64,000 nt of DNA from an uncultured virus (IMG/VR IMGVR_UViG_3300029288_000155). Lineage: Duplodnaviria; Heunggongvirae; Uroviricota; Caudoviricetes. The stretch lies in IMG/VR virus record IMGVR_UViG_3300029288_000155. The stretch is one strand, 5' to 3'. Of the stretch, positions 1-64,000 are shown one piece after another; the stretch's first letter is position 1; each line of letters opens with the position of its first letter. A model generated the notes under the pieces. That model was not told the DNA's origin. It saw nothing but the letters and a program-made list of their open reading frames with translations, and did no database searches. Position numbers and translations under genes: made by a program.

Positions 1-165
1 TTTTTACAGTGTTCTCCGTCAAAAAAGGGGGATATTCCATTACTTATCTATGATTTTGTGACTGAAACAAAATTTAAGAAAATGAAGTTTTCATAGTCCA
101 GGATCAATTTTTCTAGTTTTTATATGTGATTTTAATTTATACTATTAAAAAGAAAGACAAAAATA

Positions 166-711
166 ATGAGTAATTTACTAGAAAAAAAAGAGATTTTAGA
201 TGGAAAATATACTGCAAATATTTATGTAGATGATTGTATGGATGTTCCTATCAATAATGGAAACAATGTTGGTGAATATATTTATTGCGGAAAAAAATAT
301 AACTTCGGCAATAAAAAATTTAAAAGTATCGAAGAAATAGATAAATATATTAAGCGTAAAATAAATATTGTTTTTCCTTGGTATATGTATGAACATAGTG
401 GAATTGGATTTAGTTTAAATAATAATTCTTATCCCTTTAATTGCCCTTGGGACGCTGGACAGATTGGATATATCGTTGTCCCTAAGAAAACAGCAATTAA
501 AGAATGGGGAAAGAATTTTACACAAGAACAAGTTGAAAATTATATTAAAGCTGAACTTATGGAATATCAGCACTATATCAATAATGATTTTCTTTGTATT
601 TCTATCCAGGATGAAAAAGGCGAAATTATTGATTCTTGTGGCGCTATTATTGACGCCGATGAATTTATTGAAGAATTTGAAACAAAAATGAAAGAAAAAC
701 AAAATGCTTAA
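166..711 (+). CDS. Hypothetical phage protein (YxHSG...CPWDxGQxG motif)
   Basis: 181-aa ORF behind the TCCAGG element at 97. Confidence 0.75.
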   Translation: MSNLLEKKEILDGKYTANIYVDDCMDVPINNGNNVGEYIYCGKKYNFGNKKFKSIEEIDKYIKRKINIVFPWYMYEHSGIGFSLNNNSYPFNCPWDAGQIGYIVVPKKTAIKEWGKNFTQEQVENYIKAELMEYQHYINNDFLCISIQDEKGEIIDSCGAIIDADEFIEEFETKMKEKQNA

Positions 712-937
712 ATGGATAAAAGAATATTTTGAAAATAGAGACAAAAGAATAATGTTATTAGATGAACTTAGGATTCTAAATGAAGCCTTGTTTTTAATTG
801 AATATTATTATCGTAAAGATGATATAGATACAATTACAGATAAAAATGGAACTAAATTAAAAGATATTATAAAGGGAATAAAAGAGGAAATTTCTATTAA
901 ACTTGCCAAAATTATGACCAAAGAAGATGAAGATTAA
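704..937 (+). CDS. Hypothetical protein
   Basis: 77-aa ORF overlapping the upstream stop. Confidence 0.6.
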   Translation: MLKWIKEYFENRDKRIMLLDELRILNEALFLIEYYYRKDDIDTITDKNGTKLKDIIKGIKEEISIKLAKIMTKEDED

Positions 938-959
938 GATTATTAAATAGGAAAATACG

Positions 960-1307
960 ATGGAACATAAAGATATAAAAATAGTTGTAGATCAAATTAT
1001 AGTTGACCTTATGATTCGAGCCGAATCTTTTATATTATATGATGTTACTAAAGTAGTTAGACTTTATTATAAAGATAATTCAATTTCTCATTCAATTATC
1101 AAAAATATTTTCAATGAAGAAAAGATATTTGATAGAATGTCTATAGATGAAGATTATCATAGAAAACTTATAATTTTAAACTATAAAAATAAAAAGATTG
1201 GACCTTTTTATCTTTATCAAAGTAGTAATGATTATTATGATAAAAAGATTTATTATCCCAATGCTGAATTATTTGTCCCAGATTATGATAATGTTCCTAT
1301 TTTTTAA
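960..1307 (+). CDS. Hypothetical protein, weakly similar to 13785..14144
   Basis: AGGA RBS; shared FxxYDV and YxRxLxxL pattern. Confidence 0.6.
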   Translation: MEHKDIKIVVDQIIVDLMIRAESFILYDVTKVVRLYYKDNSISHSIIKNIFNEEKIFDRMSIDEDYHRKLIILNYKNKKIGPFYLYQSSNDYYDKKIYYPNAELFVPDYDNVPIF

Positions 1308-1380
1308 AGTCCAGGATAAATTTTTCATTTTTTTTATTATGTAAAAAAATAAAAATAAATAAAAATAAAGATTATATCTA

Positions 1381-1418
1381 TTTTATTAGCTATTAAATTC
1401 AATAGATATTACACTGTA
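1381..1418 (+). promoter_or_regulatory. Second promoter-like element TAGCTA-N17-TACACT, copy 1
   Basis: TTTTATTAGCTAtyAAATTC...TATTACACTGTA is repeated at 2062-2099 with identical spacing; both copies precede an AAGGA RBS. Confidence 0.6.
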
Positions 1419-1446
1419 AAGATTAACAATTTAAGGAATAAAAAAA

Positions 1447-2061
1447 ATGAATAAAGATGAAGCAAAAACTATGTCGGAAATAGCTGAAGGTATTGTTTCT
1501 GATTATGGACGTACTAAACTTGATTCTCTTTTATATTTAAGTCGTGAATTAGAAGGACAAATTAAAAGAAAAATTTGGGAAAAATATATTGATATTTTTG
1601 AAAATATTTTAAAAATTTGCAAAGAAAAAAAATATATAAGTGGTGATGGGCAATATTGTTCATGCGACAATTTCTTTTTTTGGGTAGAAAATTGGGATAA
1701 TGAAACACAAGTTTTAATTTGTATTTCAACGTCAGGTATTGTAAATTTAGCATTTATTCAGAAAAAAAAAGACAATCAATATTATATTTGTGAATTTTGT
1801 GATGAGGAAAATAAAAAACATTTTAAAAATGATTCTATTAAACTTCTAACTGAAAATCAATTAAAAGAAAAAATGCCTATTCTTTCTTTACAAAAAGATA
1901 TAGGGATTTTACTTGATTATGATAAAAAAGATTTTTCTTCTGATTCTTATGTTTTATATGATAATTCGGTCAAAATAATGCAAAGATTTTATTGTGCTAT
2001 TTTACAATTTGAAAATGTTGCTGATGAATTGGGAATTTTACAACAAAAAGCGTGGTGGTGA
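1447..2061 (+). CDS. Hypothetical protein
   Basis: 204-aa ORF with AAGGA RBS. Confidence 0.75.
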   Translation: MNKDEAKTMSEIAEGIVSDYGRTKLDSLLYLSRELEGQIKRKIWEKYIDIFENILKICKEKKYISGDGQYCSCDNFFFWVENWDNETQVLICISTSGIVNLAFIQKKKDNQYYICEFCDEENKKHFKNDSIKLLTENQLKEKMPILSLQKDIGILLDYDKKDFSSDSYVLYDNSVKIMQRFYCAILQFENVADELGILQQKAWW

Positions 2062-2099
2062 TTTTATTAGCTATCAAATTCGGTTTTTATTACACTGTA
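2062..2099 (+). promoter_or_regulatory. Second promoter-like element TAGCTA-N17-TACACT, copy 2
   Basis: Near-identical to 1381-1418; starts directly after the upstream stop codon. Confidence 0.6.
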
Positions 2100-2131
2100 G
2101 AGAATAATAATTTTATTTAAGGAATAAAAAA

Positions 2132-2347
2132 ATGACAGTAAAAGAATTAATAGAAAAACTTAAAAAACTACCAGAAAATGCTAAAGTAGAAATGTGTTAT
2201 AGAGAATATGGTGATGCTGATGATACTTGTGGATATACAAGAGAATCAGATGTTGAAAATATTTATTTATCAAATGATGAAAAAGAAGTTATGATAACAA
2301 CTAACGGTGAGCTTATGTTTAATGGGAATTTTACAGAGATAGATTGA
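2132..2347 (+). CDS. Hypothetical phage protein (MTVKELIEKLKKLP-type N-terminus)
   Basis: 71-aa ORF, AAGGA RBS. Confidence 0.75.
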   Translation: MTVKELIEKLKKLPENAKVEMCYREYGDADDTCGYTRESDVENIYLSNDEKEVMITTNGELMFNGNFTEID

Positions 2348-2631
2348 ATAAAATGAATGAAATTTTTAAAAAAAACGTAGATATATTAATTAATTTATGG
2401 CAATTAAATGATGGAAGTATTGTTTTTTTTTGGGACACTGGAATAGATGATATTAAATATCCTATAAAAGGTATAACTATATCTAAAGATGGAGATTTAA
2501 CTTTATCATTAGAGACGTTCCAGGATTCATTTATTGATAAAAGAAGTATAGCCTTTGAACTAAGAGAAGATAAAAATGCTTGGAATAGAATTTTAGTGTT
2601 TAAAAAAGAAAAAATAGAATGGGAACAATAA
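2344..2631 (+). CDS. Hypothetical protein, paralog of 21080..21445
   Basis: Shared LIxxW...IxG...GDLxL...LxEDxxxWxRIxV(F/Y) pattern. Confidence 0.65.
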   Translation: MNKMNEIFKKNVDILINLWQLNDGSIVFFWDTGIDDIKYPIKGITISKDGDLTLSLETFQDSFIDKRSIAFELREDKNAWNRILVFKKEKIEWEQ

Positions 2632-2632
2632 A

Positions 2633-2887
2633 ATGAACAAAGAATGTATAAATGTTATTGTTTCAAACAAACAAGACGAAATTATTTTGATTAATTCTTT
2701 CATTGGACGAGAAAATGATACACTTCTTAACAAAGAAGTAGAAGAATGTTTTATTAATTTATGTTCTGAATATAATGTTCAAATAGAAGAAAATGAGGTC
2801 CAGGATATTTTAAATGATGGATATGTTGAAAATATAAATTGTGTAATTCGTATCTTTCATTCTCAAAATGTTACAGAAGTTTTTTAA
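2633..2887 (+). CDS. Hypothetical protein
   Basis: 84-aa ORF; contains a complete TCCAGG-N17-TATGTT element at 2799-2827. Confidence 0.65.
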   Translation: MNKECINVIVSNKQDEIILINSFIGRENDTLLNKEVEECFINLCSEYNVQIEENEVQDILNDGYVENINCVIRIFHSQNVTEVF

Positions 2888-2897
2888 GGGATAAATA

Positions 2898-3083
2898 ATG
2901 TTAAATTCTAAAATCCGTATTTCTAAAAATATGAGTGGAATGGTTTATATTAAATCTGGAGAAACAGAAATTCAAATAGATATTCCTAGTTTAACTTTTG
3001 AAGAAAAAAGGGGATTAATAAATGGAATTGCAAACATATTGCAAGATATAGCTTGTTATATGTATAAGCCGGATAAAGAATAG
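2898..3083 (+). CDS. Hypothetical protein
   Basis: 61-aa ORF, AAGGGA RBS. Confidence 0.6.
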   Translation: MLNSKIRISKNMSGMVYIKSGETEIQIDIPSLTFEEKRGLINGIANILQDIACYMYKPDKE

Positions 3084-3289
3084 TTTTTATTAAAATATAA
3101 AAGATGTTTAATTCAACTAACACGACGCTTTGAGAAATTTATTTCCAGCATGAAGTTAAGTTATTAAACATTTTTTTTAATTGTCAATTAGAATATACTT
3201 TGTCCAGTTGAAAAAACTTTGTCCAGGATCTAAAAATATCAAAAATACATAGTTGTTTTGATAATTATAACAAATTAAAGGGTTAAAAA

Positions 3290-3730
3290 ATGAGCGCTTT
3301 TGTTGTATCAGATAAAACTATTAATCGTATTATTAGTTTCTTCTTAGATAATAGTTGTGATAAAAAAAATAAATATTGGTATGATTTATCTCCGTTGCGA
3401 TTATTAAATTATATCCCAATTGAATCTACAGAATGGGATGAAAAAAACGGAGAAAAATTAGCAAAAGCAATGTTTACTCTTAATTGTAAAGCTGTTAAAG
3501 AAAGATATGAAGATAGTGATACTGTAGATTATAAATTACAGTATGGAAATTTGGTAAAGAATATAGATGTTTTCCAAGCAATTAAACATCTGAATTGTTT
3601 TCTTTATCAATGTTCAGAAGGAAAAATTATTAATACAAAATTATATAAGGCAATAGAGAAAGTAGTTGGAAATATTGCTTTAACAGTGATATGTGATGAT
3701 ACTAAATATGAAGATGCTGAATGGGATTAA
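3290..3730 (+). CDS. Hypothetical phage protein (MSAFVV...YQCxE type)
   Basis: 146-aa ORF behind the element at 3222. Confidence 0.75.
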   Translation: MSAFVVSDKTINRIISFFLDNSCDKKNKYWYDLSPLRLLNYIPIESTEWDEKNGEKLAKAMFTLNCKAVKERYEDSDTVDYKLQYGNLVKNIDVFQAIKHLNCFLYQCSEGKIINTKLYKAIEKVVGNIALTVICDDTKYEDAEWD

Positions 3731-3735
3731 AAATT

Positions 3736-4107
3736 ATGAAAAAAAATATATTCATTTTAGATGATGATAAAATAAGGATTGATGAGTTCAGACATTATTA
3801 TAGGGGAGATCTAATTTTTATAGCCTCAAATACTGATGAGGCAAAAGAGTTATTGTTAAATAATTCTTTTAATATTATCTTTTTAGATCATGATTTAGGG
3901 GATAATAATGGATGCGGAATAGATATTGTTGATTTTATTATTAACAATAATATTCATAAAAAAACAACTATCTATGTTCATTCTATGAATCCATCAGCTT
4001 CTACAAGTATGTATAAAACATTAATGCGTAAGGGATTTAATGTATGGAAAGTCCCTTATTCAAAATTATTACACTATTTTAATAGCGAAAAAAATGATGA
4101 TTTTTGA
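3736..4107 (+). CDS. Receiver-like domain protein (cyclic-phosphate-processing receiver type)
   Basis: ILDDD, FLDHDLG...G and YVHSMNP motifs; start chosen at the second ATG after the upstream stop. Confidence 0.75.
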   Translation: MKKNIFILDDDKIRIDEFRHYYRGDLIFIASNTDEAKELLLNNSFNIIFLDHDLGDNNGCGIDIVDFIINNNIHKKTTIYVHSMNPSASTSMYKTLMRKGFNVWKVPYSKLLHYFNSEKNDDF

Positions 4108-4184
4108 TTATGGGGGAAAGTCCAGGATAATTTTTTCAATTTTTAATATGTGTTTTTAATTATATTATTTTTAAGGACAAAAAA

Positions 4185-4769
4185 ATGAAGAAGATTGTTT
4201 TTCTGTTGTTTATTTCTTTTATTCTTGGTATGGTAAGTAATGTTTTTGCAAAGAATGAAAAAATTCTTAAAGCCATTCAAATGCAAGAATCTGGCTCATA
4301 TAAAGAATCTGGAATTAGTTATTCTATTGGGGATAAAAAAAATCTCTATAAAAATAATAAAAATGATATGAAACTTCTAGATTCTATTAAAAATAAAGAT
4401 AAAAATTATTCTCGATACGTAAAAGAAAAAAGCAAAATTATTAAGGGTAAGAGAGTTTTTTACTATGAATTATATCTAGCTAAGGGGGCTTTCCAAATTC
4501 ATCCTGATTATTGGACTGATGCTAAAGAATATGCCTTACGAAATAAATTAATTAATAAAGATGATTATATTTATGAAAAAGATGTATGGAATATTGAAAA
4601 GTCTAGGAATATTGTTACTTGGTATATTCAAAGATATGAAAAAAATGCTTGGGATAAGGGAATTAATGAAATTTTAGCTAAGGTTCATAATGGCGGATTA
4701 AATTGGCGAAAATATCCCAATGTAAAGAAATATTGGGCAGATGTAAAGAAAAAGTTAGCTAAACTTTGA
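4185..4769 (+). CDS. Secreted lysozyme-like protein (invertebrate-type/destabilase-like)
   Basis: Signal peptide ending VFA; AIxMQESG, GAFQIxxxYWxDA and HNGG motifs. Confidence 0.7.
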   Translation: MKKIVFLLFISFILGMVSNVFAKNEKILKAIQMQESGSYKESGISYSIGDKKNLYKNNKNDMKLLDSIKNKDKNYSRYVKEKSKIIKGKRVFYYELYLAKGAFQIHPDYWTDAKEYALRNKLINKDDYIYEKDVWNIEKSRNIVTWYIQRYEKNAWDKGINEILAKVHNGGLNWRKYPNVKKYWADVKKKLAKL

Positions 4770-4859
4770 TTCCCAGTCGAAAGGACTTTCAGTCCAGGAT
4801 AAAAAATCCATTTTTGTATTTTAGTTTCAAATTAAGTTTATAAAATAAAGGAAAATAGA

Positions 4860-5267
4860 ATGAGTTCAACACACGACGAAATTGAATGCCCACGATGCGG
4901 AGCAATGGCTGACAGAGAGCAAGATAATAATTCTGGTGAAATTAATGTTCATTGTTATCGTTGCAAATGGGATGGAAGCAATGATACCCCTATTGATATG
5001 GATAATATCAAATTTGTTTGCCCAGAATGTGGGGAAGATACACTAGATGAGAATATTATTAATGCGAATGTTCAACGTCGTATTCTTAATATTTCTGAAA
5101 ATTATGGCAATTCTGATTTTGACCAAAATCCAGATATTAATGATGGGGAAACTACCCATTATTCTTGTTCCCATTGTGGATATGAAATTAAAGATAAAAA
5201 TGGTAATTTCATTCAAGAATATGATGATTTAATTGAATGGCTTCTTGGAAATTGTGAACAAGAATAA
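4860..5267 (+). CDS. Double zinc-ribbon protein; C-terminal half paralogous to 19648..19914
   Basis: Four CxxC pairs; shared FxCPxCG...CxxCG...DLxxW...CxQE. Confidence 0.75.
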   Translation: MSSTHDEIECPRCGAMADREQDNNSGEINVHCYRCKWDGSNDTPIDMDNIKFVCPECGEDTLDENIINANVQRRILNISENYGNSDFDQNPDINDGETTHYSCSHCGYEIKDKNGNFIQEYDDLIEWLLGNCEQE

Positions 5268-5321
5268 AAAAAAATTTAGTATTCAAATTTAGTAAACAAA
5301 TATTAAAAAGGTTAATTTTTT

Positions 5322-5744
5322 ATGAAAAATCTTGAGCCAACAGATAAATTATTAAAGACAGTAGAAGAATTAAATTTGCAACAAAAACACTTTTTGAATT
5401 CTATTTATACTGTTCATGGAATACTTGTTAATCATTTTAAATTAAGTGAAAATTTAATAGGTACTCTTTTTAATAAAAATAAAAATGTTAATATAATTGA
5501 AAGTAAATTATTTTGTATAAAAATTATTTCAAATTGTGACAATATTTTTCCTCAAATAAAAGAAAAATACTTGCTTATTTTTCAAAATATGGGACTGTCC
5601 ATAGACTATTTATATCCAAAAACTTACTTTAATGACAAAGTTAATCATAATTTTGTAGCTTTGAAAGAAAAGGGAATTGAGTTTTTAATTGATACTATAG
5701 ATTCTGGAGAATATGAATTTACTATTGATTTGACTATATTTTGA
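5322..5744 (+). CDS. Hypothetical protein
   Basis: 140-aa ORF. Confidence 0.6.
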   Translation: MKNLEPTDKLLKTVEELNLQQKHFLNSIYTVHGILVNHFKLSENLIGTLFNKNKNVNIIESKLFCIKIISNCDNIFPQIKEKYLLIFQNMGLSIDYLYPKTYFNDKVNHNFVALKEKGIEFLIDTIDSGEYEFTIDLTIF

Positions 5745-5809
5745 TTTTCCAGGATCTAAAAACTAAAAAATAAGATATAAACATTAACAAAATATTAAAG
5801 GATAAAAAA

Positions 5810-5980
5810 ATGGATACAGTAGTAGCAAAAGTTACATTAAAATTGACAATGAAAATGAGTGATAGTTCTGATTTTCAAGAAGTAATAAATGAATTAGATA
5901 TAACTGTTTTAGATACTTTAGGATTGGCTGATATTGAAGATTTTGAAGTTTTAGACGCAGAAGTAATTGATTCTAACTAA
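5810..5980 (+). CDS. Small acidic hypothetical protein (56 aa, below ORF-track cutoff)
   Basis: Element at 5748, AAAGGA RBS, MDTVVAKVTL...EVIDSN*. Confidence 0.7.
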   Translation: MDTVVAKVTLKLTMKMSDSSDFQEVINELDITVLDTLGLADIEDFEVLDAEVIDSN

Positions 5981-6110
5981 AATATTGAAAGAACCTTAGT
6001 CCAGGATCTAAAAAATAGAAAGTACGATGTAAAACAAAGGAAAGATTAGGAAAAACGAAAGTGTTAAATGTTAATGATAAAAGGACTTATCATTAAAATA
6101 AAAATCAAGG

Positions 6111-6362
6111 ATGGAAACCTATAATTCCGAAAGGAAATATATGAATAAGTTTCGTTTTTCTATGTTGATTGTAATTATTGTAGGAATGTTGAGTTGTATT
6201 GGATGTCAAATGGAATTGAATGGACCCTCTGTAAAAGCCAGTATTTATCAAAAGAATGAAAATAATGGCGAAGTATGGAAATCCCGTATGTCCGGGGGAA
6301 GTACTTCAACTGGTCCAGGAACTGGAAGTGTTTGGGCTTGGGGAAATGGAGATAATAAGTAA
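6111..6362 (+). CDS. Putative small lipoprotein (alternative start 6141)
   Basis: Basic N-terminus, hydrophobic stretch and lipobox-like CIGC; Gly/Ser-rich tail. Confidence 0.55.
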   Translation: METYNSERKYMNKFRFSMLIVIIVGMLSCIGCQMELNGPSVKASIYQKNENNGEVWKSRMSGGSTSTGPGTGSVWAWGNGDNK

Positions 6363-6659
6363 TGAATTTACTACAACAATTATTCGGAATTTCAATTTCT
6401 CTTGATGGAGTTGCTGTTAATATGAAGTGGATGCTTTTGTGGCCCGTCATTGTATTTAATGGATGGGTTTACTATAAAGCGTTTTTTAAGAAAGAAAAAT
6501 CAAAGTAACCTTGTTTGTTGTTTTTGTGGCAAAGATGAGTATAATAATCTAACTATTATACTCATCTTGTTTTTTAGTTCATTAGGATGTACTTCGTCCA
6601 GGATTAATTTTTTTTATTTTGATACACTGAAATAATGTTTTTTTAAGGAATAATTATTT

Positions 6660-7109
6660 ATGAGTAAAAAGTTTATTATTCTTAGGGGCGCACCGGGATC
6701 TGGGAAAAGTTTTAAGGCTAAACAATTAGTAGGGGATACTGGGATTATTTGTTCAGCAGATAACTTTTTTACAGTTAATGGGCATTATAATTTTGATATT
6801 ACTAAGATTAAAGATGCCCATAAGGAATGTCAAGATTTAGCCTTAGATGCTTTGCAAAATGAAGTAGATACGGTTATTATTGATAATACAAATACGACTA
6901 TTACTGAAATGAAAAGTTATATCCCTCATATTAAATTGGCTCAAAAGAAGGGATATTCTATTGAAATTATTGAGGCAGATTCTGAATGGGCTTTTAATAT
7001 TGATGAACTTTACAAAAGGAATACTCATAATGTTCCTAAACAAGTAATCGAAAATATGGTAAAAAGATATAAGAAAAATGTTACTATTCAAGATATTTTG
7101 GAAGGATAA
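6660..7109 (+). CDS. P-loop kinase (AAA_33 / N4BP2-like)
   Basis: LRGAPGSGKS Walker A; SADNFF, IIDNTN and RNTHNVP motifs. Confidence 0.88.
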   Translation: MSKKFIILRGAPGSGKSFKAKQLVGDTGIICSADNFFTVNGHYNFDITKIKDAHKECQDLALDALQNEVDTVIIDNTNTTITEMKSYIPHIKLAQKKGYSIEIIEADSEWAFNIDELYKRNTHNVPKQVIENMVKRYKKNVTIQDILEG

Positions 7110-7299
7110 AAATGTTCATATTAATGTTAATCTCAATTGCTGTTCTTTTCTTATTAATAATTATTGGAGATCGGAATAGTAAAGTATATATTAAACCTAC
7201 TATTCCTAAACCGAATATGGTTCCACCAAGTCAAAAGCCTAAATCCAGGATCTAAAAATCATATTTTATGATGTGTTTTTTTAGAACAAACTTACAAAA

Positions 7300-7677
7300 A
7301 TGGATAAAAAAATGAAACAAGAAATTTGTCTATCAGAAAAAGAACAAGAGTTATTAGGAGTTTTATTGTCCTTAAAAATTGAAAGAGAATTAGTAAGGAA
7401 ACAAAGCAGTTCTCCATATCAGAAGCATAATGGATATGGATACTGTTTAGAATATCCATGTTGGGGAGTTTCTATTTTTATCAATAAAAATGAAAATAAT
7501 AAAGTAGAAGTTTGGACCAGTGGTTATTCAAAGACAAAAGAAGAAAGAATTATACGTTCTTATTATATATCCAAAATACGAAAAATTATTAATAATTACA
7601 ATAACGGTATCTTACCTAAAAAAATGGTTAAAGTAAAAAGTAATTTTTCTATGTATGTCAGTGTTATAGATAATTAA
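7300..7677 (+). CDS. Hypothetical protein
   Basis: 125-aa ORF behind the element at 7244. Confidence 0.65.
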   Translation: MDKKMKQEICLSEKEQELLGVLLSLKIERELVRKQSSSPYQKHNGYGYCLEYPCWGVSIFINKNENNKVEVWTSGYSKTKEERIIRSYYISKIRKIINNYNNGILPKKMVKVKSNFSMYVSVIDN

Positions 7678-7777
7678 TAGTTAACATATAAAACGTATTT
7701 TTTTGAATAGTTTTTCCAGGATCTAAAATTCAATTTTAGTTTGTAATAAACATTAACTATTAAAAAGGAATACAAAA

Positions 7778-8482
7778 ATGTCTATTGAGTTTATTAATGA
7801 TTTTACTGCTAAAATGAATAATACTACCACCGAACAATATAAAAATAATCTCAATCAATTCCTTGAAAAAATTGATGTTCTGGAAAATGCTGTTAATATT
7901 GCAGTAATTAAAAATTTTGAAGATTATAAGAAATGTTCAGAATTAAAAGCAATTTTATCTTCTTTGTTTTGTTTTTCTTTTAATAATAAATTACCGGAAT
8001 TTGAGAAAATTGCTAAAATTGAAAGTTCTTTAGGTAAAAAATTGTTAGACTTTGTAAAGAAAAATACAGTTAAAAATAGTGAGATAAAAACCGTTGTTCG
8101 TTATCTTTTATGGGGAAAATATTATTCTCAACAAAGTTTTTCAAAGATTTACGAAGTATTAAAGAAACATAATCTTTTGCGTCGTCAAGGGGATAATTTA
8201 TGCGTTATTGGGCTTCATTATAAAGTGGGGGATAATCTTTTTACTGTAGATTATAATGGAAGAGAACATAGGCAATATGTATCTTGGGCAGGATTTCAAG
8301 CCTTTTATAATAAAAGTGGACAATTCAAACAATTTATTATTGATACAGATAAATGGAATGAAATTCCTGAATTGGAAGATATTTATGAAATTACTGGGCT
8401 TCATGATGGTAAATATGCTGTTCGACCTATTGGATTAAACAAAAAAGAAAGAAATTTGATACAAGAAAAATACACTTATTAA
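7778..8482 (+). CDS. Hypothetical protein
   Basis: 234-aa ORF, AAGGA RBS. Confidence 0.75.
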   Translation: MSIEFINDFTAKMNNTTTEQYKNNLNQFLEKIDVLENAVNIAVIKNFEDYKKCSELKAILSSLFCFSFNNKLPEFEKIAKIESSLGKKLLDFVKKNTVKNSEIKTVVRYLLWGKYYSQQSFSKIYEVLKKHNLLRRQGDNLCVIGLHYKVGDNLFTVDYNGREHRQYVSWAGFQAFYNKSGQFKQFIIDTDKWNEIPELEDIYEITGLHDGKYAVRPIGLNKKERNLIQEKYTY

Positions 8483-8597
8483 AAATTTTTCAGTAGGATA
8501 GACTTTCAGTCCAGTTCAAAGGACTTTCAGTCCAGGATAATTTTTTCTAAAAATAGATTGTTATTTTATAAAAAATAGTAATTAAAGGAAAACAAAA

Positions 8598-9044
8598 ATG
8601 AATAAAATAGATATTATGAGTTATAAAAATTGTAAAATTGAAGTATTAGTAAAAGATATAGGAAACGGAATTATAGTAAAAAAACAAAATGCTATTAATT
8701 CTGATAATTTTTTATTAGGGTTTGATATAAATTGTCCTGAAAAACGTTTTTTTATTAATATATTAGATGGAAATGTTAGTGTAGCAAATACAAATGAAAC
8801 TGTTTTTCTTGCTAGAATACTATTTCATTCAAAAAGTCATTCATTTATTGCAAAATATGATAATATCCCCAATATTGGAGATACTATCGTAAGTATGAAA
8901 GGCGAATTATTTACATTAATAAATAATCCGAATTCAATTTATTTATTCTCAGCGAAAGATAATAATGGAAATATTATTGATATATTGTCTGATAAATTAG
9001 ATTATTATTTGATACGAAAAAATAATGATATTTTTTTAATGTAA
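8598..9044 (+). CDS. Hypothetical protein
   Basis: 148-aa ORF, AAGGA RBS. Confidence 0.7.
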   Translation: MNKIDIMSYKNCKIEVLVKDIGNGIIVKKQNAINSDNFLLGFDINCPEKRFFINILDGNVSVANTNETVFLARILFHSKSHSFIAKYDNIPNIGDTIVSMKGELFTLINNPNSIYLFSAKDNNGNIIDILSDKLDYYLIRKNNDIFLM

Positions 9045-9099
9045 TATTTTCCAGGATCTATTTTTATAATCTTATATAAACAATTAAAGGAATAAAAAA

Positions 9100-9363
9100 A
9101 TGATGAAAAGAATTATTTTGCCAGTATTTGATATAACGGTAGATCTTGATATTGAAAATGGTAGTGGTATTGTAACTTCTTCTTTAGGGAAAGAACAAGA
9201 AGATAATGAAGATTGGGATGAAAAAAATCTATATTTCGGAATGATTAATACACTTCATTCAATGATTTTATCTTGTGCTTGTGCTGGGATTGATATTGAA
9301 TCTCCTAAATTTTTAGAAGCTATTGAAACAACAGCAAATGCTATAGAAAATCAATTTTGTTAA
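9100..9363 (+). CDS. Hypothetical protein
   Basis: 87-aa ORF, AAGGA RBS. Confidence 0.7.
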   Translation: MMKRIILPVFDITVDLDIENGSGIVTSSLGKEQEDNEDWDEKNLYFGMINTLHSMILSCACAGIDIESPKFLEAIETTANAIENQFC

Positions 9364-9424
9364 TTTTTCCAGTATAATTTTTTAGAATTGTATGATCAAT
9401 AAAAATTTTATTAAGGAATAAAAA

Positions 9425-9760
9425 ATGAAAAAAAACAAAAAAGATCTTTTAGATATTGTTATTAATTATTGGTCTTATTTTCCTGAATTGGAAATGAATA
9501 AGGATATTTGTAAGGGGATTATTCATTATTACATTAAAACTTTAGGATATAAAAAATTAAAAGAAATTTATATCCGTAAAATTGAAGATGCAAAAAGGAC
9601 TAGAACAAAATATAAAAAGTTTCTTACTATCTATTATAAAGATGGAAGCTATTACATATATGATTATTCTAAAGGATTAACAAACGAAAGTTTGCAACAA
9701 ATAAGAAACACAAATTATTTAAGAAAACCCCTTCCAGTTCAAAGGACTTTTCCAGGATAA
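9425..9760 (+). CDS. Hypothetical protein
   Basis: 111-aa ORF whose last codons (PVQRTFPG*) are read through the next promoter repeat. Confidence 0.7.
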   Translation: MKKNKKDLLDIVINYWSYFPELEMNKDICKGIIHYYIKTLGYKKLKEIYIRKIEDAKRTRTKYKKFLTIYYKDGSYYIYDYSKGLTNESLQQIRNTNYLRKPLPVQRTFPG

Positions 9761-9810
9761 AAAATCCTTACACTATATTATCAATTTAATATTTTTTAAG
9801 GAAAACAAAA

Positions 9811-10380
9811 ATGACAACAACTTTTGAGAATCTGACAAAACAAGAAATTACAAAAAAACTGAAAGAATTATATGAAAGACTACAGATAGAATTTGGGTTT
9901 TATACAGATGATATAGAAATTGTTTTAAGTGAAAGATTAAATTCACGGATGGGGAGTGTTCAATATCTGTATGTATTTGATGGAAGCGATATTGTTGGGA
10001 TAAAAGATATTAAAGTAACAATGGCATTAAATTCTCTATCTCAATTTGGATGGGAAAGATTCGAGAAAACGTTTAGACATGAAGTTGCTCATATTATAAA
10101 TGCCCTTAAAGGGGGGAGAGGTCACGATAAGAGATTTAAGAGAATATGTTTAGCAATTGGGGGAAGTATGACCCCAACAATGGCAGGATATTCTTTTGCG
10201 GAGTGTGCTACAAAAGAATATCTAAAAACAAAAACAAAATATGAATATATTTGTCCTAAATGCGGAATAATTATTACAAGAGCAAAAAGAATGTCTCAAA
10301 AAATATTAACAAACCCAAGAAGGATTTGCCCTAAGTGTAGGACTTCTATAACTTTATTCAAAGAAAAAATAGTAAAATAG
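9811..10380 (+). CDS. SprT-like zinc metalloprotease
   Basis: HEVAH, GHxxxF and C-terminal CPKC...CPKC zinc ribbon. Confidence 0.88.
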   Translation: MTTTFENLTKQEITKKLKELYERLQIEFGFYTDDIEIVLSERLNSRMGSVQYLYVFDGSDIVGIKDIKVTMALNSLSQFGWERFEKTFRHEVAHIINALKGGRGHDKRFKRICLAIGGSMTPTMAGYSFAECATKEYLKTKTKYEYICPKCGIIITRAKRMSQKILTNPRRICPKCRTSITLFKEKIVK

Positions 10381-10401
10381 CTTTGTTTTTTGTTTCCTTA
10401 G

Positions 10402-10435
10402 AAACCTCCTTAACGACACATTAAGGGGGTTTTTT
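10402..10435 (+). terminator. Rho-independent terminator
   Basis: AAACCTCCTTAA / TTAAGGGGGTTT stem followed by a T run. Confidence 0.8.
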
Positions 10436-10509
10436 ATTTGTTCCAGGATAGTTTTTAATAAATATCTGTTGTAGTTCAAAACAGAAAAAAACAAAGAAAA
10501 GAAACAAAA

Positions 10510-11661
10510 ATGAACAAGTCTCAAGAAATCTATCAAAGCCAAAAAAAGCAAAAATTCCAACGTGAAAAAAGTGTAGAATATCGTGGAAAAACTTATAAAA
10601 ATGCTATTATGTTCTTTGGAGAAAATGCTATTGATTTTCGACAAGCATATAAAAATGGGATAGTTGACAACAATACAAATCTTGTTTGTGTTGAAAGAGA
10701 TGTTCATATTGCAGAAAAATTGAAAGCACAATTCCCAAAGAAATATTTTTCCAATTTACATATTGTTAATAATGATTTTTGTAGGATCGATTTTTCTGAA
10801 TATTTTGGAAAAAACAGTATAGACTATGTAAACTTCGATATTTGCGGGAATATGACATTCCCGATTATGGAAGCCTTTGACTGTCTAAATCCTTTACTAA
10901 GTAATAAATTGCGTTTTCATGCTACTTTATATGCTGTTTTGCGTCATCCAGGGAACGCTTTATCTTTAATTAAAGATATTATGAAGTGTTCTGACTCTGA
11001 TAAATATGACCCAAATTTCAAGTTTAATATATGGAATAAAAATCTATATAAGTTTAATATTATAAATTGGTTAAAAGAATATTGCAATAAACATAACACT
11101 ACCGAAGAAAACTTTTCTTGGGTTAGTAAAGAGTTGCAAGAATCTATTGCTTATCAATTGTCAATGGTCGCAAATCTTACTCATAATCATTGGTTCAAAA
11201 TAGATAGGTTTTCAGTTTATAAGAATAGCGATATTAATAATATGGCTTCTTATATGGTTTCTATTGACTGTAATAATGTTATAAATAAAGGAACATTAAA
11301 AACTGATAACGCCGATTTTATTGGGTATTTTGCTCCGGTTTTTCGAGAAGACCAATACGATTTTGACCTTGTTGAGTTTGTTTTTCCAAACGCTAACCCA
11401 AAAGGGATTACTTCTTTTACTGCTGGTATCCCTCTTATAAAAAAAGGGAAAAAAGTACAAAGAAATAAGAATGGACAAAAAAATCAAAAACTTACTTATC
11501 GAAAAATGTTGAATATTAAAGATAGAAATGATTTTGATGAAAAAAGAAACACCCAATCATTTTATGATGAAGCCAATAAAATCGCTCAAGAAAATAATAC
11601 GGCTATCGAACATATCTTTGCTGGAATAGCAAGGGAACTTACTTGTGAGGAAAACAGGTAA
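10510..11661 (+). CDS. Protein with a possible Rossmann-fold SAM methyltransferase-like N-terminal domain
   Basis: LVCVERD, IVNNDF and IDYVNFDICG resemble MTase strands 2-4; motif I is degenerate. Confidence 0.5.
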   Translation: MNKSQEIYQSQKKQKFQREKSVEYRGKTYKNAIMFFGENAIDFRQAYKNGIVDNNTNLVCVERDVHIAEKLKAQFPKKYFSNLHIVNNDFCRIDFSEYFGKNSIDYVNFDICGNMTFPIMEAFDCLNPLLSNKLRFHATLYAVLRHPGNALSLIKDIMKCSDSDKYDPNFKFNIWNKNLYKFNIINWLKEYCNKHNTTEENFSWVSKELQESIAYQLSMVANLTHNHWFKIDRFSVYKNSDINNMASYMVSIDCNNVINKGTLKTDNADFIGYFAPVFREDQYDFDLVEFVFPNANPKGITSFTAGIPLIKKGKKVQRNKNGQKNQKLTYRKMLNIKDRNDFDEKRNTQSFYDEANKIAQENNTAIEHIFAGIARELTCEENR

Positions 11662-11670
11662 GATATATAG

Positions 11671-11704
11671 AAATCCCCTTAGTTTTTCTAAGGGGATTTT
11701 CTTT
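11671..11704 (+). terminator. Rho-independent terminator
   Basis: AAATCCCCTTAG / CTAAGGGGATTT perfect stem. Confidence 0.8.
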
Positions 11705-11775
11705 GTTCCAGTAGAATGTGCTTCATCCAGGATCTATTTTTTATAATCTTGTATAAACAATTAAAGGAATAAAAA

Positions 11776-12234
11776 ATGAGACAAGACTATCCACCGGAAG
11801 TAATGAAAGAAATTTTCATTCAATCAATTAAAAAAAATGAGCATAAAAAAGCTATTTTATGTTTGGTTGATACAGTTAAAGAAGTTATAAACCCATTTTC
11901 TTCAAAAAAAACAGTTGATATTATTGTTGATTATTTTAATAATAAAGCAACAATACAAGACATACAAGATGAAATAAAAAAAATTGAAAAGATGGATATT
12001 TCAATAATGTCTTATAATGAATATGATTCTGTTCATATAGCTAAACATATAGCAGAAATCGTTATATATATGTATAATAATCCCAATGATGTAGGCATAG
12101 GAAGTTTAGCTTGGTTAGTAGTATTACGAGCAAATAAATATTCTTTTCACTATAATGACCATTTTGAACATCTTCAAAGAATGTATAAAACGATGAAAAA
12201 ACATTTTCCTTTTGATGAACTTTTTCCAATCTAA
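11776..12234 (+). CDS. Hypothetical protein
   Basis: 152-aa ORF, AAGGA RBS. Confidence 0.7.
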   Translation: MRQDYPPEVMKEIFIQSIKKNEHKKAILCLVDTVKEVINPFSSKKTVDIIVDYFNNKATIQDIQDEIKKIEKMDISIMSYNEYDSVHIAKHIAEIVIYMYNNPNDVGIGSLAWLVVLRANKYSFHYNDHFEHLQRMYKTMKKHFPFDELFPI

Positions 12235-12305
12235 AGGACTTTGTCCAGGATTAAATTTCTTGGAAGTATGTTGTTAAAATAAAAACTTTTTAAGGAATAA
12301 AAAAA

Positions 12306-12479
12306 ATGAACGAAAAATCTATGGAAACACAAATGGAAGTTTTAGAAGTAGCCGCACGTATTATGAAACTTTATCAAGACCATCTTCCAGAAGAAACTTT
12401 TAATTCAGTTATCTATGGTCTTAATCGTGTTAAAATGGATATTCAAGAAGAATATAGCTTATTGATGGGGAACGGATAA
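12306..12479 (+). CDS. Small hypothetical protein (57 aa); N-terminus similar to 17171..17332
   Basis: Element at 12244, RBS; TQMEVLEVAARIM vs SQMEILEQACKIL. Confidence 0.65.
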   Translation: MNEKSMETQMEVLEVAARIMKLYQDHLPEETFNSVIYGLNRVKMDIQEEYSLLMGNG

Positions 12480-12549
12480 TACTTTTTTCCCAGGATAAAT
12501 TTTCCAAATATTATATTGTCAATAATTAAACAATATAAAGGAAACAAAA

Positions 12550-13035
12550 ATGGAAACAAATCTATATTCTAAAAAATTTAATCAATATTTTGTTACGGAA
12601 AATAAAAAAATTGAATATATTGATTATTCGATTGAAGATATTATTAAAAAAATTAAAGACGTTGTTTTGCTTTTTAATCAATATTCAGGAACTTCTCTAA
12701 AGGCGAAAATTATAAAAAAATCAAATTCTGTAAGTATTTATATAGATTTTTTGAAATTAATAATAGATGAAAATAATATCTATTTTTATTCTTCAAAAGA
12801 TAATTATGAACAACATTTTTTTGTATTTAGTTTAGATTATAATTTCCAAAACGCGATGGCTATTATTTCAGTGATTTTATGTAAGGAATATAATACTTCT
12901 CTGGAAAATAAAATAGAGTTATTTTCAGAAATATCTGATAAAAATATGTATATCGGCTATATTAATAAATGGATTGCTTACTTCTCTTATAATAATTTTT
13001 ACAATCATAATTATATGAGAGATAATAGTTTATAA
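12550..13035 (+). CDS. Hypothetical protein
   Basis: 161-aa ORF, AAGGA RBS. Confidence 0.65.
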   Translation: METNLYSKKFNQYFVTENKKIEYIDYSIEDIIKKIKDVVLLFNQYSGTSLKAKIIKKSNSVSIYIDFLKLIIDENNIYFYSSKDNYEQHFFVFSLDYNFQNAMAIISVILCKEYNTSLENKIELFSEISDKNMYIGYINKWIAYFSYNNFYNHNYMRDNSL

Positions 13036-13098
13036 AATCCAGGATATATTTTCTAAATATTATATTGTTAACACTAAAACAATGTAAAGGAAACAAAA

Positions 13099-13398
13099 AT
13101 GGAAACTCAACAATCTCAAAATATCAGAGTAAGAAAAGTATATGATAATGGTGGAAAAACCCTTGATAGATATACTATTACTTTTGATTTATTTGATGAA
13201 AAAACAAGAAAATGGGAACCTTGGATTTCTCATCAAAACTTCTTAACTTGTCTTGGATTATCTGGGGGGGAAATGAATTATTTTGGATTTAGTCAATTTA
13301 GTTCCTGTACTCCAGGGCGTCACTTGGGAAAACTAGTAAAGTTTGAAAACTTACCAGAAAATGTCCAAGAACATATCAAATTCAGAATGAAAAATTAA
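13099..13398 (+). CDS. Hypothetical phage protein, paralog of 14966..15271
   Basis: DNxGxxLDRYT and SQFSSCxxGxHLGKxxxFxNLPENV shared. Confidence 0.8.
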   Translation: METQQSQNIRVRKVYDNGGKTLDRYTITFDLFDEKTRKWEPWISHQNFLTCLGLSGGEMNYFGFSQFSSCTPGRHLGKLVKFENLPENVQEHIKFRMKN

Positions 13399-13433
13399 TT
13401 TTCCCCCAGGATAAATAAATATCAATATCTATT

Positions 13434-13715
13434 ATGGAAAAACTTAATAAAATAAAAATAGAATCAAAAATAGATATTGATTTTTACCTAACAATATCTA
13501 TAACAAAAGAAAATAATGAAAAACATTTTTTCATATATACAAGTGATTCTTTAGAATCCCTAAAAAAAGAAATTTTTACTTTTGTTGATTTAGCGAATGG
13601 AATTATAAATAATAATGAAATAAATAATGTTCTAAAATTAAGTATGGATATTATTTTTGAATGGGAAATGGAAAATAAACTTATTAATATGAGACCATTC
13701 TGGAAAGAAATTTAA
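13434..13715 (+). CDS. Hypothetical protein
   Basis: 93-aa ORF, possibly leaderless (ATG 29 nt after the CCCAGG start). Confidence 0.55.
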   Translation: MEKLNKIKIESKIDIDFYLTISITKENNEKHFFIYTSDSLESLKKEIFTFVDLANGIINNNEINNVLKLSMDIIFEWEMENKLINMRPFWKEI

Positions 13716-13784
13716 TCCCAGTTATATAGATTTCGTCCAGGATATATTTTTTACAAATTAATATAATAATTAAAGGAATAAAGG

Positions 13785-14144
13785 ATGTTAAATCACTTAC
13801 TTGATAAATCATATTTGTCATCTTTGATTAAAGAACAAATAAATAATATGAAAAAAGGTCAAACTGTATTTACAGTATATGATGTTGCTGAGTTATTAAT
13901 AACCCATATAAAAGTTAATCCATCTTTGAATTCTTCTAAAAAATTTCAAGAATCTTTGATTCTTAAAATTCCCTATAAAAATATTATCAAGATTATAAAT
14001 GGTATTCTTGTGGATATTATAGATAATACCTATAATTATAACAGAACCTTGACAATTTTAGATACTCAAAATAATATCAGTGCTTTCGTGTATCACCCAA
14101 TAACTAAAAAATATACAGAACATCCGTTAATAAAAAAATCGTAG
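13785..14144 (+). CDS. Hypothetical protein
   Basis: 119-aa ORF, AAGGA RBS. Confidence 0.65.
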   Translation: MLNHLLDKSYLSSLIKEQINNMKKGQTVFTVYDVAELLITHIKVNPSLNSSKKFQESLILKIPYKNIIKIINGILVDIIDNTYNYNRTLTILDTQNNISAFVYHPITKKYTEHPLIKKS

Positions 14145-14226
14145 GGAACTTATTAAAAATTAATAATATTTTCCAGGATCTATTTTTTATTTATTATAAC
14201 ACTAACACCAAAATAAGGGTAAAAAA

Positions 14227-14859
14227 ATGAGCCAAAACGTAATAAATGAAAAAATGGAAATTGCAAAAGAATGTATCTCTAAAAATATTAAAACACTGTT
14301 AGAAACATATCAGGGAGAATATAAAAATAATATAAACCTTGCAAGACAAGAAACTTATAATGCTTTCAATGAAATATGTGATTTTGAAAAAATAAATATA
14401 AGAAAAAACATATCAATGTATTCGTGTCAAATCTTGAATACCGCTATTCAAGATTTACTAAATACTTTAACCCATGATTACGTATATTTATTAAAAAATC
14501 TTGATGGAAAAATTTCACATTGCAATAGGGCAATTCTATCCCCTATTAACCAATATCAACCTGAAAACGACATAATAAAATATACTATTGATATGTATGA
14601 ATTATGTTTTAATTCCAGTGCTTATCAATATGCTATCGAAATTGGTTTTTATAAAAAAATATATGTTTATTTGAAAAATAAAGATGGACAATTTCTAAAA
14701 AATTGTGTAAAATTAAGAGATACTATTTTAAGTGAAATTAAAAAAGAAATAAGTAATGATAAATTCTATGCAAAAGATAAGTTAGAAGGACTTAAGACAG
14801 CACTCGAATTTGTTGAAAATTATGTAATATCCGAAGACTATACAATGAAATATTTTTGA
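14227..14859 (+). CDS. Hypothetical protein
   Basis: 210-aa ORF. Confidence 0.7.
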   Translation: MSQNVINEKMEIAKECISKNIKTLLETYQGEYKNNINLARQETYNAFNEICDFEKINIRKNISMYSCQILNTAIQDLLNTLTHDYVYLLKNLDGKISHCNRAILSPINQYQPENDIIKYTIDMYELCFNSSAYQYAIEIGFYKKIYVYLKNKDGQFLKNCVKLRDTILSEIKKEISNDKFYAKDKLEGLKTALEFVENYVISEDYTMKYF

Positions 14860-14965
14860 TTCCAGTAGAATGTACTTCGTCCAGTCTTTAGGACTTCGTC
14901 CAGGATTAAAAAATCCTATTTTATATTGTTAATTTTAATTTAATATAAAAAAGGAAACACTAAAA

Positions 14966-15271
14966 ATGACTACTTTATTATCAAAAACAAAAGTGCAATA
15001 TAAAATCTATAAAATATGGGATAATGAGGGGGGATCATTAGATCGATACACCGTAACTTTTAAGTATCTTTCTGGTCAAAAATATAAAAAACTTATGGCT
15101 TCTTATAATTTATTGGAATGTCTATGCTTATCTGATAATTGTAATATGCCAAACGGAATAAGCCAATTTTCATCTTGTCAAGAAGGAAATCACCTAGGAA
15201 AAGAAATTTTATTTGACAATCTTCCCGAAAATGTTAAAATAAATATCAGAAATAGAATGTTCCAGGATTAA
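14966..15271 (+). CDS. Hypothetical phage protein, paralog of 13099..13398
   Basis: Shared motifs; stop overlaps the next TCCAGGAT. Confidence 0.8.
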   Translation: MTTLLSKTKVQYKIYKIWDNEGGSLDRYTVTFKYLSGQKYKKLMASYNLLECLCLSDNCNMPNGISQFSSCQEGNHLGKEILFDNLPENVKINIRNRMFQD

Positions 15272-15291
15272 TTTTCTTGGAAATAATGTGT

Positions 15292-15580
15292 TCTTTGACA
15301 ACAAAATAATAAGTGTTTTGCAGAGATATAGTCTATTAAAGACAAACCATATAGATATATCGTATCGGTCAAACAGAATTCTAAACCCCTTACAAAGGGG
15401 GAAAAATATATTAAAAAATATAAAGATTTTTTGCAAAATTGTTATCTTTAGATGTTTTTAATATAGAAGGGTAAAGGTCGATACAAGGGTATGATATGTT
15501 AGGTTTTAATAGATAGAAAATTAGACTAAAATCCTATTATTTTGTGGAGTGGACCGATTTTTCTGATTGTTGTAAAGAAA
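15292..15580 (+). ncRNA. Candidate rod-like structured ncRNA
   Basis: ORF-free unit behind TCCAGG-N17-TAATGT. Nested stems: 15301-15311/15535-15545, 15332-15340/15505-15513, 15362-15370/15476-15484, 15407-15417/15455-15465, 15421-15427/15444-15450. Confidence 0.55.
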
Positions 15581-15782
15581 ATAGGGTAGAAGCGTTGAGC
15601 CAAAATGTAGGTAGGCATATTGAGCCTTATCCCCTTAAATAATACCAACAATTTGCAGGGGCATTAAATCACATCATTCTTTTGGAAATACTTATTATTT
15701 TATTTTAACAATTCTAGTCCAGGATTAATTTTTTGAAAATTATGTCGTGACTAACATTAAAAATAACATAAAGGAAACAAAG

Positions 15783-16463
15783 ATGATTAAGACAAGTAAA
15801 ATTCAATCCGTTGTTGTGGTTATGCCGAAACAAGATAAACCTGTTATCGGGATTACCCCAAAGCAAGCCATTGAATTTTTCGATGGTATCGGTAGTGCAA
15901 AAATGATTACCTTGGAAACCCTAACCAAAGAAAGTCAATTACGGGTTTTTGCCATTAACGGAAGCAAAGAACGTTGTAATTATGGTGAAAATGATGTTTT
16001 GAAACATTGTTTTGTAAATGGGGTTATTGCTAGCGACTATGAAGCCGCTGTTAATCGCCAACTGGTTAAAGAAGGCAAAGAACCTATTTTCAAAGCTGAA
16101 AAACCGGCATGGGGACATTCGGTAGGCGATGGAAAAACCTTAGAAACCCATGAAAAAATCGACGGTGAAAAAAATCTTTATGTTGCATTTCGTCCCTTGC
16201 GTTGCCTTAGTAAAGAATACCTTGACACTAACGAAAAAAAGATTGATGAAAATTATCTTAAACGTTTCATCAAAGAAAAAATCGAAACGACACGGCAAGG
16301 AACTGGAACCGTTATTCTTTGGCGAAAATACAAGCTATCGTCAATCAAGGGTTTTAACTATGGTGGTTATAAGTTTGTAATTTGTAACGACGCCGAAATT
16401 ATGACGGATATTAAAGAGTTTATCGAACAAACTCAAGACCAGGTGGAAACCATTGTAGAATAA
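15783..16463 (+). CDS. Hypothetical protein
   Basis: AAAGGA RBS before ATG 15783; followed by a terminator. Confidence 0.8.
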   Translation: MIKTSKIQSVVVVMPKQDKPVIGITPKQAIEFFDGIGSAKMITLETLTKESQLRVFAINGSKERCNYGENDVLKHCFVNGVIASDYEAAVNRQLVKEGKEPIFKAEKPAWGHSVGDGKTLETHEKIDGEKNLYVAFRPLRCLSKEYLDTNEKKIDENYLKRFIKEKIETTRQGTGTVILWRKYKLSSIKGFNYGGYKFVICNDAEIMTDIKEFIEQTQDQVETIVE

Positions 16464-16483
16464 CGTTCACACCTTTCATAGCG

Positions 16484-16524
16484 ATAAGAGGAAAGATATA
16501 GATTTATCTTTCCTCTTATTTTTT
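16484..16524 (+). terminator. Rho-independent terminator
   Basis: 15-bp perfect stem ATAAGAGGAAAGATA / TATCTTTCCTCTTAT plus T run. Confidence 0.8.
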
Positions 16525-16578
16525 CTTGTCCAGGATAAAATTCTTATAAACTTATATAATAAAATAAGGAATAAAAAA

Positions 16579-16833
16579 ATGAATAGAATGAAGTATATTA
16601 TTTTTCTTGGGAAAGATGAAATAAAATATCCTTTTATATTTGATGAACTTTTTGACCATAATGAAATAGCTTTAAGTATTAATACTAATTTTTATCGTCC
16701 TATTTCAGCAGGATTTATTCAAGTATATCCAAATTCAGAAAACCCTATTTCTGTTTTTGGGGAAAGTAAAACTTTACAATTAAAATCTAACCCCGACGAC
16801 GTTAAATTAATTCAAAAAAGAATGGGAATGTAA
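16579..16833 (+). CDS. Hypothetical phage protein (KYI...F...H...SAGF...GESxTLxLxS)
   Basis: 84-aa ORF, AAGGA RBS. Confidence 0.75.
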   Translation: MNRMKYIIFLGKDEIKYPFIFDELFDHNEIALSINTNFYRPISAGFIQVYPNSENPISVFGESKTLQLKSNPDDVKLIQKRMGM

Positions 16834-16898
16834 TAATTTTCCAGGATTGAAAAATCTATTTTTATGTTGTAACTAACAACAATATAAGGAACAAAAAA

Positions 16899-17081
16899 AT
16901 GACTATAGTAGAAAAATTGAGAGAGTTATCAAAAAAAGCTAAAAATGATAAAGTTTATCTGCCTGATACCCCTGTTGCTCAATGGCTTGATGGAACTGTA
17001 GCGAATCCAGAAAAATATATCGAATGGAAATATATCAATTTATCAGAATTATTACAGTATATTGCTGATATGGCTGAATAA
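16899..17081 (+). CDS. Hypothetical protein
   Basis: 60-aa ORF with promoter element and RBS. Confidence 0.7.
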   Translation: MTIVEKLRELSKKAKNDKVYLPDTPVAQWLDGTVANPEKYIEWKYINLSELLQYIADMAE

Positions 17082-17170
17082 TTTTCAGTTGAATAAACTT
17101 TGTCTAGTCCAGGATAAAATTCTTATCTTTTATAGTGTTAAAAAAACAACACTAAAATAAGGAACAAAAA

Positions 17171-17332
17171 ATGACAGATTCGCAAATGGAAATTTTAGAA
17201 CAGGCTTGTAAAATTCTGATGGACGAAAGCAATAAGGAAACAGACCATGACGCTACTGGAGCTATTCCAGCAGAATTGTTAAAACTATTTTGCACACAAA
17301 TATTCTATCTAAAAATGAAATATAAAAAATAA
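17171..17332 (+). CDS. Small hypothetical protein (53 aa)
   Basis: Element at 17108, AAGGA RBS. Confidence 0.65.
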   Translation: MTDSQMEILEQACKILMDESNKETDHDATGAIPAELLKLFCTQIFYLKMKYKK

Positions 17333-17598
17333 ATCTTTGTCCAGGATTAAAAAAATAGATTTTATAGAGTTAAAGCTAAAATAAAAAGATTAAAAATAAA
17401 TAAAAGAAAGTGAGTATGTACAATGATGACCCGATAAACAAAGTTAAAACTTTAATGTAAAAATTAAATTAAACTTAGGTTAAAAATGGAACAAAAATGG
17501 AAGGGATTAAACTATGAGTGAGCCACCGGGTAAAAACTAAAAAGTTTATATTTTTTAATCACTATTAAATTTATTAAATTATTAACTTTACAAAACAG

Positions 17599-17640
17599 AA
17601 AGCCATTGCCCTAAAATTAATTGGGAATGGCTTTTTTATT
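17599..17640 (+). terminator. Rho-independent terminator ending an ORF-poor transcription unit
   Basis: AAAGCCATTgCCC / GGGAATGGCTTT stem plus T run. Confidence 0.7.
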
Positions 17641-17704
17641 TTCCAGGATTAATTTTATATCTTTTATAGTATAAAAATAACACTAAAATAAAGGAACAAA
17701 AAAA

Positions 17705-18157
17705 ATGAATAGCACTTTAACAAAAAATCAGATGATAAAAAAATTCAAAACCTTTATTGAAGATGGGATTAATAAAAGTATTACTGTTGAAATAAGATAT
17801 GATGACCAATGTAATAATGGGCATAATACCTTTAGCATTACTGCGATTATGTCAGAAAATGGAAAAATAGTTTCTTGCGGATGTTTACATAATGAAATCA
17901 TTAAACATTTTCCCGAATTAAAAAAATATATTAAATGGCATTTATGTTCTTCTGATGGTCCTTTATATTATATTGAAAATACCCTATTTTGGGTAAAAGA
18001 AAAGAACTGGAAAAATGCCAAAGCTACGGCAATCTGGCCAAAAGCTACTATTAAACAATTATCATGTGAACACTTAGAATATTTACTTGAAACAAGAAAA
18101 CCCGCCTTAATGGAAAAATTCAAAAAAGATATTGAATCGCTAGGGTTTATTTATTAG
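17705..18157 (+). CDS. Hypothetical phage protein (RYDDxCxNGHNTFSIT, GCxHxEI motifs)
   Basis: 150-aa ORF, AAGGA RBS. Confidence 0.8.
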   Translation: MNSTLTKNQMIKKFKTFIEDGINKSITVEIRYDDQCNNGHNTFSITAIMSENGKIVSCGCLHNEIIKHFPELKKYIKWHLCSSDGPLYYIENTLFWVKEKNWKNAKATAIWPKATIKQLSCEHLEYLLETRKPALMEKFKKDIESLGFIY

Positions 18158-18231
18158 TATATTCCAGTTTGAAAGGACTTTGTCCAGGATCTAAATATCC
18201 TATTGTTTATAAATAAAAAAAGGATAAAAAA

Positions 18232-18357
18232 ATGGATAATCAAACAAAAGAACAAGAAAAAGAAGAAAAAATGAAAGAAAAAATTTCCCAATGGGAAACT
18301 ACCTGGAAAAATGGATGGATGAAAAAGAAACCTAAAAAATATGGAAAAAAGAAGTAA
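18232..18357 (+). CDS. Small basic hypothetical protein (41 aa)
   Basis: Element at 18183, AAGGA RBS. Confidence 0.55.
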   Translation: MDNQTKEQEKEEKMKEKISQWETTWKNGWMKKKPKKYGKKK

Positions 18358-18405
18358 AGTCCAGTCAAAGGACTTTGTCCAGGATTAAAAAAATAAAAAG
18401 TATAG

Positions 18406-18608
18406 TGTAAGAATGACAAGTGAATAGTTTTGATATTGCTAAAAACGGCTTCCAGTGTTTTATTCCTTGGTTAGGCGTAAAACACACCTATCTTAGCCAA
18501 ATAGGGGATAGCTTGTCAATAGGCTGTTGACGGGCAATAGTTAAAAAGATTTATAAGCATTGAGCTTATAAAGACTTTTAGCAAAACTATCCACCTCTTA
18601 TTCTTACA
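18406..18608 (+). ncRNA. Candidate multi-helix ncRNA with a loop-loop (kissing) interaction
   Basis: Behind TCCAGG-N17-TATAGT; no RBS/ORF; closing stems, four internal hairpins and complementary loops (see findings). Confidence 0.68.
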
Positions 18609-18675
18609 ATTTTCCAGGATTAAAAAATCCCATTTTATATTGTTAATAAAAAACAACAGTATAAAGGAACAAAAA

Positions 18676-18903
18676 ATGAGAAGTATTGCTTTACTAAAAA
18701 ATGGTCAAAAAGTTTCTTTAGTTAATTTTGAAACACGCGACGAAATTGCAACTGGAACTATTATTCAACCTGTTATTTTTCCTGATAATTATGTAAAGTA
18801 TATTGTAGAATTGGATAAAAAATTTGTATTATCCAATTTTGAAAAAAATATTTCTTATTGTCATATCGTTGCGGACCCGTGTTCTTTGGAAGTTAATGAA
18901 TAA
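18676..18903 (+). CDS. Hypothetical protein
   Basis: AAAGGA RBS before ATG 18676. Confidence 0.7.
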   Translation: MRSIALLKNGQKVSLVNFETRDEIATGTIIQPVIFPDNYVKYIVELDKKFVLSNFEKNISYCHIVADPCSLEVNE

Positions 18904-18969
18904 TTTCCAGGATATATTTTTTAGATTTTATATTGTAATTAAAAACAAATAAAATAAGGAACAAAAAAA

Positions 18970-19284
18970 ATGAAACTCTTAACAAAAACTATTGAAAAAA
19001 ATATTCCCGCTTTATATGCTCAAGACGGAAAAGGGAAAAATACTATGGCTTATGTAAAGTTTTTCTTAGATAGCTTTACTTGGTACGCAACAGAGTATTC
19101 CCAAGAAGAAAAATTATTTTTTGGAAAAGTATATTCTAGTCTTTGCCCAGAAGGGGAATTTGGGTATTTTTCCTTAGATGAGTTATCCCAAGTAAAAAAT
19201 AGATACGGATGCGGAGTTGAGAGAGATTTATACTTCAAGCCTACTTTATTAAAAGATTGTGAAAATCCCTGTATTAGCAAATAA
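18970..19284 (+). CDS. DUF2958-like protein
   Basis: PALYAQD, VKFF, TWYATE, FFG, ExGYFSLDEL, VERDLYF. Confidence 0.85.
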   Translation: MKLLTKTIEKNIPALYAQDGKGKNTMAYVKFFLDSFTWYATEYSQEEKLFFGKVYSSLCPEGEFGYFSLDELSQVKNRYGCGVERDLYFKPTLLKDCENPCISK

Positions 19285-19362
19285 TTCCAGTAGAATAGAC
19301 TTCGTCCAGGATCTAAAAAGTCTATTTTATATTGTTAATAAAAAACATTAAAGGAATAAAAA

Positions 19363-19563
19363 ATGACCCCTAAACAAATTCAAACAGCAAAAAAGAAAAT
19401 AAAAAAACTGTATGGATTAAAAAGGGTTATTACTGATAATGAGGTTATATTAGAAGTAAATAACCTTAAAAGAAAAAATCAAAATGGAAATTTAGATGAT
19501 TTCTCTCTGAATCTATTTAATGAGTTATCCACTGGACAAAATCCAATTAATCTTGAAAATTAA
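19363..19563 (+). CDS. Hypothetical protein
   Basis: 66-aa ORF with promoter element and RBS. Confidence 0.65.
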   Translation: MTPKQIQTAKKKIKKLYGLKRVITDNEVILEVNNLKRKNQNGNLDDFSLNLFNELSTGQNPINLEN

Positions 19564-19647
19564 TAGTCCAGTTTACTTTCAGTCCAGGATTAAAAAAGTA
19601 CATTTTCTATTGTGTTTTTAATTTAAATTTTTATAAGGAATTAAAAA

Positions 19648-19914
19648 ATGAGTCTTAAATTTACTTGTCCAAAATGTGGCAAAAACAGATTAGATTGTGT
19701 GGAAAATGTTACTACTGTAAATTCAGAAATTACAGATATTGATGAAGAAGGGAATTTTGAATATGGGGGAATGATGATTACTGGGGATTATAATGAAGTT
19801 TCTCATTTTGAATGTGTAGATTGTGGATTTATTCCACAAGATGATACTGATTCAGATATTAATGATAATTTAGATTTAGTAGATTGGATTAAGGAACATT
19901 GTCCTCAAGAATAA
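19648..19914 (+). CDS. Acidic zinc-ribbon protein, paralog of the C-half of 4860..5267
   Basis: CPKC and CVDC; shared terminal DLVDW...CPQE. Confidence 0.75.
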   Translation: MSLKFTCPKCGKNRLDCVENVTTVNSEITDIDEEGNFEYGGMMITGDYNEVSHFECVDCGFIPQDDTDSDINDNLDLVDWIKEHCPQE

Positions 19915-20010
19915 TTTCTTGTCCAGTTCAAAGGACTTTTTCCAGGATAAAAAAATCACATTTTTACTTGTAAATTTGATGTAAACTTTTTATTTTTTAA
20001 GGAATTTATT

Positions 20011-20214
20011 ATGAAAGCAAATAATTGTAATTGCGGAAATGACAGGGATTATCATAGTGATATGTGTGACAAATGTAGGGAATTGGCAGATATTTTTTTA
20101 TGGCACGAAAGTGAAAAACATACGGCGGCGTTTTGGGACTGTCCTATATGCAAAGAGCATATTACTCCAGATTTGAGAGCCCACAAAGAGAAACATCCAT
20201 CTTTTTTAGAATAA
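20011..20214 (+). CDS. Small Cys/His-rich zinc-binding protein
   Basis: CNC, CDKC, CPIC, HxxxxH. Confidence 0.7.
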   Translation: MKANNCNCGNDRDYHSDMCDKCRELADIFLWHESEKHTAAFWDCPICKEHITPDLRAHKEKHPSFLE

Positions 20215-20355
20215 TAATTTTTGAATAAGGAAACAAGTGGAACTATCCATCATTCTTTAATATATTGCATATATGTAGAAATAGATATTTTCCAGGATCA
20301 AAAAAGTACATTTTCTATTGTGTTTTTAATGTAAATTTTTATAAGGAACAAAAAA

Positions 20356-20517
20356 ATGAGTGAGTATTTTGAATGTCCTATCTGTGGCGAATCGGTGGTA
20401 AACGGGGAATGTGTAGAATGTGATTATACGGCGGATATGTCAGACGATGAGATTGAGGCGTACCGTGACGACTTTGAACGGGCTTTTGAAAGCGAAACTG
20501 TCTTATGTGAATGTTAA
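20356..20517 (+). CDS. Small acidic zinc-ribbon protein (53 aa)
   Basis: CPIC/CVEC; leader nearly identical to that of 19648. Confidence 0.7.
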   Translation: MSEYFECPICGESVVNGECVECDYTADMSDDEIEAYRDDFERAFESETVLCEC

Positions 20518-20648
20518 GTTATAGGAAGGGGTAGGGGCGTGAGCAAAGGTCTCCCCCCTATTCTTTCCAGGATAAAAAAAACATAACATTGTATATGAAA
20601 GAAAAACAAAAGTAAAGAAAAAAATAACCTAGGTAAAAAGATAGTTAG

Positions 20649-20687
20649 TATAAGCCCTATCCATACGGAGGGCTTATATTTTTTTTT
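20649..20687 (+). terminator. Rho-independent terminator closing the TCCAGG region
   Basis: TATAAGCCCT / AGGGCTTATA stem plus T9. Confidence 0.8.
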
Positions 20688-20863
20688 GATTTGCGCATAC
20701 CCCCTCCCCTATCCCCCACGATCTTTTACCTTTTTTTTATTTATGGGACTCCCAAAAAGTGCTTTTTGATCATAGAAAAATTTTTGGCTCAAAAATAATA
20801 AGATTTTATTTAATACTCCGTATATATACTAGTTGGTTTAAAATAATAAAATATATTTTTTTA

Positions 20864-20892
20864 TTGACATATTTTTATTCTTTTTGTATTCT
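20864..20892 (+). promoter_or_regulatory. Canonical sigma70-type promoter
   Basis: TTGACA-N17-TATTCT. Confidence 0.7.
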
Positions 20893-20910
20893 AATTAAGG
20901 TGTTTAATAG

Positions 20911-21063
20911 ATTGATATATTTTTATATTATAGAAAGGACTTAGAACATGCACAAATCACTTACAAATTATTTTGTAAATACTTTTTCTTTAAAGAAGAA
21001 AGTATTTTAAAAAATAAAAAACAAAATAAGCTTAAATTAACAACTATTTTAGATTTAGATTAA
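20911..21063 (+). CDS. Small protein ending ILDLD (possible ATT start)
   Basis: 50-codon open frame after AAGGTG; same C-terminal motif as the 23937-25216 genes. Confidence 0.4.
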   Translation: MDIFLYYRKDLEHAQITYKLFCKYFFFKEESILKNKKQNKLKLTTILDLD

Positions 21064-21079
21064 TTAGGAGATTAATGAT

Positions 21080-21445
21080 ATGCCAGATAGTTCATTAAAA
21101 ATAGAAAAATTAATTAAAACATGGTGTTTTGAGAAAGACAAAATAATTTGTTTTAGAGAGTATTGTAGCCAATCAAATTACCATAACATTTATATAATCA
21201 CTGGACTTCGTCAAGAAGCAAATGGTGATTTAATCCTTTTATTTGACAGGGAAGGTCATTGCAAAGAGCAAAGACTATATTTAAATTCAGATTTAAAAGA
21301 AGATATAGATATTTGGGAAAGAATTGAGGTTTATGAAAGAAAAGACGGATATTTTTTAAATTCTACTGGTTATGATGTTTCAACAAGAGATACATATAAT
21401 AATTTTTTAGGAATTAGGAATGGATATAAATATGAAAATCAATAA
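21080..21445 (+). CDS. Hypothetical protein, paralog of 2344..2631
   Basis: AGGAG RBS; shared motifs. Confidence 0.7.
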   Translation: MPDSSLKIEKLIKTWCFEKDKIICFREYCSQSNYHNIYIITGLRQEANGDLILLFDREGHCKEQRLYLNSDLKEDIDIWERIEVYERKDGYFLNSTGYDVSTRDTYNNFLGIRNGYKYENQ

Positions 21446-21521
21446 AGAAGATTTAGATTTATGTATTAAAAAATTACCTGCGACCCTGACATACTCCCCC
21501 GAATAAATTCGGGGGGTTCTT

Positions 21522-22754
21522 CTAATTAAATAAATAATTAGACAATCGAGGAAAGAACTTTATTCCTCTTGGCGGTGTCAGACCGCCAACTACGTTAGAA
21601 CTCATTTTTTCTAACGATACATTTTTAGATAAATTCCAAATATTTATACTTCCTACTCCATCTCTATCAAATTTAAAATTACAATTAGAACAAATATAAC
21701 TTCTATTTTTTGCAACATTAAGAGAATTACATTTAGGACAAGTTTTACTTGTGTAGGGTTCTGGCACAACCTCAGTTGTGCCTCCTGCATTATCAAACAT
21801 GTCTATAATATAATTTTTTAATATTTGTTCTGGAAATTGATTTCTCATTTGTGTAGTTTTTTTGTCTTTATTTATTAATTTATGAATTCCATCACATTTT
21901 CCTATAGTTATTTTAGAAATTTTGTTTTTAACACAATAATTAACAATATATCTAGAATATTTTTTTAATATATCTGTATTTTTATTTTTTATTCTCCTAT
22001 TTATTTTACGTTGAGATCGTTTAATTTTCTTATATTTTCTACTATGTTTAGTTAGTTTAGATAACTTTGATTGAGTTTTTACTTGTAATTTATTTTTTAA
22101 TCTTATATTAGACTGAATAATTTTTCCATTAAAAGTTAAGGTATTTTTACCATCAAATATAGTAGCTATTCTTTTAATTCCTAAATCTATTCCTAATTCT
22201 TTATTTTTATCACAAGGATATATTTCATGAATAGTATTAAAAACACAAGAAAGTTTCCAACCATAACTAGGTTTATAAGAAATTATACAAAAATGAGGAA
22301 TAGGTAAATCTTTATTCCATTTAAATTTTAATGGTTCTGTTTGTTTTCTAAGAGATAAAAGTAAATGCCTTTTTTTATATCTTATAGCTGATTTTTTAAA
22401 GAATATAGCACATATTTCTTTATCTTCCATAGGAGGCAAAGGAATATTAAAATCAAATTTTTTAGGATTTTTTTCATATTCTTTTAACATTTCAAAATAA
22501 GTTTTTCTAGCTTTGGTATATTGTTGAATAGAAGCTATTTTACTATCAGAATGAAGATTAGATTTTTCATATTTATAATATATTTTCTTTTGTATATCAA
22601 ATGCTGATAATGTTTTTTGTTCTTTTTCATATACTTGTATAGATAAATTTTTAGAATCATTATAGATAGAGGCAGCTTCTTTAGCTAAATTCCAAAGAAT
22701 TAGATTTTTATCTTGAATGAAGAAATTATAAGTTTTAGTTATTGTTTTTTCCAT
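21522..22754 (-). CDS. tnpB: RNA-guided endonuclease TnpB
   Basis: GIDLG (RuvC-I), EPYTSKTCPKC...CSNC zinc finger, DRDGVGSINI (RuvC-III). Confidence 0.92.
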   Translation of the reverse strand: MEKTITKTYNFFIQDKNLILWNLAKEAASIYNDSKNLSIQVYEKEQKTLSAFDIQKKIYYKYEKSNLHSDSKIASIQQYTKARKTYFEMLKEYEKNPKKFDFNIPLPPMEDKEICAIFFKKSAIRYKKRHLLLSLRKQTEPLKFKWNKDLPIPHFCIISYKPSYGWKLSCVFNTIHEIYPCDKNKELGIDLGIKRIATIFDGKNTLTFNGKIIQSNIRLKNKLQVKTQSKLSKLTKHSRKYKKIKRSQRKINRRIKNKNTDILKKYSRYIVNYCVKNKISKITIGKCDGIHKLINKDKKTTQMRNQFPEQILKNYIIDMFDNAGGTTEVVPEPYTSKTCPKCNSLNVAKNRSYICSNCNFKFDRDGVGSINIWNLSKNVSLEKMSSNVVGGLTPPRGIKFFPRLSNYLFN

Positions 22755-23134
22755 TGAGATTCTATATAATTTTTAACCGTATTTTCAGATATATTTCCTA
22801 TTGATGATACAAAAAAGCTTCTAGTCCATAAAGTTGACATTTTCAATAGTTCTGGAAATTTAGATCTAAGTTCGTTAGAACTTCTTCCTTTAATTAGTTT
22901 CATAAATTTTTGTACAGATATTTTATAATCTAAAGAAATTAATAAATGAACATGATTAGGCATAACTTCTAAAGATTTAATTGTGCAATTATTTTGATTA
23001 GATATAGAATTAATAATTTCTGTTAATTTTTCTTTAATTTCGTTAACTAGTAGATTTTTTCTATATTTAGGACACCATATTATATGATATTGTAATAAAT
23101 ATACATGTTTGTCTGTTTTTTTATAATTGTCCAT
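22739..23134 (-). CDS. tnpA: Y1 HUH transposase TnpA
   Basis: YHIIWCPKYR, HVH (HUH), KGRSS, LWTRSFF, YIESQ. Confidence 0.95.
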   Translation of the reverse strand: MDNYKKTDKHVYLLQYHIIWCPKYRKNLLVNEIKEKLTEIINSISNQNNCTIKSLEVMPNHVHLLISLDYKISVQKFMKLIKGRSSNELRSKFPELLKMSTLWTRSFFVSSIGNISENTVKNYIESQWKKQ

Positions 23135-23443
23135 TTTTTTCCTTTTAGATATTTTTTCACATATCTATTATAGTATTTATATATAATATCGTAAAATCCT
23201 TTAAAAAAATAAATATTTTTCTTGCTTTTTATAATATTTTTTAGTATATTCTATTTTGTAAAGGCATCAATTCCTCCCCCGATTGAAATCGGGGGCTTCC
23301 TTGATGCAAACAATGTGATTTATCACAATTATTAGCAAGGTATTATTCTGAATTGCAGGGATTGGATGATAGTGGAAGGTCTGATTTATTGTATAAAATA
23401 CAAGATCAATTAACAAGTAAGTTTACTGATTTCTACGGACCTA

Positions 23444-23797
23444 ATGGAAAATAAAAGAGAAATAATGAATTTATCTGATTTATCCGAAATAAATAAAACA
23501 TTTTTTAAAAATAAATTTAATATAAAAATTTTAAAAAATAAAGATATATTTATTTTTAAAAAATGCGAGATTTCAGATTATTGTTTTTATTCAGATTCTT
23601 TTAAGTTCGAAGTAAATGGTCTTTGCAGTAATATTTATTTAAAAAATAATATAGAAATAAATCTTCAGGATAAGATTATTGTATATAAATCAGTTGAAAT
23701 AGATAATTTTTTAGAAGATTATTATATAGAAAAAGATAATGATTTTGGTTTTTCTTCGTATTATTTTAATGATACTGAGTGTTCGATTTTTTCTTGA
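23444..23797 (+). CDS. Hypothetical protein
   Basis: 117-aa ORF. Confidence 0.55.
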   Translation: MENKREIMNLSDLSEINKTFFKNKFNIKILKNKDIFIFKKCEISDYCFYSDSFKFEVNGLCSNIYLKNNIEINLQDKIIVYKSVEIDNFLEDYYIEKDNDFGFSSYYFNDTECSIFS

Positions 23798-23936
23798 AAA
23801 TATCAATTAGATGGAATTTGTAAAAACTTTAACTCCTTAAATTATTCCTTTTTTTCTAATAGTTTTTTCCTTTCTTTTGATTGTTATTCTGTAAAAAAAG
23901 TATATAAAAATAATAATAAAATAGTTTTATTGGATT

Positions 23937-25216
23937 TTGAGGAATAAAATTTTGAATATTGTAGAAAAAAAAATAATTATAGACATAAGACAAATTTTAT
24001 TACAAGATAAATTAGAAATGGTATTTAACCTTAATGAAACTAATTTTTATTTTTATGATCAAAGAATAGATGATTGTAATAGTAATAATGATATATTTGA
24101 AATACAATTTGATAATAGTAATCATTGGGATAATAATAATTGTATTAAAAATAATCAAATAGGTTGTTTTGGGATAGACAGAAAAGGATATATTAAAACA
24201 AAAGAATATATGTTTGATATCTTTATTACAAACTTTAAAATAGATAGTAGAGAAATGTCTATAAGAGATTGTATGATTTACGAAATGTCTTTTATAATAG
24301 AAAAAATAAATAATATAGAAGATTCTACTTATCAGGAATTTGAAAAAGAAGAAACAAGAGAATTTACTATTGCGGACTTATTAGATTTAGATTAACAAAA
24401 ATATGCAAGAAAAATTAATAGATATTTTTAAAAATTATAATTTTTATGAAACAGTTTTAGAGATAGATACAATAAAATATGTTTTTAATGATTGTTATTA
24501 TCTTTTTAGTAAAGATAATACATATAATGTTTTATCATTATTTGTAAAAAATGATTTCTCATATAACAAAAACGAATCTATTTTTTATAATATAGATAAT
24601 CCTAGTGATATAGATAGTTATTTATGTCATTTTTATTCTAAGGAATATATTGTTAAAGGTTTTTTAATAAAAGTAATTCCATCTAATGAATTCACAAAAG
24701 ATTCAAATGGAAATATACTTCATAAATTAGATATATTTTTTGATTTAGATAAGATTAAAGATATTAGAAATGGAAATTTAAAATTAATAGATTTATTGGA
24801 TTTAGATTAAAATGTTTCAAGAAGAGCAAATATATTATCATTTAAAAAATAATATTTGGAATTTAGAATTAGATAATGCAGAAATAATATTTAATAATAT
24901 AAAATTTGTTGCTGTAGAAGATTTAAGAAAAACAGAAGAAGGGTCACAGATATATAGGATATACGGAGATATTCCAACAGATATTGGATATGAATTTAGT
25001 ATTTGGGATGAACCAACATTATTTCCTAAAATTGGACATTTGATTTCTTTAGACCAAAGATATTTATTAAGATGTGCTTTTTTATATATTGATATATCTG
25101 AAAAAAGTTGTATATGTAATTTAAATTTAATTAAAGGGGTAGAATATGAGATTGACGATAAAATAGAAAAAGATAAAGAAATTATAACATTTTTAGATTT
25201 ATTGGATATTGATTAA
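23937..25216 (+). CDS. Three tandem hypothetical genes (23937..24395, 24403..24810, 24812..25216), each ending DLLD(L/I)D
   Basis: C-termini IADLLDLD, LIDLLDLD, FLDLLDID. Confidence 0.7.
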
Positions 25217-25531
25217 TTTCAGAATATCTTCTTCTTTTGCATTAATTGCTTGTAATATTACATTTAGGGGTTTATTTAGAATTTTAGCTGCTAAGTATCT
25301 GTGATGTCCATCTTGTATAATAATTTTTCCATCAGAGAATAAAGAAGCATTAATAGGTTCAGATAAATCTATAGTTTTTGCCCATTCAATGGGGGAGAGT
25401 TTGCTATATTTTTGAGATGTTATCGCTCCGTTTATTTCTTCTTTATTTAATGGAATTAAATAAGAGGGATGAATTTTAGTAATTTGTTTTACTATCCCGT
25501 GATATTTTTGAGCTATTTTATACCAGTTCAT
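25199..25531 (-). CDS. MNWYK-tagged ParB/Sulfiredoxin-like domain protein
   Basis: Start reassigned to MNWYKIAQ; EPI...IIIQDGHHRYLAA. Confidence 0.8.
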   Translation of the reverse strand: MNWYKIAQKYHGIVKQITKIHPSYLIPLNKEEINGAITSQKYSKLSPIEWAKTIDLSEPINASLFSDGKIIIQDGHHRYLAAKILNKPLNVILQAINAKEEDILKLINIQ

Positions 25532-26201
25532 TATTATTTTCTCTTTTTTCATCCTTATTAATATCTACTCTTTTTTCACCCTTATTAATATCTAACTGTT
25601 CATCTTCTCCAACAATTTGTTTAGATATTGTTTTTATTACAGATGGATTAAAGATAATATAATGAACAACTCCATTTGTTCTCGGAATAATAATTCCATC
25701 GTATCCTAATTTTACCATATTTTGTAAATAATCTATTGGTTTATACCTATAATGATCTATCCATACTTGTTGGAAAGCATCATTGGGATTTTTACTATAA
25801 TTAATTATGTCATTAAATGCTTTTATGAAAGCTGGATATGGTTTTTCCCCCCAATTACTTATAGAGCTTTCATAGAATTCTTCAATTTCTATTTTTAAAA
25901 TATCTTTTTCTGAATTAATTCCCATAGACCAAAGTAACAACTGCTTTATTTCTTTTTGAGGTATTTTTCCACTTATTTTAACAACTTTATTTAAATTTAA
26001 ATCAACTGTAAAAATAGTTGAAGTTCCTTTTCCTGGTTTTAATACAGCATAAGACATAGCATCTTCGATATCATTAGTAAAATAAATTCCAGGTCCCTCC
26101 TGAGAAAAGCCCTGTCCGGCCCCTGAAATATTCCATTCTATATTCAATGTCATTGTTCCATGGTATGCCCTTATTGTTTGTGCTATTTTATACCAATTCA
26201 T
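25518..26201 (-). CDS. MNWYK-tagged ADP-ribosyltransferase-like protein
   Basis: AYHGT, GPGIYFT...AxxYA, GYDGII...IIFNP. Confidence 0.72.
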   Translation of the reverse strand: MNWYKIAQTIRAYHGTMTLNIEWNISGAGQGFSQEGPGIYFTNDIEDAMSYAVLKPGKGTSTIFTVDLNLNKVVKISGKIPQKEIKQLLLWSMGINSEKDILKIEIEEFYESSISNWGEKPYPAFIKAFNDIINYSKNPNDAFQQVWIDHYRYKPIDYLQNMVKLGYDGIIIPRTNGVVHYIIFNPSVIKTISKQIVGEDEQLDINKGEKRVDINKDEKRENNNELV

Positions 26202-26856
26202 TTATATTCTCATTAATAGGGATTAAAACCTTAGGATTTATTATTACAACTTCGGGAAATTCTCCAGCAGCGTCCATTCTATATATTACATCGTATTGTT
26301 GAGCCGATTGGTTCCAATCGTCATTTTGATGTTTTTGTGTAAAATCTTTTTCATTAATTACTTTTGCATTTTTATCTATTTTAGCTTCAATAACTTGGCT
26401 ACTTGGTTTTACTCCATCCATAGTGGAATATTCCTCAGCCTCTTCTTTTATAGATGTAAAATATAGTCCTTTAAATCTATTTCCTATACTTGGAAAGTTT
26501 TTACTATTATAATTTAAATTTAAATTATTAATATTTGCTCCTGGAGAAGAAGTTCCATGGTAAATAACAACGTCTTTTATATCTGTTGGTACGTTTTTTT
26601 CTTTTATTGTCCATTTATTTTTATTTTCTGGCGCAAAATAATTTGCTCTTAGATTTGGGATAATTTTGACTTGTTGTCCATCATTATAATATATATATCC
26701 GTCTCCTCCTTCATGGTATCCGATAGGAAGTTTTTCTTGGTAAAATAGTTCCATCATAGATTGAGGATCTGAATGAGTATGTTTTTCCCCATAAGTATTT
26801 AGCTGTCTTTCTATTTCTTGTAAATTATTTATTTGAGCTATTTTGTACCAATTCAT
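26188..26856 (-). CDS. MNWYK-tagged ADP-ribosyltransferase-like protein
   Basis: IYHGTS, GLYFTS...AEEY, YDVI...PEVVIINP (H-Y-E-like triad). Confidence 0.72.
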   Translation of the reverse strand: MNWYKIAQINNLQEIERQLNTYGEKHTHSDPQSMMELFYQEKLPIGYHEGGDGYIYYNDGQQVKIIPNLRANYFAPENKNKWTIKEKNVPTDIKDVVIYHGTSSPGANINNLNLNYNSKNFPSIGNRFKGLYFTSIKEEAEEYSTMDGVKPSSQVIEAKIDKNAKVINEKDFTQKHQNDDWNQSAQQYDVIYRMDAAGEFPEVVIINPKVLIPINENINELV

Positions 26857-27277
26857 TATTATCCCTTATATTTTGTGGAATTTGATTAATCCATTTTTCT
26901 TGGGTATAATCATAAATTTCTCCTGACGGAGATATTCCAAATGCATTATAAATATTATGTAGTTTTCTTATATAAAAACCAGAGCCTTTTCCTCTTTGTT
27001 TTGCAAAGTCTCTAGCATCGGCATATTCCTTATCTAAAACAATTTTTAAGTCATTTATCGTTTGGTCGTCTACTTTGCCTCTCCAAGCCCTTCCAGCGGC
27101 GTTCTCGCTTATAATATCGTTCCCAGCATGAGTTGTAACTCTTTGAATTAAAGTCAAAACAGAGATAGGATATTGTTTAGCTTTATAATCTCTAAAAACA
27201 TCAACAAAATCTTTAACTGTATTTATTGAAAGTTTTATATCTTTTTTATTAATTTGTGCGGCTTTATACCAATTCAT
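26825..27277 (-). CDS. MNWYK-tagged hypothetical protein
   Basis: MNWYKAAQ start. Confidence 0.75.
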   Translation of the reverse strand: MNWYKAAQINKKDIKLSINTVKDFVDVFRDYKAKQYPISVLTLIQRVTTHAGNDIISENAAGRAWRGKVDDQTINDLKIVLDKEYADARDFAKQRGKGSGFYIRKLHNIYNAFGISPSGEIYDYTQEKWINQIPQNIRDNNELVQNSSNK

Positions 27278-28199
27278 TCACATTTTCTCCTAAAATAATT
27301 TTATTTCCATATAGTTTTTTTACATCTTGTATATATTTTTGTAATGCATTGTCATTATTATTGTATTTTATATTTATTTTTGTGTATTCTGTAGAGTACC
27401 TATCTATTATCAAAGTTGAAACAACTTCTATTCTATTTTTTCCTTTATATGAAATGTTATTAATATTTCGAACATTATATGTATGTATATTATTCATATT
27501 TGATGTAAATCTATGGGATTTTGTTATAAACCTATCAAAAGATTGACGAAAATCTTCTACAGATTGACTAACTTTTAGATTTTTAGTAAAGGGGTATGAT
27601 TCAAAAAAGCTTTTAGGATCATATAGTATATTGTTTATATTTTCTACTGCAATAGATAATTCTTTAATAACAAATTTTTTAATAAAATCTTCTATATAAG
27701 GATATAGATTATTATAAACTCTTTCATCGAATCCTGGGTGTCTTTTTTTTATAATTTCTTCAACATATTTTTTTATAGCTATGTCTATATTTGGAAAATT
27801 ATTTTTTATCCATTCGGCATACCCATACAGTCCTTGAGATTTGACCACTTTATTAACAATAACTGACGGATTGATTACTAGATCTTCATCTATTAAAATA
27901 TTAGGAGAAGTATCTTCTATTTTTACAACTGCAATTACAATTTCATTATCTTTTATATCATATTTATAAGATGCTGTTTTTCCAGAAGAAATAGCTATTT
28001 GTAAATTTTCTGTTAGATAAGTTCCAGTATAACTTTCAAGACTTCTTAATTTATTTTCGTTTTCAAAATTATTATCATAAATCTTTTTTTTATAATTAAC
28101 TAATCCCTCAGAAAGAATAGAGGATAAATTATTGAGACTAGTCCCATGATATAAATATCTTACTTCTGCATATTTAATTAGTTTTTTATACCAGTTCAT
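27264..28199 (-). CDS. MNWYK-tagged ADP-ribosyltransferase-like protein
   Basis: LYHGTSLNNLSSILSEGL and GTYLT. Confidence 0.7.
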   Translation of the reverse strand: MNWYKKLIKYAEVRYLYHGTSLNNLSSILSEGLVNYKKKIYDNNFENENKLRSLESYTGTYLTENLQIAISSGKTASYKYDIKDNEIVIAVVKIEDTSPNILIDEDLVINPSVIVNKVVKSQGLYGYAEWIKNNFPNIDIAIKKYVEEIIKKRHPGFDERVYNNLYPYIEDFIKKFVIKELSIAVENINNILYDPKSFFESYPFTKNLKVSQSVEDFRQSFDRFITKSHRFTSNMNNIHTYNVRNINNISYKGKNRIEVVSTLIIDRYSTEYTKINIKYNNNDNALQKYIQDVKKLYGNKIILGENVNELV

Positions 28200-28275
28200 A
28201 TTAAATCCTTAAAAAATTATATTTATATTTAATTATTTTTGTATAAATATCCTTGTTTTTAAGAATTAATAGATT

Positions 28276-29115
28276 TTAGATTTGATAATCAAAATTAGAT
28301 ATTAAAAGCTCTGTTTTTGAATTTGCCCCATTTATAGTACATTTCATTGATATTTCTTTAATATTTGCCCATTCATATAGAGTTTTTATGTAGGGATTGT
28401 TATCATATGATAATAACCATTTATTTTTGCTTTTTTTTAACAGTTCTTGTAATCGAATATGGTCTTTTTCTAAAAAACCGCAAATATAAAGAGAATTTCC
28501 TTGTTCATAATAGGGTGGATCTAAATAATAAAAACTATTATAATTTTCTCCAAACGATAAGACATCTTCAAAGTCTTTATTTTGGATATCATCACTTATA
28601 ATATTTTTTTTAGATAATAACTTATATATTTTTTGTATATTTTTAATTATATTATTAGGATTCCATCTGCACCCTACAGAATAAGAAGATTTTTGATTTT
28701 TTCCTCCTATAGGTCCTCCTGCTTTTAATCCTAATCCAGAATATGAGAATTGATGAATAGCTATTTTCATTACAGCTATTTCTACTGTAGAAAAATTTTG
28801 TAATAAAAAATCATTATCATTAGATAGTTTTTGTTTTATAGTATAAAATGCCTCTACTGAGGGCACAATTTTATTTATTTCAGATATTAAGATATCTATA
28901 TTTTCTATTATAGATCTCCAAATACAAACTATTCCTAAGTCTTTATCATTTAATAAATAATAATTAAAATTAGATATTTCTATAATAGAAGAAGCTATTG
29001 AGCCAGCCCCTAAAAAAGGTTCTATATATAGTTGATTATTATCTTCATAAGATGATTGAATTATAGGGATAATGTGTTTTTTTAATTTTGTCTTTCCGCC
29101 TGGGTATCTTATCAT
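28276..29115 (-). CDS. Dam-family (D12 class) DNA adenine methyltransferase
   Basis: RYPGGK, EPFLGAG, LNDKD, YLDPPY, WLLSYD. Confidence 0.92.
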   Translation of the reverse strand: MIRYPGGKTKLKKHIIPIIQSSYEDNNQLYIEPFLGAGSIASSIIEISNFNYYLLNDKDLGIVCIWRSIIENIDILISEINKIVPSVEAFYTIKQKLSNDNDFLLQNFSTVEIAVMKIAIHQFSYSGLGLKAGGPIGGKNQKSSYSVGCRWNPNNIIKNIQKIYKLLSKKNIISDDIQNKDFEDVLSFGENYNSFYYLDPPYYEQGNSLYICGFLEKDHIRLQELLKKSKNKWLLSYDNNPYIKTLYEWANIKEISMKCTINGANSKTELLISNFDYQI

Positions 29116-29118
29116 ATT

Positions 29119-29784
29119 TTACTTTTTTTTAATATTTAATTGTTTAAGTTCATTTTCTTTAATATAAAAGTTATATAAGTTTCCTTTAGTTTTTGGAATT
29201 ATATTTTTTCTTAAGATATCTACACGATAGTTTTTTCTTTCTTCTTTGTTGATCAATATATCTTTTATATAAATGTATCCATGTATTTTCACATTTATTG
29301 TATCAGAAATTTTATCTTTTCCTAATCTAAAGTCTTTTTTAGATATATCTATTTCTTTGTTATCTTTAAAATATTTTGCTGATTCAATAGATGTAAATAC
29401 TATTATATCAGATTTATAATTTCTAAGATTTCCATGTTTATTAGTGGCATTTATATAAAATTCTCCAAATATTTTTTTATTTTGGTATAAATCTAATGGG
29501 AGATAAAGTTGGCATTTTACATCTATTTTTTTATTTTTATAAACAAAGTCATATCCGGGATCTCCATCATTGTATATTTCTTTATCTATATCTATATTTA
29601 ATATTTTAGACATAGATAGTTCCCCATAGAGTCCTAGTCTTTCAATATAATAATCATCGGAATCTGAGTTTGCTACTCCTTTTCTATAATTATTTTGTTG
29701 CCAACGAGAATTATAATATTTTCCTCTTTGTTTTGCAAGTTCATTTATGAAAGAAATATCTTGTTTATTTAGTGGAATTATCAT
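29119..29784 (-). CDS. Putative PD-(D/E)xK nuclease
   Basis: GE helix, DPGYDF and IDVK; directly upstream of the MTase. Confidence 0.5.
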   Translation of the reverse strand: MIIPLNKQDISFINELAKQRGKYYNSRWQQNNYRKGVANSDSDDYYIERLGLYGELSMSKILNIDIDKEIYNDGDPGYDFVYKNKKIDVKCQLYLPLDLYQNKKIFGEFYINATNKHGNLRNYKSDIIVFTSIESAKYFKDNKEIDISKKDFRLGKDKISDTINVKIHGYIYIKDILINKEERKNYRVDILRKNIIPKTKGNLYNFYIKENELKQLNIKKK

Positions 29785-29789
29785 TATTT

Positions 29790-30728
29790 CTAATATATTA
29801 TAGTAGAGGAAGTCATCCAGTATTTTTTTATAAATTGAAAATCGTGTAAATTTATTATTTCATCTTTATTTATATCGATATTTGATTCTCCTTCAAAAAG
29901 CCAATTTTCAAAGAATAGGCATAGATCATAAATATCCACAGTTCCATCTTTATTAAAATCTGAGGGGGGATTTAATTCAACAGAGGGGATTATTTCTTCA
30001 ATCCACTCATAATAAGATGCGATATTATGATCTTCAAATACTGCATTAGTAGGGCAAAAAGAGCTATATCCGGAACTATTAACAGAGACATGAATTCCTA
30101 TTAAGTAGAAAAATCCATCTTCATATAAAAATGAGCCTCCTCCAGAGTCATATTGAGATACAGAGCATTCATTAGATGTAATATTAATGGATTCTAATTC
30201 ATCAAAATCATAATACAATGAATTTCCAAGAATTGTTCTTACTTTATTTGTACCTAGTCTAAAATTTATATTTCCTTCATTTTTCCAATAATATCCACAA
30301 AATTGTTCATTTCTATAATAATTATCTCCTCTGCCCTTTCCGAATCCAGTAATGTATATTTCTTTTTCTAAAATAGATGTGTCTAGATTTTGTTTTAAAA
30401 TAGAAAAATTTGAAAAATTAGCATTATTTAATTTAGCAATAGTTATATCAAAGATAGGGTGTTTAAATATTTGAGATATTGAATAAGGGGTAGAATTTAT
30501 TTCTACAATTGTATTTATATCTCCTCCTTGGTGAGACGTAGTTATTATATATTCTGGATGGATTACGACACAAGAAGCATTATTTCCCCATCTACCAACT
30601 ATTTTTTTAAAATAATTGTTTATAGGAATATTATTGTTTTCTAGTTCTGGATATAAGATTATTCCAAAAGATAATGAATAGAAAAAAAGAATTAAAAAAA
30701 TAGAGGAAAAGATATTTTTTATTATCAA
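29790..30728 (-). CDS. Secreted trypsin-like serine protease with C-terminal dockerin/EF-hand-like repeats
   Basis: Signal peptide; ITTSH, DI, DSGGG triad; DFNKDGTVDIYDL and DINKDEIINLHDF. Confidence 0.8.
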   Translation of the reverse strand: MIIKNIFSSIFLILFFYSLSFGIILYPELENNNIPINNYFKKIVGRWGNNASCVVIHPEYIITTSHQGGDINTIVEINSTPYSISQIFKHPIFDITIAKLNNANFSNFSILKQNLDTSILEKEIYITGFGKGRGDNYYRNEQFCGYYWKNEGNINFRLGTNKVRTILGNSLYYDFDELESINITSNECSVSQYDSGGGSFLYEDGFFYLIGIHVSVNSSGYSSFCPTNAVFEDHNIASYYEWIEEIIPSVELNPPSDFNKDGTVDIYDLCLFFENWLFEGESNIDINKDEIINLHDFQFIKKYWMTSSTIIY

Positions 30729-30790
30729 AATTTTATCCTAAAAAAAGAATCTTTATTAAAAGTAAAATAGGGAATTAAATATTATTGTAT

Positions 30791-30819
30791 AATATATTTG
30801 ATTTTCAATAATTTGTCAA
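30791..30819 (-). promoter_or_regulatory. Canonical sigma70-type promoter
   Basis: TTGACA-N17-TATATT upstream of the protease-nuclease-MTase trio. Confidence 0.7.
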
Positions 30820-30828
30820 GTGAAAAGT

Positions 30829-31305
30829 TTATTTAATTTCAATATTATATATTTTCTCTGCTTTTTCAGTCACGTTGCAATTAGCTTCTACCATAGATTC
30901 GATATCTAAAACTAATTTAGCTGGAAGATAATTTGCTTTTAATAAATATAGGGCTTCTGCTCTATGTCCTCCTTCTAAAATATATAATCCTTGTTCATCC
31001 ATTACAACAATTAAAGGATTTATTTCATTAGATTGTTTTATTTGTTGAGCTAATAAATTTATTCTATTTATTTCTTGCATTGAATAGGATGTTCCAGAAA
31101 GAGAGAATTCAGACAAAGGAATATTTCTTATTCCTGGGACAATAATATAATCATTTAAAGAAGAAGCAATAGAAGACATATTTGGAATATCTTCTCTCAC
31201 AATTCTACTATCTGAATATCCATTGATTTTAGGATAGAATTGATCTAATTCTTCTGGAGAAAGAATAGTACAGTTATTATTTTGGGCTATTTTATACCAG
31301 TTCAT
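30829..31305 (-). CDS. MNWYK-tagged ParB/Sulfiredoxin-like domain protein
   Basis: INPLIV...ILEGGHRAEA. Confidence 0.8.
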   Translation of the reverse strand: MNWYKIAQNNNCTILSPEELDQFYPKINGYSDSRIVREDIPNMSSIASSLNDYIIVPGIRNIPLSEFSLSGTSYSMQEINRINLLAQQIKQSNEINPLIVVMDEQGLYILEGGHRAEALYLLKANYLPAKLVLDIESMVEANCNVTEKAEKIYNIEIK

Positions 31306-31862
31306 TTATTCCCCTTATCGTCTATATCGAACGCTTTAAGATTCCCATTTTTATCATACCCTAAATTTTCTGGTCTAATATCTGATGCCTCTATTCCTAA
31401 GTTTCTATATGCCCTATTAATATTTTCTAAATCATTAATAAAACTAGATAATTCTTGATATAATATTTTATCTTCGGAGGTTAATTCGTCTTCATCTAAA
31501 TATCCTAAGTATTGTATTTGCAATCCTTGTTGTTCTAATAAATTTTGAAGTTGATAAAATTTATTCTCAATATCTGTATTGTGTTCTAATTTTTCTTGTA
31601 ATATAAAATTATATCCATTAATTTTTTTTACATCATATATTTGAGCAAAATGGGTAGTATTTCTACCCATTAGACTTTTTGCAATCTCCACTTCGCTAGA
31701 AGAACTTGTAATTTTTAAAACTTGACCATTATCTGTTTCGTATGCTTCTCCAAAGTCTCCTTTTCCCATATAATGAAAAAAAGACAAGTCAACTCCAATA
31801 GATTTAGCATATAGTTCTAATGGAGACATATAGTTATTTTGCGATATTTTATACCAATTCAC
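31302..31862 (-). CDS. NWYK-tagged protein-kinase-like protein (GTG start)
   Basis: GKGDFGEAY Gly loop, VLKI, helix C Glu, DIRPEN, KAFD. Confidence 0.85.
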   Translation of the reverse strand: MNWYKISQNNYMSPLELYAKSIGVDLSFFHYMGKGDFGEAYETDNGQVLKITSSSSEVEIAKSLMGRNTTHFAQIYDVKKINGYNFILQEKLEHNTDIENKFYQLQNLLEQQGLQIQYLGYLDEDELTSEDKILYQELSSFINDLENINRAYRNLGIEASDIRPENLGYDKNGNLKAFDIDDKGNK

Positions 31863-31933
31863 AGTGTTGCCCTATTTTTTAAATAAATTTTTAAATGATT
31901 TTGATAATTTAGAATCATAATAGTTAACTTTGT

Positions 31934-32476
31934 TTAAATATTTATATCTTCATCAATAATTTTTTCGTATTCTGGGTATTTATCTGTTAATTCTCCTAAT
32001 TTTTCAGCAAAAATTTGAGAACCTACTTGGTCTGATTTATATTTAAACATTTCTTTTAACAATGATAAATAATATTTTTTAAAACTTTCATAATCATTAA
32101 AATCTGGAGTAACAGAAGAAATTTTTTTATTGAATGTAGATATTATTTCGTTGTAACCTTTTTTATTAAAATATTTATTTACAAATTTTTGTCCTTCATT
32201 TGTAGGAGAGCCATATTCTATAGGATATCCTTTATACTTATTTTTTAAAAAATCTATTAATTGTGTTGCAACTCCTTGTCTTTTAAATTCATTTTCAGTT
32301 CTTAGCATAATAATATAGACCTGTTTTTCTATATTATTTAGAGTATAAGTAACGTGTCCCACTTCAGTATAATTGGGTAAAAAAGCGGATATTCTCCTAT
32401 ACTCGCCTATCCCCCCTCCAGAGAGACCATCTTCGAAAATTAAATTCATTTTTTGACTTTTTTTATACCAATTCAT
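31934..32476 (-). CDS. MNWYK-tagged GNAT acetyltransferase
   Basis: FKRQGVATQL motif A and TNEGQKF. Confidence 0.82.
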   Translation of the reverse strand: MNWYKKSQKMNLIFEDGLSGGGIGEYRRISAFLPNYTEVGHVTYTLNNIEKQVYIIMLRTENEFKRQGVATQLIDFLKNKYKGYPIEYGSPTNEGQKFVNKYFNKKGYNEIISTFNKKISSVTPDFNDYESFKKYYLSLLKEMFKYKSDQVGSQIFAEKLGELTDKYPEYEKIIDEDINI

Positions 32477-33264
32477 TTTTCTAATACCTTCAAAAATTGA
32501 GGAGGAATCGTATTTAAAAATATAATAGTATCATCAGACAGTCCATCTGAAGAGTAACTTTCTTCAAAATTCATATTCTCGACATCTAATAAATACGCTA
32601 ATGAATTCAATGCTTCTGAATCTTCTAATGGACTTTCTTGTTTTACGGTAGGCATATAATTAGATTGTTTCATTTTTCCAACATCTATTTCAATTACAAC
32701 ATTGTAATAATTATAGGCTGTTTCTGAATCTGGGCTTGTATAAACTCCATCTGGGTCATATTGATTAGACATCCCCCTTGTTTCCGACCTAGGAACCAGC
32801 CCTTCTTTCATAATATTTTCTATATTTTCTTCAGATGTTCCATGGTAAAGTTTAAATCCTGGATAAGCGTTATCCCAAAATTCTTGATTCATATCTACTT
32901 CTTTAACATACTGCCAAACATTATCACCTAAATCATAGAGCCATTCTTTAGAATTTTCTATACTAAAAGGATATTCTAAAAATATTAAACCAGTGTTATT
33001 TCCTTCATAATTATAAATTTTTATAGCTTTTTGACCCATAGGAAATTGGATATAATCATATTCGAACCCATTTTGCTCTATTATATACTCTACTTCTTTT
33101 ATATTCACTGCGTTTTCTATATCTTCCTTTAGATCTCCTGAAATTACAGGAAGTCTTGGATTGTCTTCTTTAGGCTGATTATAATATGGCTCTGGTTGTT
33201 GTTCTAACTTAGGATCATCGTTCCATAAATATTGTTGAGTTTGTGCTAATTTATACCAATTCAT
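32473..33264 (-). CDS. MNWYK-tagged protein with C-terminal ART-fold (Tpt1/KptA-like) domain
   Basis: Start reassigned to MNWYKLAQ at 33264; LYHGTS...IMKEGL, GVYTS, IPPQFL. Confidence 0.72.
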   Translation of the reverse strand: MNWYKLAQTQQYLWNDDPKLEQQPEPYYNQPKEDNPRLPVISGDLKEDIENAVNIKEVEYIIEQNGFEYDYIQFPMGQKAIKIYNYEGNNTGLIFLEYPFSIENSKEWLYDLGDNVWQYVKEVDMNQEFWDNAYPGFKLYHGTSEENIENIMKEGLVPRSETRGMSNQYDPDGVYTSPDSETAYNYYNVVIEIDVGKMKQSNYMPTVKQESPLEDSEALNSLAYLLDVENMNFEESYSSDGLSDDTIIFLNTIPPQFLKVLEK

Positions 33265-33265
33265 T

Positions 33266-33577
33266 TTAAATATTCCTATAAAAATAATGAATATCTTTAT
33301 TAATATCATAAATCCATACAATATTTTCTGAAATATTTTTTTCACATTCAAAATTAGAAGGATTTTGTAATATTTGTATTTTTTGTTGAGAAGGAACAAA
33401 AGGAATTATTTCTTTTATATTCCATGGTTTTACATCTTCATTATTTTCGTCAATCATTTGCGCCATTTCTGTTGCATCCCATATTCCTAGAATATCAACT
33501 GTATCTTTACAATTTCCAATATATTCATATTTTGTTTGTGCTATTTTTTTAAATTTAGTTTTTTTATACCAATTCAT
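33266..33577 (-). CDS. MNWYK-tagged hypothetical protein
   Basis: MNWYKKTKFKKIAQ start. Confidence 0.75.
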   Translation of the reverse strand: MNWYKKTKFKKIAQTKYEYIGNCKDTVDILGIWDATEMAQMIDENNEDVKPWNIKEIIPFVPSQQKIQILQNPSNFECEKNISENIVWIYDINKDIHYFYRNI

Positions 33578-33597
33578 TATATAATTAAATCCTCTTT

Positions 33598-33963
33598 TTA
33601 ATGATAAACATAAATTTTTTCTGCTTTAGGGAATTTTTGTTGAAGTAATCTAATAATAGTATTTGGAACACCTCTATTTTGTTTCATAATATTATATGGG
33701 ATGTTTACAGAAATTATTTTATATCTTGGGTCGTATCTTCCAGAAAGATGAGCCGATGGCTCAAACTCTTCTTCGAAGGCGGTATTGTGATCTGATACTT
33801 CGTTAGATTCTGGAACAGTAAGTATTTGTCCGTTTATATATGCCCACATAATATTAGGATTTTTTGTTTTTATATCTTTAAAAAGAGGAGCATGTCCTAT
33901 TTCTAGATAGGATTTATCTTTGGGGTCTTCTATAATTTGCTGTGCTTTTTTATACCAGTTCAT
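33598..33963 (-). CDS. MNWYK-tagged hypothetical protein
   Basis: MNWYKKAQ start. Confidence 0.75.
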   Translation of the reverse strand: MNWYKKAQQIIEDPKDKSYLEIGHAPLFKDIKTKNPNIMWAYINGQILTVPESNEVSDHNTAFEEEFEPSAHLSGRYDPRYKIISVNIPYNIMKQNRGVPNTIIRLLQQKFPKAEKIYVYH

Positions 33964-33966
33964 AAA

Positions 33967-35028
33967 CTATCCTTGTGAGACGAACATATCTCTTATCCCA
34001 TTCATTTGATTTTCAAAAATATAAGCTTTATCGTCATCTATATCAGAATGTAAAAATCCAACTATATCTTTAGCCGGATATTTTAATCTTCCATTATTGT
34101 ATCTTACAGTTACATAAAAATCTCCCCATTTATTATATGCTTTTTCTATCATATCTTCATTTATAAATTTCCCCATTCCCTCTTTTTTAGGATCAATATC
34201 AAGAAAATATTCATACTGTCTCATTTTTTGTTCTTCTGTCATTTGTGGTTGAGAGTTATAAACTTCGTTCATAGCTTTTTCCATTGTTTGAGAAAATTCT
34301 TCTTCTGATGCATATTCTGTCCAATACCAATTTTTTAATATTTCTGAGCTATTTTTAATTACTTCATTATTTGCATTGTTATTTTTTAATTCTTTTTGAA
34401 GAAAGATTATTGCTTCTTTTAAATCCATTGTTCCGATTATTATATTGGACTTAGCTTCTTCTAGTGATTCACTATGAAATTTTTCTATAATTTTTTCAGA
34501 TTTTTTAATTTCTAATTTTCTAGCTGTATTTTCTTTTATAAGATTTGTTTCATTTTCTAAAAAATTCATATTTTGTCTTGATAGCGATGCTTTTTCAACA
34601 TTTTCTGTTCTAATTAAATTAAAATTTTCATCTATTTTATATAAGGTTGGAACCACAATTCCATTTTTTGTTTCTTCATTATCAAATCCACTTTTTTGAA
34701 TATAAATATCTACATCTATTCCTATTTTTTTTCCATAACTGTCAGCCCATGACTGTATCTGTAAAAAATGTTCTTTATTATTGATTATATTTTCTCCCCA
34801 TACAATAGCGTATATATAAGGGGCATATTTAAATAAGTTTTTTATATTTCGAAAAGAGGAACCGACTTTAATATCTTTTGTTATTATAGATAATTTATTA
34901 TATAATTTAACAAGAAAATCTATAGAGTTATAGGAATAATTAATAAGTTTTTCAATTTCTTCAAAAGATAGATTTTTTGGATCTGATTCTAAAAAGTTAT
35001 CTTTATTTGCTTTTTTATACCAATTCAT
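33967..35028 (-). CDS. MNWYK-tagged hypothetical protein
   Basis: MNWYKKAN start, 353 aa. Confidence 0.78.
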   Translation of the reverse strand: MNWYKKANKDNFLESDPKNLSFEEIEKLINYSYNSIDFLVKLYNKLSIITKDIKVGSSFRNIKNLFKYAPYIYAIVWGENIINNKEHFLQIQSWADSYGKKIGIDVDIYIQKSGFDNEETKNGIVVPTLYKIDENFNLIRTENVEKASLSRQNMNFLENETNLIKENTARKLEIKKSEKIIEKFHSESLEEAKSNIIIGTMDLKEAIIFLQKELKNNNANNEVIKNSSEILKNWYWTEYASEEEFSQTMEKAMNEVYNSQPQMTEEQKMRQYEYFLDIDPKKEGMGKFINEDMIEKAYNKWGDFYVTVRYNNGRLKYPAKDIVGFLHSDIDDDKAYIFENQMNGIRDMFVSQG

Positions 35029-35037
35029 AAACTTTCC

Positions 35038-35463
35038 TTATTTCCTTATTTCGGCCATATCATATATCCAGGAATATCCACTACAACTTCCTTCCACAGA
35101 TAAACATTCTTTATTATATTTTTTTAATATTTTATATAAATTTTTTATACACATTTTTCCATATTTATCTTCCCAAATTACTATTTTTCTATCTGAATCT
35201 TCTGCCCAAGAATTTCCATTCCACATTGCTATTTTATATATTCTACAAAAATAACTAATAGCTTTAGTTCTTTCCCATTCATTATCTATTTCCTTATTAA
35301 TCACTTCTTCACATTTCCTTATAGACTTTTCACTAAACAATTTTAAATATGTTTCTCTATAGGGGAAATTAATATTATTTAAATATTCTCTTCTAACAAA
35401 TTCTTTATTATTTTTCATTGTTTTTTTTACTTTTTTGATTCTGTCTAATATTATTGCCATCAC
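35038..35463 (-). CDS. Hypothetical protein
   Basis: 141-aa ORF, GAGG RBS. Confidence 0.6.
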   Translation of the reverse strand: MMAIILDRIKKVKKTMKNNKEFVRREYLNNINFPYRETYLKLFSEKSIRKCEEVINKEIDNEWERTKAISYFCRIYKIAMWNGNSWAEDSDRKIVIWEDKYGKMCIKNLYKILKKYNKECLSVEGSCSGYSWIYDMAEIRK

Positions 35464-35485
35464 TAATCTACCTCAAGAGCAATAT

Positions 35486-35515
35486 TTAAAATTTGTTTTT
35501 TTTATACCAATTCAT
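35486..35515 (-). pseudogene. Tag-only mini-ORF MNWYKKNKF*
   Basis: ATG AAT TGG TAT AAA AAA AAC AAA TTT TAA. Confidence 0.6.
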
Positions 35516-35546
35516 ATAAATTCTCTTTTTTATAAATTCTATTTTT

Positions 35547-35894
35547 TTATAGTTTAGCCAAATTATACCAATTTTTAGAAGATGATTCCTTCATATGATC
35601 TTGAGTTTCTTTTCTTCCATCTTCTATTAGGGAAATTTCTTTTTCTCCAGCTATTTTATCTAAATATTCTTGGAATTCTCCTACATGTTTTTTTTCTTCA
35701 TCTGCTACGTGTATAAATATTGTTTTTGCCACTTGGTCATCAGTAGCATTTGCATATGCTTCATATAAGACTATAGCATCTTCTTCTGCTATTATAGATT
35801 GTCTTAATGCAGCAATAAGTTCTTCTTTTGTTAGTTTATCTTTAGGGATTTTTACTAAGAAAGGGTTTGTAATTTCTGCTGACATTTTTTTCAT
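35547..35894 (-). CDS. Ferritin-like/rubrerythrin-like di-iron protein with C-terminal NWY motif
   Basis: AEEDAIVLY and DEEKKHVGE iron ligands; ends KNWYNLAKL. Confidence 0.85.
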   Translation of the reverse strand: MKKMSAEITNPFLVKIPKDKLTKEELIAALRQSIIAEEDAIVLYEAYANATDDQVAKTIFIHVADEEKKHVGEFQEYLDKIAGEKEISLIEDGRKETQDHMKESSSKNWYNLAKL

Positions 35895-35905
35895 AATATT
35901 CTCCT

Positions 35906-36415
35906 TTATTTTCCTTTTATATTTACTATTAGAACAGGAATTTTAGAAACATTTAATTCTTTAGCCAATAATGCTCGATGGAACCCCTCTTGATCTCCAT
36001 ATTCTTTTCCGTAGTAAATAATAAAAGGCATTGGGGGTTTAGACCCTTCCATCCACATTTTTTTATATTTATTAATTTTTTCTGGGTTATTTCTCATATC
36101 TAAAATCATTTTTTTGTATTTATCAATTGTTACGGATGGATTTAGTTTTTGAAAATTTAAAAAACCCTCTGACACACATTTATCTATATATTCTTCTGGA
36201 GACATCCATACTATTTCAGAAGAAACTCCTTTAACATCTTTCATATATTCTTTTTGAGTCAATTGTTTTAAGGTATTTGTTTTATGATCATAATGCGGTA
36301 TTAATTTTTTACTTTCTCCAATTGTTTGATCATAATAGGGGAAATCAGTAGTTTTTGTATTAAACTCTAATGGATTTCCTAGGTTATCTTTTTGAGATTT
36401 TTTATACCAATTCAT
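35906..36415 (-). CDS. MNWYK-tagged ParB/Sulfiredoxin-like domain protein
   Basis: Start reassigned to MNWYKKSQ; MSPEEY, PMP, QEGFHRAL, IPVLIV. Confidence 0.75.
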   Translation of the reverse strand: MNWYKKSQKDNLGNPLEFNTKTTDFPYYDQTIGESKKLIPHYDHKTNTLKQLTQKEYMKDVKGVSSEIVWMSPEEYIDKCVSEGFLNFQKLNPSVTIDKYKKMILDMRNNPEKINKYKKMWMEGSKPPMPFIIYYGKEYGDQEGFHRALLAKELNVSKIPVLIVNIKGK

Positions 36416-36552
36416 TATTTTTATCCTATTTTTAAATAATAACATATTATATTATAATAATCTACAATAAATCCTTGTTTTTTAAAGGATAACATACGAT
36501 TTAATATAATGTTTATTTTTAATCTAAAAAATAAACATAAGGAGTTTTTAAT

Positions 36553-37641
36553 TTGGAAGATCTCTCTTTTTACAAAAATCTTGTTGAAAATCATGGTTCT
36601 CCTTTAATAATATTCTATAAGAATAGACTAATTAAAAATTATAATAATTTAAAAAATGCATTACCTAATGTTGTTATTCATTATGCTATAAAAAGCAATT
36701 CTAATCCACTTATCGTAAAAACTCTTAATGATATTGGCAGTTCTTTTGATGTTGCTAGTTCTACAGAGCTTAAATATTGTTTAAAAGACAACGTTCCAAT
36801 ATCAAATATTCTTTATACTCATCCTATAAAAACAAAAGAAGAAATTCTATTTTTTAAAAATAACAAAATAAATACATTTGTAATAGATAATATTTCAGAA
36901 ATAGAAAAATTGAGTGAAAATGATAATATTTTGATTAGAATAAAGCCTGTAAATATAGATTGTAAGCATAATTTGTCTAAAAAATTTGGATGTGATATAA
37001 GTGATATTTTTAATATTTCTAATAAAATAAGACAAAATAATATGAATTTAATTGGGATATGTTTTCATGTTGGATCACAAACATTAAATCCAACTCCTTA
37101 TTTATCTACATTAAAAATACTAGTAAATATATATAAAAAACTAGAAAAAAGTGGATTTAATTTATCAATTTTAGATATTGGAGGAGGATTTCCTAATTCT
37201 TGGGATAATAAAGTAGATATATTTGAATTTTGTTCTCCTATTAGAGAATATCTTAAAAACTTTGATAAATATAAAATAATAGCAGAACCAGGAAGATTTT
37301 TAGTATCTGATACATGTGAGTCTATTTTTTCAATTATTGGAAAAAATTATAGAAATAATAAGCTTTGGTATTATGTAGATGAGGGGATTTATAATAGCTT
37401 TTCAGATATTATTTATGATAAAATCTCATATCCAATTTATGATTTATATAAGCAAGAAAAAGAAATTTGTATTTTAGCTGGTCAAACTTGCGATAGTATA
37501 GATGTTATATGTAAAAATATACAATTATCTAATAATTTAAATTATGGAGATATACTAATTTCCTCAGATATTGGAGCGTATAGTTCAGAATGTGCTTCTT
37601 CTTTTAATGGGTTTTTAAAAACGAAATATGTAGGGGTTTAA
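36553..37641 (+). CDS. Group IV (alanine-racemase fold) PLP-dependent ornithine/lysine decarboxylase
   Basis: HYAIKSN, FDVAS, KFG, FHVGSQ, DIGGG, EPGR, GQTCDSID, GAY; TTG start with AGGAG RBS. Confidence 0.92.
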   Translation: MEDLSFYKNLVENHGSPLIIFYKNRLIKNYNNLKNALPNVVIHYAIKSNSNPLIVKTLNDIGSSFDVASSTELKYCLKDNVPISNILYTHPIKTKEEILFFKNNKINTFVIDNISEIEKLSENDNILIRIKPVNIDCKHNLSKKFGCDISDIFNISNKIRQNNMNLIGICFHVGSQTLNPTPYLSTLKILVNIYKKLEKSGFNLSILDIGGGFPNSWDNKVDIFEFCSPIREYLKNFDKYKIIAEPGRFLVSDTCESIFSIIGKNYRNNKLWYYVDEGIYNSFSDIIYDKISYPIYDLYKQEKEICILAGQTCDSIDVICKNIQLSNNLNYGDILISSDIGAYSSECASSFNGFLKTKYVGV

Positions 37642-37724
37642 CTATATTTTAAAAAATAAAGGAAATATATTAAAAAAATACAATAAAAAACGTAATAAAA
37701 TTATATTTAAAGGATAGAAAAAAT

Positions 37725-39740
37725 ATGAATATATCCAAATTATTAAAAAAAATAAAATTTGCTCAGTTTGAAGAAGTAAAAGAAGAACATATTTTAAATA
37801 ATTTACCTCAAGCTGCTGATCCGACTATTCCCGATTCAACTAATATTTCTCCAAATAATGTTGCAAATATTCCAACTTCTCCTCCAATTAAATCAAAGGG
37901 AAGTTTTATTAGTAAAATAGTTGTCTATAAAGATGTTTATTTATATCTTCAATTAATTCCTAAGGGAGTAAATATTTTAGAAATAACCCCTTTAATGAAA
38001 TCTTTAGGATACGCTTGGAAATATGGAAATTTTTCTAAAAGAGTAGCTCCAGATCAATTATCAAATATCGAACAAGAATTTACAACTATAGAAAGTAATG
38101 GATATAATGTAGAAAAAGATGCATTAATAGACCTGCAAAATAGAAACACGGGGAATACAGAAACTCCCGTTCAATCTGGAGAAACTAACTTAGAAGGAAA
38201 GACAAATGAAGAAAAAATAGAAACAATTAAAGAAGCAATCCCCTCTAAACAATATAAAATCACTAAAGAATATGTAGATAAACAGATTGAAAACCTATTT
38301 AATAATTTTGGGTCAGAAGAAACTCAGAAATTTTTAGATGAACAATTTAAGTTAAAAACTATTACTGCAGATGGGTTTCATCCATATAGTTTACAAAATA
38401 ATTATTTAATAATGCTTCAAAATAAGAAAAAAAATCCTATAACTGGAGAAATAGAAAGGAATTCTGGATATGTAGCATCTAAAACAAATTGGAAAAAAAT
38501 AGGAAGAATTCCAAAAGAAGGTGAATCTGGAATGTATATTTTTAGACCTGATATCAAAAAAATAACAGCAGAAAATCTTCAGAGGATATATTATCTTATT
38601 ATTAATTTATATCAAAGTGAATTAAATAAACCTATAAACGAAGTTTCTAATTTATTAGGAACTATAAGAAGTAATATTGATTATAAGAATTATAGGCCAT
38701 CTAAAAATAAAATATCTTATAGTGATTATATTTATATAAAAAATGAATTATCAAAAACAAATCAATTTAAAACATTAAATGATTTTATCAATTTATTAGA
38801 AGAAAAGATATCTGGAGTTTCAGATAAGAATGAATCAATAGATAGCTTAATGACTGGTTTTAAATTTGAACCAATCGCTTTAGACATGAATCAAACACAA
38901 CCAGACCCAGAATGGAAAGGTGTTGACTTTGAAGAACAAGCTAATAAAGTGAGATCAATGTGGATGGGATTAGATAATAAACCATCAGAAAAAATAGACG
39001 CATTATCTGATACTTTAATTAAAGCAATATCAGAGGGGAAAGTTGGAGGAAAAAATATTAACGTATCCTTCAAGAATACTGGTAGATCTGGAGGATATTC
39101 TGCGAACGGAGAAATTGCAATAGATAAATTATCTCAAGGATTAAGAAGATTTAAAACATTAGTACATGAAGTTGCACATGAATATTTACATTGGGGAAAA
39201 AGAACTGATAAAAAAGGTAGAATAAATGAAGAAATACAAGCTGACCTAACGGCTATGATAATCTTGAATTATTATGGATTTCCAGATATCCAAACAACAA
39301 CAAATTATTTAAAAAATGTTGTAAAAGATAAAAAAGATCTAACGGATGCTATAAATGAAGTTCTTGCTGCGTCAAACGCAATTATTTCCTCTATAGAAGA
39401 AGAAAAGCTAGAAGTTGGAACAAACATTGGAGGAGAAAATCTAATGCAAGCAAAGAATTGGTATGAAAGAATAAAATTGGCTCATTATTCTGAAAAAGAA
39501 AAACCAGGAGAAGGATATGGAGGAGAAGGTCAATTTCAGGCACGATATATCGAAGATAGAGCAAGGGAAAACGAAGAATGGATAAAGCTAATGAGAGCCG
39601 CTATAAAAGAAGATTTAAGAACAAGATCTCAAGACAGAACAAATAGAGTAATGCAAAGACTTTTGGATATAGGATATGCAAGACAAAATATTATATCTTG
39701 GATTTTAGGTCCAGCTATGCATGGAATTAAAGTGAGGTAA
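37725..39740 (+). CDS. Polyvalent-type protein: ArdC-like ssDNA-binding domain plus zincin metallopeptidase, with internal NWY motif
   Basis: YSLQNxxLIMLQ...VASxxxWKKIGRxPKEGE; TLVHEVAHEYLH...EEIQAD; KNWYERIKLA near the C-terminus. Confidence 0.78.
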   Translation: MNISKLLKKIKFAQFEEVKEEHILNNLPQAADPTIPDSTNISPNNVANIPTSPPIKSKGSFISKIVVYKDVYLYLQLIPKGVNILEITPLMKSLGYAWKYGNFSKRVAPDQLSNIEQEFTTIESNGYNVEKDALIDLQNRNTGNTETPVQSGETNLEGKTNEEKIETIKEAIPSKQYKITKEYVDKQIENLFNNFGSEETQKFLDEQFKLKTITADGFHPYSLQNNYLIMLQNKKKNPITGEIERNSGYVASKTNWKKIGRIPKEGESGMYIFRPDIKKITAENLQRIYYLIINLYQSELNKPINEVSNLLGTIRSNIDYKNYRPSKNKISYSDYIYIKNELSKTNQFKTLNDFINLLEEKISGVSDKNESIDSLMTGFKFEPIALDMNQTQPDPEWKGVDFEEQANKVRSMWMGLDNKPSEKIDALSDTLIKAISEGKVGGKNINVSFKNTGRSGGYSANGEIAIDKLSQGLRRFKTLVHEVAHEYLHWGKRTDKKGRINEEIQADLTAMIILNYYGFPDIQTTTNYLKNVVKDKKDLTDAINEVLAASNAIISSIEEEKLEVGTNIGGENLMQAKNWYERIKLAHYSEKEKPGEGYGGEGQFQARYIEDRARENEEWIKLMRAAIKEDLRTRSQDRTNRVMQRLLDIGYARQNIISWILGPAMHGIKVR

Positions 39741-39743
39741 AAA

Positions 39744-40235
39744 ATGAACTGGTATAAATTGGCTCAATTTACAGAAGAAAATATAGAAGGGACTGATTCT
39801 CCAAATGTTGTTATAGAACCTGTAGAGCCTATTGTTCAAGAAGTAGTTAACGAACTTAAAACTGAATCTCCAAATATTTTTCAAGGGGTAAGAAAAATAA
39901 AAATAGATATGGGATACGGGCAATTTGGTTCCGTTTCTAGTGAAGACCCATCTGATATAAATTTAAATTTTAATAGAATAAAGTCCCAATTATCTCAAGA
40001 ATTTGGAACATCTTTTGATATTAATGATCCTAATCAAAAACAAAGATTAAAAAATATGATAAAAGAAACTATTATTCATGAAAAGGGGCATGTTTCTGAT
40101 GCTTGGAGTGCTCATCAAAAAACTCCTGGAATAGGGGGGGCAAAATTATTTCCAGGAGGAGAAAATGTTGCAGAGCAAAATGTTAGAAAAATGATGCCTA
40201 ATCTAACCTCAAAATCTAAAATAAATATAAAATAA
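39744..40235 (+). CDS. MNWYK-tagged zincin-like metallopeptidase
   Basis: TIIHEKGH and downstream GExxAE. Confidence 0.75.
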   Translation: MNWYKLAQFTEENIEGTDSPNVVIEPVEPIVQEVVNELKTESPNIFQGVRKIKIDMGYGQFGSVSSEDPSDINLNFNRIKSQLSQEFGTSFDINDPNQKQRLKNMIKETIIHEKGHVSDAWSAHQKTPGIGGAKLFPGGENVAEQNVRKMMPNLTSKSKINIK

Positions 40236-40236
40236 T

Positions 40237-40887
40237 ATGAACTGGTATAAAAGAAATAAGTTAGCATCAAATAATATTAAGTTTCCAGAGAATATAGAAG
40301 AAGATATTAACGAAATATCTGAATATTGTGTTAATTATTATTTTGAAGGAAGGCAAGGGAAAGAATTTATTAAAGAAATAAACTTTATAAATCCATATAA
40401 GAATAAACAAGAAAGAGTTTATATTGTCGTTTACCCATCGACTTCAAATAAGATTGAAGCGATAGCATCTTTTAATTCTCAAAATAAAACTATTGTAATT
40501 TTTCCTTATCATAACAATACTGACAATATAAATAGATATGAATTGTTTATCCTTATAAAAAGAGCAGTTTATCATGAGATAACTCATGCAATAGACCCTA
40601 AATTATCAATTCCAAATTGGCAAAAAAATAGAATAAATATAAAATATGAATTAAAGCAAGAAGAATTTGATGCGTATTCAAAACAAATAGAAATAACTAT
40701 AAAAGATAATTTAAATGAAAATAATTTTGAAGAATTCAAAAATTGGTTATCATCTTCAGATATAAATACAATTCCTTTTTATTTAGATTGGTATAAGAAT
40801 AAATTTTTAAAAGAATGGGAAAAATATAAACCTATTTATATTAAGAAATTAAAACAAAGATTATATAATATTTTTATTAAGAGGTAG
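40237..40887 (+). CDS. MNWYK-tagged zincin-like metallopeptidase
   Basis: VYHEITHAID and EEFDAY. Confidence 0.78.
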   Translation: MNWYKRNKLASNNIKFPENIEEDINEISEYCVNYYFEGRQGKEFIKEINFINPYKNKQERVYIVVYPSTSNKIEAIASFNSQNKTIVIFPYHNNTDNINRYELFILIKRAVYHEITHAIDPKLSIPNWQKNRINIKYELKQEEFDAYSKQIEITIKDNLNENNFEEFKNWLSSSDINTIPFYLDWYKNKFLKEWEKYKPIYIKKLKQRLYNIFIKR

Positions 40888-40892
40888 AAAAA

Positions 40893-41283
40893 ATGATAAG
40901 AAATATAGTTAAAAAAGATCATTATATTTACAATGATTATGAAGAAGTTAAAAGTTGGAGTGGAGAATTATTTCATGAAAGAGCAGAGGATATAGAGCCT
41001 GAAATTTTCTTTAGAATAGTTTTAGAAGAAGCTGAAAAAATAGGGAATTTTTCTCCAATAGAGAAAATATATTATTAAGGATAAATAGAATATGAGTTTT
41101 AAAAAATTTACTAAAAAAGATCATTATATTTATAACAATTATGAAGAAGTTAAAAGATGGGATATAAATTTATTTCAAGAAAGAATAGAAGATATAAATC
41201 AGGAAGTAATTTTTAAGATAATTGAAGATGGAATAAAAGATAAAACAGCTTTAATTAGTTTAGTAGATTATAAAAAAATATAG
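40893..41283 (+). CDS. Tandem paralog pair of small proteins (40893..41078, 41092..41283)
   Basis: KKDHYIYNxYEEVKxW...LFxERxEDI shared. Confidence 0.75.
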
Positions 41284-41300
41284 AGAGATAATGGAGCAAT

Positions 41301-42395
41301 ATGAATTGGTATAAATTATTAAAATTAGCGGAATTTTTAGAGTATGACGACGATGAATCTACTTTTTTAGATCATCTTAAAACAATATATGAATTAGAAT
41401 ATAAAACATATATTTTAAGTAATTATCCATTTAAGGGATTAGAACAAAGAAAAGAAAATATTATAAAAAGATTAACGCAAAGATTAAATAATTCTATTGA
41501 AAAAGTTAAGCCTCCGTTATTATATACTTTTGAAAAATGGCTACAAGGACATGCCCTAACTAATGCAGATGCATGGGCTTCTGCAAGAATTAATAGAGAA
41601 GAAGTAGAAGCATTAGGAACAGAAAGTGCTTTATTAAATACAATTATAGAATATAGCAGATATAAAAATGGAGAAGTAGTATATTCAAATCGTCCTCCAA
41701 ATTATAATAAGATTTTTTCTGAAATGATAAGAGAAGCCTTCGAAAATGAAAGTTATTTTCCAAGTTTAACAGCTTTAAAAAACACTTTAATTAAAGAAAG
41801 ACAAGAAGAGTTAGACATAGAATATGAATCACAGGGGAAAAATGAATTTGGAGAAAATATGATTGGGCAACCTTTTAATTCTGATGAAGAAGCTCAACAA
41901 TATATACAAAATGAAATTAACAATTTTGATTTATCTGAATATATGTATAATTATGAAATTACTTATGAAAATATAGAAAACATATTTAATAATATAGGAA
42001 TAGATATAACAAGATTTATTTTTGAACTTAATAAAAATCTAATTTTCCCATTATGGTTTGAATATTGGGAAGAAAGAGGAATAGTAGAAACAAGAAAAAG
42101 AGTAGAAAATGCCTATAAAATGCTTTCTAATGCTAATAATGTAAAATCTAATATTGTTGCTATAAATCACGCATTAAATACAACTCATCAAACGGGAGAC
42201 ATGGTAGATTATTTTGAAGATGAAGAAAATGGAATTTCTGGATACGAAATTAAAAAACTTTTAAGTGCATTATCTTCTAATCAATATTTAAAAGAATGGA
42301 ATAATGATTTGAGGAAAATTGGATTAAAGATGGTTAAACAAGTACAACAAATGGCTTTTCCTAAACAAGAAGAAGAGAAATATGAATTGGTATAA
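41301..42395 (+). CDS. MNWYK-tagged hypothetical protein
   Basis: MNWYKLLKLAE start, 364 aa. Confidence 0.8.
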   Translation: MNWYKLLKLAEFLEYDDDESTFLDHLKTIYELEYKTYILSNYPFKGLEQRKENIIKRLTQRLNNSIEKVKPPLLYTFEKWLQGHALTNADAWASARINREEVEALGTESALLNTIIEYSRYKNGEVVYSNRPPNYNKIFSEMIREAFENESYFPSLTALKNTLIKERQEELDIEYESQGKNEFGENMIGQPFNSDEEAQQYIQNEINNFDLSEYMYNYEITYENIENIFNNIGIDITRFIFELNKNLIFPLWFEYWEERGIVETRKRVENAYKMLSNANNVKSNIVAINHALNTTHQTGDMVDYFEDEENGISGYEIKKLLSALSSNQYLKEWNNDLRKIGLKMVKQVQQMAFPKQEEEKYELV

Positions 42396-42741
42396 ATTAT
42401 TAAAATTAGCGGCAATTCCAGACTATAAAAAAATATTAGAATTGCAAAAAGCAACTGAAGGAATGATAGCCGCTATAAAGGATCCAAAAACAGGAAAAAT
42501 ATATACTGGTTTTTCTCATCAATCAATTATAGATAACGTAAAAGATAATGAGGTTGCTAGCAGATTATGGAAGGAACAGTTATATGATGATAATTCTGGG
42601 TTTATTGATAAAAATGGAAAATTTTTAAATAGAAATGAAGCAGAAAAACAATATCAAATACTTACTATGGAAGATCTTAAAGATTTAAGAAATAATAAAA
42701 ATTTAGGTAGATTATTTCGTGGAGGAATTCCCGGAGAATGA
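42382..42741 (+). CDS. MNWYK-tagged hypothetical protein (GFIxxxGxFLxRxEA motif)
   Basis: MNWYKLLKLAA start. Confidence 0.78.
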   Translation: MNWYKLLKLAAIPDYKKILELQKATEGMIAAIKDPKTGKIYTGFSHQSIIDNVKDNEVASRLWKEQLYDDNSGFIDKNGKFLNRNEAEKQYQILTMEDLKDLRNNKNLGRLFRGGIPGE

Positions 42742-43487
42742 ATTGGTATAAAAAAGCAAATTTTAATAAATATTCTAGCGTAACATTTAGAATAGATGGA
42801 ACGGAAAAAATATCAGAACCCATGACTAAAGAAGATATTTGTAACGATCTTTTAGATTATGTATTCTATAATACTAATCTTGCAGAAATATTTGATATTC
42901 AATGGAATGATATTGATCCGGATATGAGTTCTGGGAATCCATTTGATTATACCGGAAGTATAAATTTTTATCTAACAAATAAAGAATTAACTGCAGATAT
43001 AGTCAATGATATTATTCAAGGTTATAATAATCATAAGGCTGGAGAGATAAAATTAAAAGTTTATAAAATAAATAAATCTGGACAATATGGAAGACCTGGA
43101 ACAAATGTTGCCAGAATATTAATAGAACAAAATAATACTGTAAATCTATCTAAAGTTCCTTATATTAATATATCTAATGACAATGCTAAAGCTTTTCTTT
43201 CTTTATTAATAGATGAAGGATTAATAATAGATGGAGATTTTAATGGCGGGTCTTTTGATGCTATACAGGCATTAAATATATTAAATGATATAGACCAAAA
43301 TGATTTCGTAATTGACCCTTATATAAGACAAAATAATGATAATTTAGATGAAGAAGATGATAATGTCCAAATATTAGATTTTGGATTAAGTAAAGAACAA
43401 ATAATGAGTTATATATACAAAATTAAAGAAATGATTAATTATATAAATCAAAATAATCTCCCAAATAAAACAATTTCTTATTTTTAA
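42738..43487 (+). CDS. MNWYK-tagged hypothetical protein
   Basis: MNWYKKAN start. Confidence 0.78.
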   Translation: MNWYKKANFNKYSSVTFRIDGTEKISEPMTKEDICNDLLDYVFYNTNLAEIFDIQWNDIDPDMSSGNPFDYTGSINFYLTNKELTADIVNDIIQGYNNHKAGEIKLKVYKINKSGQYGRPGTNVARILIEQNNTVNLSKVPYINISNDNAKAFLSLLIDEGLIIDGDFNGGSFDAIQALNILNDIDQNDFVIDPYIRQNNDNLDEEDDNVQILDFGLSKEQIMSYIYKIKEMINYINQNNLPNKTISYF

Positions 43488-43491
43488 AAAT

Positions 43492-43848
43492 ATGGGAGAT
43501 AAAATGGAGGACGATATGAAAATAATAAAGACAGCACAATATTCTAATATTGAAGATGAAAAATTAGCACAAGACCTTATACATATTGGGTCTGGAGACT
43601 ACGAGAATCCAAGGCAGTTTCCGAACCTATTATCAGTCGGAAAATCTTTAATTGAAGGGTTGGAGGCAAATAAAGAAGAATTAGAGGCTTCTTTAAAAGA
43701 AATAGATATTATTATAAATAATAAGATAAAAAATCAAGATAGATATTCTAATGATAAACTTCCAATAGTAAAACTAAAGAATATACAATCTAAATTATTA
43801 GCTAAAATTTTTGATGAAAAACCAGTCTATGCTGAAAAGAAAGATTAG
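43492..43848 (+). CDS. Hypothetical protein; probable start at MKIIKTAQ (43516)
   Basis: GGAGG precedes the internal ATG. Confidence 0.65.
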   Translation: MGDKMEDDMKIIKTAQYSNIEDEKLAQDLIHIGSGDYENPRQFPNLLSVGKSLIEGLEANKEELEASLKEIDIIINNKIKNQDRYSNDKLPIVKLKNIQSKLLAKIFDEKPVYAEKKD

Positions 43849-44201
43849 TATTCAAAAATGCATTTCTTAGGAATTTGTTTATGAGAAATAAGTCCTACTT
43901 CTAGAGCAACAGACCTATTAGATATATAATTAATTACATAGCCTTTATTTATACATTTTGTTTGAGTTAATTGAACAGCCCAAGCTACTTGGGCTAATAT
44001 ATTTTTCCTATTAAAATCAGAATTATACAAATTTTCCGGAGATTCATTTAAAATTTTAACAATTTTATCTAAAATTTCATAGTATTGCTCTTTGCTTCCG
44101 GTAGGATTTGTTGCGGAAAACCAATTTTCTACACTTCCAAATTCATCTTTAAGTTTTTGATACATAATTCTTCTTAAATTTTGGTTCCATTTAGCACTCA
44201 T
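43845..44201 (-). CDS. Hypothetical protein
   Basis: 118-aa ORF with its own sigma70-like promoter. Confidence 0.7.
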   Translation of the reverse strand: MSAKWNQNLRRIMYQKLKDEFGSVENWFSATNPTGSKEQYYEILDKIVKILNESPENLYNSDFNRKNILAQVAWAVQLTQTKCINKGYVINYISNRSVALEVGLISHKQIPKKCIFEY

Positions 44202-44250
44202 CTTAATTGTCTTTCTAAAAAAATAAAATTAGTTAAATTCACACAAATTT

Positions 44251-44279
44251 ATCATACCTTTCAATTCCTCCTATGTCAA
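44251..44279 (-). promoter_or_regulatory. Canonical sigma70-type promoter
   Basis: TTGACA-N17-TATGAT. Confidence 0.72.
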
Positions 44280-44290
44280 CTATAAAATCT

Positions 44291-44629
44291 CTATTTTTCT
44301 AAAATTCTTTTAACTATTTCGCCCCAATTATCCTTAAATTCTATAGCGCAATCATCAATGTAACAATCTGCTACAGGTTTAGAAAATTCTACTATTTCAT
44401 CAAATGGAATATCTTTATTTTTTAAATATTCTTCCATTAGTTTTTGAGCATCTTTGGGTCGATTTGTTAATTCTAAAGAATTTCTACAAGAATGAATGGA
44501 AATATAGTATCCTTCTTCTTTTAATTTTTTAAGAGCTTCTTTTACTCCAGGTTTAGGTTCTGAAAAATTAGGATAAACATTATTATTTATAATGGTTCCA
44601 TCAAAATCTATTACAATCCTTTTTGGCAT
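44291..44629 (-). CDS. HAD-superfamily phosphatase (cap-less)
   Basis: IDFDGTI, HSCR, KPxADxYIDD. Confidence 0.88.
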   Translation of the reverse strand: MPKRIVIDFDGTIINNNVYPNFSEPKPGVKEALKKLKEEGYYISIHSCRNSLELTNRPKDAQKLMEEYLKNKDIPFDEIVEFSKPVADCYIDDCAIEFKDNWGEIVKRILEK

Positions 44630-45572
44630 ATTTTTTATTCCCTTTTATATAAAAACTTACTAAATTTCTAAATTTTAAAATATTATTTTTTTTCCCGATA
44701 GTAACTATTAATGAATCTTTATAGATTTTTCCAGTTCTTTTATCTATTTTTTTCTTACAAACACAATAGCGATATCCTACCTTATTAAAATATAAACATT
44801 TTTTATAACTATCAATTATAGACTCTACTGTATTGTTCACGCCTAATACTTCATTCCCATTTTTATTTTTTTGATAGTATCCATCTGAGTTTAATAGACC
44901 GGCGGCGAAATTAATATTTTTATAAATATTTGCTTTAATCTTTGGTTGAGCCTTATGTTTATTTCCCCAAAACAACATACCATAGTTTTTTAATAATTTG
45001 TTTGGGAGAACAAAGCCTATCGACTGACAATTTCTATGATATTTAGGTTCAACGAAAAATTTTATTTTTAGTTTTTTAAATATTTTTTTAGAAACTGATA
45101 TTATTTTTTTATCTTTTATATGAAAGGCAATAAAAATTCTTATTGTTTCTTTTGTATTTTTTCTAAGATGCCCATCCCCTAAAATTAATCCAAACAAATA
45201 AGCTACTTCATTTATATTATCTTTAAAATATTTAAATAGATGGTTATATTTTTTATAAATACTATGTTTTTCATAACATTTTACAGAACAATATTTTCTT
45301 TTAGAAGAAGACGGAGAATAAAAAACGTTTTTGCACCATAAACAACTTATTTTATTTTTTCTATAATTTCGTCCGTTAGGATCTTTGGTAACTTTAGGAC
45401 CCTTATTTCTACAGCTAGAACATAAATTTTTTTCTATTTTTCTTCTTTTTATATTTTGATATAATGTTTCCCATTCTTTTCCACACTCGTCGCATTTAAC
45501 TAAAACTTTTTGTCTTTTAATAATATCTCCTGTTTTTTCATTTCTATGATAATATTCAGAATCTATGATCAT
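44601..45572 (-). CDS. Free-standing LAGLIDADG homing endonuclease with N-terminal Cys motifs
   Basis: AYLFGLILGDG and FAAGLLNSDG; several CxxC. Confidence 0.8.
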   Translation of the reverse strand: MIIDSEYYHRNEKTGDIIKRQKVLVKCDECGKEWETLYQNIKRRKIEKNLCSSCRNKGPKVTKDPNGRNYRKNKISCLWCKNVFYSPSSSKRKYCSVKCYEKHSIYKKYNHLFKYFKDNINEVAYLFGLILGDGHLRKNTKETIRIFIAFHIKDKKIISVSKKIFKKLKIKFFVEPKYHRNCQSIGFVLPNKLLKNYGMLFWGNKHKAQPKIKANIYKNINFAAGLLNSDGYYQKNKNGNEVLGVNNTVESIIDSYKKCLYFNKVGYRYCVCKKKIDKRTGKIYKDSLIVTIGKKNNILKFRNLVSFYIKGNKKYAKKDCNRF

Positions 45573-45575
45573 TTT

Positions 45576-46450
45576 TTATTCTTCCTTGTTATATTTTAAT
45601 ATTTTTGTTCTTATAATTGTTTCTTTTTCTTCTTCTGTCAGATATTCCCAATATTCTTTATAATTAAAATCAGGATTATACAATATCACATCTTTTCTTT
45701 GTGATTTATCTAATTTACTCCAATATTTTTTATAATCAAAAAGAGCAAAACAACTAATATTTGCAACAAAAACATCATTATTTCTTTTAGGAGAAACACA
45801 AGTCCACAAATTTTCATAATTTATTAATTCTTCTGGAATTATATTTGTAAGATAAAATTTCTGACATCGTAATTGATCTCCAAAAATTTTAATTTTATTA
45901 TTTTTTAATGGAACATAACATTCAAAAACTTTTTCTCCAAAAGAAAAAACACTAGCAAAGGAGAGAAATAAATTTAATCCATATGAACATTCTTTATCGG
46001 ACATATCTATATCTAAGGCTTCATACCAATTATTTAATTCATAAACATAATTTCTCATATGATTTGAGAGATTATTATGCAAAGCTTTATAGGCAATATA
46101 GCATTCTTGTCCTTGGAATGTAATAGTTTTCATTTTTTCCTTTAATATAATTTTCTTCTAATGCTTCTTACTTTTGCCCAAATTTTTTCAATTTTATTTT
46201 TAAGATAATCTTCGTTTTCGTCATCCTCTAATATTTCTTCTATTTGACATTCTATATCATCTATTGTTCTCTCTATTTCGAATATATAATTTTCAAAAAT
46301 TTGAAATCTAATTTCTTTAGAGTTTTCAAATTCGTCAAATGGAATAGCATTATCTACACAATAATTAATAAAGCATTTCCAAGAGCAACATTGATTATAT
46401 TGTGTTATCCAAATTTCTCCACAATAAGGGCAAACTTTATGATTTTTCAT
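45576..46450 (-). CDS. Two hypothetical genes (45576..46133, 46142..46450)
   Basis: Co-oriented ORFs with short spacers. Confidence 0.6.
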
Positions 46451-47046
46451 TTTTTATTCCTAAAATCTATATAATCCAAAATTTCTTTAGATAACTTGAA
46501 CCATTCTCCGTGATGATGATATTTTTTAAACAAAGTGTGTAATTCTTTTTCTTTTTTAAGCCCCCCATTTTCACTATAAATAAGAGATATTTTACATGGA
46601 GAAGAATTTTTTAAAGAACTTAATCTATTAAGAAGATGAGAGGTTCTTCCTATTTTTACTAATCCGTTTTCAGATTTGATAAAATAAATGTGTTCTAGAA
46701 TATTTCTATTTTCTATTGTACTATTTTTTAGATATAATAAAATATTCTTTTTTATTTCAGATGTTGGCATTTTAGAAATTTCTAATATGTTGTTTCTATT
46801 CAGATTAGAATCAAAAATTTTATCTTTAATTTCTTCTTTATTATCGAATTCTTTTAATATTATATCTATAGCTTTTGTAAGAACTATATGATGCCCTACT
46901 CCTCTATAGGATATTCCGTATTTTTTCGCTAAAATTATAGCTGTTGGACCTTTTTTTATTTTAGATACATCTTTTTGATACCAACCTTTTTCTTGTTTTG
47001 TCTCTAAATATTCTTTTCCTATTTCATATGATAATTTATTAATCAT
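46447..47046 (-). CDS. GIY-YIG / T5orf172-type domain protein
   Basis: IYFI...VKIGRT...RL...ExxLH...GEWF. Confidence 0.82.
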   Translation of the reverse strand: MINKLSYEIGKEYLETKQEKGWYQKDVSKIKKGPTAIILAKKYGISYRGVGHHIVLTKAIDIILKEFDNKEEIKDKIFDSNLNRNNILEISKMPTSEIKKNILLYLKNSTIENRNILEHIYFIKSENGLVKIGRTSHLLNRLSSLKNSSPCKISLIYSENGGLKKEKELHTLFKKYHHHGEWFKLSKEILDYIDFRNKK

Positions 47047-47048
47047 TT

Positions 47049-47549
47049 TTACTCCTGGAATTTATAGACCACAACATTAACATCTCTTTTCAGCCAAAAA
47101 TCTTCAATTAATTCTAATATAAATTTCCAATCTCCTCCCGATCTTAAACTGCCAAATTTGGGTGTATGTATTGCAAAATTCTCGTATTGTTTACAATATT
47201 TATATACAGATTCCATACATATAGCCAAAGCTCTATAATTTAATGGTCTTATATTATTATGATTATTAAATAGATTATTTTGAGCTATCATATTTGCAAC
47301 AATAAGATTATCATTAACTTTAACAAAATCTGTTTTTCCTAAAATGGTTTTATTATCATCTTTATTATTTAGACAAATATTTTTGTATTCTTTCTCTATA
47401 ATATTCCATTTATTTTTTAAAGCTAAGGCTACGCCCGCACCGAGTAAACCAAGATTATTAGCCACATGCGGGATAACTACTACCTCTTCTCCAAATTGAG
47501 GAATATATTCAGTGACATCTCCAGTTATTTCAATTATTTTTCCAGACAT
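47049..47549 (-). CDS. Macrodomain protein (ADP-ribose processing)
   Basis: GD, HVANNxGxxGAGVA, ANMIAQ, PKFGSxxSGGDW. Confidence 0.88.
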   Translation of the reverse strand: MSGKIIEITGDVTEYIPQFGEEVVVIPHVANNLGLLGAGVALALKNKWNIIEKEYKNICLNNKDDNKTILGKTDFVKVNDNLIVANMIAQNNLFNNHNNIRPLNYRALAICMESVYKYCKQYENFAIHTPKFGSLRSGGDWKFILELIEDFWLKRDVNVVVYKFQE

Positions 47550-47550
47550 T

Positions 47551-48111
47551 TTAATTTTCCTTATTTAAATTTTTTTTTATTTCATTTATTTCTTTTTTAA
47601 GAAATTCTAGTCCTTTATCTGAAAGCAAAATATAGGCATTTCTTCCAATATAGGAAAGCGTCTCTTCTTTTTTTATCATATCTAAAGCATTTAATACAGA
47701 TATAGATTCATTATTCCCGTAGAAATAATCAATATTTTTTTTGTTATCCATAACCCTAGTATCAAGACCTTTAATAGTAAATATAAAATTTGGATATATT
47801 TTTTTTATAATGCTTTTATAGACTTTAGGATTAGAATCTATTTTATCTCTATAATATTTGATTTTAGAAAATATAAAATCTTCTGGACGAATTAAAGTGA
47901 TATAAAAAAGATTTGTGCTTATAGAAAAGTGATATATATCTATATTCTTATCTATATCTTCTATCTCTTGTTGAGAAAAAAGTGACAAAATAATATCGCT
48001 TTGTTCCATTAATCTTTTTATAGAATTATTAAAATTCTTTTTCCCTCTAGATATCTGTTTTTTAATTGGAGATATTTTTTTATCTTTCGAGACAAACAAA
48101 TTAATTTTCAT
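47551..48111 (-). CDS. Hypothetical protein
   Basis: 186-aa ORF in operon. Confidence 0.6.
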   Translation of the reverse strand: MKINLFVSKDKKISPIKKQISRGKKNFNNSIKRLMEQSDIILSLFSQQEIEDIDKNIDIYHFSISTNLFYITLIRPEDFIFSKIKYYRDKIDSNPKVYKSIIKKIYPNFIFTIKGLDTRVMDNKKNIDYFYGNNESISVLNALDMIKKEETLSYIGRNAYILLSDKGLEFLKKEINEIKKNLNKEN

Positions 48112-48112
48112 T

Positions 48113-48451
48113 TTAATTTTCCTTTTCTTCTAAAATATTTTCTATTATTTCTATAATCATTTTTTTGTTATTTAATCCGACTAATCTTTTTTTCATTTGT
48201 CCATTTTTAAAAAATATTAAGGTTGGAATATTAGATATATTATATTCCATTATTAAGCCTAAAGAATCTTCTACGTTCAGCTTTCCAATATTAATTTTAT
48301 CTGAAAACTTTTCTTTAATTTCTTTTAATACAGAAAATAATAATTTGCAGGGAGAACAACTATTAGAAAAGAAATCCAAGATAAAAATCTTATCATTATT
48401 TATATAGTCATTAATATTGGCATTTGTTATTTCGATTATATTTTCTTCCAT
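48113..48451 (-). CDS. Thioredoxin
   Basis: LDFFxxxCSPCK, IPTLIFFKNG. Confidence 0.88.
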   Translation of the reverse strand: MEENIIEITNANINDYINNDKIFILDFFSNSCSPCKLLFSVLKEIKEKFSDKINIGKLNVEDSLGLIMEYNISNIPTLIFFKNGQMKKRLVGLNNKKMIIEIIENILEEKEN

Positions 48452-48694
48452 TTTTATCCTACCTTTTTTAAAATTTTAATATATTTAATTAAATCTTTTA
48501 TACTGTCATCAATATCGATTTCTTTATCTATAAATCTATATGAATTTGGCCAAAGATAAGTGTATCCCACAAATTTTTTAAACTTGGATATATTTTTATC
48601 TAAGTCATCTATTAATATATTGTAATCTACTCCCTCTTTATGGGAGAAACAATTTGCTATATTGTTTATAAAATATTTCTAAATTAGTCCATTA

Positions 48695-50042
48695 TTATTC
48701 TCCTTCTATATCTAAAAATTCAATTCTATTTCTTTGCTTATAAAATAATCCATATTCTTCGTCATTTAATTTTCCAAAAACTGTGATTCCATAAGAATCA
48801 GAAAACTTAGGAAGTAAAATATTATCTATTTTTATTTTTATAATTTCATTAGTATTATTGTTTTTTAATATAGAATCAACTGTTTTTTTAAATATAAATT
48901 GGTTAGTTTTTATTCCCGTTTTATTTGGATTTTCTTTTGTATCCCCATATAATACAAATTCTTTTTTAAATTTATTTTTAATTGAAAAACTATTAAAAAT
49001 TAACTCATTAATAGTGTATGATGAATTTTCTAACATGCATTTTTTTTCTCTATCTTCTCTTAGGTATATCCAGAAATTAGATATGTCTATTTCCCAAAAA
49101 TCTTTTAATATCCTGTATCCAAAATCTTTCATATTAATCTTCTAAGTCTAAGTCTAAAAAATTGACTCTATTTTTTGTTTTTATTTTTTTTAATAATTTA
49201 TATTTAATATCATTTAATGACCCTGAAATTTTTATTTTATAGGAAGTAGAGGATTTTGATAATTGAGAAATAACAATATTATCTACTTTAATATTAATTA
49301 AATGTGTATTGGAACGATTTTGCAAAGTTGCTTCTGTAGAAATATAAAAATTAAAATGAGTTCTTGGATTATCGTGTATTTTTGGATTTTCAGTAGTTTC
49401 TCCTTCTAATACAAAAATTCCATTTGTTGGGTTTATAACTGTTATTTTTTTAAAGAACATACGCTTAATAGCATAGTTTAATATTTTATCTCCATTAAAT
49501 TGGTCCTTTACACTTAAAGAAGCTTCTGGAACTGTTAATTGCCAAGAATCATATAAGATTATTTGTTTAAAATTTATTTTTTCTATCATTAATTAATCTT
49601 CTAAGTCTAAAAGTTGAACTATATTTGTGTTATTTTCTTTTAATAATTTCGTTTCAGTTATTTGTCCATCAATTGTTATTTTATAAGAAAGACTATTATA
49701 ATCTCGATATTTTATTGGCATTAAAATGCTGTGTATATTTATATCAAAAATAATATTATCTTTATTACTATTAATAAGATTCGCATTAACTCTTTTAGAA
49801 AAAACAATACGGGGACTTATATCATATTTTACACGAGAATTATCTCCAGTTTCTCCTTTTAAATAAAAATACTGTTTTTCATTAGAATATATGTTAAGAT
49901 CATTAAAAACAATATTATATATAGTATAATCTATTTTATCATTTTCAGTATATCCATCATACATATCTTTTAATGGCAAATCTTTAATTATTAAATTCCA
50001 AGAATTTTTTAAAATTATATTTTTAAAATTTTTCATTTCCAT
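48695..50042 (-). CDS. Three tandem paralogous genes (48695..49132, 49134..49589, 49593..50042) ending (F/L)LD(L/I)(E/D)
   Basis: Shared ILxxxW, YxI, FxLxGxTxxN, IxGxL patterns. Confidence 0.78.
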
Positions 50043-50044
50043 AG

Positions 50045-50473
50045 TTAGTCTTCTAAATCTAAAAATTGAATTATATTTTTATTAGTTATAATTTTATTTG
50101 GATTTTGATTTAAGTGACCATCTATTTCTATTTTATAATAATTCTCTGATGTTATTGGAACCATAATATTTTTTATTTTTATATTAATAATAAGTTGGTT
50201 CTTATTATTTATTAAATTAGCATCAACTGCTTTAGGAAAATTCACATATGGATTAATATTATATATTGTATGCGATTCCTTAGTTATTTTTCCATCTAAA
50301 ATAAAATATCCAGTAGTTTAACTATATATACTTACTCTATTAAAAACTATATTAAGCATTGTATAGTTTGTTTCTTCATTATTAGAACCAGACTTATATA
50401 TATCACGTAGAGGCATTTTTGGAATTATTAAATCCCAAGAATCTTTTAAAATTATATTTTCAAAATCTTTCAT
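50045..50473 (-). pseudogene. Fourth paralog of the 48695-50042 family with an in-frame TAA
   Basis: MKDFENIILKDSW... from 50473 continues in frame to FLDLED*, interrupted by one TAA at 50318-50320. Confidence 0.8.
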
Positions 50474-51500
50474 TTTCCCAATCGTTTCATAATAGCATTA
50501 ACTGCTCTATATTCAAACTTCTTATATTCTTTTCCTATATTTGTCAAAATCCCTCCAAATTCATCCATATCAACTCTTGAATTTTTATCATTAAAATATA
50601 AGTTAATTTTATCTTTATCTATTTTTTCTTCCGCTATAAGTGCCTGAAGAGCCTTAATAGGAAGAAAAGTATTAATATAAATATCATGTATATATATAGT
50701 TCTATCAGTGTACTCATTTTTATCATATTTTTCTTCTTTTGTCAAAAATAAAATAAAATTTTCTGCATCATAGTCAGGAATAGATAAAACTTTTACATTT
50801 GATGGAATAGATGATTCTTGATTAATATATATTAGATTAATTTTTGTAGGCATTTTAATTTTTTCTTATAATTTTGCAACAAATTCTTTTAATTCTTCCA
50901 TTGTATTAAAATAAATATCTAAGGTGTTTAATTTGTCAATTAAAAGTATTTCTAGTCCTGAAAAAATAAAAATATTGTTACCACTTGGAATAATCATATT
51001 TTCTATTGCATCTTCAGAAGGTATTTTTTCATTTGGATTAGGAGAAAATTTTAATGGAAGTATCCTTGTTAGCGTGAATTCTTTTTTGTATCGACAGTCT
51101 TCAGTATATACTTTTGTTCCATCTGGAATATATTTTGCAAATAATGTTAATTTATAATTCCCCATTTTTAAATTCCTTTCTAATTTTCTTTAATAATTTT
51201 TTCTATTTTATCTTTAGTCTTTTTGATTTCTTTATTTATGTTAGTGTTTAAATAGTCTATTTCTTTATTTACATCTTTAATTAATTCGGATTTAGATTTT
51301 GAAGAATTATAATAAGTTGGAATTAAAGATGCAATATTAACATAGTCATAGTCTGAATTTTGTTGATCTTCAAATTCATCAAGAATATATAGAATTTCTT
51401 CTTGATTCTCAAGCATTCTATTTTGGTTTGAGATTAAAGTTAGAAAATATAGTAAAAAAAGAAAACAAGAAAAATATAAAAAGGCGTTGGAATTATTCAT
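50470..51500 (-). CDS. Three hypothetical genes (50470..50853, 50866..51165, 51180..51500; the last has an N-terminal TM helix)
   Basis: Co-oriented ORFs. Confidence 0.6.
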
Positions 51501-51545
51501 TTTAAAAGTCCTTAAAAATAGGGAAAAGAAACACAGACTAGATTT

Positions 51546-51574
51546 ATCTTATATAATATAAGACTAAATGTCAA
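51546..51574 (-). promoter_or_regulatory. Canonical sigma70-type promoter
   Basis: TTGACA-N17-TAAGAT. Confidence 0.72.
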
Positions 51575-51629
51575 GTTAAAAAATACATTATTGGTGGGAA
51601 AATGTGTTTCAATACTCAAATACTTATTT

Positions 51630-52544
51630 TTATAAATCATGTCGAAACAAATCTAGCTCATCTTCTTTTTGTATTCTTTCTTGTGCAATTTTACAATATT
51701 TTTCAGATATATCTATTCCTAAATAATTTCTATTTAATAAACTAGATACCAATGTAGTCGTTCCTACTCCATTAAAAGGATCTAAAACTATATCATTTTT
51801 ATAAGAAAATAACTTTAAAACTCTTTCTACTAATTTTTCAGGGAACATAGCAGGGTGATCAAATTTTTTCATATTTTTTTCTGGTCCAATAGCCCATTTA
51901 GCTAACACCCACTCTTTAAATTCATCCGCATTAATATCTATATTTTTAGAATTGCCATCATGTTTTAAGTCTCCTTTACAAAAAACTTCTATAAATTCCC
52001 ACGTATATTTCAAATATGGACTAGATGGACTTTTCCAGCTTCCCCACGATGTATACTTACAATTATAATTATTTTTTTCCCAAATAATTTCCCCTTTCCA
52101 TATAAGTTTTTTGTTCATGAAATAATTACTTATAATATGATGAATAGGAATGTAATCAGAAAATAAAGGTTGAATATTAATAATTATTCTTCCTCCAAAT
52201 TTTAGAACACGAATACATTCATCAAAAATAGAAAATAATTTAGCAAGATAGTCTCCCCAAAAATTAGAATCTATATATTTTTCATAATCAATTCCAAAAT
52301 TATATGGGGGAGAAGTAAAAATTAAATCAACAGTATTATTATTAATTCTTTTAAGAATATCTTTACTATCTCCACATATAATTTTATTTTTCATCTCATT
52401 TGGAAATTCTTCATTTTTCGTAGAAAAATTATGACCATCAGTATAAAAATATTTTATTCTTGTCTCTTCTTTACTATGTCTATTTTTAACTTTCCTTTCT
52501 TTATTTAGTTCTTCATTAGAAATATTTTTTTTATTTTTGCTCAT
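51630..52544 (-). CDS. Beta-class N4-C/N6-A DNA methyltransferase
   Basis: FTSPPY, HPAMFP, VLDPFNGVGTT, GIDIS. Confidence 0.92.
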   Translation of the reverse strand: MSKNKKNISNEELNKERKVKNRHSKEETRIKYFYTDGHNFSTKNEEFPNEMKNKIICGDSKDILKRINNNTVDLIFTSPPYNFGIDYEKYIDSNFWGDYLAKLFSIFDECIRVLKFGGRIIINIQPLFSDYIPIHHIISNYFMNKKLIWKGEIIWEKNNYNCKYTSWGSWKSPSSPYLKYTWEFIEVFCKGDLKHDGNSKNIDINADEFKEWVLAKWAIGPEKNMKKFDHPAMFPEKLVERVLKLFSYKNDIVLDPFNGVGTTTLVSSLLNRNYLGIDISEKYCKIAQERIQKEDELDLFRHDL

Positions 52545-52547
52545 TTT

Positions 52548-53438
52548 TTATTTTTGCTCAATATATTTTTTAAGATTACCTGATATCATATCGGAGAATT
52601 TATCAAAAACCTTTTTTGAAAATTCTTTGCGATAACTGGTATCGTGAATAGGGGCATAAGAGTTTCTTCTTCCCGGTAATAGGGAAACAATATTATTAGG
52701 AGATAGGGGGCATCCGTTCTTATTAATTTTATCTATTGTTAATAAATGATGGTGAACCGTTGGAGACCCTTCTCGTTTATCATCTAATATTGAAAAATTT
52801 CCACCTAATGCATTTTCGAACTGAACTAGACAACACTCAACCTCATTGTATTCTTCTTTCAAAAATGAAAATGTTTCAATAACCCGCGAAAACATAGCCA
52901 TATCACAATAAGCCTTAACCTCTACCCCCATCACTAAAACATTATCTATATAAACTCTGACATCAGTATCTAAATGAGTTTTCATTTTTTTATTTTTTTG
53001 AACCATTATTTTCTGTATTTGTTTCGGAGATTTTTGATAATATAGACTGTTTTTGATGTCCATTAAAGAAATAGGAGCAGTATATAAACGTTTTTCGCCA
53101 ATAACTAACCTAGTTGGGTCTTGAAATAAAATATACTCCCAATTGTATTTAATTACTGATTTGACTAAATCCTCAAAGCCACTTCCCTTAACTGATCTTT
53201 TTTTACCCTCAGAAATATGTGATGCCTTATTAAGAATAGTTTTATATGAACGCATTATTCTTAATTTTTCTTTATTTTTCATTTTATTAAAATTATAATC
53301 TTTAAAATTAAAATTACAATTTTTACACAAATGAATAGAAGAAAAGTTAAGAGAGCCACAATCAGGACACCGTTTTTGCCCAGATCCTGGATTCGAAAGT
53401 TTTTTTGTTTTTTGTTTAATTTTTTGATTTTGATTCAT
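52548..53438 (-). CDS. Putative restriction endonuclease-like PD-(D/E)xK protein with N-terminal zinc ribbon
   Basis: CPDC/CKNC; GSGFE helix; TDV...VEVKAY; adjacent to the MTase. Confidence 0.6.
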   Translation of the reverse strand: MNQNQKIKQKTKKLSNPGSGQKRCPDCGSLNFSSIHLCKNCNFNFKDYNFNKMKNKEKLRIMRSYKTILNKASHISEGKKRSVKGSGFEDLVKSVIKYNWEYILFQDPTRLVIGEKRLYTAPISLMDIKNSLYYQKSPKQIQKIMVQKNKKMKTHLDTDVRVYIDNVLVMGVEVKAYCDMAMFSRVIETFSFLKEEYNEVECCLVQFENALGGNFSILDDKREGSPTVHHHLLTIDKINKNGCPLSPNNIVSLLPGRRNSYAPIHDTSYRKEFSKKVFDKFSDMISGNLKKYIEQK

Positions 53439-53479
53439 TTTAAAAGTCCTTAAAAATAATTGTTAAAAATACATATCCC

Positions 53480-53508
53480 ACTATAACCCAATAATTAGAT
53501 ATTGTCAA
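53480..53508 (-). promoter_or_regulatory. Canonical sigma70-type promoter
   Basis: TTGACA-N17-TATAGT. Confidence 0.75.
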
Positions 53509-53813
53509 GAACATTTTACTATTGAAATTCTTTTTTATAAATATAAGTCATTATATTTTCTTTATTTATATTTTTTAATTTCTTATTTTTCAACTTTTTC
53601 ATTTATGTATGCTATAGGTTCGCGTTTTAAAAGTTAAGCTAAAAAATGTTATTTTTTCATAAAAATATAAGTCTTTCATCAATATAAAGAGATATTAATC
53701 TATTGAATCTTTCGCTAGAATATAACAAAGCACAATTCCCATTAGTATCCAAATTAAGGCGAATAACATATTCATTTCCTTTTAACCTTAAATTTTTTTA
53801 AAAAATATTTCTT

Positions 53814-54104
53814 CTACCAATCAATAGTCCCATTTTCAATAGATGCATATCCAAAAATACAAGCTACGGCTATATCTAATAATTCTTTTTATATCTCTGA
53901 TAATGGTTGATTTTGGTGGATTGCTCCCAATAATTCGATATTTGTTTCTTCAGCTATAATTCCATAGATTTCATGAGAGCTTTTAAAAGAGCCATATACT
54001 TTTTGATCTAATCTTTTTTTTAAACTATTATATAATTCATTCATTGCTTGTATAATTTTTACATCTGGCACTTCTGGCCTATCTGTTCCTATGCTTGAAC
54101 TCAT
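53814..54104 (-). pseudogene. MazG-like all-alpha NTP pyrophosphatase interrupted by an in-frame TAA
   Basis: SSHEIYGIIAEE...EL then EI*KELLDIAVACIFG; TAA at 53889-53891. Confidence 0.62.
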
Positions 54105-54106
54105 TA

Positions 54107-56162
54107 TTAATTCTCCTTATAGTCTTCTAATTTACAAAAATCTGGGATAGTTTTATAATCCAATTCGATATCTTTATATTTTTCTTCTAAATTTGGATAA
54201 TTACAGGTACGTTTTATTTCTATTGATTTATTTAATGTTAAAGAATTTTTAAAAGGGCATTGTCCACAACACTCAATTATTTGTGTTAGTTTTTTTCTCA
54301 TATTTTTCCTTATTTAAATAGGTGATAATATATTGCTATTGGACCATATAATATATGTTCAATAACATCTGAAGATCTTAAATGAAATAAATTATTTCTA
54401 ATATTTCCTATTAGTAGACCAATTAAACCTAATATTCCCCATAGAATTATTAATCCTAATATATATAATAATATCATAATCATTTTTTTATCTCATTTTG
54501 TTTATTATTTAATAATTTAATTTCTTTTTCAATACGTTTCACTATTTTTTTTCTTATTGCCATCGAAGCAGAATCAGATATATATCCATGCACATATAAC
54601 ATAGTGACAGAATGAGAAATATCATCATATACCTCAGGAAGTCCAGGGATTTGCTCTGACAATTTTTCTGAAAGTGCCCCAAATTCTATTTTCATTTTTA
54701 ATTTCTCCTATATATTTTTTAATATGTTCTAAGATCAATATGTGGATTTTGTTTTTCAATATCGAAACATTTATAAGACGGGATAGAATTATCTAAAAAA
54801 CAAATTATATTTTTTCTTCCATTAAGAATTCCATCTTGAGTAATAGAATAAAAGAAATAAAAAGTCTTATTAATTATAAGACAATTTTTTCTTAAAGAAG
54901 TCACATCAAAATCCATCATTTCGGCTATTTCTAAAAATTTATTTTTTAAATTTTCAGAACTTTTTATCGTATTTGACAATAAAATTATATCTGACATTGG
55001 TTTATTCTTTTCGATATTATCATCTTGAAAATCAGATAATATTAAAGCTTCGCAAATTAAAGAAAATGTTTCTCCCACTTGTTTAACTTTGTATTTATTT
55101 TCTAAAAAATTATGAAGATAATTGATAGAGTTTTCCGTTAAAGCCATTTAATTTATTCCTTTAAAAGATTGTTATTCTAATACTTGATTTGTTGAAATGT
55201 CTGAATTCATTAAAATTTGATCTGATTGCAAACATAATTTTTCGTATGCCTTTAAATCTTCTTCTAATTCTTTTATTTTTTCAGAGCTTGCCTTATTCTT
55301 TCTAGCATTTCCTAAAGCTTTAGCTTTTTGAAACAAAACTTGCATACTTGTTATTATTTTCATATTTTTCCTTTCTTTATTTTTTAACTATAAGTTGTGG
55401 TTAAATATATTCTATATTCGCATCTGTATTTAACTTGAAGTTTTTGAATAAATTCTTGTAAAATATTTTTTTTAATTTCAATATTATTCCAAAGAATTCC
55501 ACTTCCTTGCCCAAAAATTAAGTTTTTTTCTATAATAATATGTCCGTATTTAACAGGACAATATAATTTAGTTATATCAAATTTATCTTCTTTTTTAATA
55601 TATATAATATATTTATCCTCCCCAATTTCTATATCTTCATATAGCGTATATTCATCAGTTCTTTTATATAATGGGATATAATCATTTATAATTTTATTAT
55701 ATAATTCTTTTGAATCATCAATAGGAATAATTTCTGATAATAAATTAATATGTGGATCGGAGCTCATAATTTTTCCTTTTAATCTGTTCCATCTAAAGTA
55801 GCGTCTTTAATTTCTTCTTCAAAATTATCATTTTGTTTATATAGATGAAGATTTTTAAAATCTATTTTTTCTGCACATATTTTTTCAAAATTAACTTTTT
55901 CTAAATGAAGCCTATACCATACTTTATCTAAAATAAAGTCAAAAGATTTATCTTTAAAACTATTCAATTTATCAACTAAAGTATATAATATTTGCGCTTC
56001 TATTTTTTGTTTAAATATTATCTTTCGACTATCAGGGAACTTATTTTTATCTTTATCATAAATAATTAAGTATATATCATAGTTTTTTTCATTAACAAAA
56101 GGAATAATCATTTCCTCAGAACCTTCGTGAACAATATCAATGTTATTAATATTTATATCCAT
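54107..56162 (-). CDS. Run of small hypothetical genes (54107..54301, 54480..54695, 54719..55147, 55172..55363, 55384..55767, 55779..56162)
   Basis: Co-oriented ORFs with AGGA RBS; TTGACA at 56225-56230 on the minus strand. Confidence 0.6.
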
Positions 56163-56248
56163 TTTGAATCCTTTATTTTTAAAAAATTAAATCAAAATAT
56201 CTTATACCACACACTATATCTTCTTGTCAAGTTTTTTTTATTTTTTTA

Positions 56249-56277
56249 TTGACATTTTTTTTAAAAAGGGATAAACT
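56249..56277 (+). promoter_or_regulatory. Canonical sigma70-type promoter, back-to-back with a minus-strand one
   Basis: TTGACA-N17-TAAACT. Confidence 0.6.
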
Positions 56278-56415
56278 ACAAAAATAAACTAGATATTAAA
56301 CTTAAATTAAGGATTTTTGTATAAATTTAGCAAATATTTCATTAGAAGAAAAAATATAAAAGGAAAAATTAATAATATTTAAAATACAATAAAAATATTA
56401 ATAGGAATAAACAAA

Positions 56416-56676
56416 ATGAATAATAACAATTTTAATAATGACGAAGAAGAATTGGAAGAGATGGAAAAGGAAATTGAAGATCTATATGATAAGAGTATGG
56501 ATGACAAATTAAATGATGCAATCATCTTTTCTAATTTTTATGATATAGATGATGAAGAAAATGAAGATCCAGATTCCTGTATGCACGAAGATAAAGAATT
56601 TAATTTTAGTCCAAAAATAATAGACACAGAATTATTATCGGAAGAAGAAATAGAAGAATTATTAGGAGATAATTGA
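56416..56676 (+). CDS. Highly acidic small protein
   Basis: About 33 D/E versus 5 K in 86 aa; AGGA RBS. Confidence 0.7.
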   Translation: MNNNNFNNDEEELEEMEKEIEDLYDKSMDDKLNDAIIFSNFYDIDDEENEDPDSCMHEDKEFNFSPKIIDTELLSEEEIEELLGDN

Positions 56677-56680
56677 TTTT

Positions 56681-57535
56681 TTAAGGAAAAAATAAAAGTT
56701 GACCAGGAATATCTTTTAATCTATTTTCTTCATCAACCTCTTCTTTCGTTTTTAATTGAATAATATCATATGTATATTCTACTTTTGCGACAGTTGCTTG
56801 AAACTTTATTCCACATTCAATACATATAAAAGAATGATAATCCCCTTCTGTTTCTAGCCCATATGTAAAATTATCAAAATTCCCATTATTATCATATACT
56901 TCTGTTCCACAATTGGGACAGCATACACTTTCTTCCCACATTTTTTTTTCTCCTAATTTAAATTAAGTATTATTTTTTTTGCCATTTCTTCTAATTCTTT
57001 TTTTTCATAATCTGTTAAATTTTTAAAACTTTCCTTTGTTATTGTTATCCATTCTTCATCAAACATATGATTAGAAGAACATATATTTTCATTTTCGCTT
57101 TTATAAATAATAAAATTCTCATCTTCTTTTAATATATGAGATAAAGGATCATCTTTTTTTATTTCTACCATATAAGCATTTTCAAAATCCGTTAAATTTT
57201 TAAAAAATAACATATATATTAAACTAATAGCTTCTATAGGGATATCACTTAATGGATAAAACATTATCTATTTGTCCTTAAAAATTATCATTTTCGTTAA
57301 AAGGAGGATTTTGGTCATTAGATAGTTTATCTCTTAATTTTTTGCATAGTATTTCCAATCCTTTTTTCTCTCTTTCTAATGCTTCGCAATTAAAATTTTG
57401 ATAAGTCAGTTCTATTTTTAGATCTGAAATTTCATCCCTCATAGCCAAAATTATCTGATTTAAATAGGTATTTTCATCATATAATAATTTATTTTGTTCT
57501 TGTATATTTAGATTTTTTTCCTTTTTTTCTTCCAT
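56681..57535 (-). CDS. Three small genes (56681..56941 zinc ribbon, 56953..57264, 57278..57535 coiled coil)
   Basis: CPNC/CIEC in the first; co-oriented with RBS. Confidence 0.65.
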
Positions 57536-57667
57536 ATTAAAATTATCCTAAAAGTATTTTTAATTATTATATAGGTTTCCAAATCACTTTTCAACAGCAA
57601 ATAGAGGAAATATAGAAAAAAAGACGAAAATAAAGAATAAATAAAATTGTACTTTTAGGGAAAAAAA

Positions 57668-57979
57668 ATGGAAGATATTTCTGAATTTATATTAAAAATT
57701 AATACAGAAAACTATAGTGAATTAATTAATAATCGTATTTCTGATATATCAGAAAAATTTGATGATTTTATAGAATCTAAGAGAATTTTCTTAGAGAAAA
57801 AAATAGAAAAAAATAGCAATCCAAAATATACAGATCCTATTAATAAAAGTAATATAACATTTTATCAATATTATAAAAATCAATTAATTAAGTTAGAGAA
57901 CAATCCACAAAAATTAATAAATGAAGAAATAGAGAATTTAGAACAAATAAAACTAGAGAACACAGATAATGGCAATTGA
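57668..57979 (+). CDS. Hypothetical protein
   Basis: 103-aa ORF overlapping the next start. Confidence 0.6.
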   Translation: MEDISEFILKINTENYSELINNRISDISEKFDDFIESKRIFLEKKIEKNSNPKYTDPINKSNITFYQYYKNQLIKLENNPQKLINEEIENLEQIKLENTDNGN

Positions 57980-60900
57980 AATTAGAACATTATTACAACT
58001 GAATGACGTAAGAGATATCCTAAATGGTGAATATATTTTAATGAATAATATAGATGCATCATGGACAAAGCTTTCTAACGTAGAGGCTTTGCCTTTATTT
58101 GAAACAAGATTATGGAATGAAGGCGAATTTTGTAGAATAGAGTCTGATGACTCTTTGTATTGGAAAGTATATGAAGCAAATGAAGATACTATTGAAGATC
58201 CTAGAATATCTTCAAATTGGAACATTATATGGGAGATACTTAAAACAGATAATGAGGGGTGGGTTCCAATAGGAAGCAGTTTGACAAGATTTACAGGGGA
58301 ATTTGATTGTAATGAATTTATAATTAGTAAATTATATATAAATAATCCAACTATTGATTATGTTGGTTTTTTTGGGGCTACTTCAGATGCAAATATAAAA
58401 ATAAGATTTATAGATTCTTATATAACGGGAAAAGATAGAGTAGGAGGGATAGTTGGAGATAATGGTCATTCAAGCGGATCTGAAAGTAATATTTATGATA
58501 GTTATTTTTTAGGTGATATTCTTGGGAATCAATATGTCGGCGGAATATGTGGAAGGAATAACAGATATGGCAGAATAAGAGAAACTTTTTTTAAAGGAAC
58601 AGTTTCCTCATCTTCTATATATGTTGGAGGGTTTGTTGGATATAATTATAACGGTGGAGAGATAGAAAATTCTTACAATATAGGAGACATTATAGCATCT
58701 TCTTCTTATAGAGGTGGTTTTTGTGGAAGGCAAAGAAACGAAACAGGGGTAGAACCTCACATTATTAATTGTTTTTCTGTTCCAACAGGCGGAACTTCGT
58801 CCGGGGTAGCTGGTTTTTGCGAAATAAATAATGCCACAATTTTAAATTGTTTTTTTAATAATGATCTGGCTGAACTTACGATTGGGTCAGGAGGAACTTC
58901 TTTAACTTCTATTCAAATAAAGACATTAAATACTTTTACTGATGTAAATTGGGATTTTCCAAACATAATACTTTTAAATGAATGTTATGTTTTAAATCCA
59001 GAAGATGCAAATATAAATCATGTTTGGTATATTTTGTCCGAAAATTATCCTAAATTAATGTGGGAAAAAATTGAAATACCAAATTTGATTAATACAAATA
59101 TTTCTGAAAACATTATACAGTGTTCAGGTTTTTTAGTTGGGGATATATCATATAAATATAGTAAAAGTATAGACCAAAATAAAATTTTAGAGCAAAGTAT
59201 AGATGAAACGGAGCAATATCCTTATGGAACAGACATTGATATTAACGTATCTATGGGAAACAATATTAAAACATACTTTGCTTCTTATGAACGGAAAGGA
59301 TCCGGAGATGGAACATCAATATATAACTCATTTTTAATATCTGACTTTTGGAATATTTTTATTCCAGGTGACACTTTATTACTAGATGATGGAATATATA
59401 AAGGAAGTGAATCTATGATTACTCCTACTAATGGAGTAAAAGGGGATGAAAATTTTCCAACAGAAATTAAAGCTGTTAATGATGGAAGTGTTTTTATTAA
59501 TGGAGAAGGAGAGAATAAACCAATTTATCTAATAAATAATGATTGGTTCATTATAGAAGGAATTAACGTTTTTAATAGCAACGGATCAGTTGTAACACTA
59601 AGTAATTCTAGTAATAATAAGTTAAAAAGAATAATAGGATGGGATGCATATGATGGAAATACAAACATTTTTGGTGTGCATTCTAATAGTAACAATAATT
59701 TAATCGAAGATTGTGCTGGATTCGGAATTGCCAGAAAAATATTTAGCAATTCGCAAATGGGGAACTATTTAACATTAAGGAGATGTTTTGGAAGATGGGA
59801 GGGGAGTCACTATAATGGACCAAAAATGACCTTCACTATGGCATATAATAGCTATAATGCTATTTATGAAAATTGTATAGGAACATGGGATGCTTTTAGG
59901 ATGGATAAAAATTATTTATTAAAATGTTCAGATGAAAACACATACAGCAAATGTAATACCTTGTTTGAAAATTACGAAGTAGATCAGCCTTACGGAATTT
60001 TTTCACGAGATAGAAACGATGGAGATAAAGATGTAAATAGTTATCTTCTGGGATCTATAGCATATGTAAAAGATGGTCAAAAATGTGAGGGAATTCCATC
60101 TCTTATAAATATTTCTAGCTTAAATAAATTATATATTAAAAATTCAACCGCTTTTGCTTCAAATGAATTCATAGCTTTATATTTAAGTTCTTTTTTTAAG
60201 TGGGAAAAAAATAAAAGCTATACTCAAATAGGGGAAGAATCAAGTAGAGGAGTTATTCCAACTATTTATAATGGACATTATTATATTCCACTAACAACAG
60301 GAGTTACATCTGAAACTCAACCAATTTGGCCTGAAAATGGAGGAACTGTAGAAGATGGAGAGGTAATATGGAAAGATGCTGGAGAAATAGACTTATTAAT
60401 ACAAAACTTTAATATTTTTGGCACAAAAAATATAAGTAATTGGAATATAGAAAATTTAATAGAGGAAGGAGATATATATGCGGAAAATGAAGCTAACATA
60501 AATTTCCAATATATTGATGGAGTACAAACAAATGTCCCATTATGGCCTTGGCCTATGGATCAAAGAATTTATGATGCAATGACATTCGCGGGATATAGCA
60601 ATATAAATGGAGAAGATAAGAGAATTATTGTAACCTACGAAATAAAGTCTATATTTTTACAAAATATTCTATCCGATATTTATGAAAATATAATAAATAA
60701 TTATAATAATATTGTTTCTTATCCTTATAATAATCAAACCTACATATCTAATATAATGTTATATATGACAAATTTAACTACTTCCGATTATGATGATATT
60801 ATAAATATGTTTTTATTATTTTCTCAAACTTTTTCAGAAATGCAATCTGTATTAATCGCTTATAATTATTCTGACTATAATTTAGTTCCATCCGTTAGAG

Positions 60901-61040
60901 TTATTAATAGATATTTTAAAGAAAAAATTGATACATCTTTGACTGACTTTGTAAATTCTATTTGGATAGATGAAGTTCCTTCTAATTGGAAATATTTATG
61001 TCAATTAAGTGGAGAAGATGTTTCTGGATGGAATAGCTAA
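57969..61040 (+). CDS. Large GLUG-repeat / PASTA-like / right-handed beta-helix protein (possible virion appendage or depolymerase)
   Basis: WVPIG...FTGEFD, repeated VGG(I/F)xGxN, GSGDGTS...PGDTLLLDDGIY, Asn-rich beta-helix segments. Confidence 0.7.
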   Translation: MAIEIRTLLQLNDVRDILNGEYILMNNIDASWTKLSNVEALPLFETRLWNEGEFCRIESDDSLYWKVYEANEDTIEDPRISSNWNIIWEILKTDNEGWVPIGSSLTRFTGEFDCNEFIISKLYINNPTIDYVGFFGATSDANIKIRFIDSYITGKDRVGGIVGDNGHSSGSESNIYDSYFLGDILGNQYVGGICGRNNRYGRIRETFFKGTVSSSSIYVGGFVGYNYNGGEIENSYNIGDIIASSSYRGGFCGRQRNETGVEPHIINCFSVPTGGTSSGVAGFCEINNATILNCFFNNDLAELTIGSGGTSLTSIQIKTLNTFTDVNWDFPNIILLNECYVLNPEDANINHVWYILSENYPKLMWEKIEIPNLINTNISENIIQCSGFLVGDISYKYSKSIDQNKILEQSIDETEQYPYGTDIDINVSMGNNIKTYFASYERKGSGDGTSIYNSFLISDFWNIFIPGDTLLLDDGIYKGSESMITPTNGVKGDENFPTEIKAVNDGSVFINGEGENKPIYLINNDWFIIEGINVFNSNGSVVTLSNSSNNKLKRIIGWDAYDGNTNIFGVHSNSNNNLIEDCAGFGIARKIFSNSQMGNYLTLRRCFGRWEGSHYNGPKMTFTMAYNSYNAIYENCIGTWDAFRMDKNYLLKCSDENTYSKCNTLFENYEVDQPYGIFSRDRNDGDKDVNSYLLGSIAYVKDGQKCEGIPSLINISSLNKLYIKNSTAFASNEFIALYLSSFFKWEKNKSYTQIGEESSRGVIPTIYNGHYYIPLTTGVTSETQPIWPENGGTVEDGEVIWKDAGEIDLLIQNFNIFGTKNISNWNIENLIEEGDIYAENEANINFQYIDGVQTNVPLWPWPMDQRIYDAMTFAGYSNINGEDKRIIVTYEIKSIFLQNILSDIYENIINNYNNIVSYPYNNQTYISNIMLYMTNLTTSDYDDIINMFLLFSQTFSEMQSVLIAYNYSDYNLVPSVRVINRYFKEKIDTSLTDFVNSIWIDEVPSNWKYLCQLSGEDVSGWNS

Positions 61041-61100
61041 TTTTTTAAAGGAAAAAAATAAGAAAAATAGGAATTATAATATATTTAAAGGAAAGAATAT

Positions 61101-62519
61101 ATGAATTGGTATAAATTAGCACAAACTATTAATCATACATATGAAGTTAGAACAAATTATGTAGAAAGAATAGAAAATAAAATAAAATTTTTACAAAGAA
61201 AGGCAGATAGACTTGGGATTCCTAGAATGGAAATATCTGTTTCTAAACCTTTTATAAAAAACATAAATAAGTCTGAAAAGCAAATACAACAAGACAGTAG
61301 AATAGGAATAAAAGAAACAACAAGTCCAGTTGAATTTGTTCAAATTACAATAAGTGGAGAGCCTCCAAAGCTTCCTAATTGGCAATTTATCGGCAGAATA
61401 GAGCATACCCCTGAGGGCAATATTGTTTCTACTTCTCCAGATTCCTCAGTTCCAGTTCCTACTGAATATAGGAATTCTGCTCCATATTGTGAACATTGTA
61501 ACACTAATAGAGCTAGAAATGATACTTTTTTAGTATACAATACAACTACTCAAGAATTTAAACAAATTGGCAGTAGTTGTTTAAAAGATTTTTTAGGTCA
61601 TAAAGATGCTAAGGAATATGCTCAAATGTGGGCAGAATGGTCATTAATAGATACTCAATTAAAAGAAATGCAAGGAAATATGGATGACGACGATGAGTAT
61701 GGCGGCGGCAGGGGAGAGCGATTTGCAAATGTCTTATCTTATCTTGCAGCAGCAGTTAAAGTAATTAAAAGATTTGGATTTTCATCCACTACAATTAAAA
61801 GTACCGGGGAATATAATCCAGATTCTACTTTAAGTAAAGTAAATTATATTATGTTTCCTCCTAATCAAAATGAATCAGCTTATAATGAATGGGAAAATTT
61901 TATTCAAAAAAATCAATTAAATATAGATGACTCAGACTACACAGAAGCTCAAAGTATAATTGATTGGGGTAAAAATTTATCAGAAGAAAAAGTTTCTGGA
62001 AGCAATTATTTGCAGAATTTAAAAGTTATTTTGTCTAACGATGGAGTTAATCCAAGGCATTTAGGTATTCTTGTTAGCGCTCCTGTAGCAAAAATGAAAG
62101 ATGAAGAAAGAGAAATTTCTTATCAAAAAAGAGAGGAAGAAAACAAACAATCTGATTTTGTGGGAAAAGTAGGCGACAAAATATTAATGTCGGGAACTTT
62201 TGAAGGAAGTACTTCTTTTAATACTTCATTTGGGACAAGTCATGCTATTAATCTTCAAGATATAAATAAAAATAAATATACATGGTTTACACAAGACATC
62301 GGTTCTCTTATTGAATTTAATTTACAAAAAGGATCCCCTATTATCTTATTTGGAACAATTAAATCTCATGATGATAAATTTAAAGGGATTAAAAAAACTA
62401 TTTTAACTAGATGCAAAATCATGTCTCCAGATGCAGATAAAATAGACCCTTCCTTTTATAAACCTGAAGAATTTATAAAACAAAATAAAAAGAAAGCAAA
62501 TCTATTAATAGGATTTTAA
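61101..62519 (+). CDS. MNWYK-tagged protein with CEHC...GSSC zinc site and possible C-terminal OB fold
   Basis: MNWYKLAQ; YCEHCxxxRxR, QIGSSCLKDFLG; GTIKxH...TxLTR. Confidence 0.78.
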   Translation: MNWYKLAQTINHTYEVRTNYVERIENKIKFLQRKADRLGIPRMEISVSKPFIKNINKSEKQIQQDSRIGIKETTSPVEFVQITISGEPPKLPNWQFIGRIEHTPEGNIVSTSPDSSVPVPTEYRNSAPYCEHCNTNRARNDTFLVYNTTTQEFKQIGSSCLKDFLGHKDAKEYAQMWAEWSLIDTQLKEMQGNMDDDDEYGGGRGERFANVLSYLAAAVKVIKRFGFSSTTIKSTGEYNPDSTLSKVNYIMFPPNQNESAYNEWENFIQKNQLNIDDSDYTEAQSIIDWGKNLSEEKVSGSNYLQNLKVILSNDGVNPRHLGILVSAPVAKMKDEEREISYQKREEENKQSDFVGKVGDKILMSGTFEGSTSFNTSFGTSHAINLQDINKNKYTWFTQDIGSLIEFNLQKGSPIILFGTIKSHDDKFKGIKKTILTRCKIMSPDADKIDPSFYKPEEFIKQNKKKANLLIGF

Positions 62520-62533
62520 TTAGGAAAACAAAT

Positions 62534-62833
62534 ATGAAAATAATTAATACTGATACTTTTATAAAAAAAATGGCTCAATTGGCTCAAGAAGATAGTAATG
62601 AAAATATAGAAATAAATCAAAATGCTCCTTATTGGCAACTTCTAGAATCTCAATTTGGATCTATTTCTAAAATATCGGGAGAAGATAGAACTAAAGTAAA
62701 AAATAAGCAAGAAGCTATGAAAACTCCAGGAAAAACTTTTTATATAGATGAAATAGAAAAAGATGTAGTTCTTGTTAATGATGGAAAAATGTCTCAAATA
62801 TTAACTAAAGAAGCATTTAAATGGAAAATATAA
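62534..62833 (+). CDS. Hypothetical protein with MKIIxT...KMAQ leader
   Basis: 99-aa ORF, AGGA RBS. Confidence 0.7.
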   Translation: MKIINTDTFIKKMAQLAQEDSNENIEINQNAPYWQLLESQFGSISKISGEDRTKVKNKQEAMKTPGKTFYIDEIEKDVVLVNDGKMSQILTKEAFKWKI

Positions 62834-62834
62834 A

Positions 62835-63131
62835 ATGAATTGGCATAAAATCGCTCAAATAAAAACAATTCCAACTATACAAATTTTAAGTTATAATTAT
62901 ACTACAAATATATTAAAAGTTAATTTTAACGGAGGAAAAGGATATGCATATAAAGTTACTCCAGATTTATTTTATAGAATAAAAAAACTATTAGATCATC
63001 ACAATTTTTCTTTGGTTTCTAAAATATTAAAAAATAAATCCCAACAAGAAAAATTAAATAATTTAAGATTAGAAACAAAAGAAGAACAAGATTTAATTTT
63101 AAAAGACCTAGAAGAAAGAGGGTTTTTTTAG
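62835..63131 (+). CDS. MNWHK-tagged KTSC-like domain protein
   Basis: MNWHKIAQ; SYNxxxxILxVxFxxGxxYxYxV. Confidence 0.62.
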   Translation: MNWHKIAQIKTIPTIQILSYNYTTNILKVNFNGGKGYAYKVTPDLFYRIKKLLDHHNFSLVSKILKNKSQQEKLNNLRLETKEEQDLILKDLEERGFF

Positions 63132-63134
63132 AAT

Positions 63135-63368
63135 ATGGGGTGTAATTGCAATAAAAATAAAAAAGATATAAAGAAAATTACAATTACAAATGTTCCTATT
63201 GTAAAAAAAGAAAATGTGATAAATAATGAATCTTATAAGTTAACCAAATGCAATTCTTGTAAGTTTAATTCTAGAAAAAATATAAATGGAAGGTGTCTAA
63301 AAAGTAATAGATTAGTTTCAAACATAATAAAAGATATAAATTTTAAATGTCCTATAAATAGATTTTAA
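63135..63368 (+). CDS. Small Cys-rich protein
   Basis: MGCNC, CNSC, C, CP. Confidence 0.65.
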   Translation: MGCNCNKNKKDIKKITITNVPIVKKENVINNESYKLTKCNSCKFNSRKNINGRCLKSNRLVSNIIKDINFKCPINRF

Positions 63369-63733
63369 ATATGAATTCCTTGCTCTCTTAATAATTGCGT
63401 TTTTAATGAAGAACATTCTTCACATCTGAATTTAGGATTCTTATCATGCCTTTGATCATAGTTTTTAGAATGAACTAATCTATATCCTCTAGCTATTTTT
63501 CCACAATCTGAACATTGAATTTTCTCTTTTATTTCCCATTGAGCATCTAATTTATCTGATTTGAAAATATATAAATCAATAAAATAAAAAAATGCTCCTC
63601 CTATTAAATTTGCTATTACTGTTGCCCAGGTTACCCCTAATGATGCAAATAAAGCAACACATAAAGCTAAAATAGGAGTTGATAATTGCCACCGAAATAA
63701 ATATACAGTATATCTTTTCCAATTAAATTTCAT
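63365..63733 (-). CDS. Membrane protein (RWQLSTP motif) with C-terminal zinc finger
   Basis: Two hydrophobic helices; CSDC/CEEC. Confidence 0.75.
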   Translation of the reverse strand: MKFNWKRYTVYLFRWQLSTPILALCVALFASLGVTWATVIANLIGGAFFYFIDLYIFKSDKLDAQWEIKEKIQCSDCGKIARGYRLVHSKNYDQRHDKNPKFRCEECSSLKTQLLREQGIHI

Positions 63734-63752
63734 ATTTTCCCTTAGTAGAAAA

Positions 63753-64000
63753 TCAAAGTTGATTAAATCGTTCTTTGCCTAAATATGCTAAAACAAATTT
63801 TTCATTTAATTTCATTAAATTAATTTCTCTAGTATCAATAAACAGAGTTGTTGAGCTTTGCATTTTTTTATTTATTACATTATCTTTTAATTCATATCCT
63901 GTGACTATAACATATGGAAGATCTATAGCCTCTACTCTCATTAAAAGACCTTTTAAATTACTATATCTTTGATTGACTTCTTTAGGAGGAACCAAAAAAG
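63753..64000 (-). CDS. Hypothetical protein, probably 5'-truncated by the window edge
   Basis: Open frame running to the window end. Confidence 0.5.
   Translation of the reverse strand, partial: FLVPPKEVNQRYSNLKGLLMRVEAIDLPYVIVTGYELKDNVINKKMQSSTTLFIDTREINLMKLNEKFVLAYLGKERFNQL

What the first reader, a model, noticed from the sequence alone, without database searches (positions are those of the whole stretch)
18406..18608. Promoter-driven 200-nt structured RNA with a 9-bp kissing-loop
Seen: this cassette has no RBS or ORF. Closing stems are TGTAAGAAT 18406/ATTCTTACA 18600 and ATAGTTTT..GCTAAAA 18424-18444/TTTTAGCAAAACTAT 18576-18590. Hairpin A is GTGTTTTA 18455/TAAAACAC 18478, with loop segment TTGGTTAGG (18467-18475). 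Hairpin B is CCTAT 18487/ATAGG 18501, whose loop CTTAGCCAA is complementary to the A loop (two G-U). There is also an 11-bp G-U-rich hairpin at 18511-18535 and a 9-bp hairpin at 18550-18572. G-U pairs favour the + strand RNA. Adjacent loop-loop paired hairpins recall the SRP Alu-domain topology, but I see no SRP S-domain motif. I do not recognise the family.
Basis: partly seen in the sequence, partly recalled or inferred. Interest (0 to 1): 0.8.

Follow-up and report, generated by a model that had tools for sequence, protein, structure and literature searches.

The report
Phage RNA mirroring early ribosome sites
An uncultured, very AT-rich large phage carries, among dozens of tiny promoter-gene units, one unit that holds a folded 200-base RNA instead of a protein gene; one of its loops is the mirror image of the phage's own early ribosome-binding sites, so it may damp their translation, but this is untested.

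Summary
The element is real. 18406-18608 folds far better than chance (z -5.7), matches no Rfam family, has no credible ORF, and fills one of 36 TCCAGGAT promoter-like cassettes of an early-type phage gene array. Only one full homolog was found (L030): 6 of 203 changes against 36 of 159 at four-fold sites of neighbouring genes, with no compensatory pair. The kiss is therefore complementarity only (240 of 200,000 random loop pairs reach 9 bp).

New here: bases 18458-18468 are the exact antisense of the array's commonest ribosome-binding site (8 of 37 array starts; 0 of 77 starts elsewhere; 12 of 20,000 shuffles). Folding predicts that the kiss frees the anti-Shine-Dalgarno core, which otherwise pairs inside loop A. 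Best reading: a trans-acting anti-RBS RNA gated by the kiss (about 0.35). One reader stem is wrong, and a near-equal fold has SRP-Alu-like topology without the UGU motif or S domain. Transcript ends, expression and function are untested. The scan noted anti-SD-loop early RNAs before on other, non-homologous phage DNA.

The parts
18378..18385 (+). TCCAGGAT box, the upstream element of the cassette promoter-like motif
   Evidence: 39 copies on + in 1-20700, 0 on + in the rest of the window, 2 on -
18401..18408 (+). -10-like hexamer TATAGT plus GT, 15 nt after the box; a sigma70-type start would be about 18413 (inferred)
   Evidence: T at hexamer position 1 in 33 of 36 cassettes, T at position 6 in 29 of 36, following G in 21 of 36; the same promoter through 18413 heads a protein-coding cassette in L030
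18406..18432 (+). 5' strand of the long imperfect closing helix P1 (11 + 3 + 9 bp); the first 7 nt may exist only in read-through transcripts
   Evidence: P 0.92-0.99; three of the six L030 changes lie on this strand; the overall fold stays as stable (-66.9 vs -65.8)
18434..18451 (+). linker in fold I; in fold II the 5' strands of helices P2a (with 18533-39) and P2b (with 18521-28)
   Evidence: suboptimal fold at -65.4; P 0.32/0.20 here, 0.50/0.41 in L030
18455..18485 (+). hairpin A: 9 bp, 13-nt loop; an internal 3-bp hairpin 18465-67/18473-75 competes with the kiss
   Evidence: P 0.97 and 0.96; invariant in L030
18458..18468 (+). 11-nt antisense of the array's commonest RBS (AAGGAATAAAA); 18464-68 is the anti-SD toehold
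   Evidence: 8 of 37 array starts, 12 of 20,000 shuffles, no other place in 410 array tiles; 0 of 77 starts outside the array; 4 such RBS in L030
18467..18475 (+). kissing segment of loop A
   Evidence: 9-bp complement of loop B, duplex -8.9 kcal/mol
18487..18505 (+). hairpin B: 5 bp, 9-nt loop 18492-500, the kissing partner
   Evidence: P 0.61 free, 0.96 when the kiss bases are held open
18511..18535 (+). hairpin C (11 bp, 3 G-U), exclusive with P2a/P2b
   Evidence: P 0.72; A18530G in L030 adds a fourth G-U
18544..18579 (+). hairpin D (9 bp, 5-nt loop) with a 5-bp basal extension
   Evidence: P 0.99 and 0.50; invariant in L030
18582..18608 (+). 3' strand of closing helix P1; followed by only four U and the next cassette's box at 18613-20; no intrinsic terminator

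Best explanation
The cassette is a stand-alone non-coding RNA gene of the phage's early-type cassette array (shown by context and folding; transcription inferred). Its most likely job is to damp translation of the array's own genes in trans. The loop A/loop B kiss captures the AGG at 18473-75, which would otherwise fold back on the CCU of loop A. This leaves the anti-Shine-Dalgarno core 18464-68 exposed. That core nucleates on AAGGA ribosome-binding sites and extends by invading the weak A-U upper half of stem A to 11-12 bp on the commonest early RBS, blocking 30S loading, as C-rich-loop sRNAs such as RsaE do. The long closing helix would give the RNA stability and define its ends, by a start near 18406-18413 or by cleavage out of read-through transcripts. 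Shown: sequence, complementarities, predicted folds, conservation in one sister. Inferred: expression, the kiss, the gating, target binding, any effect on translation. Odds that it is a functional RNA at all: about 0.85; that this is its job: about 0.35.
For: No Rfam match; z -5.7; own promoter-like motif in a 36-cassette array; 6 of 203 changes (2 of 172 in the core 18423-18594) against 36 of 159 four-fold sites in 8 shared genes, Fisher p 7e-9. The antisense 11-mer hits 8 of 37 array starts; 12 of 20,000 dinucleotide shuffles do as well at k=11 and k=10, 163 of 20,000 at k=9; 0 of 77 starts outside the array carry it; L030 keeps the segment and has 4 such RBS. The target is a better partner (11 Watson-Crick pairs) than the hairpin's own 3' arm (one mismatch, one G-U). 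Opening the toehold costs 5.9 kcal/mol without the kiss and 0.0 with it; freeing the kiss bases costs 6.5 against a 9-bp duplex of -8.9. Precedent for an unpaired pyrimidine motif blocking initiation: RsaE (PMC2790875, abstract).
Against: Net binding is marginal: duplex -11.6 minus an opening cost of 6.9-8.8 gives about -3 to -5 kcal/mol. The match was found after the fact, after I had seen an earlier scan note with this idea; a U-rich arm next to CCU is not rare in an AT-rich hairpin, and hairpin A could be a relic RBS-sequestering hairpin. Most array RBS are other variants that pair more weakly (-3.5 to -14.2 kcal/mol with the 22-nt arm). There is no covariation for any helix or for the kiss (0 compensatory pairs). 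Low divergence could be mosaic exchange: two nearby genes differ as little (2 of 162 and 14 of 453 nt), although both immediate neighbours differ by 12-14%. No terminator defines a discrete transcript. The anti-RBS segment explains only about 50 of the 203 nt; P1, C/P2 and D are unexplained.
Confidence: 0.35

Rival explanations
1. Cis element of the read-through early mRNA: a stabiliser, processing site or attenuator between cassettes, a large relative of PeSL stem-loops. The complete closing helix of about 23 bp forms only in RNA started upstream (17643, 18184) and would be a double-strand nuclease substrate or a barrier.
For: If the start is about 18413, seven perfect outer pairs exist only in read-through RNA, and they are unlikely by chance (7e-5 at array composition). 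No + strand terminator was found in 17800-18608. PeSL stem-loops can overlap the -10 box and terminate upstream transcription (PMC2839356 section 13).
Against: A simple hairpin would do this job; four invariant inner hairpins with complementary loops would not be needed. The cassette has its own promoter-like motif and the next gene has another. The closing helix is followed by only four U.
Confidence: 0.2
2. Structure-based ligand: a compact RNA that binds a protein or the ribosome. In fold II it has the topology of a prokaryotic SRP Alu domain (5'/3' helix, two three-way junctions, kissing helices 3 and 4, capped helix 5), so it could be a tRNA-like decoy for a defence nuclease or a factor-site blocker.
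For: Fold II is within 0.4 kcal/mol of the MFE and rises in L030. The B. subtilis Alu domain has this helix arrangement, folds without protein and resembles tRNA (PMC4231752). The whole core, not just hairpin A, is conserved.
Against: No UGU between hairpins A and B (a single A at 18486); the helix-2 equivalent is 15 bp and the B-to-P2 linker 15 nt; no S domain and no SRP hit at E up to 10; ARAGORN finds no tRNA; fold II is the minority fold (P 0.1-0.5).
Confidence: 0.2
4. DNA-level element: a small non-autonomous mobile element with TGT...ACA terminal inverted repeats, or a quasi-palindrome extended by template switching.
For: The ends are a 9-11-bp inverted repeat beginning TGT and ending ACA; the array is visibly shuffled between the window and L030.
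Against: No target duplication; one copy only in 64 kb and in L030; no listed joint skips it in 4 runs; the left 'end' is promoter sequence that also heads a protein gene in L030; the changes keep G-U pairs on one strand.
Confidence: 0.07

Closest known systems
Anti-SD loop sRNAs: S. aureus RsaE and related Rsa RNAs (PMC2790875, abstract seen); P1/P7 c4 RNA (PMC12197685, passage seen)
   Same: A pyrimidine motif in or next to a loop is complementary to ribosome-binding sites; c4 is a phage RNA that blocks an RBS.
   Different: The motif is UCCUU plus a U-rich arm, not UCCC; it matches a whole class of the phage's own cassette RBS; exposure is predicted to depend on a kissing loop; no sequence or Rfam relation; function untested.
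PeSL promoter-stem-loop cassettes of T4-type phages RB49/phi1 (PMC2839356, abstract and section 13 read)
   Same: Repeated promoter cassettes before tiny ORFans in a shuffled region; stem-loops may overlap the -10 box.
   Different: The upstream box is TCCAGGAT, not the sigma70 -35; this cassette has no SD or ORF; the structure is a 200-nt multibranch fold, not one terminator hairpin.
Prokaryotic SRP RNA Alu domain, B. subtilis (PMC4231752, parts 1-4 of 6 read)
   Same: Fold II has the same order of helices: 5'/3' helix, two three-way junctions, two adjacent hairpins with complementary loops.
   Different: No UGU in the linker, no S domain, much longer helices 1 and 2, a 7-9-bp rather than 5-bp loop helix, no Rfam SRP hit; fold II is not the dominant predicted fold.
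Phage non-coding RNAs of unknown function: phage K lnc/sncRNAs (PMC9241854, passages seen); GOLLD/ROOL (listing only)
   Same: Non-coding RNAs from phage early promoters or terminal-repeat gene arrays.
   Different: No homology; much smaller than GOLLD/ROOL; not beside tRNA genes (none in the window).
phi29 pRNA (search listing only; loop-loop mechanism recalled)
   Same: Three-way junction bearing two complementary loops, similar size.
   Different: No Rfam hit; unrelated phage type; multimerisation not tested.

Membership tests
Any Rfam 15 family | score at or above the gathering threshold | tested here: not met
   0 matches in 64 kb; 4 chance matches at E 1.5-9.7 in 18200-18800, none covering the fold
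SRP RNA / Alu domain | S domain attached through helix 5 | tested here: not met
   helix D ends in a 5-nt loop; no SRP hit at E up to 10
SRP RNA / Alu domain | UGU in the linker between helices 3 and 4 | tested here: not met
   the linker is the single base A18486; feature as defined in PMC4231752
SRP RNA / Alu domain | helix 1 plus two three-way junctions | tested here: inconclusive
   present only in fold II, P 0.2-0.5
SRP RNA / Alu domain | loop 3-loop 4 pseudoknot | tested here: inconclusive
   9-bp complementarity beyond chance, no covariation
SRP RNA / Alu domain | minor-saddle contact of helices 3 and 5; ribosome binding | not testable with these tools
   needs a 3D structure or a binding assay
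C-rich-loop anti-SD sRNAs (RsaE type) | unpaired UCCC motif | tested here: not met
   the motif is UCCUU, unpaired only when the kiss bases are held open
C-rich-loop anti-SD sRNAs (RsaE type) | complementarity to target ribosome-binding sites | tested here: met
   8 of 37 array starts, 12 of 20,000 shuffles
C-rich-loop anti-SD sRNAs (RsaE type) | discrete stable RNA that blocks 30S loading | not testable with these tools
   needs Northern/RACE and toeprinting
PeSL cassette | repeated promoter cassettes in a shuffled ORFan region | tested here: met
   36 cassettes; gains and losses between the window and L030
PeSL cassette | sigma70 consensus -35/-10 | tested here: not met
   upstream box TCCAGGAT; the sigma70 scan does not call this promoter
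PeSL cassette | ends in an SD and start codon; terminator stem-loop | tested here: not met
   no SD-led ORF; no terminator call
MITE / non-autonomous IS | terminal inverted repeats | tested here: met
   11-bp helix 18406-16/18598-608
MITE / non-autonomous IS | target duplication, several copies or an empty site | tested here: not met
   only 64 kb of the genome was available
tRNA / tmRNA | ARAGORN detection | tested here: not met
   0 genes in the window
phi29-type pRNA | intermolecular loop pairing into rings on the prohead | not testable with these tools
   no Rfam hit; needs native gels

The most novel reading that the evidence does not exclude
The RNA is a free-standing, S-domain-less Alu-like fold that a lytic phage uses directly on translation: the kissing loops lock a tRNA-like shape and at the same time display an anti-SD strand, so one RNA both finds early (and host) AAGGA initiation sites and stalls or excludes ribosomes there, acting as an RNA-only timer for the end of the early phase.
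Probability: 0.07. Interest if true: 0.9.

Novelty: new variant of a known kind. Interest (0 to 1): 0.55.

Why it matters
How large lytic phages with dozens of strong, identical early promoters switch those genes off is mostly explained by proteins (my knowledge). A phage RNA that targets the shared ribosome-binding site of a whole gene class, with a kissing loop as the gate, would be an RNA route to that switch and is easy to test in vitro. If the Alu-like fold is the true one, it would be a natural Alu-type domain outside SRP. At present it is an undescribed structured RNA known from two haplotypes of one phage lineage, so its reach is narrow unless the anti-SD early RNAs that this scan noted in other phages prove to be one convergent class.

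Tried and rejected
Homolog hunting mostly failed. blastn of the element against phage and plasmid collections gave only short chance pieces (16 and 8 records, none covering 80%); 6.6 kb of the array found nothing in phages. Viral-contig patterns: kiss loops 23 hits, hairpin B 4 hits, junction motifs 1 hit, hairpin A 0, promoter patterns 0 and 0; all hits were rejected by inspection or by the RNA model. Metagenome scan: 2 hits, L030 real and L029 chance. Genome scan: 1 hit, L032, the same chance stretch as L029. These scans need exact matches, so homologs with changed loops are not excluded. Neighbour proteins led to three unrelated viral loci without the RNA. Two window proteins have no close relatives (best non-self 36% and 63% identity). 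No whole genome is held, and L030's record is not searchable further. No RNA holder was listed among public runs; this says nothing on expression. In one search, one groundwater-run contig piece covers 18484-18556 with 11 other letters, a hint of a more distant homolog whose letters were not shown (153 difference rows were cut). No paralog was found in the window. A possible 5'-end pairing 18414-21/18511-18 was dropped because C18417A breaks it in L030. A 71-codon minus-strand frame from a CTG at 18454 was dropped because the codon changes in L030 (my reading). The three-word motif search of the Fremin 2023 catalogue (PMC10690425) found nothing in 7 supplementary files; files 1 and 2, probably the alignments, could not be searched. 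Term searches of two 2026 preprints on non-coding element mining showed nothing like it in the main text; their supplements were not seen.

Full report
Setting. The window is AT-rich (GC 0.21-0.30 per 2 kb) and carries mostly small unknown ORFs, with methyltransferases, ADP-ribosyltransferase-like genes, an IS200/IS605 TnpA-TnpB pair and a weak head-decoration hit; this reads as part of a large phage (inference; no whole genome is held). One public run labelled landfill metagenome holds 0.98 of the words of 17000-20000 and may be its source. Bases 1-20.6 kb are an array of one-gene cassettes. TCCAGGAT occurs 39 times on + there, never on + elsewhere and twice on -. After dropping 3 sites inside ORFs, the 36 left show a TAnnnT-like hexamer 15 nt downstream (T 33/36, T 29/36), usually followed by GT, and mostly an AAGG-type SD 36-57 nt from the box. 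I read this as a phage-specific early-type promoter; that is inferred from pattern and position. The finding fills one such cassette (18379-18613) exactly.

Observation. The fold is strong: -65.8 kcal/mol, z -5.67, best of 160 window tiles. The two loops are complementary over 9 bp; 240 of 200,000 random loop pairs of this composition reach that. Rfam gives nothing at gathering level or as a credible weak hit, and ARAGORN finds no tRNA. A second fold, 0.4 kcal/mol above the MFE, replaces hairpin C by two nested helices. The minus strand folds as well, so the strand call rests on the promoter and on G-U-keeping changes.

Ends. The -10-like hexamer ends at 18406, so a sigma70-type start would fall near 18413. 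L030 has another cassette with the same promoter through the 18413 position, followed by a short hairpin, an SD and an 83-codon ORF; the first bases of the 'closing stem' are thus promoter sequence. Yet the seven extra pairs are unlikely by chance (7e-5). Either the start is at 18406-07, or the full helix forms in read-through RNA from the cassettes at 17643 and 18184, with no terminator in between, or template switching extended the repeat. No terminator follows the element. The ends are the main open point.

Homologs. One full homolog was found: L030, a sister phage contig 91% identical over 2.2 kb. Contigs in three of four laid runs (groundwater X2, landfill X3, X4) span the element and show five of the same six changes in the listed rows; X5 covers it in pieces (153 rows cut). 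They are the L030 type, not independent evidence. The RNA differs at 6 of 203 sites, 2 of 172 in the core, against 36 of 159 four-fold sites in 8 shared genes; the two flanking genes differ by 15 of 126 and 32 of 228 nt, but two other nearby genes differ as little as the RNA, so mosaic exchange is not excluded. Of the six changes, two turn A-U into G-U, one breaks a G-C, and three lie in unpaired positions where they add pairs in the L030 fold. No pair changes on both sides; covariation is untested, not failed. Window and L030 differ by whole cassettes, as in PeSL shuffling (PMC2839356).

Anti-RBS segment. A scan for antisense matches showed that 18458-18468 is the exact complement of AAGGAATAAAA at eight SD positions of the array. 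That is 8 of 37 SD-led starts; 12 of 20,000 shuffled RNAs match as many at k=11, 12 at k=10 and 163 at k=9; of 410 array tiles only the four that overlap the element contain it. None of 77 ORF starts outside the array has the 11-mer, though that list includes doubtful ORFs and 21 of them have AAGGA. L030 keeps the segment and has four such sites. In isolation loop A hides the anti-SD by an internal hairpin (P 0.96). With the kiss bases held open, 18464-68 is fully unpaired; the opening cost falls from 5.9 to 0.0 kcal/mol. The kiss itself (-8.9 for 9 bp, -6.3 for 7 bp, as free duplexes) competes with a cost of 6.5, and net target binding is only about -3 to -5 kcal/mol. The model is coherent but thermodynamically marginal, and I looked for this feature after reading a scan note with the same idea.

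Mechanism. Best reading (0.35): a trans-acting RNA that occludes the shared RBS of early cassettes, gated by the kiss, working like RsaE-type sRNAs (PMC2790875, abstract) without being one. Rivals: a cis processing or attenuation element (0.2); a protein- or ribosome-binding fold with Alu-like topology (0.2); a multimerising scaffold (0.08); a DNA element (0.07); the remainder is other or no function. Against SRP membership: the UGU linker, called the most conserved part of the Alu core (PMC4231752), and the S domain are absent.

Novelty. Not in Rfam 15. Literature searches listed no description of such an RNA; (phage, small RNA, anti-Shine-Dalgarno, early genes, translation) returned 0 papers. 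Most of these were seen as listings only, and the alignment supplements of the Fremin catalogue and the supplements of two preprints could not be seen. The scan has no note on this sequence or on look-alikes, but it has several on other phages' early RNAs with anti-SD loops, one also with a kissing loop; these are unchecked leads, not support. Verdict: a real, undescribed phage structured RNA with a testable mechanism and a thin comparative base; interest 0.55.

Noticed in passing
window 98-20600 (+): Array of at least 36 cassettes sharing a TCCAGGAT-N15-TAnnnT-GT motif unlike the sigma70 -35; several have extra TCCAG units about 20 nt upstream and a GGAC-N3-GTCC palindrome. The cognate sigma factor or activator was not identified.
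   Followed up: partly
L030 3266-3462 (-): A second ORF-less cassette, absent from the window: about 146 nt with four hairpins, z -3.26, 0 of 200 shuffles; a candidate further small RNA.
   Followed up: partly
window 15262-15718 (+): ORF-less or degenerate cassette of 457 nt, weakly structured (z -2.15, 1 of 100 shuffles).
   Followed up: partly
window 17341-17642 (+): Cassette without an SD-led ORF, not structured (z 0.03), 30 of 296 aligned sites different in L030, ending in a terminator-like hairpin.
   Followed up: partly
window 16841-17108 vs L030 7007-7234 (-): L030 joins the 16841 promoter directly to the 17171 ORF, a clean one-cassette deletion, and carries seven cassettes missing from the window: recombination between cassette motifs.
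   Followed up: no
window 21522-23134 (-): IS200/IS605-type TnpA plus TnpB (Cas12f1-like) just past the array; the RNA model shows no relation to its ends.
   Followed up: no
window 25518-28199 and 32473-33399 (-): Cluster of ORFs with ART-PolyVal, PARP-like and Tpt1-like hits (most below the curated cut-off), possible phage ADP-ribosyltransferases.
   Followed up: no
window 29790-30728, 36553-37641, 57969-61040: A dockerin-domain protein, a pyridoxal-dependent (ornithine-type) decarboxylase and a 1023-aa GLUG-motif protein; possible hints to the host.
   Followed up: no
window 18589-18600 (+): A second pyrimidine-rich, 16S-tail-like stretch (likeness recalled, not tested) in the 3' strand of the closing helix; it is paired and changes in L030.
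   Followed up: partly
window tiles at 11606, 14406, 16406: Other 203-nt tiles with z -4.7 to -5.4; those at 11606 and 16406 include long terminator-like hairpins, the one at 14406 lies inside an ORF and was not examined.
   Followed up: no
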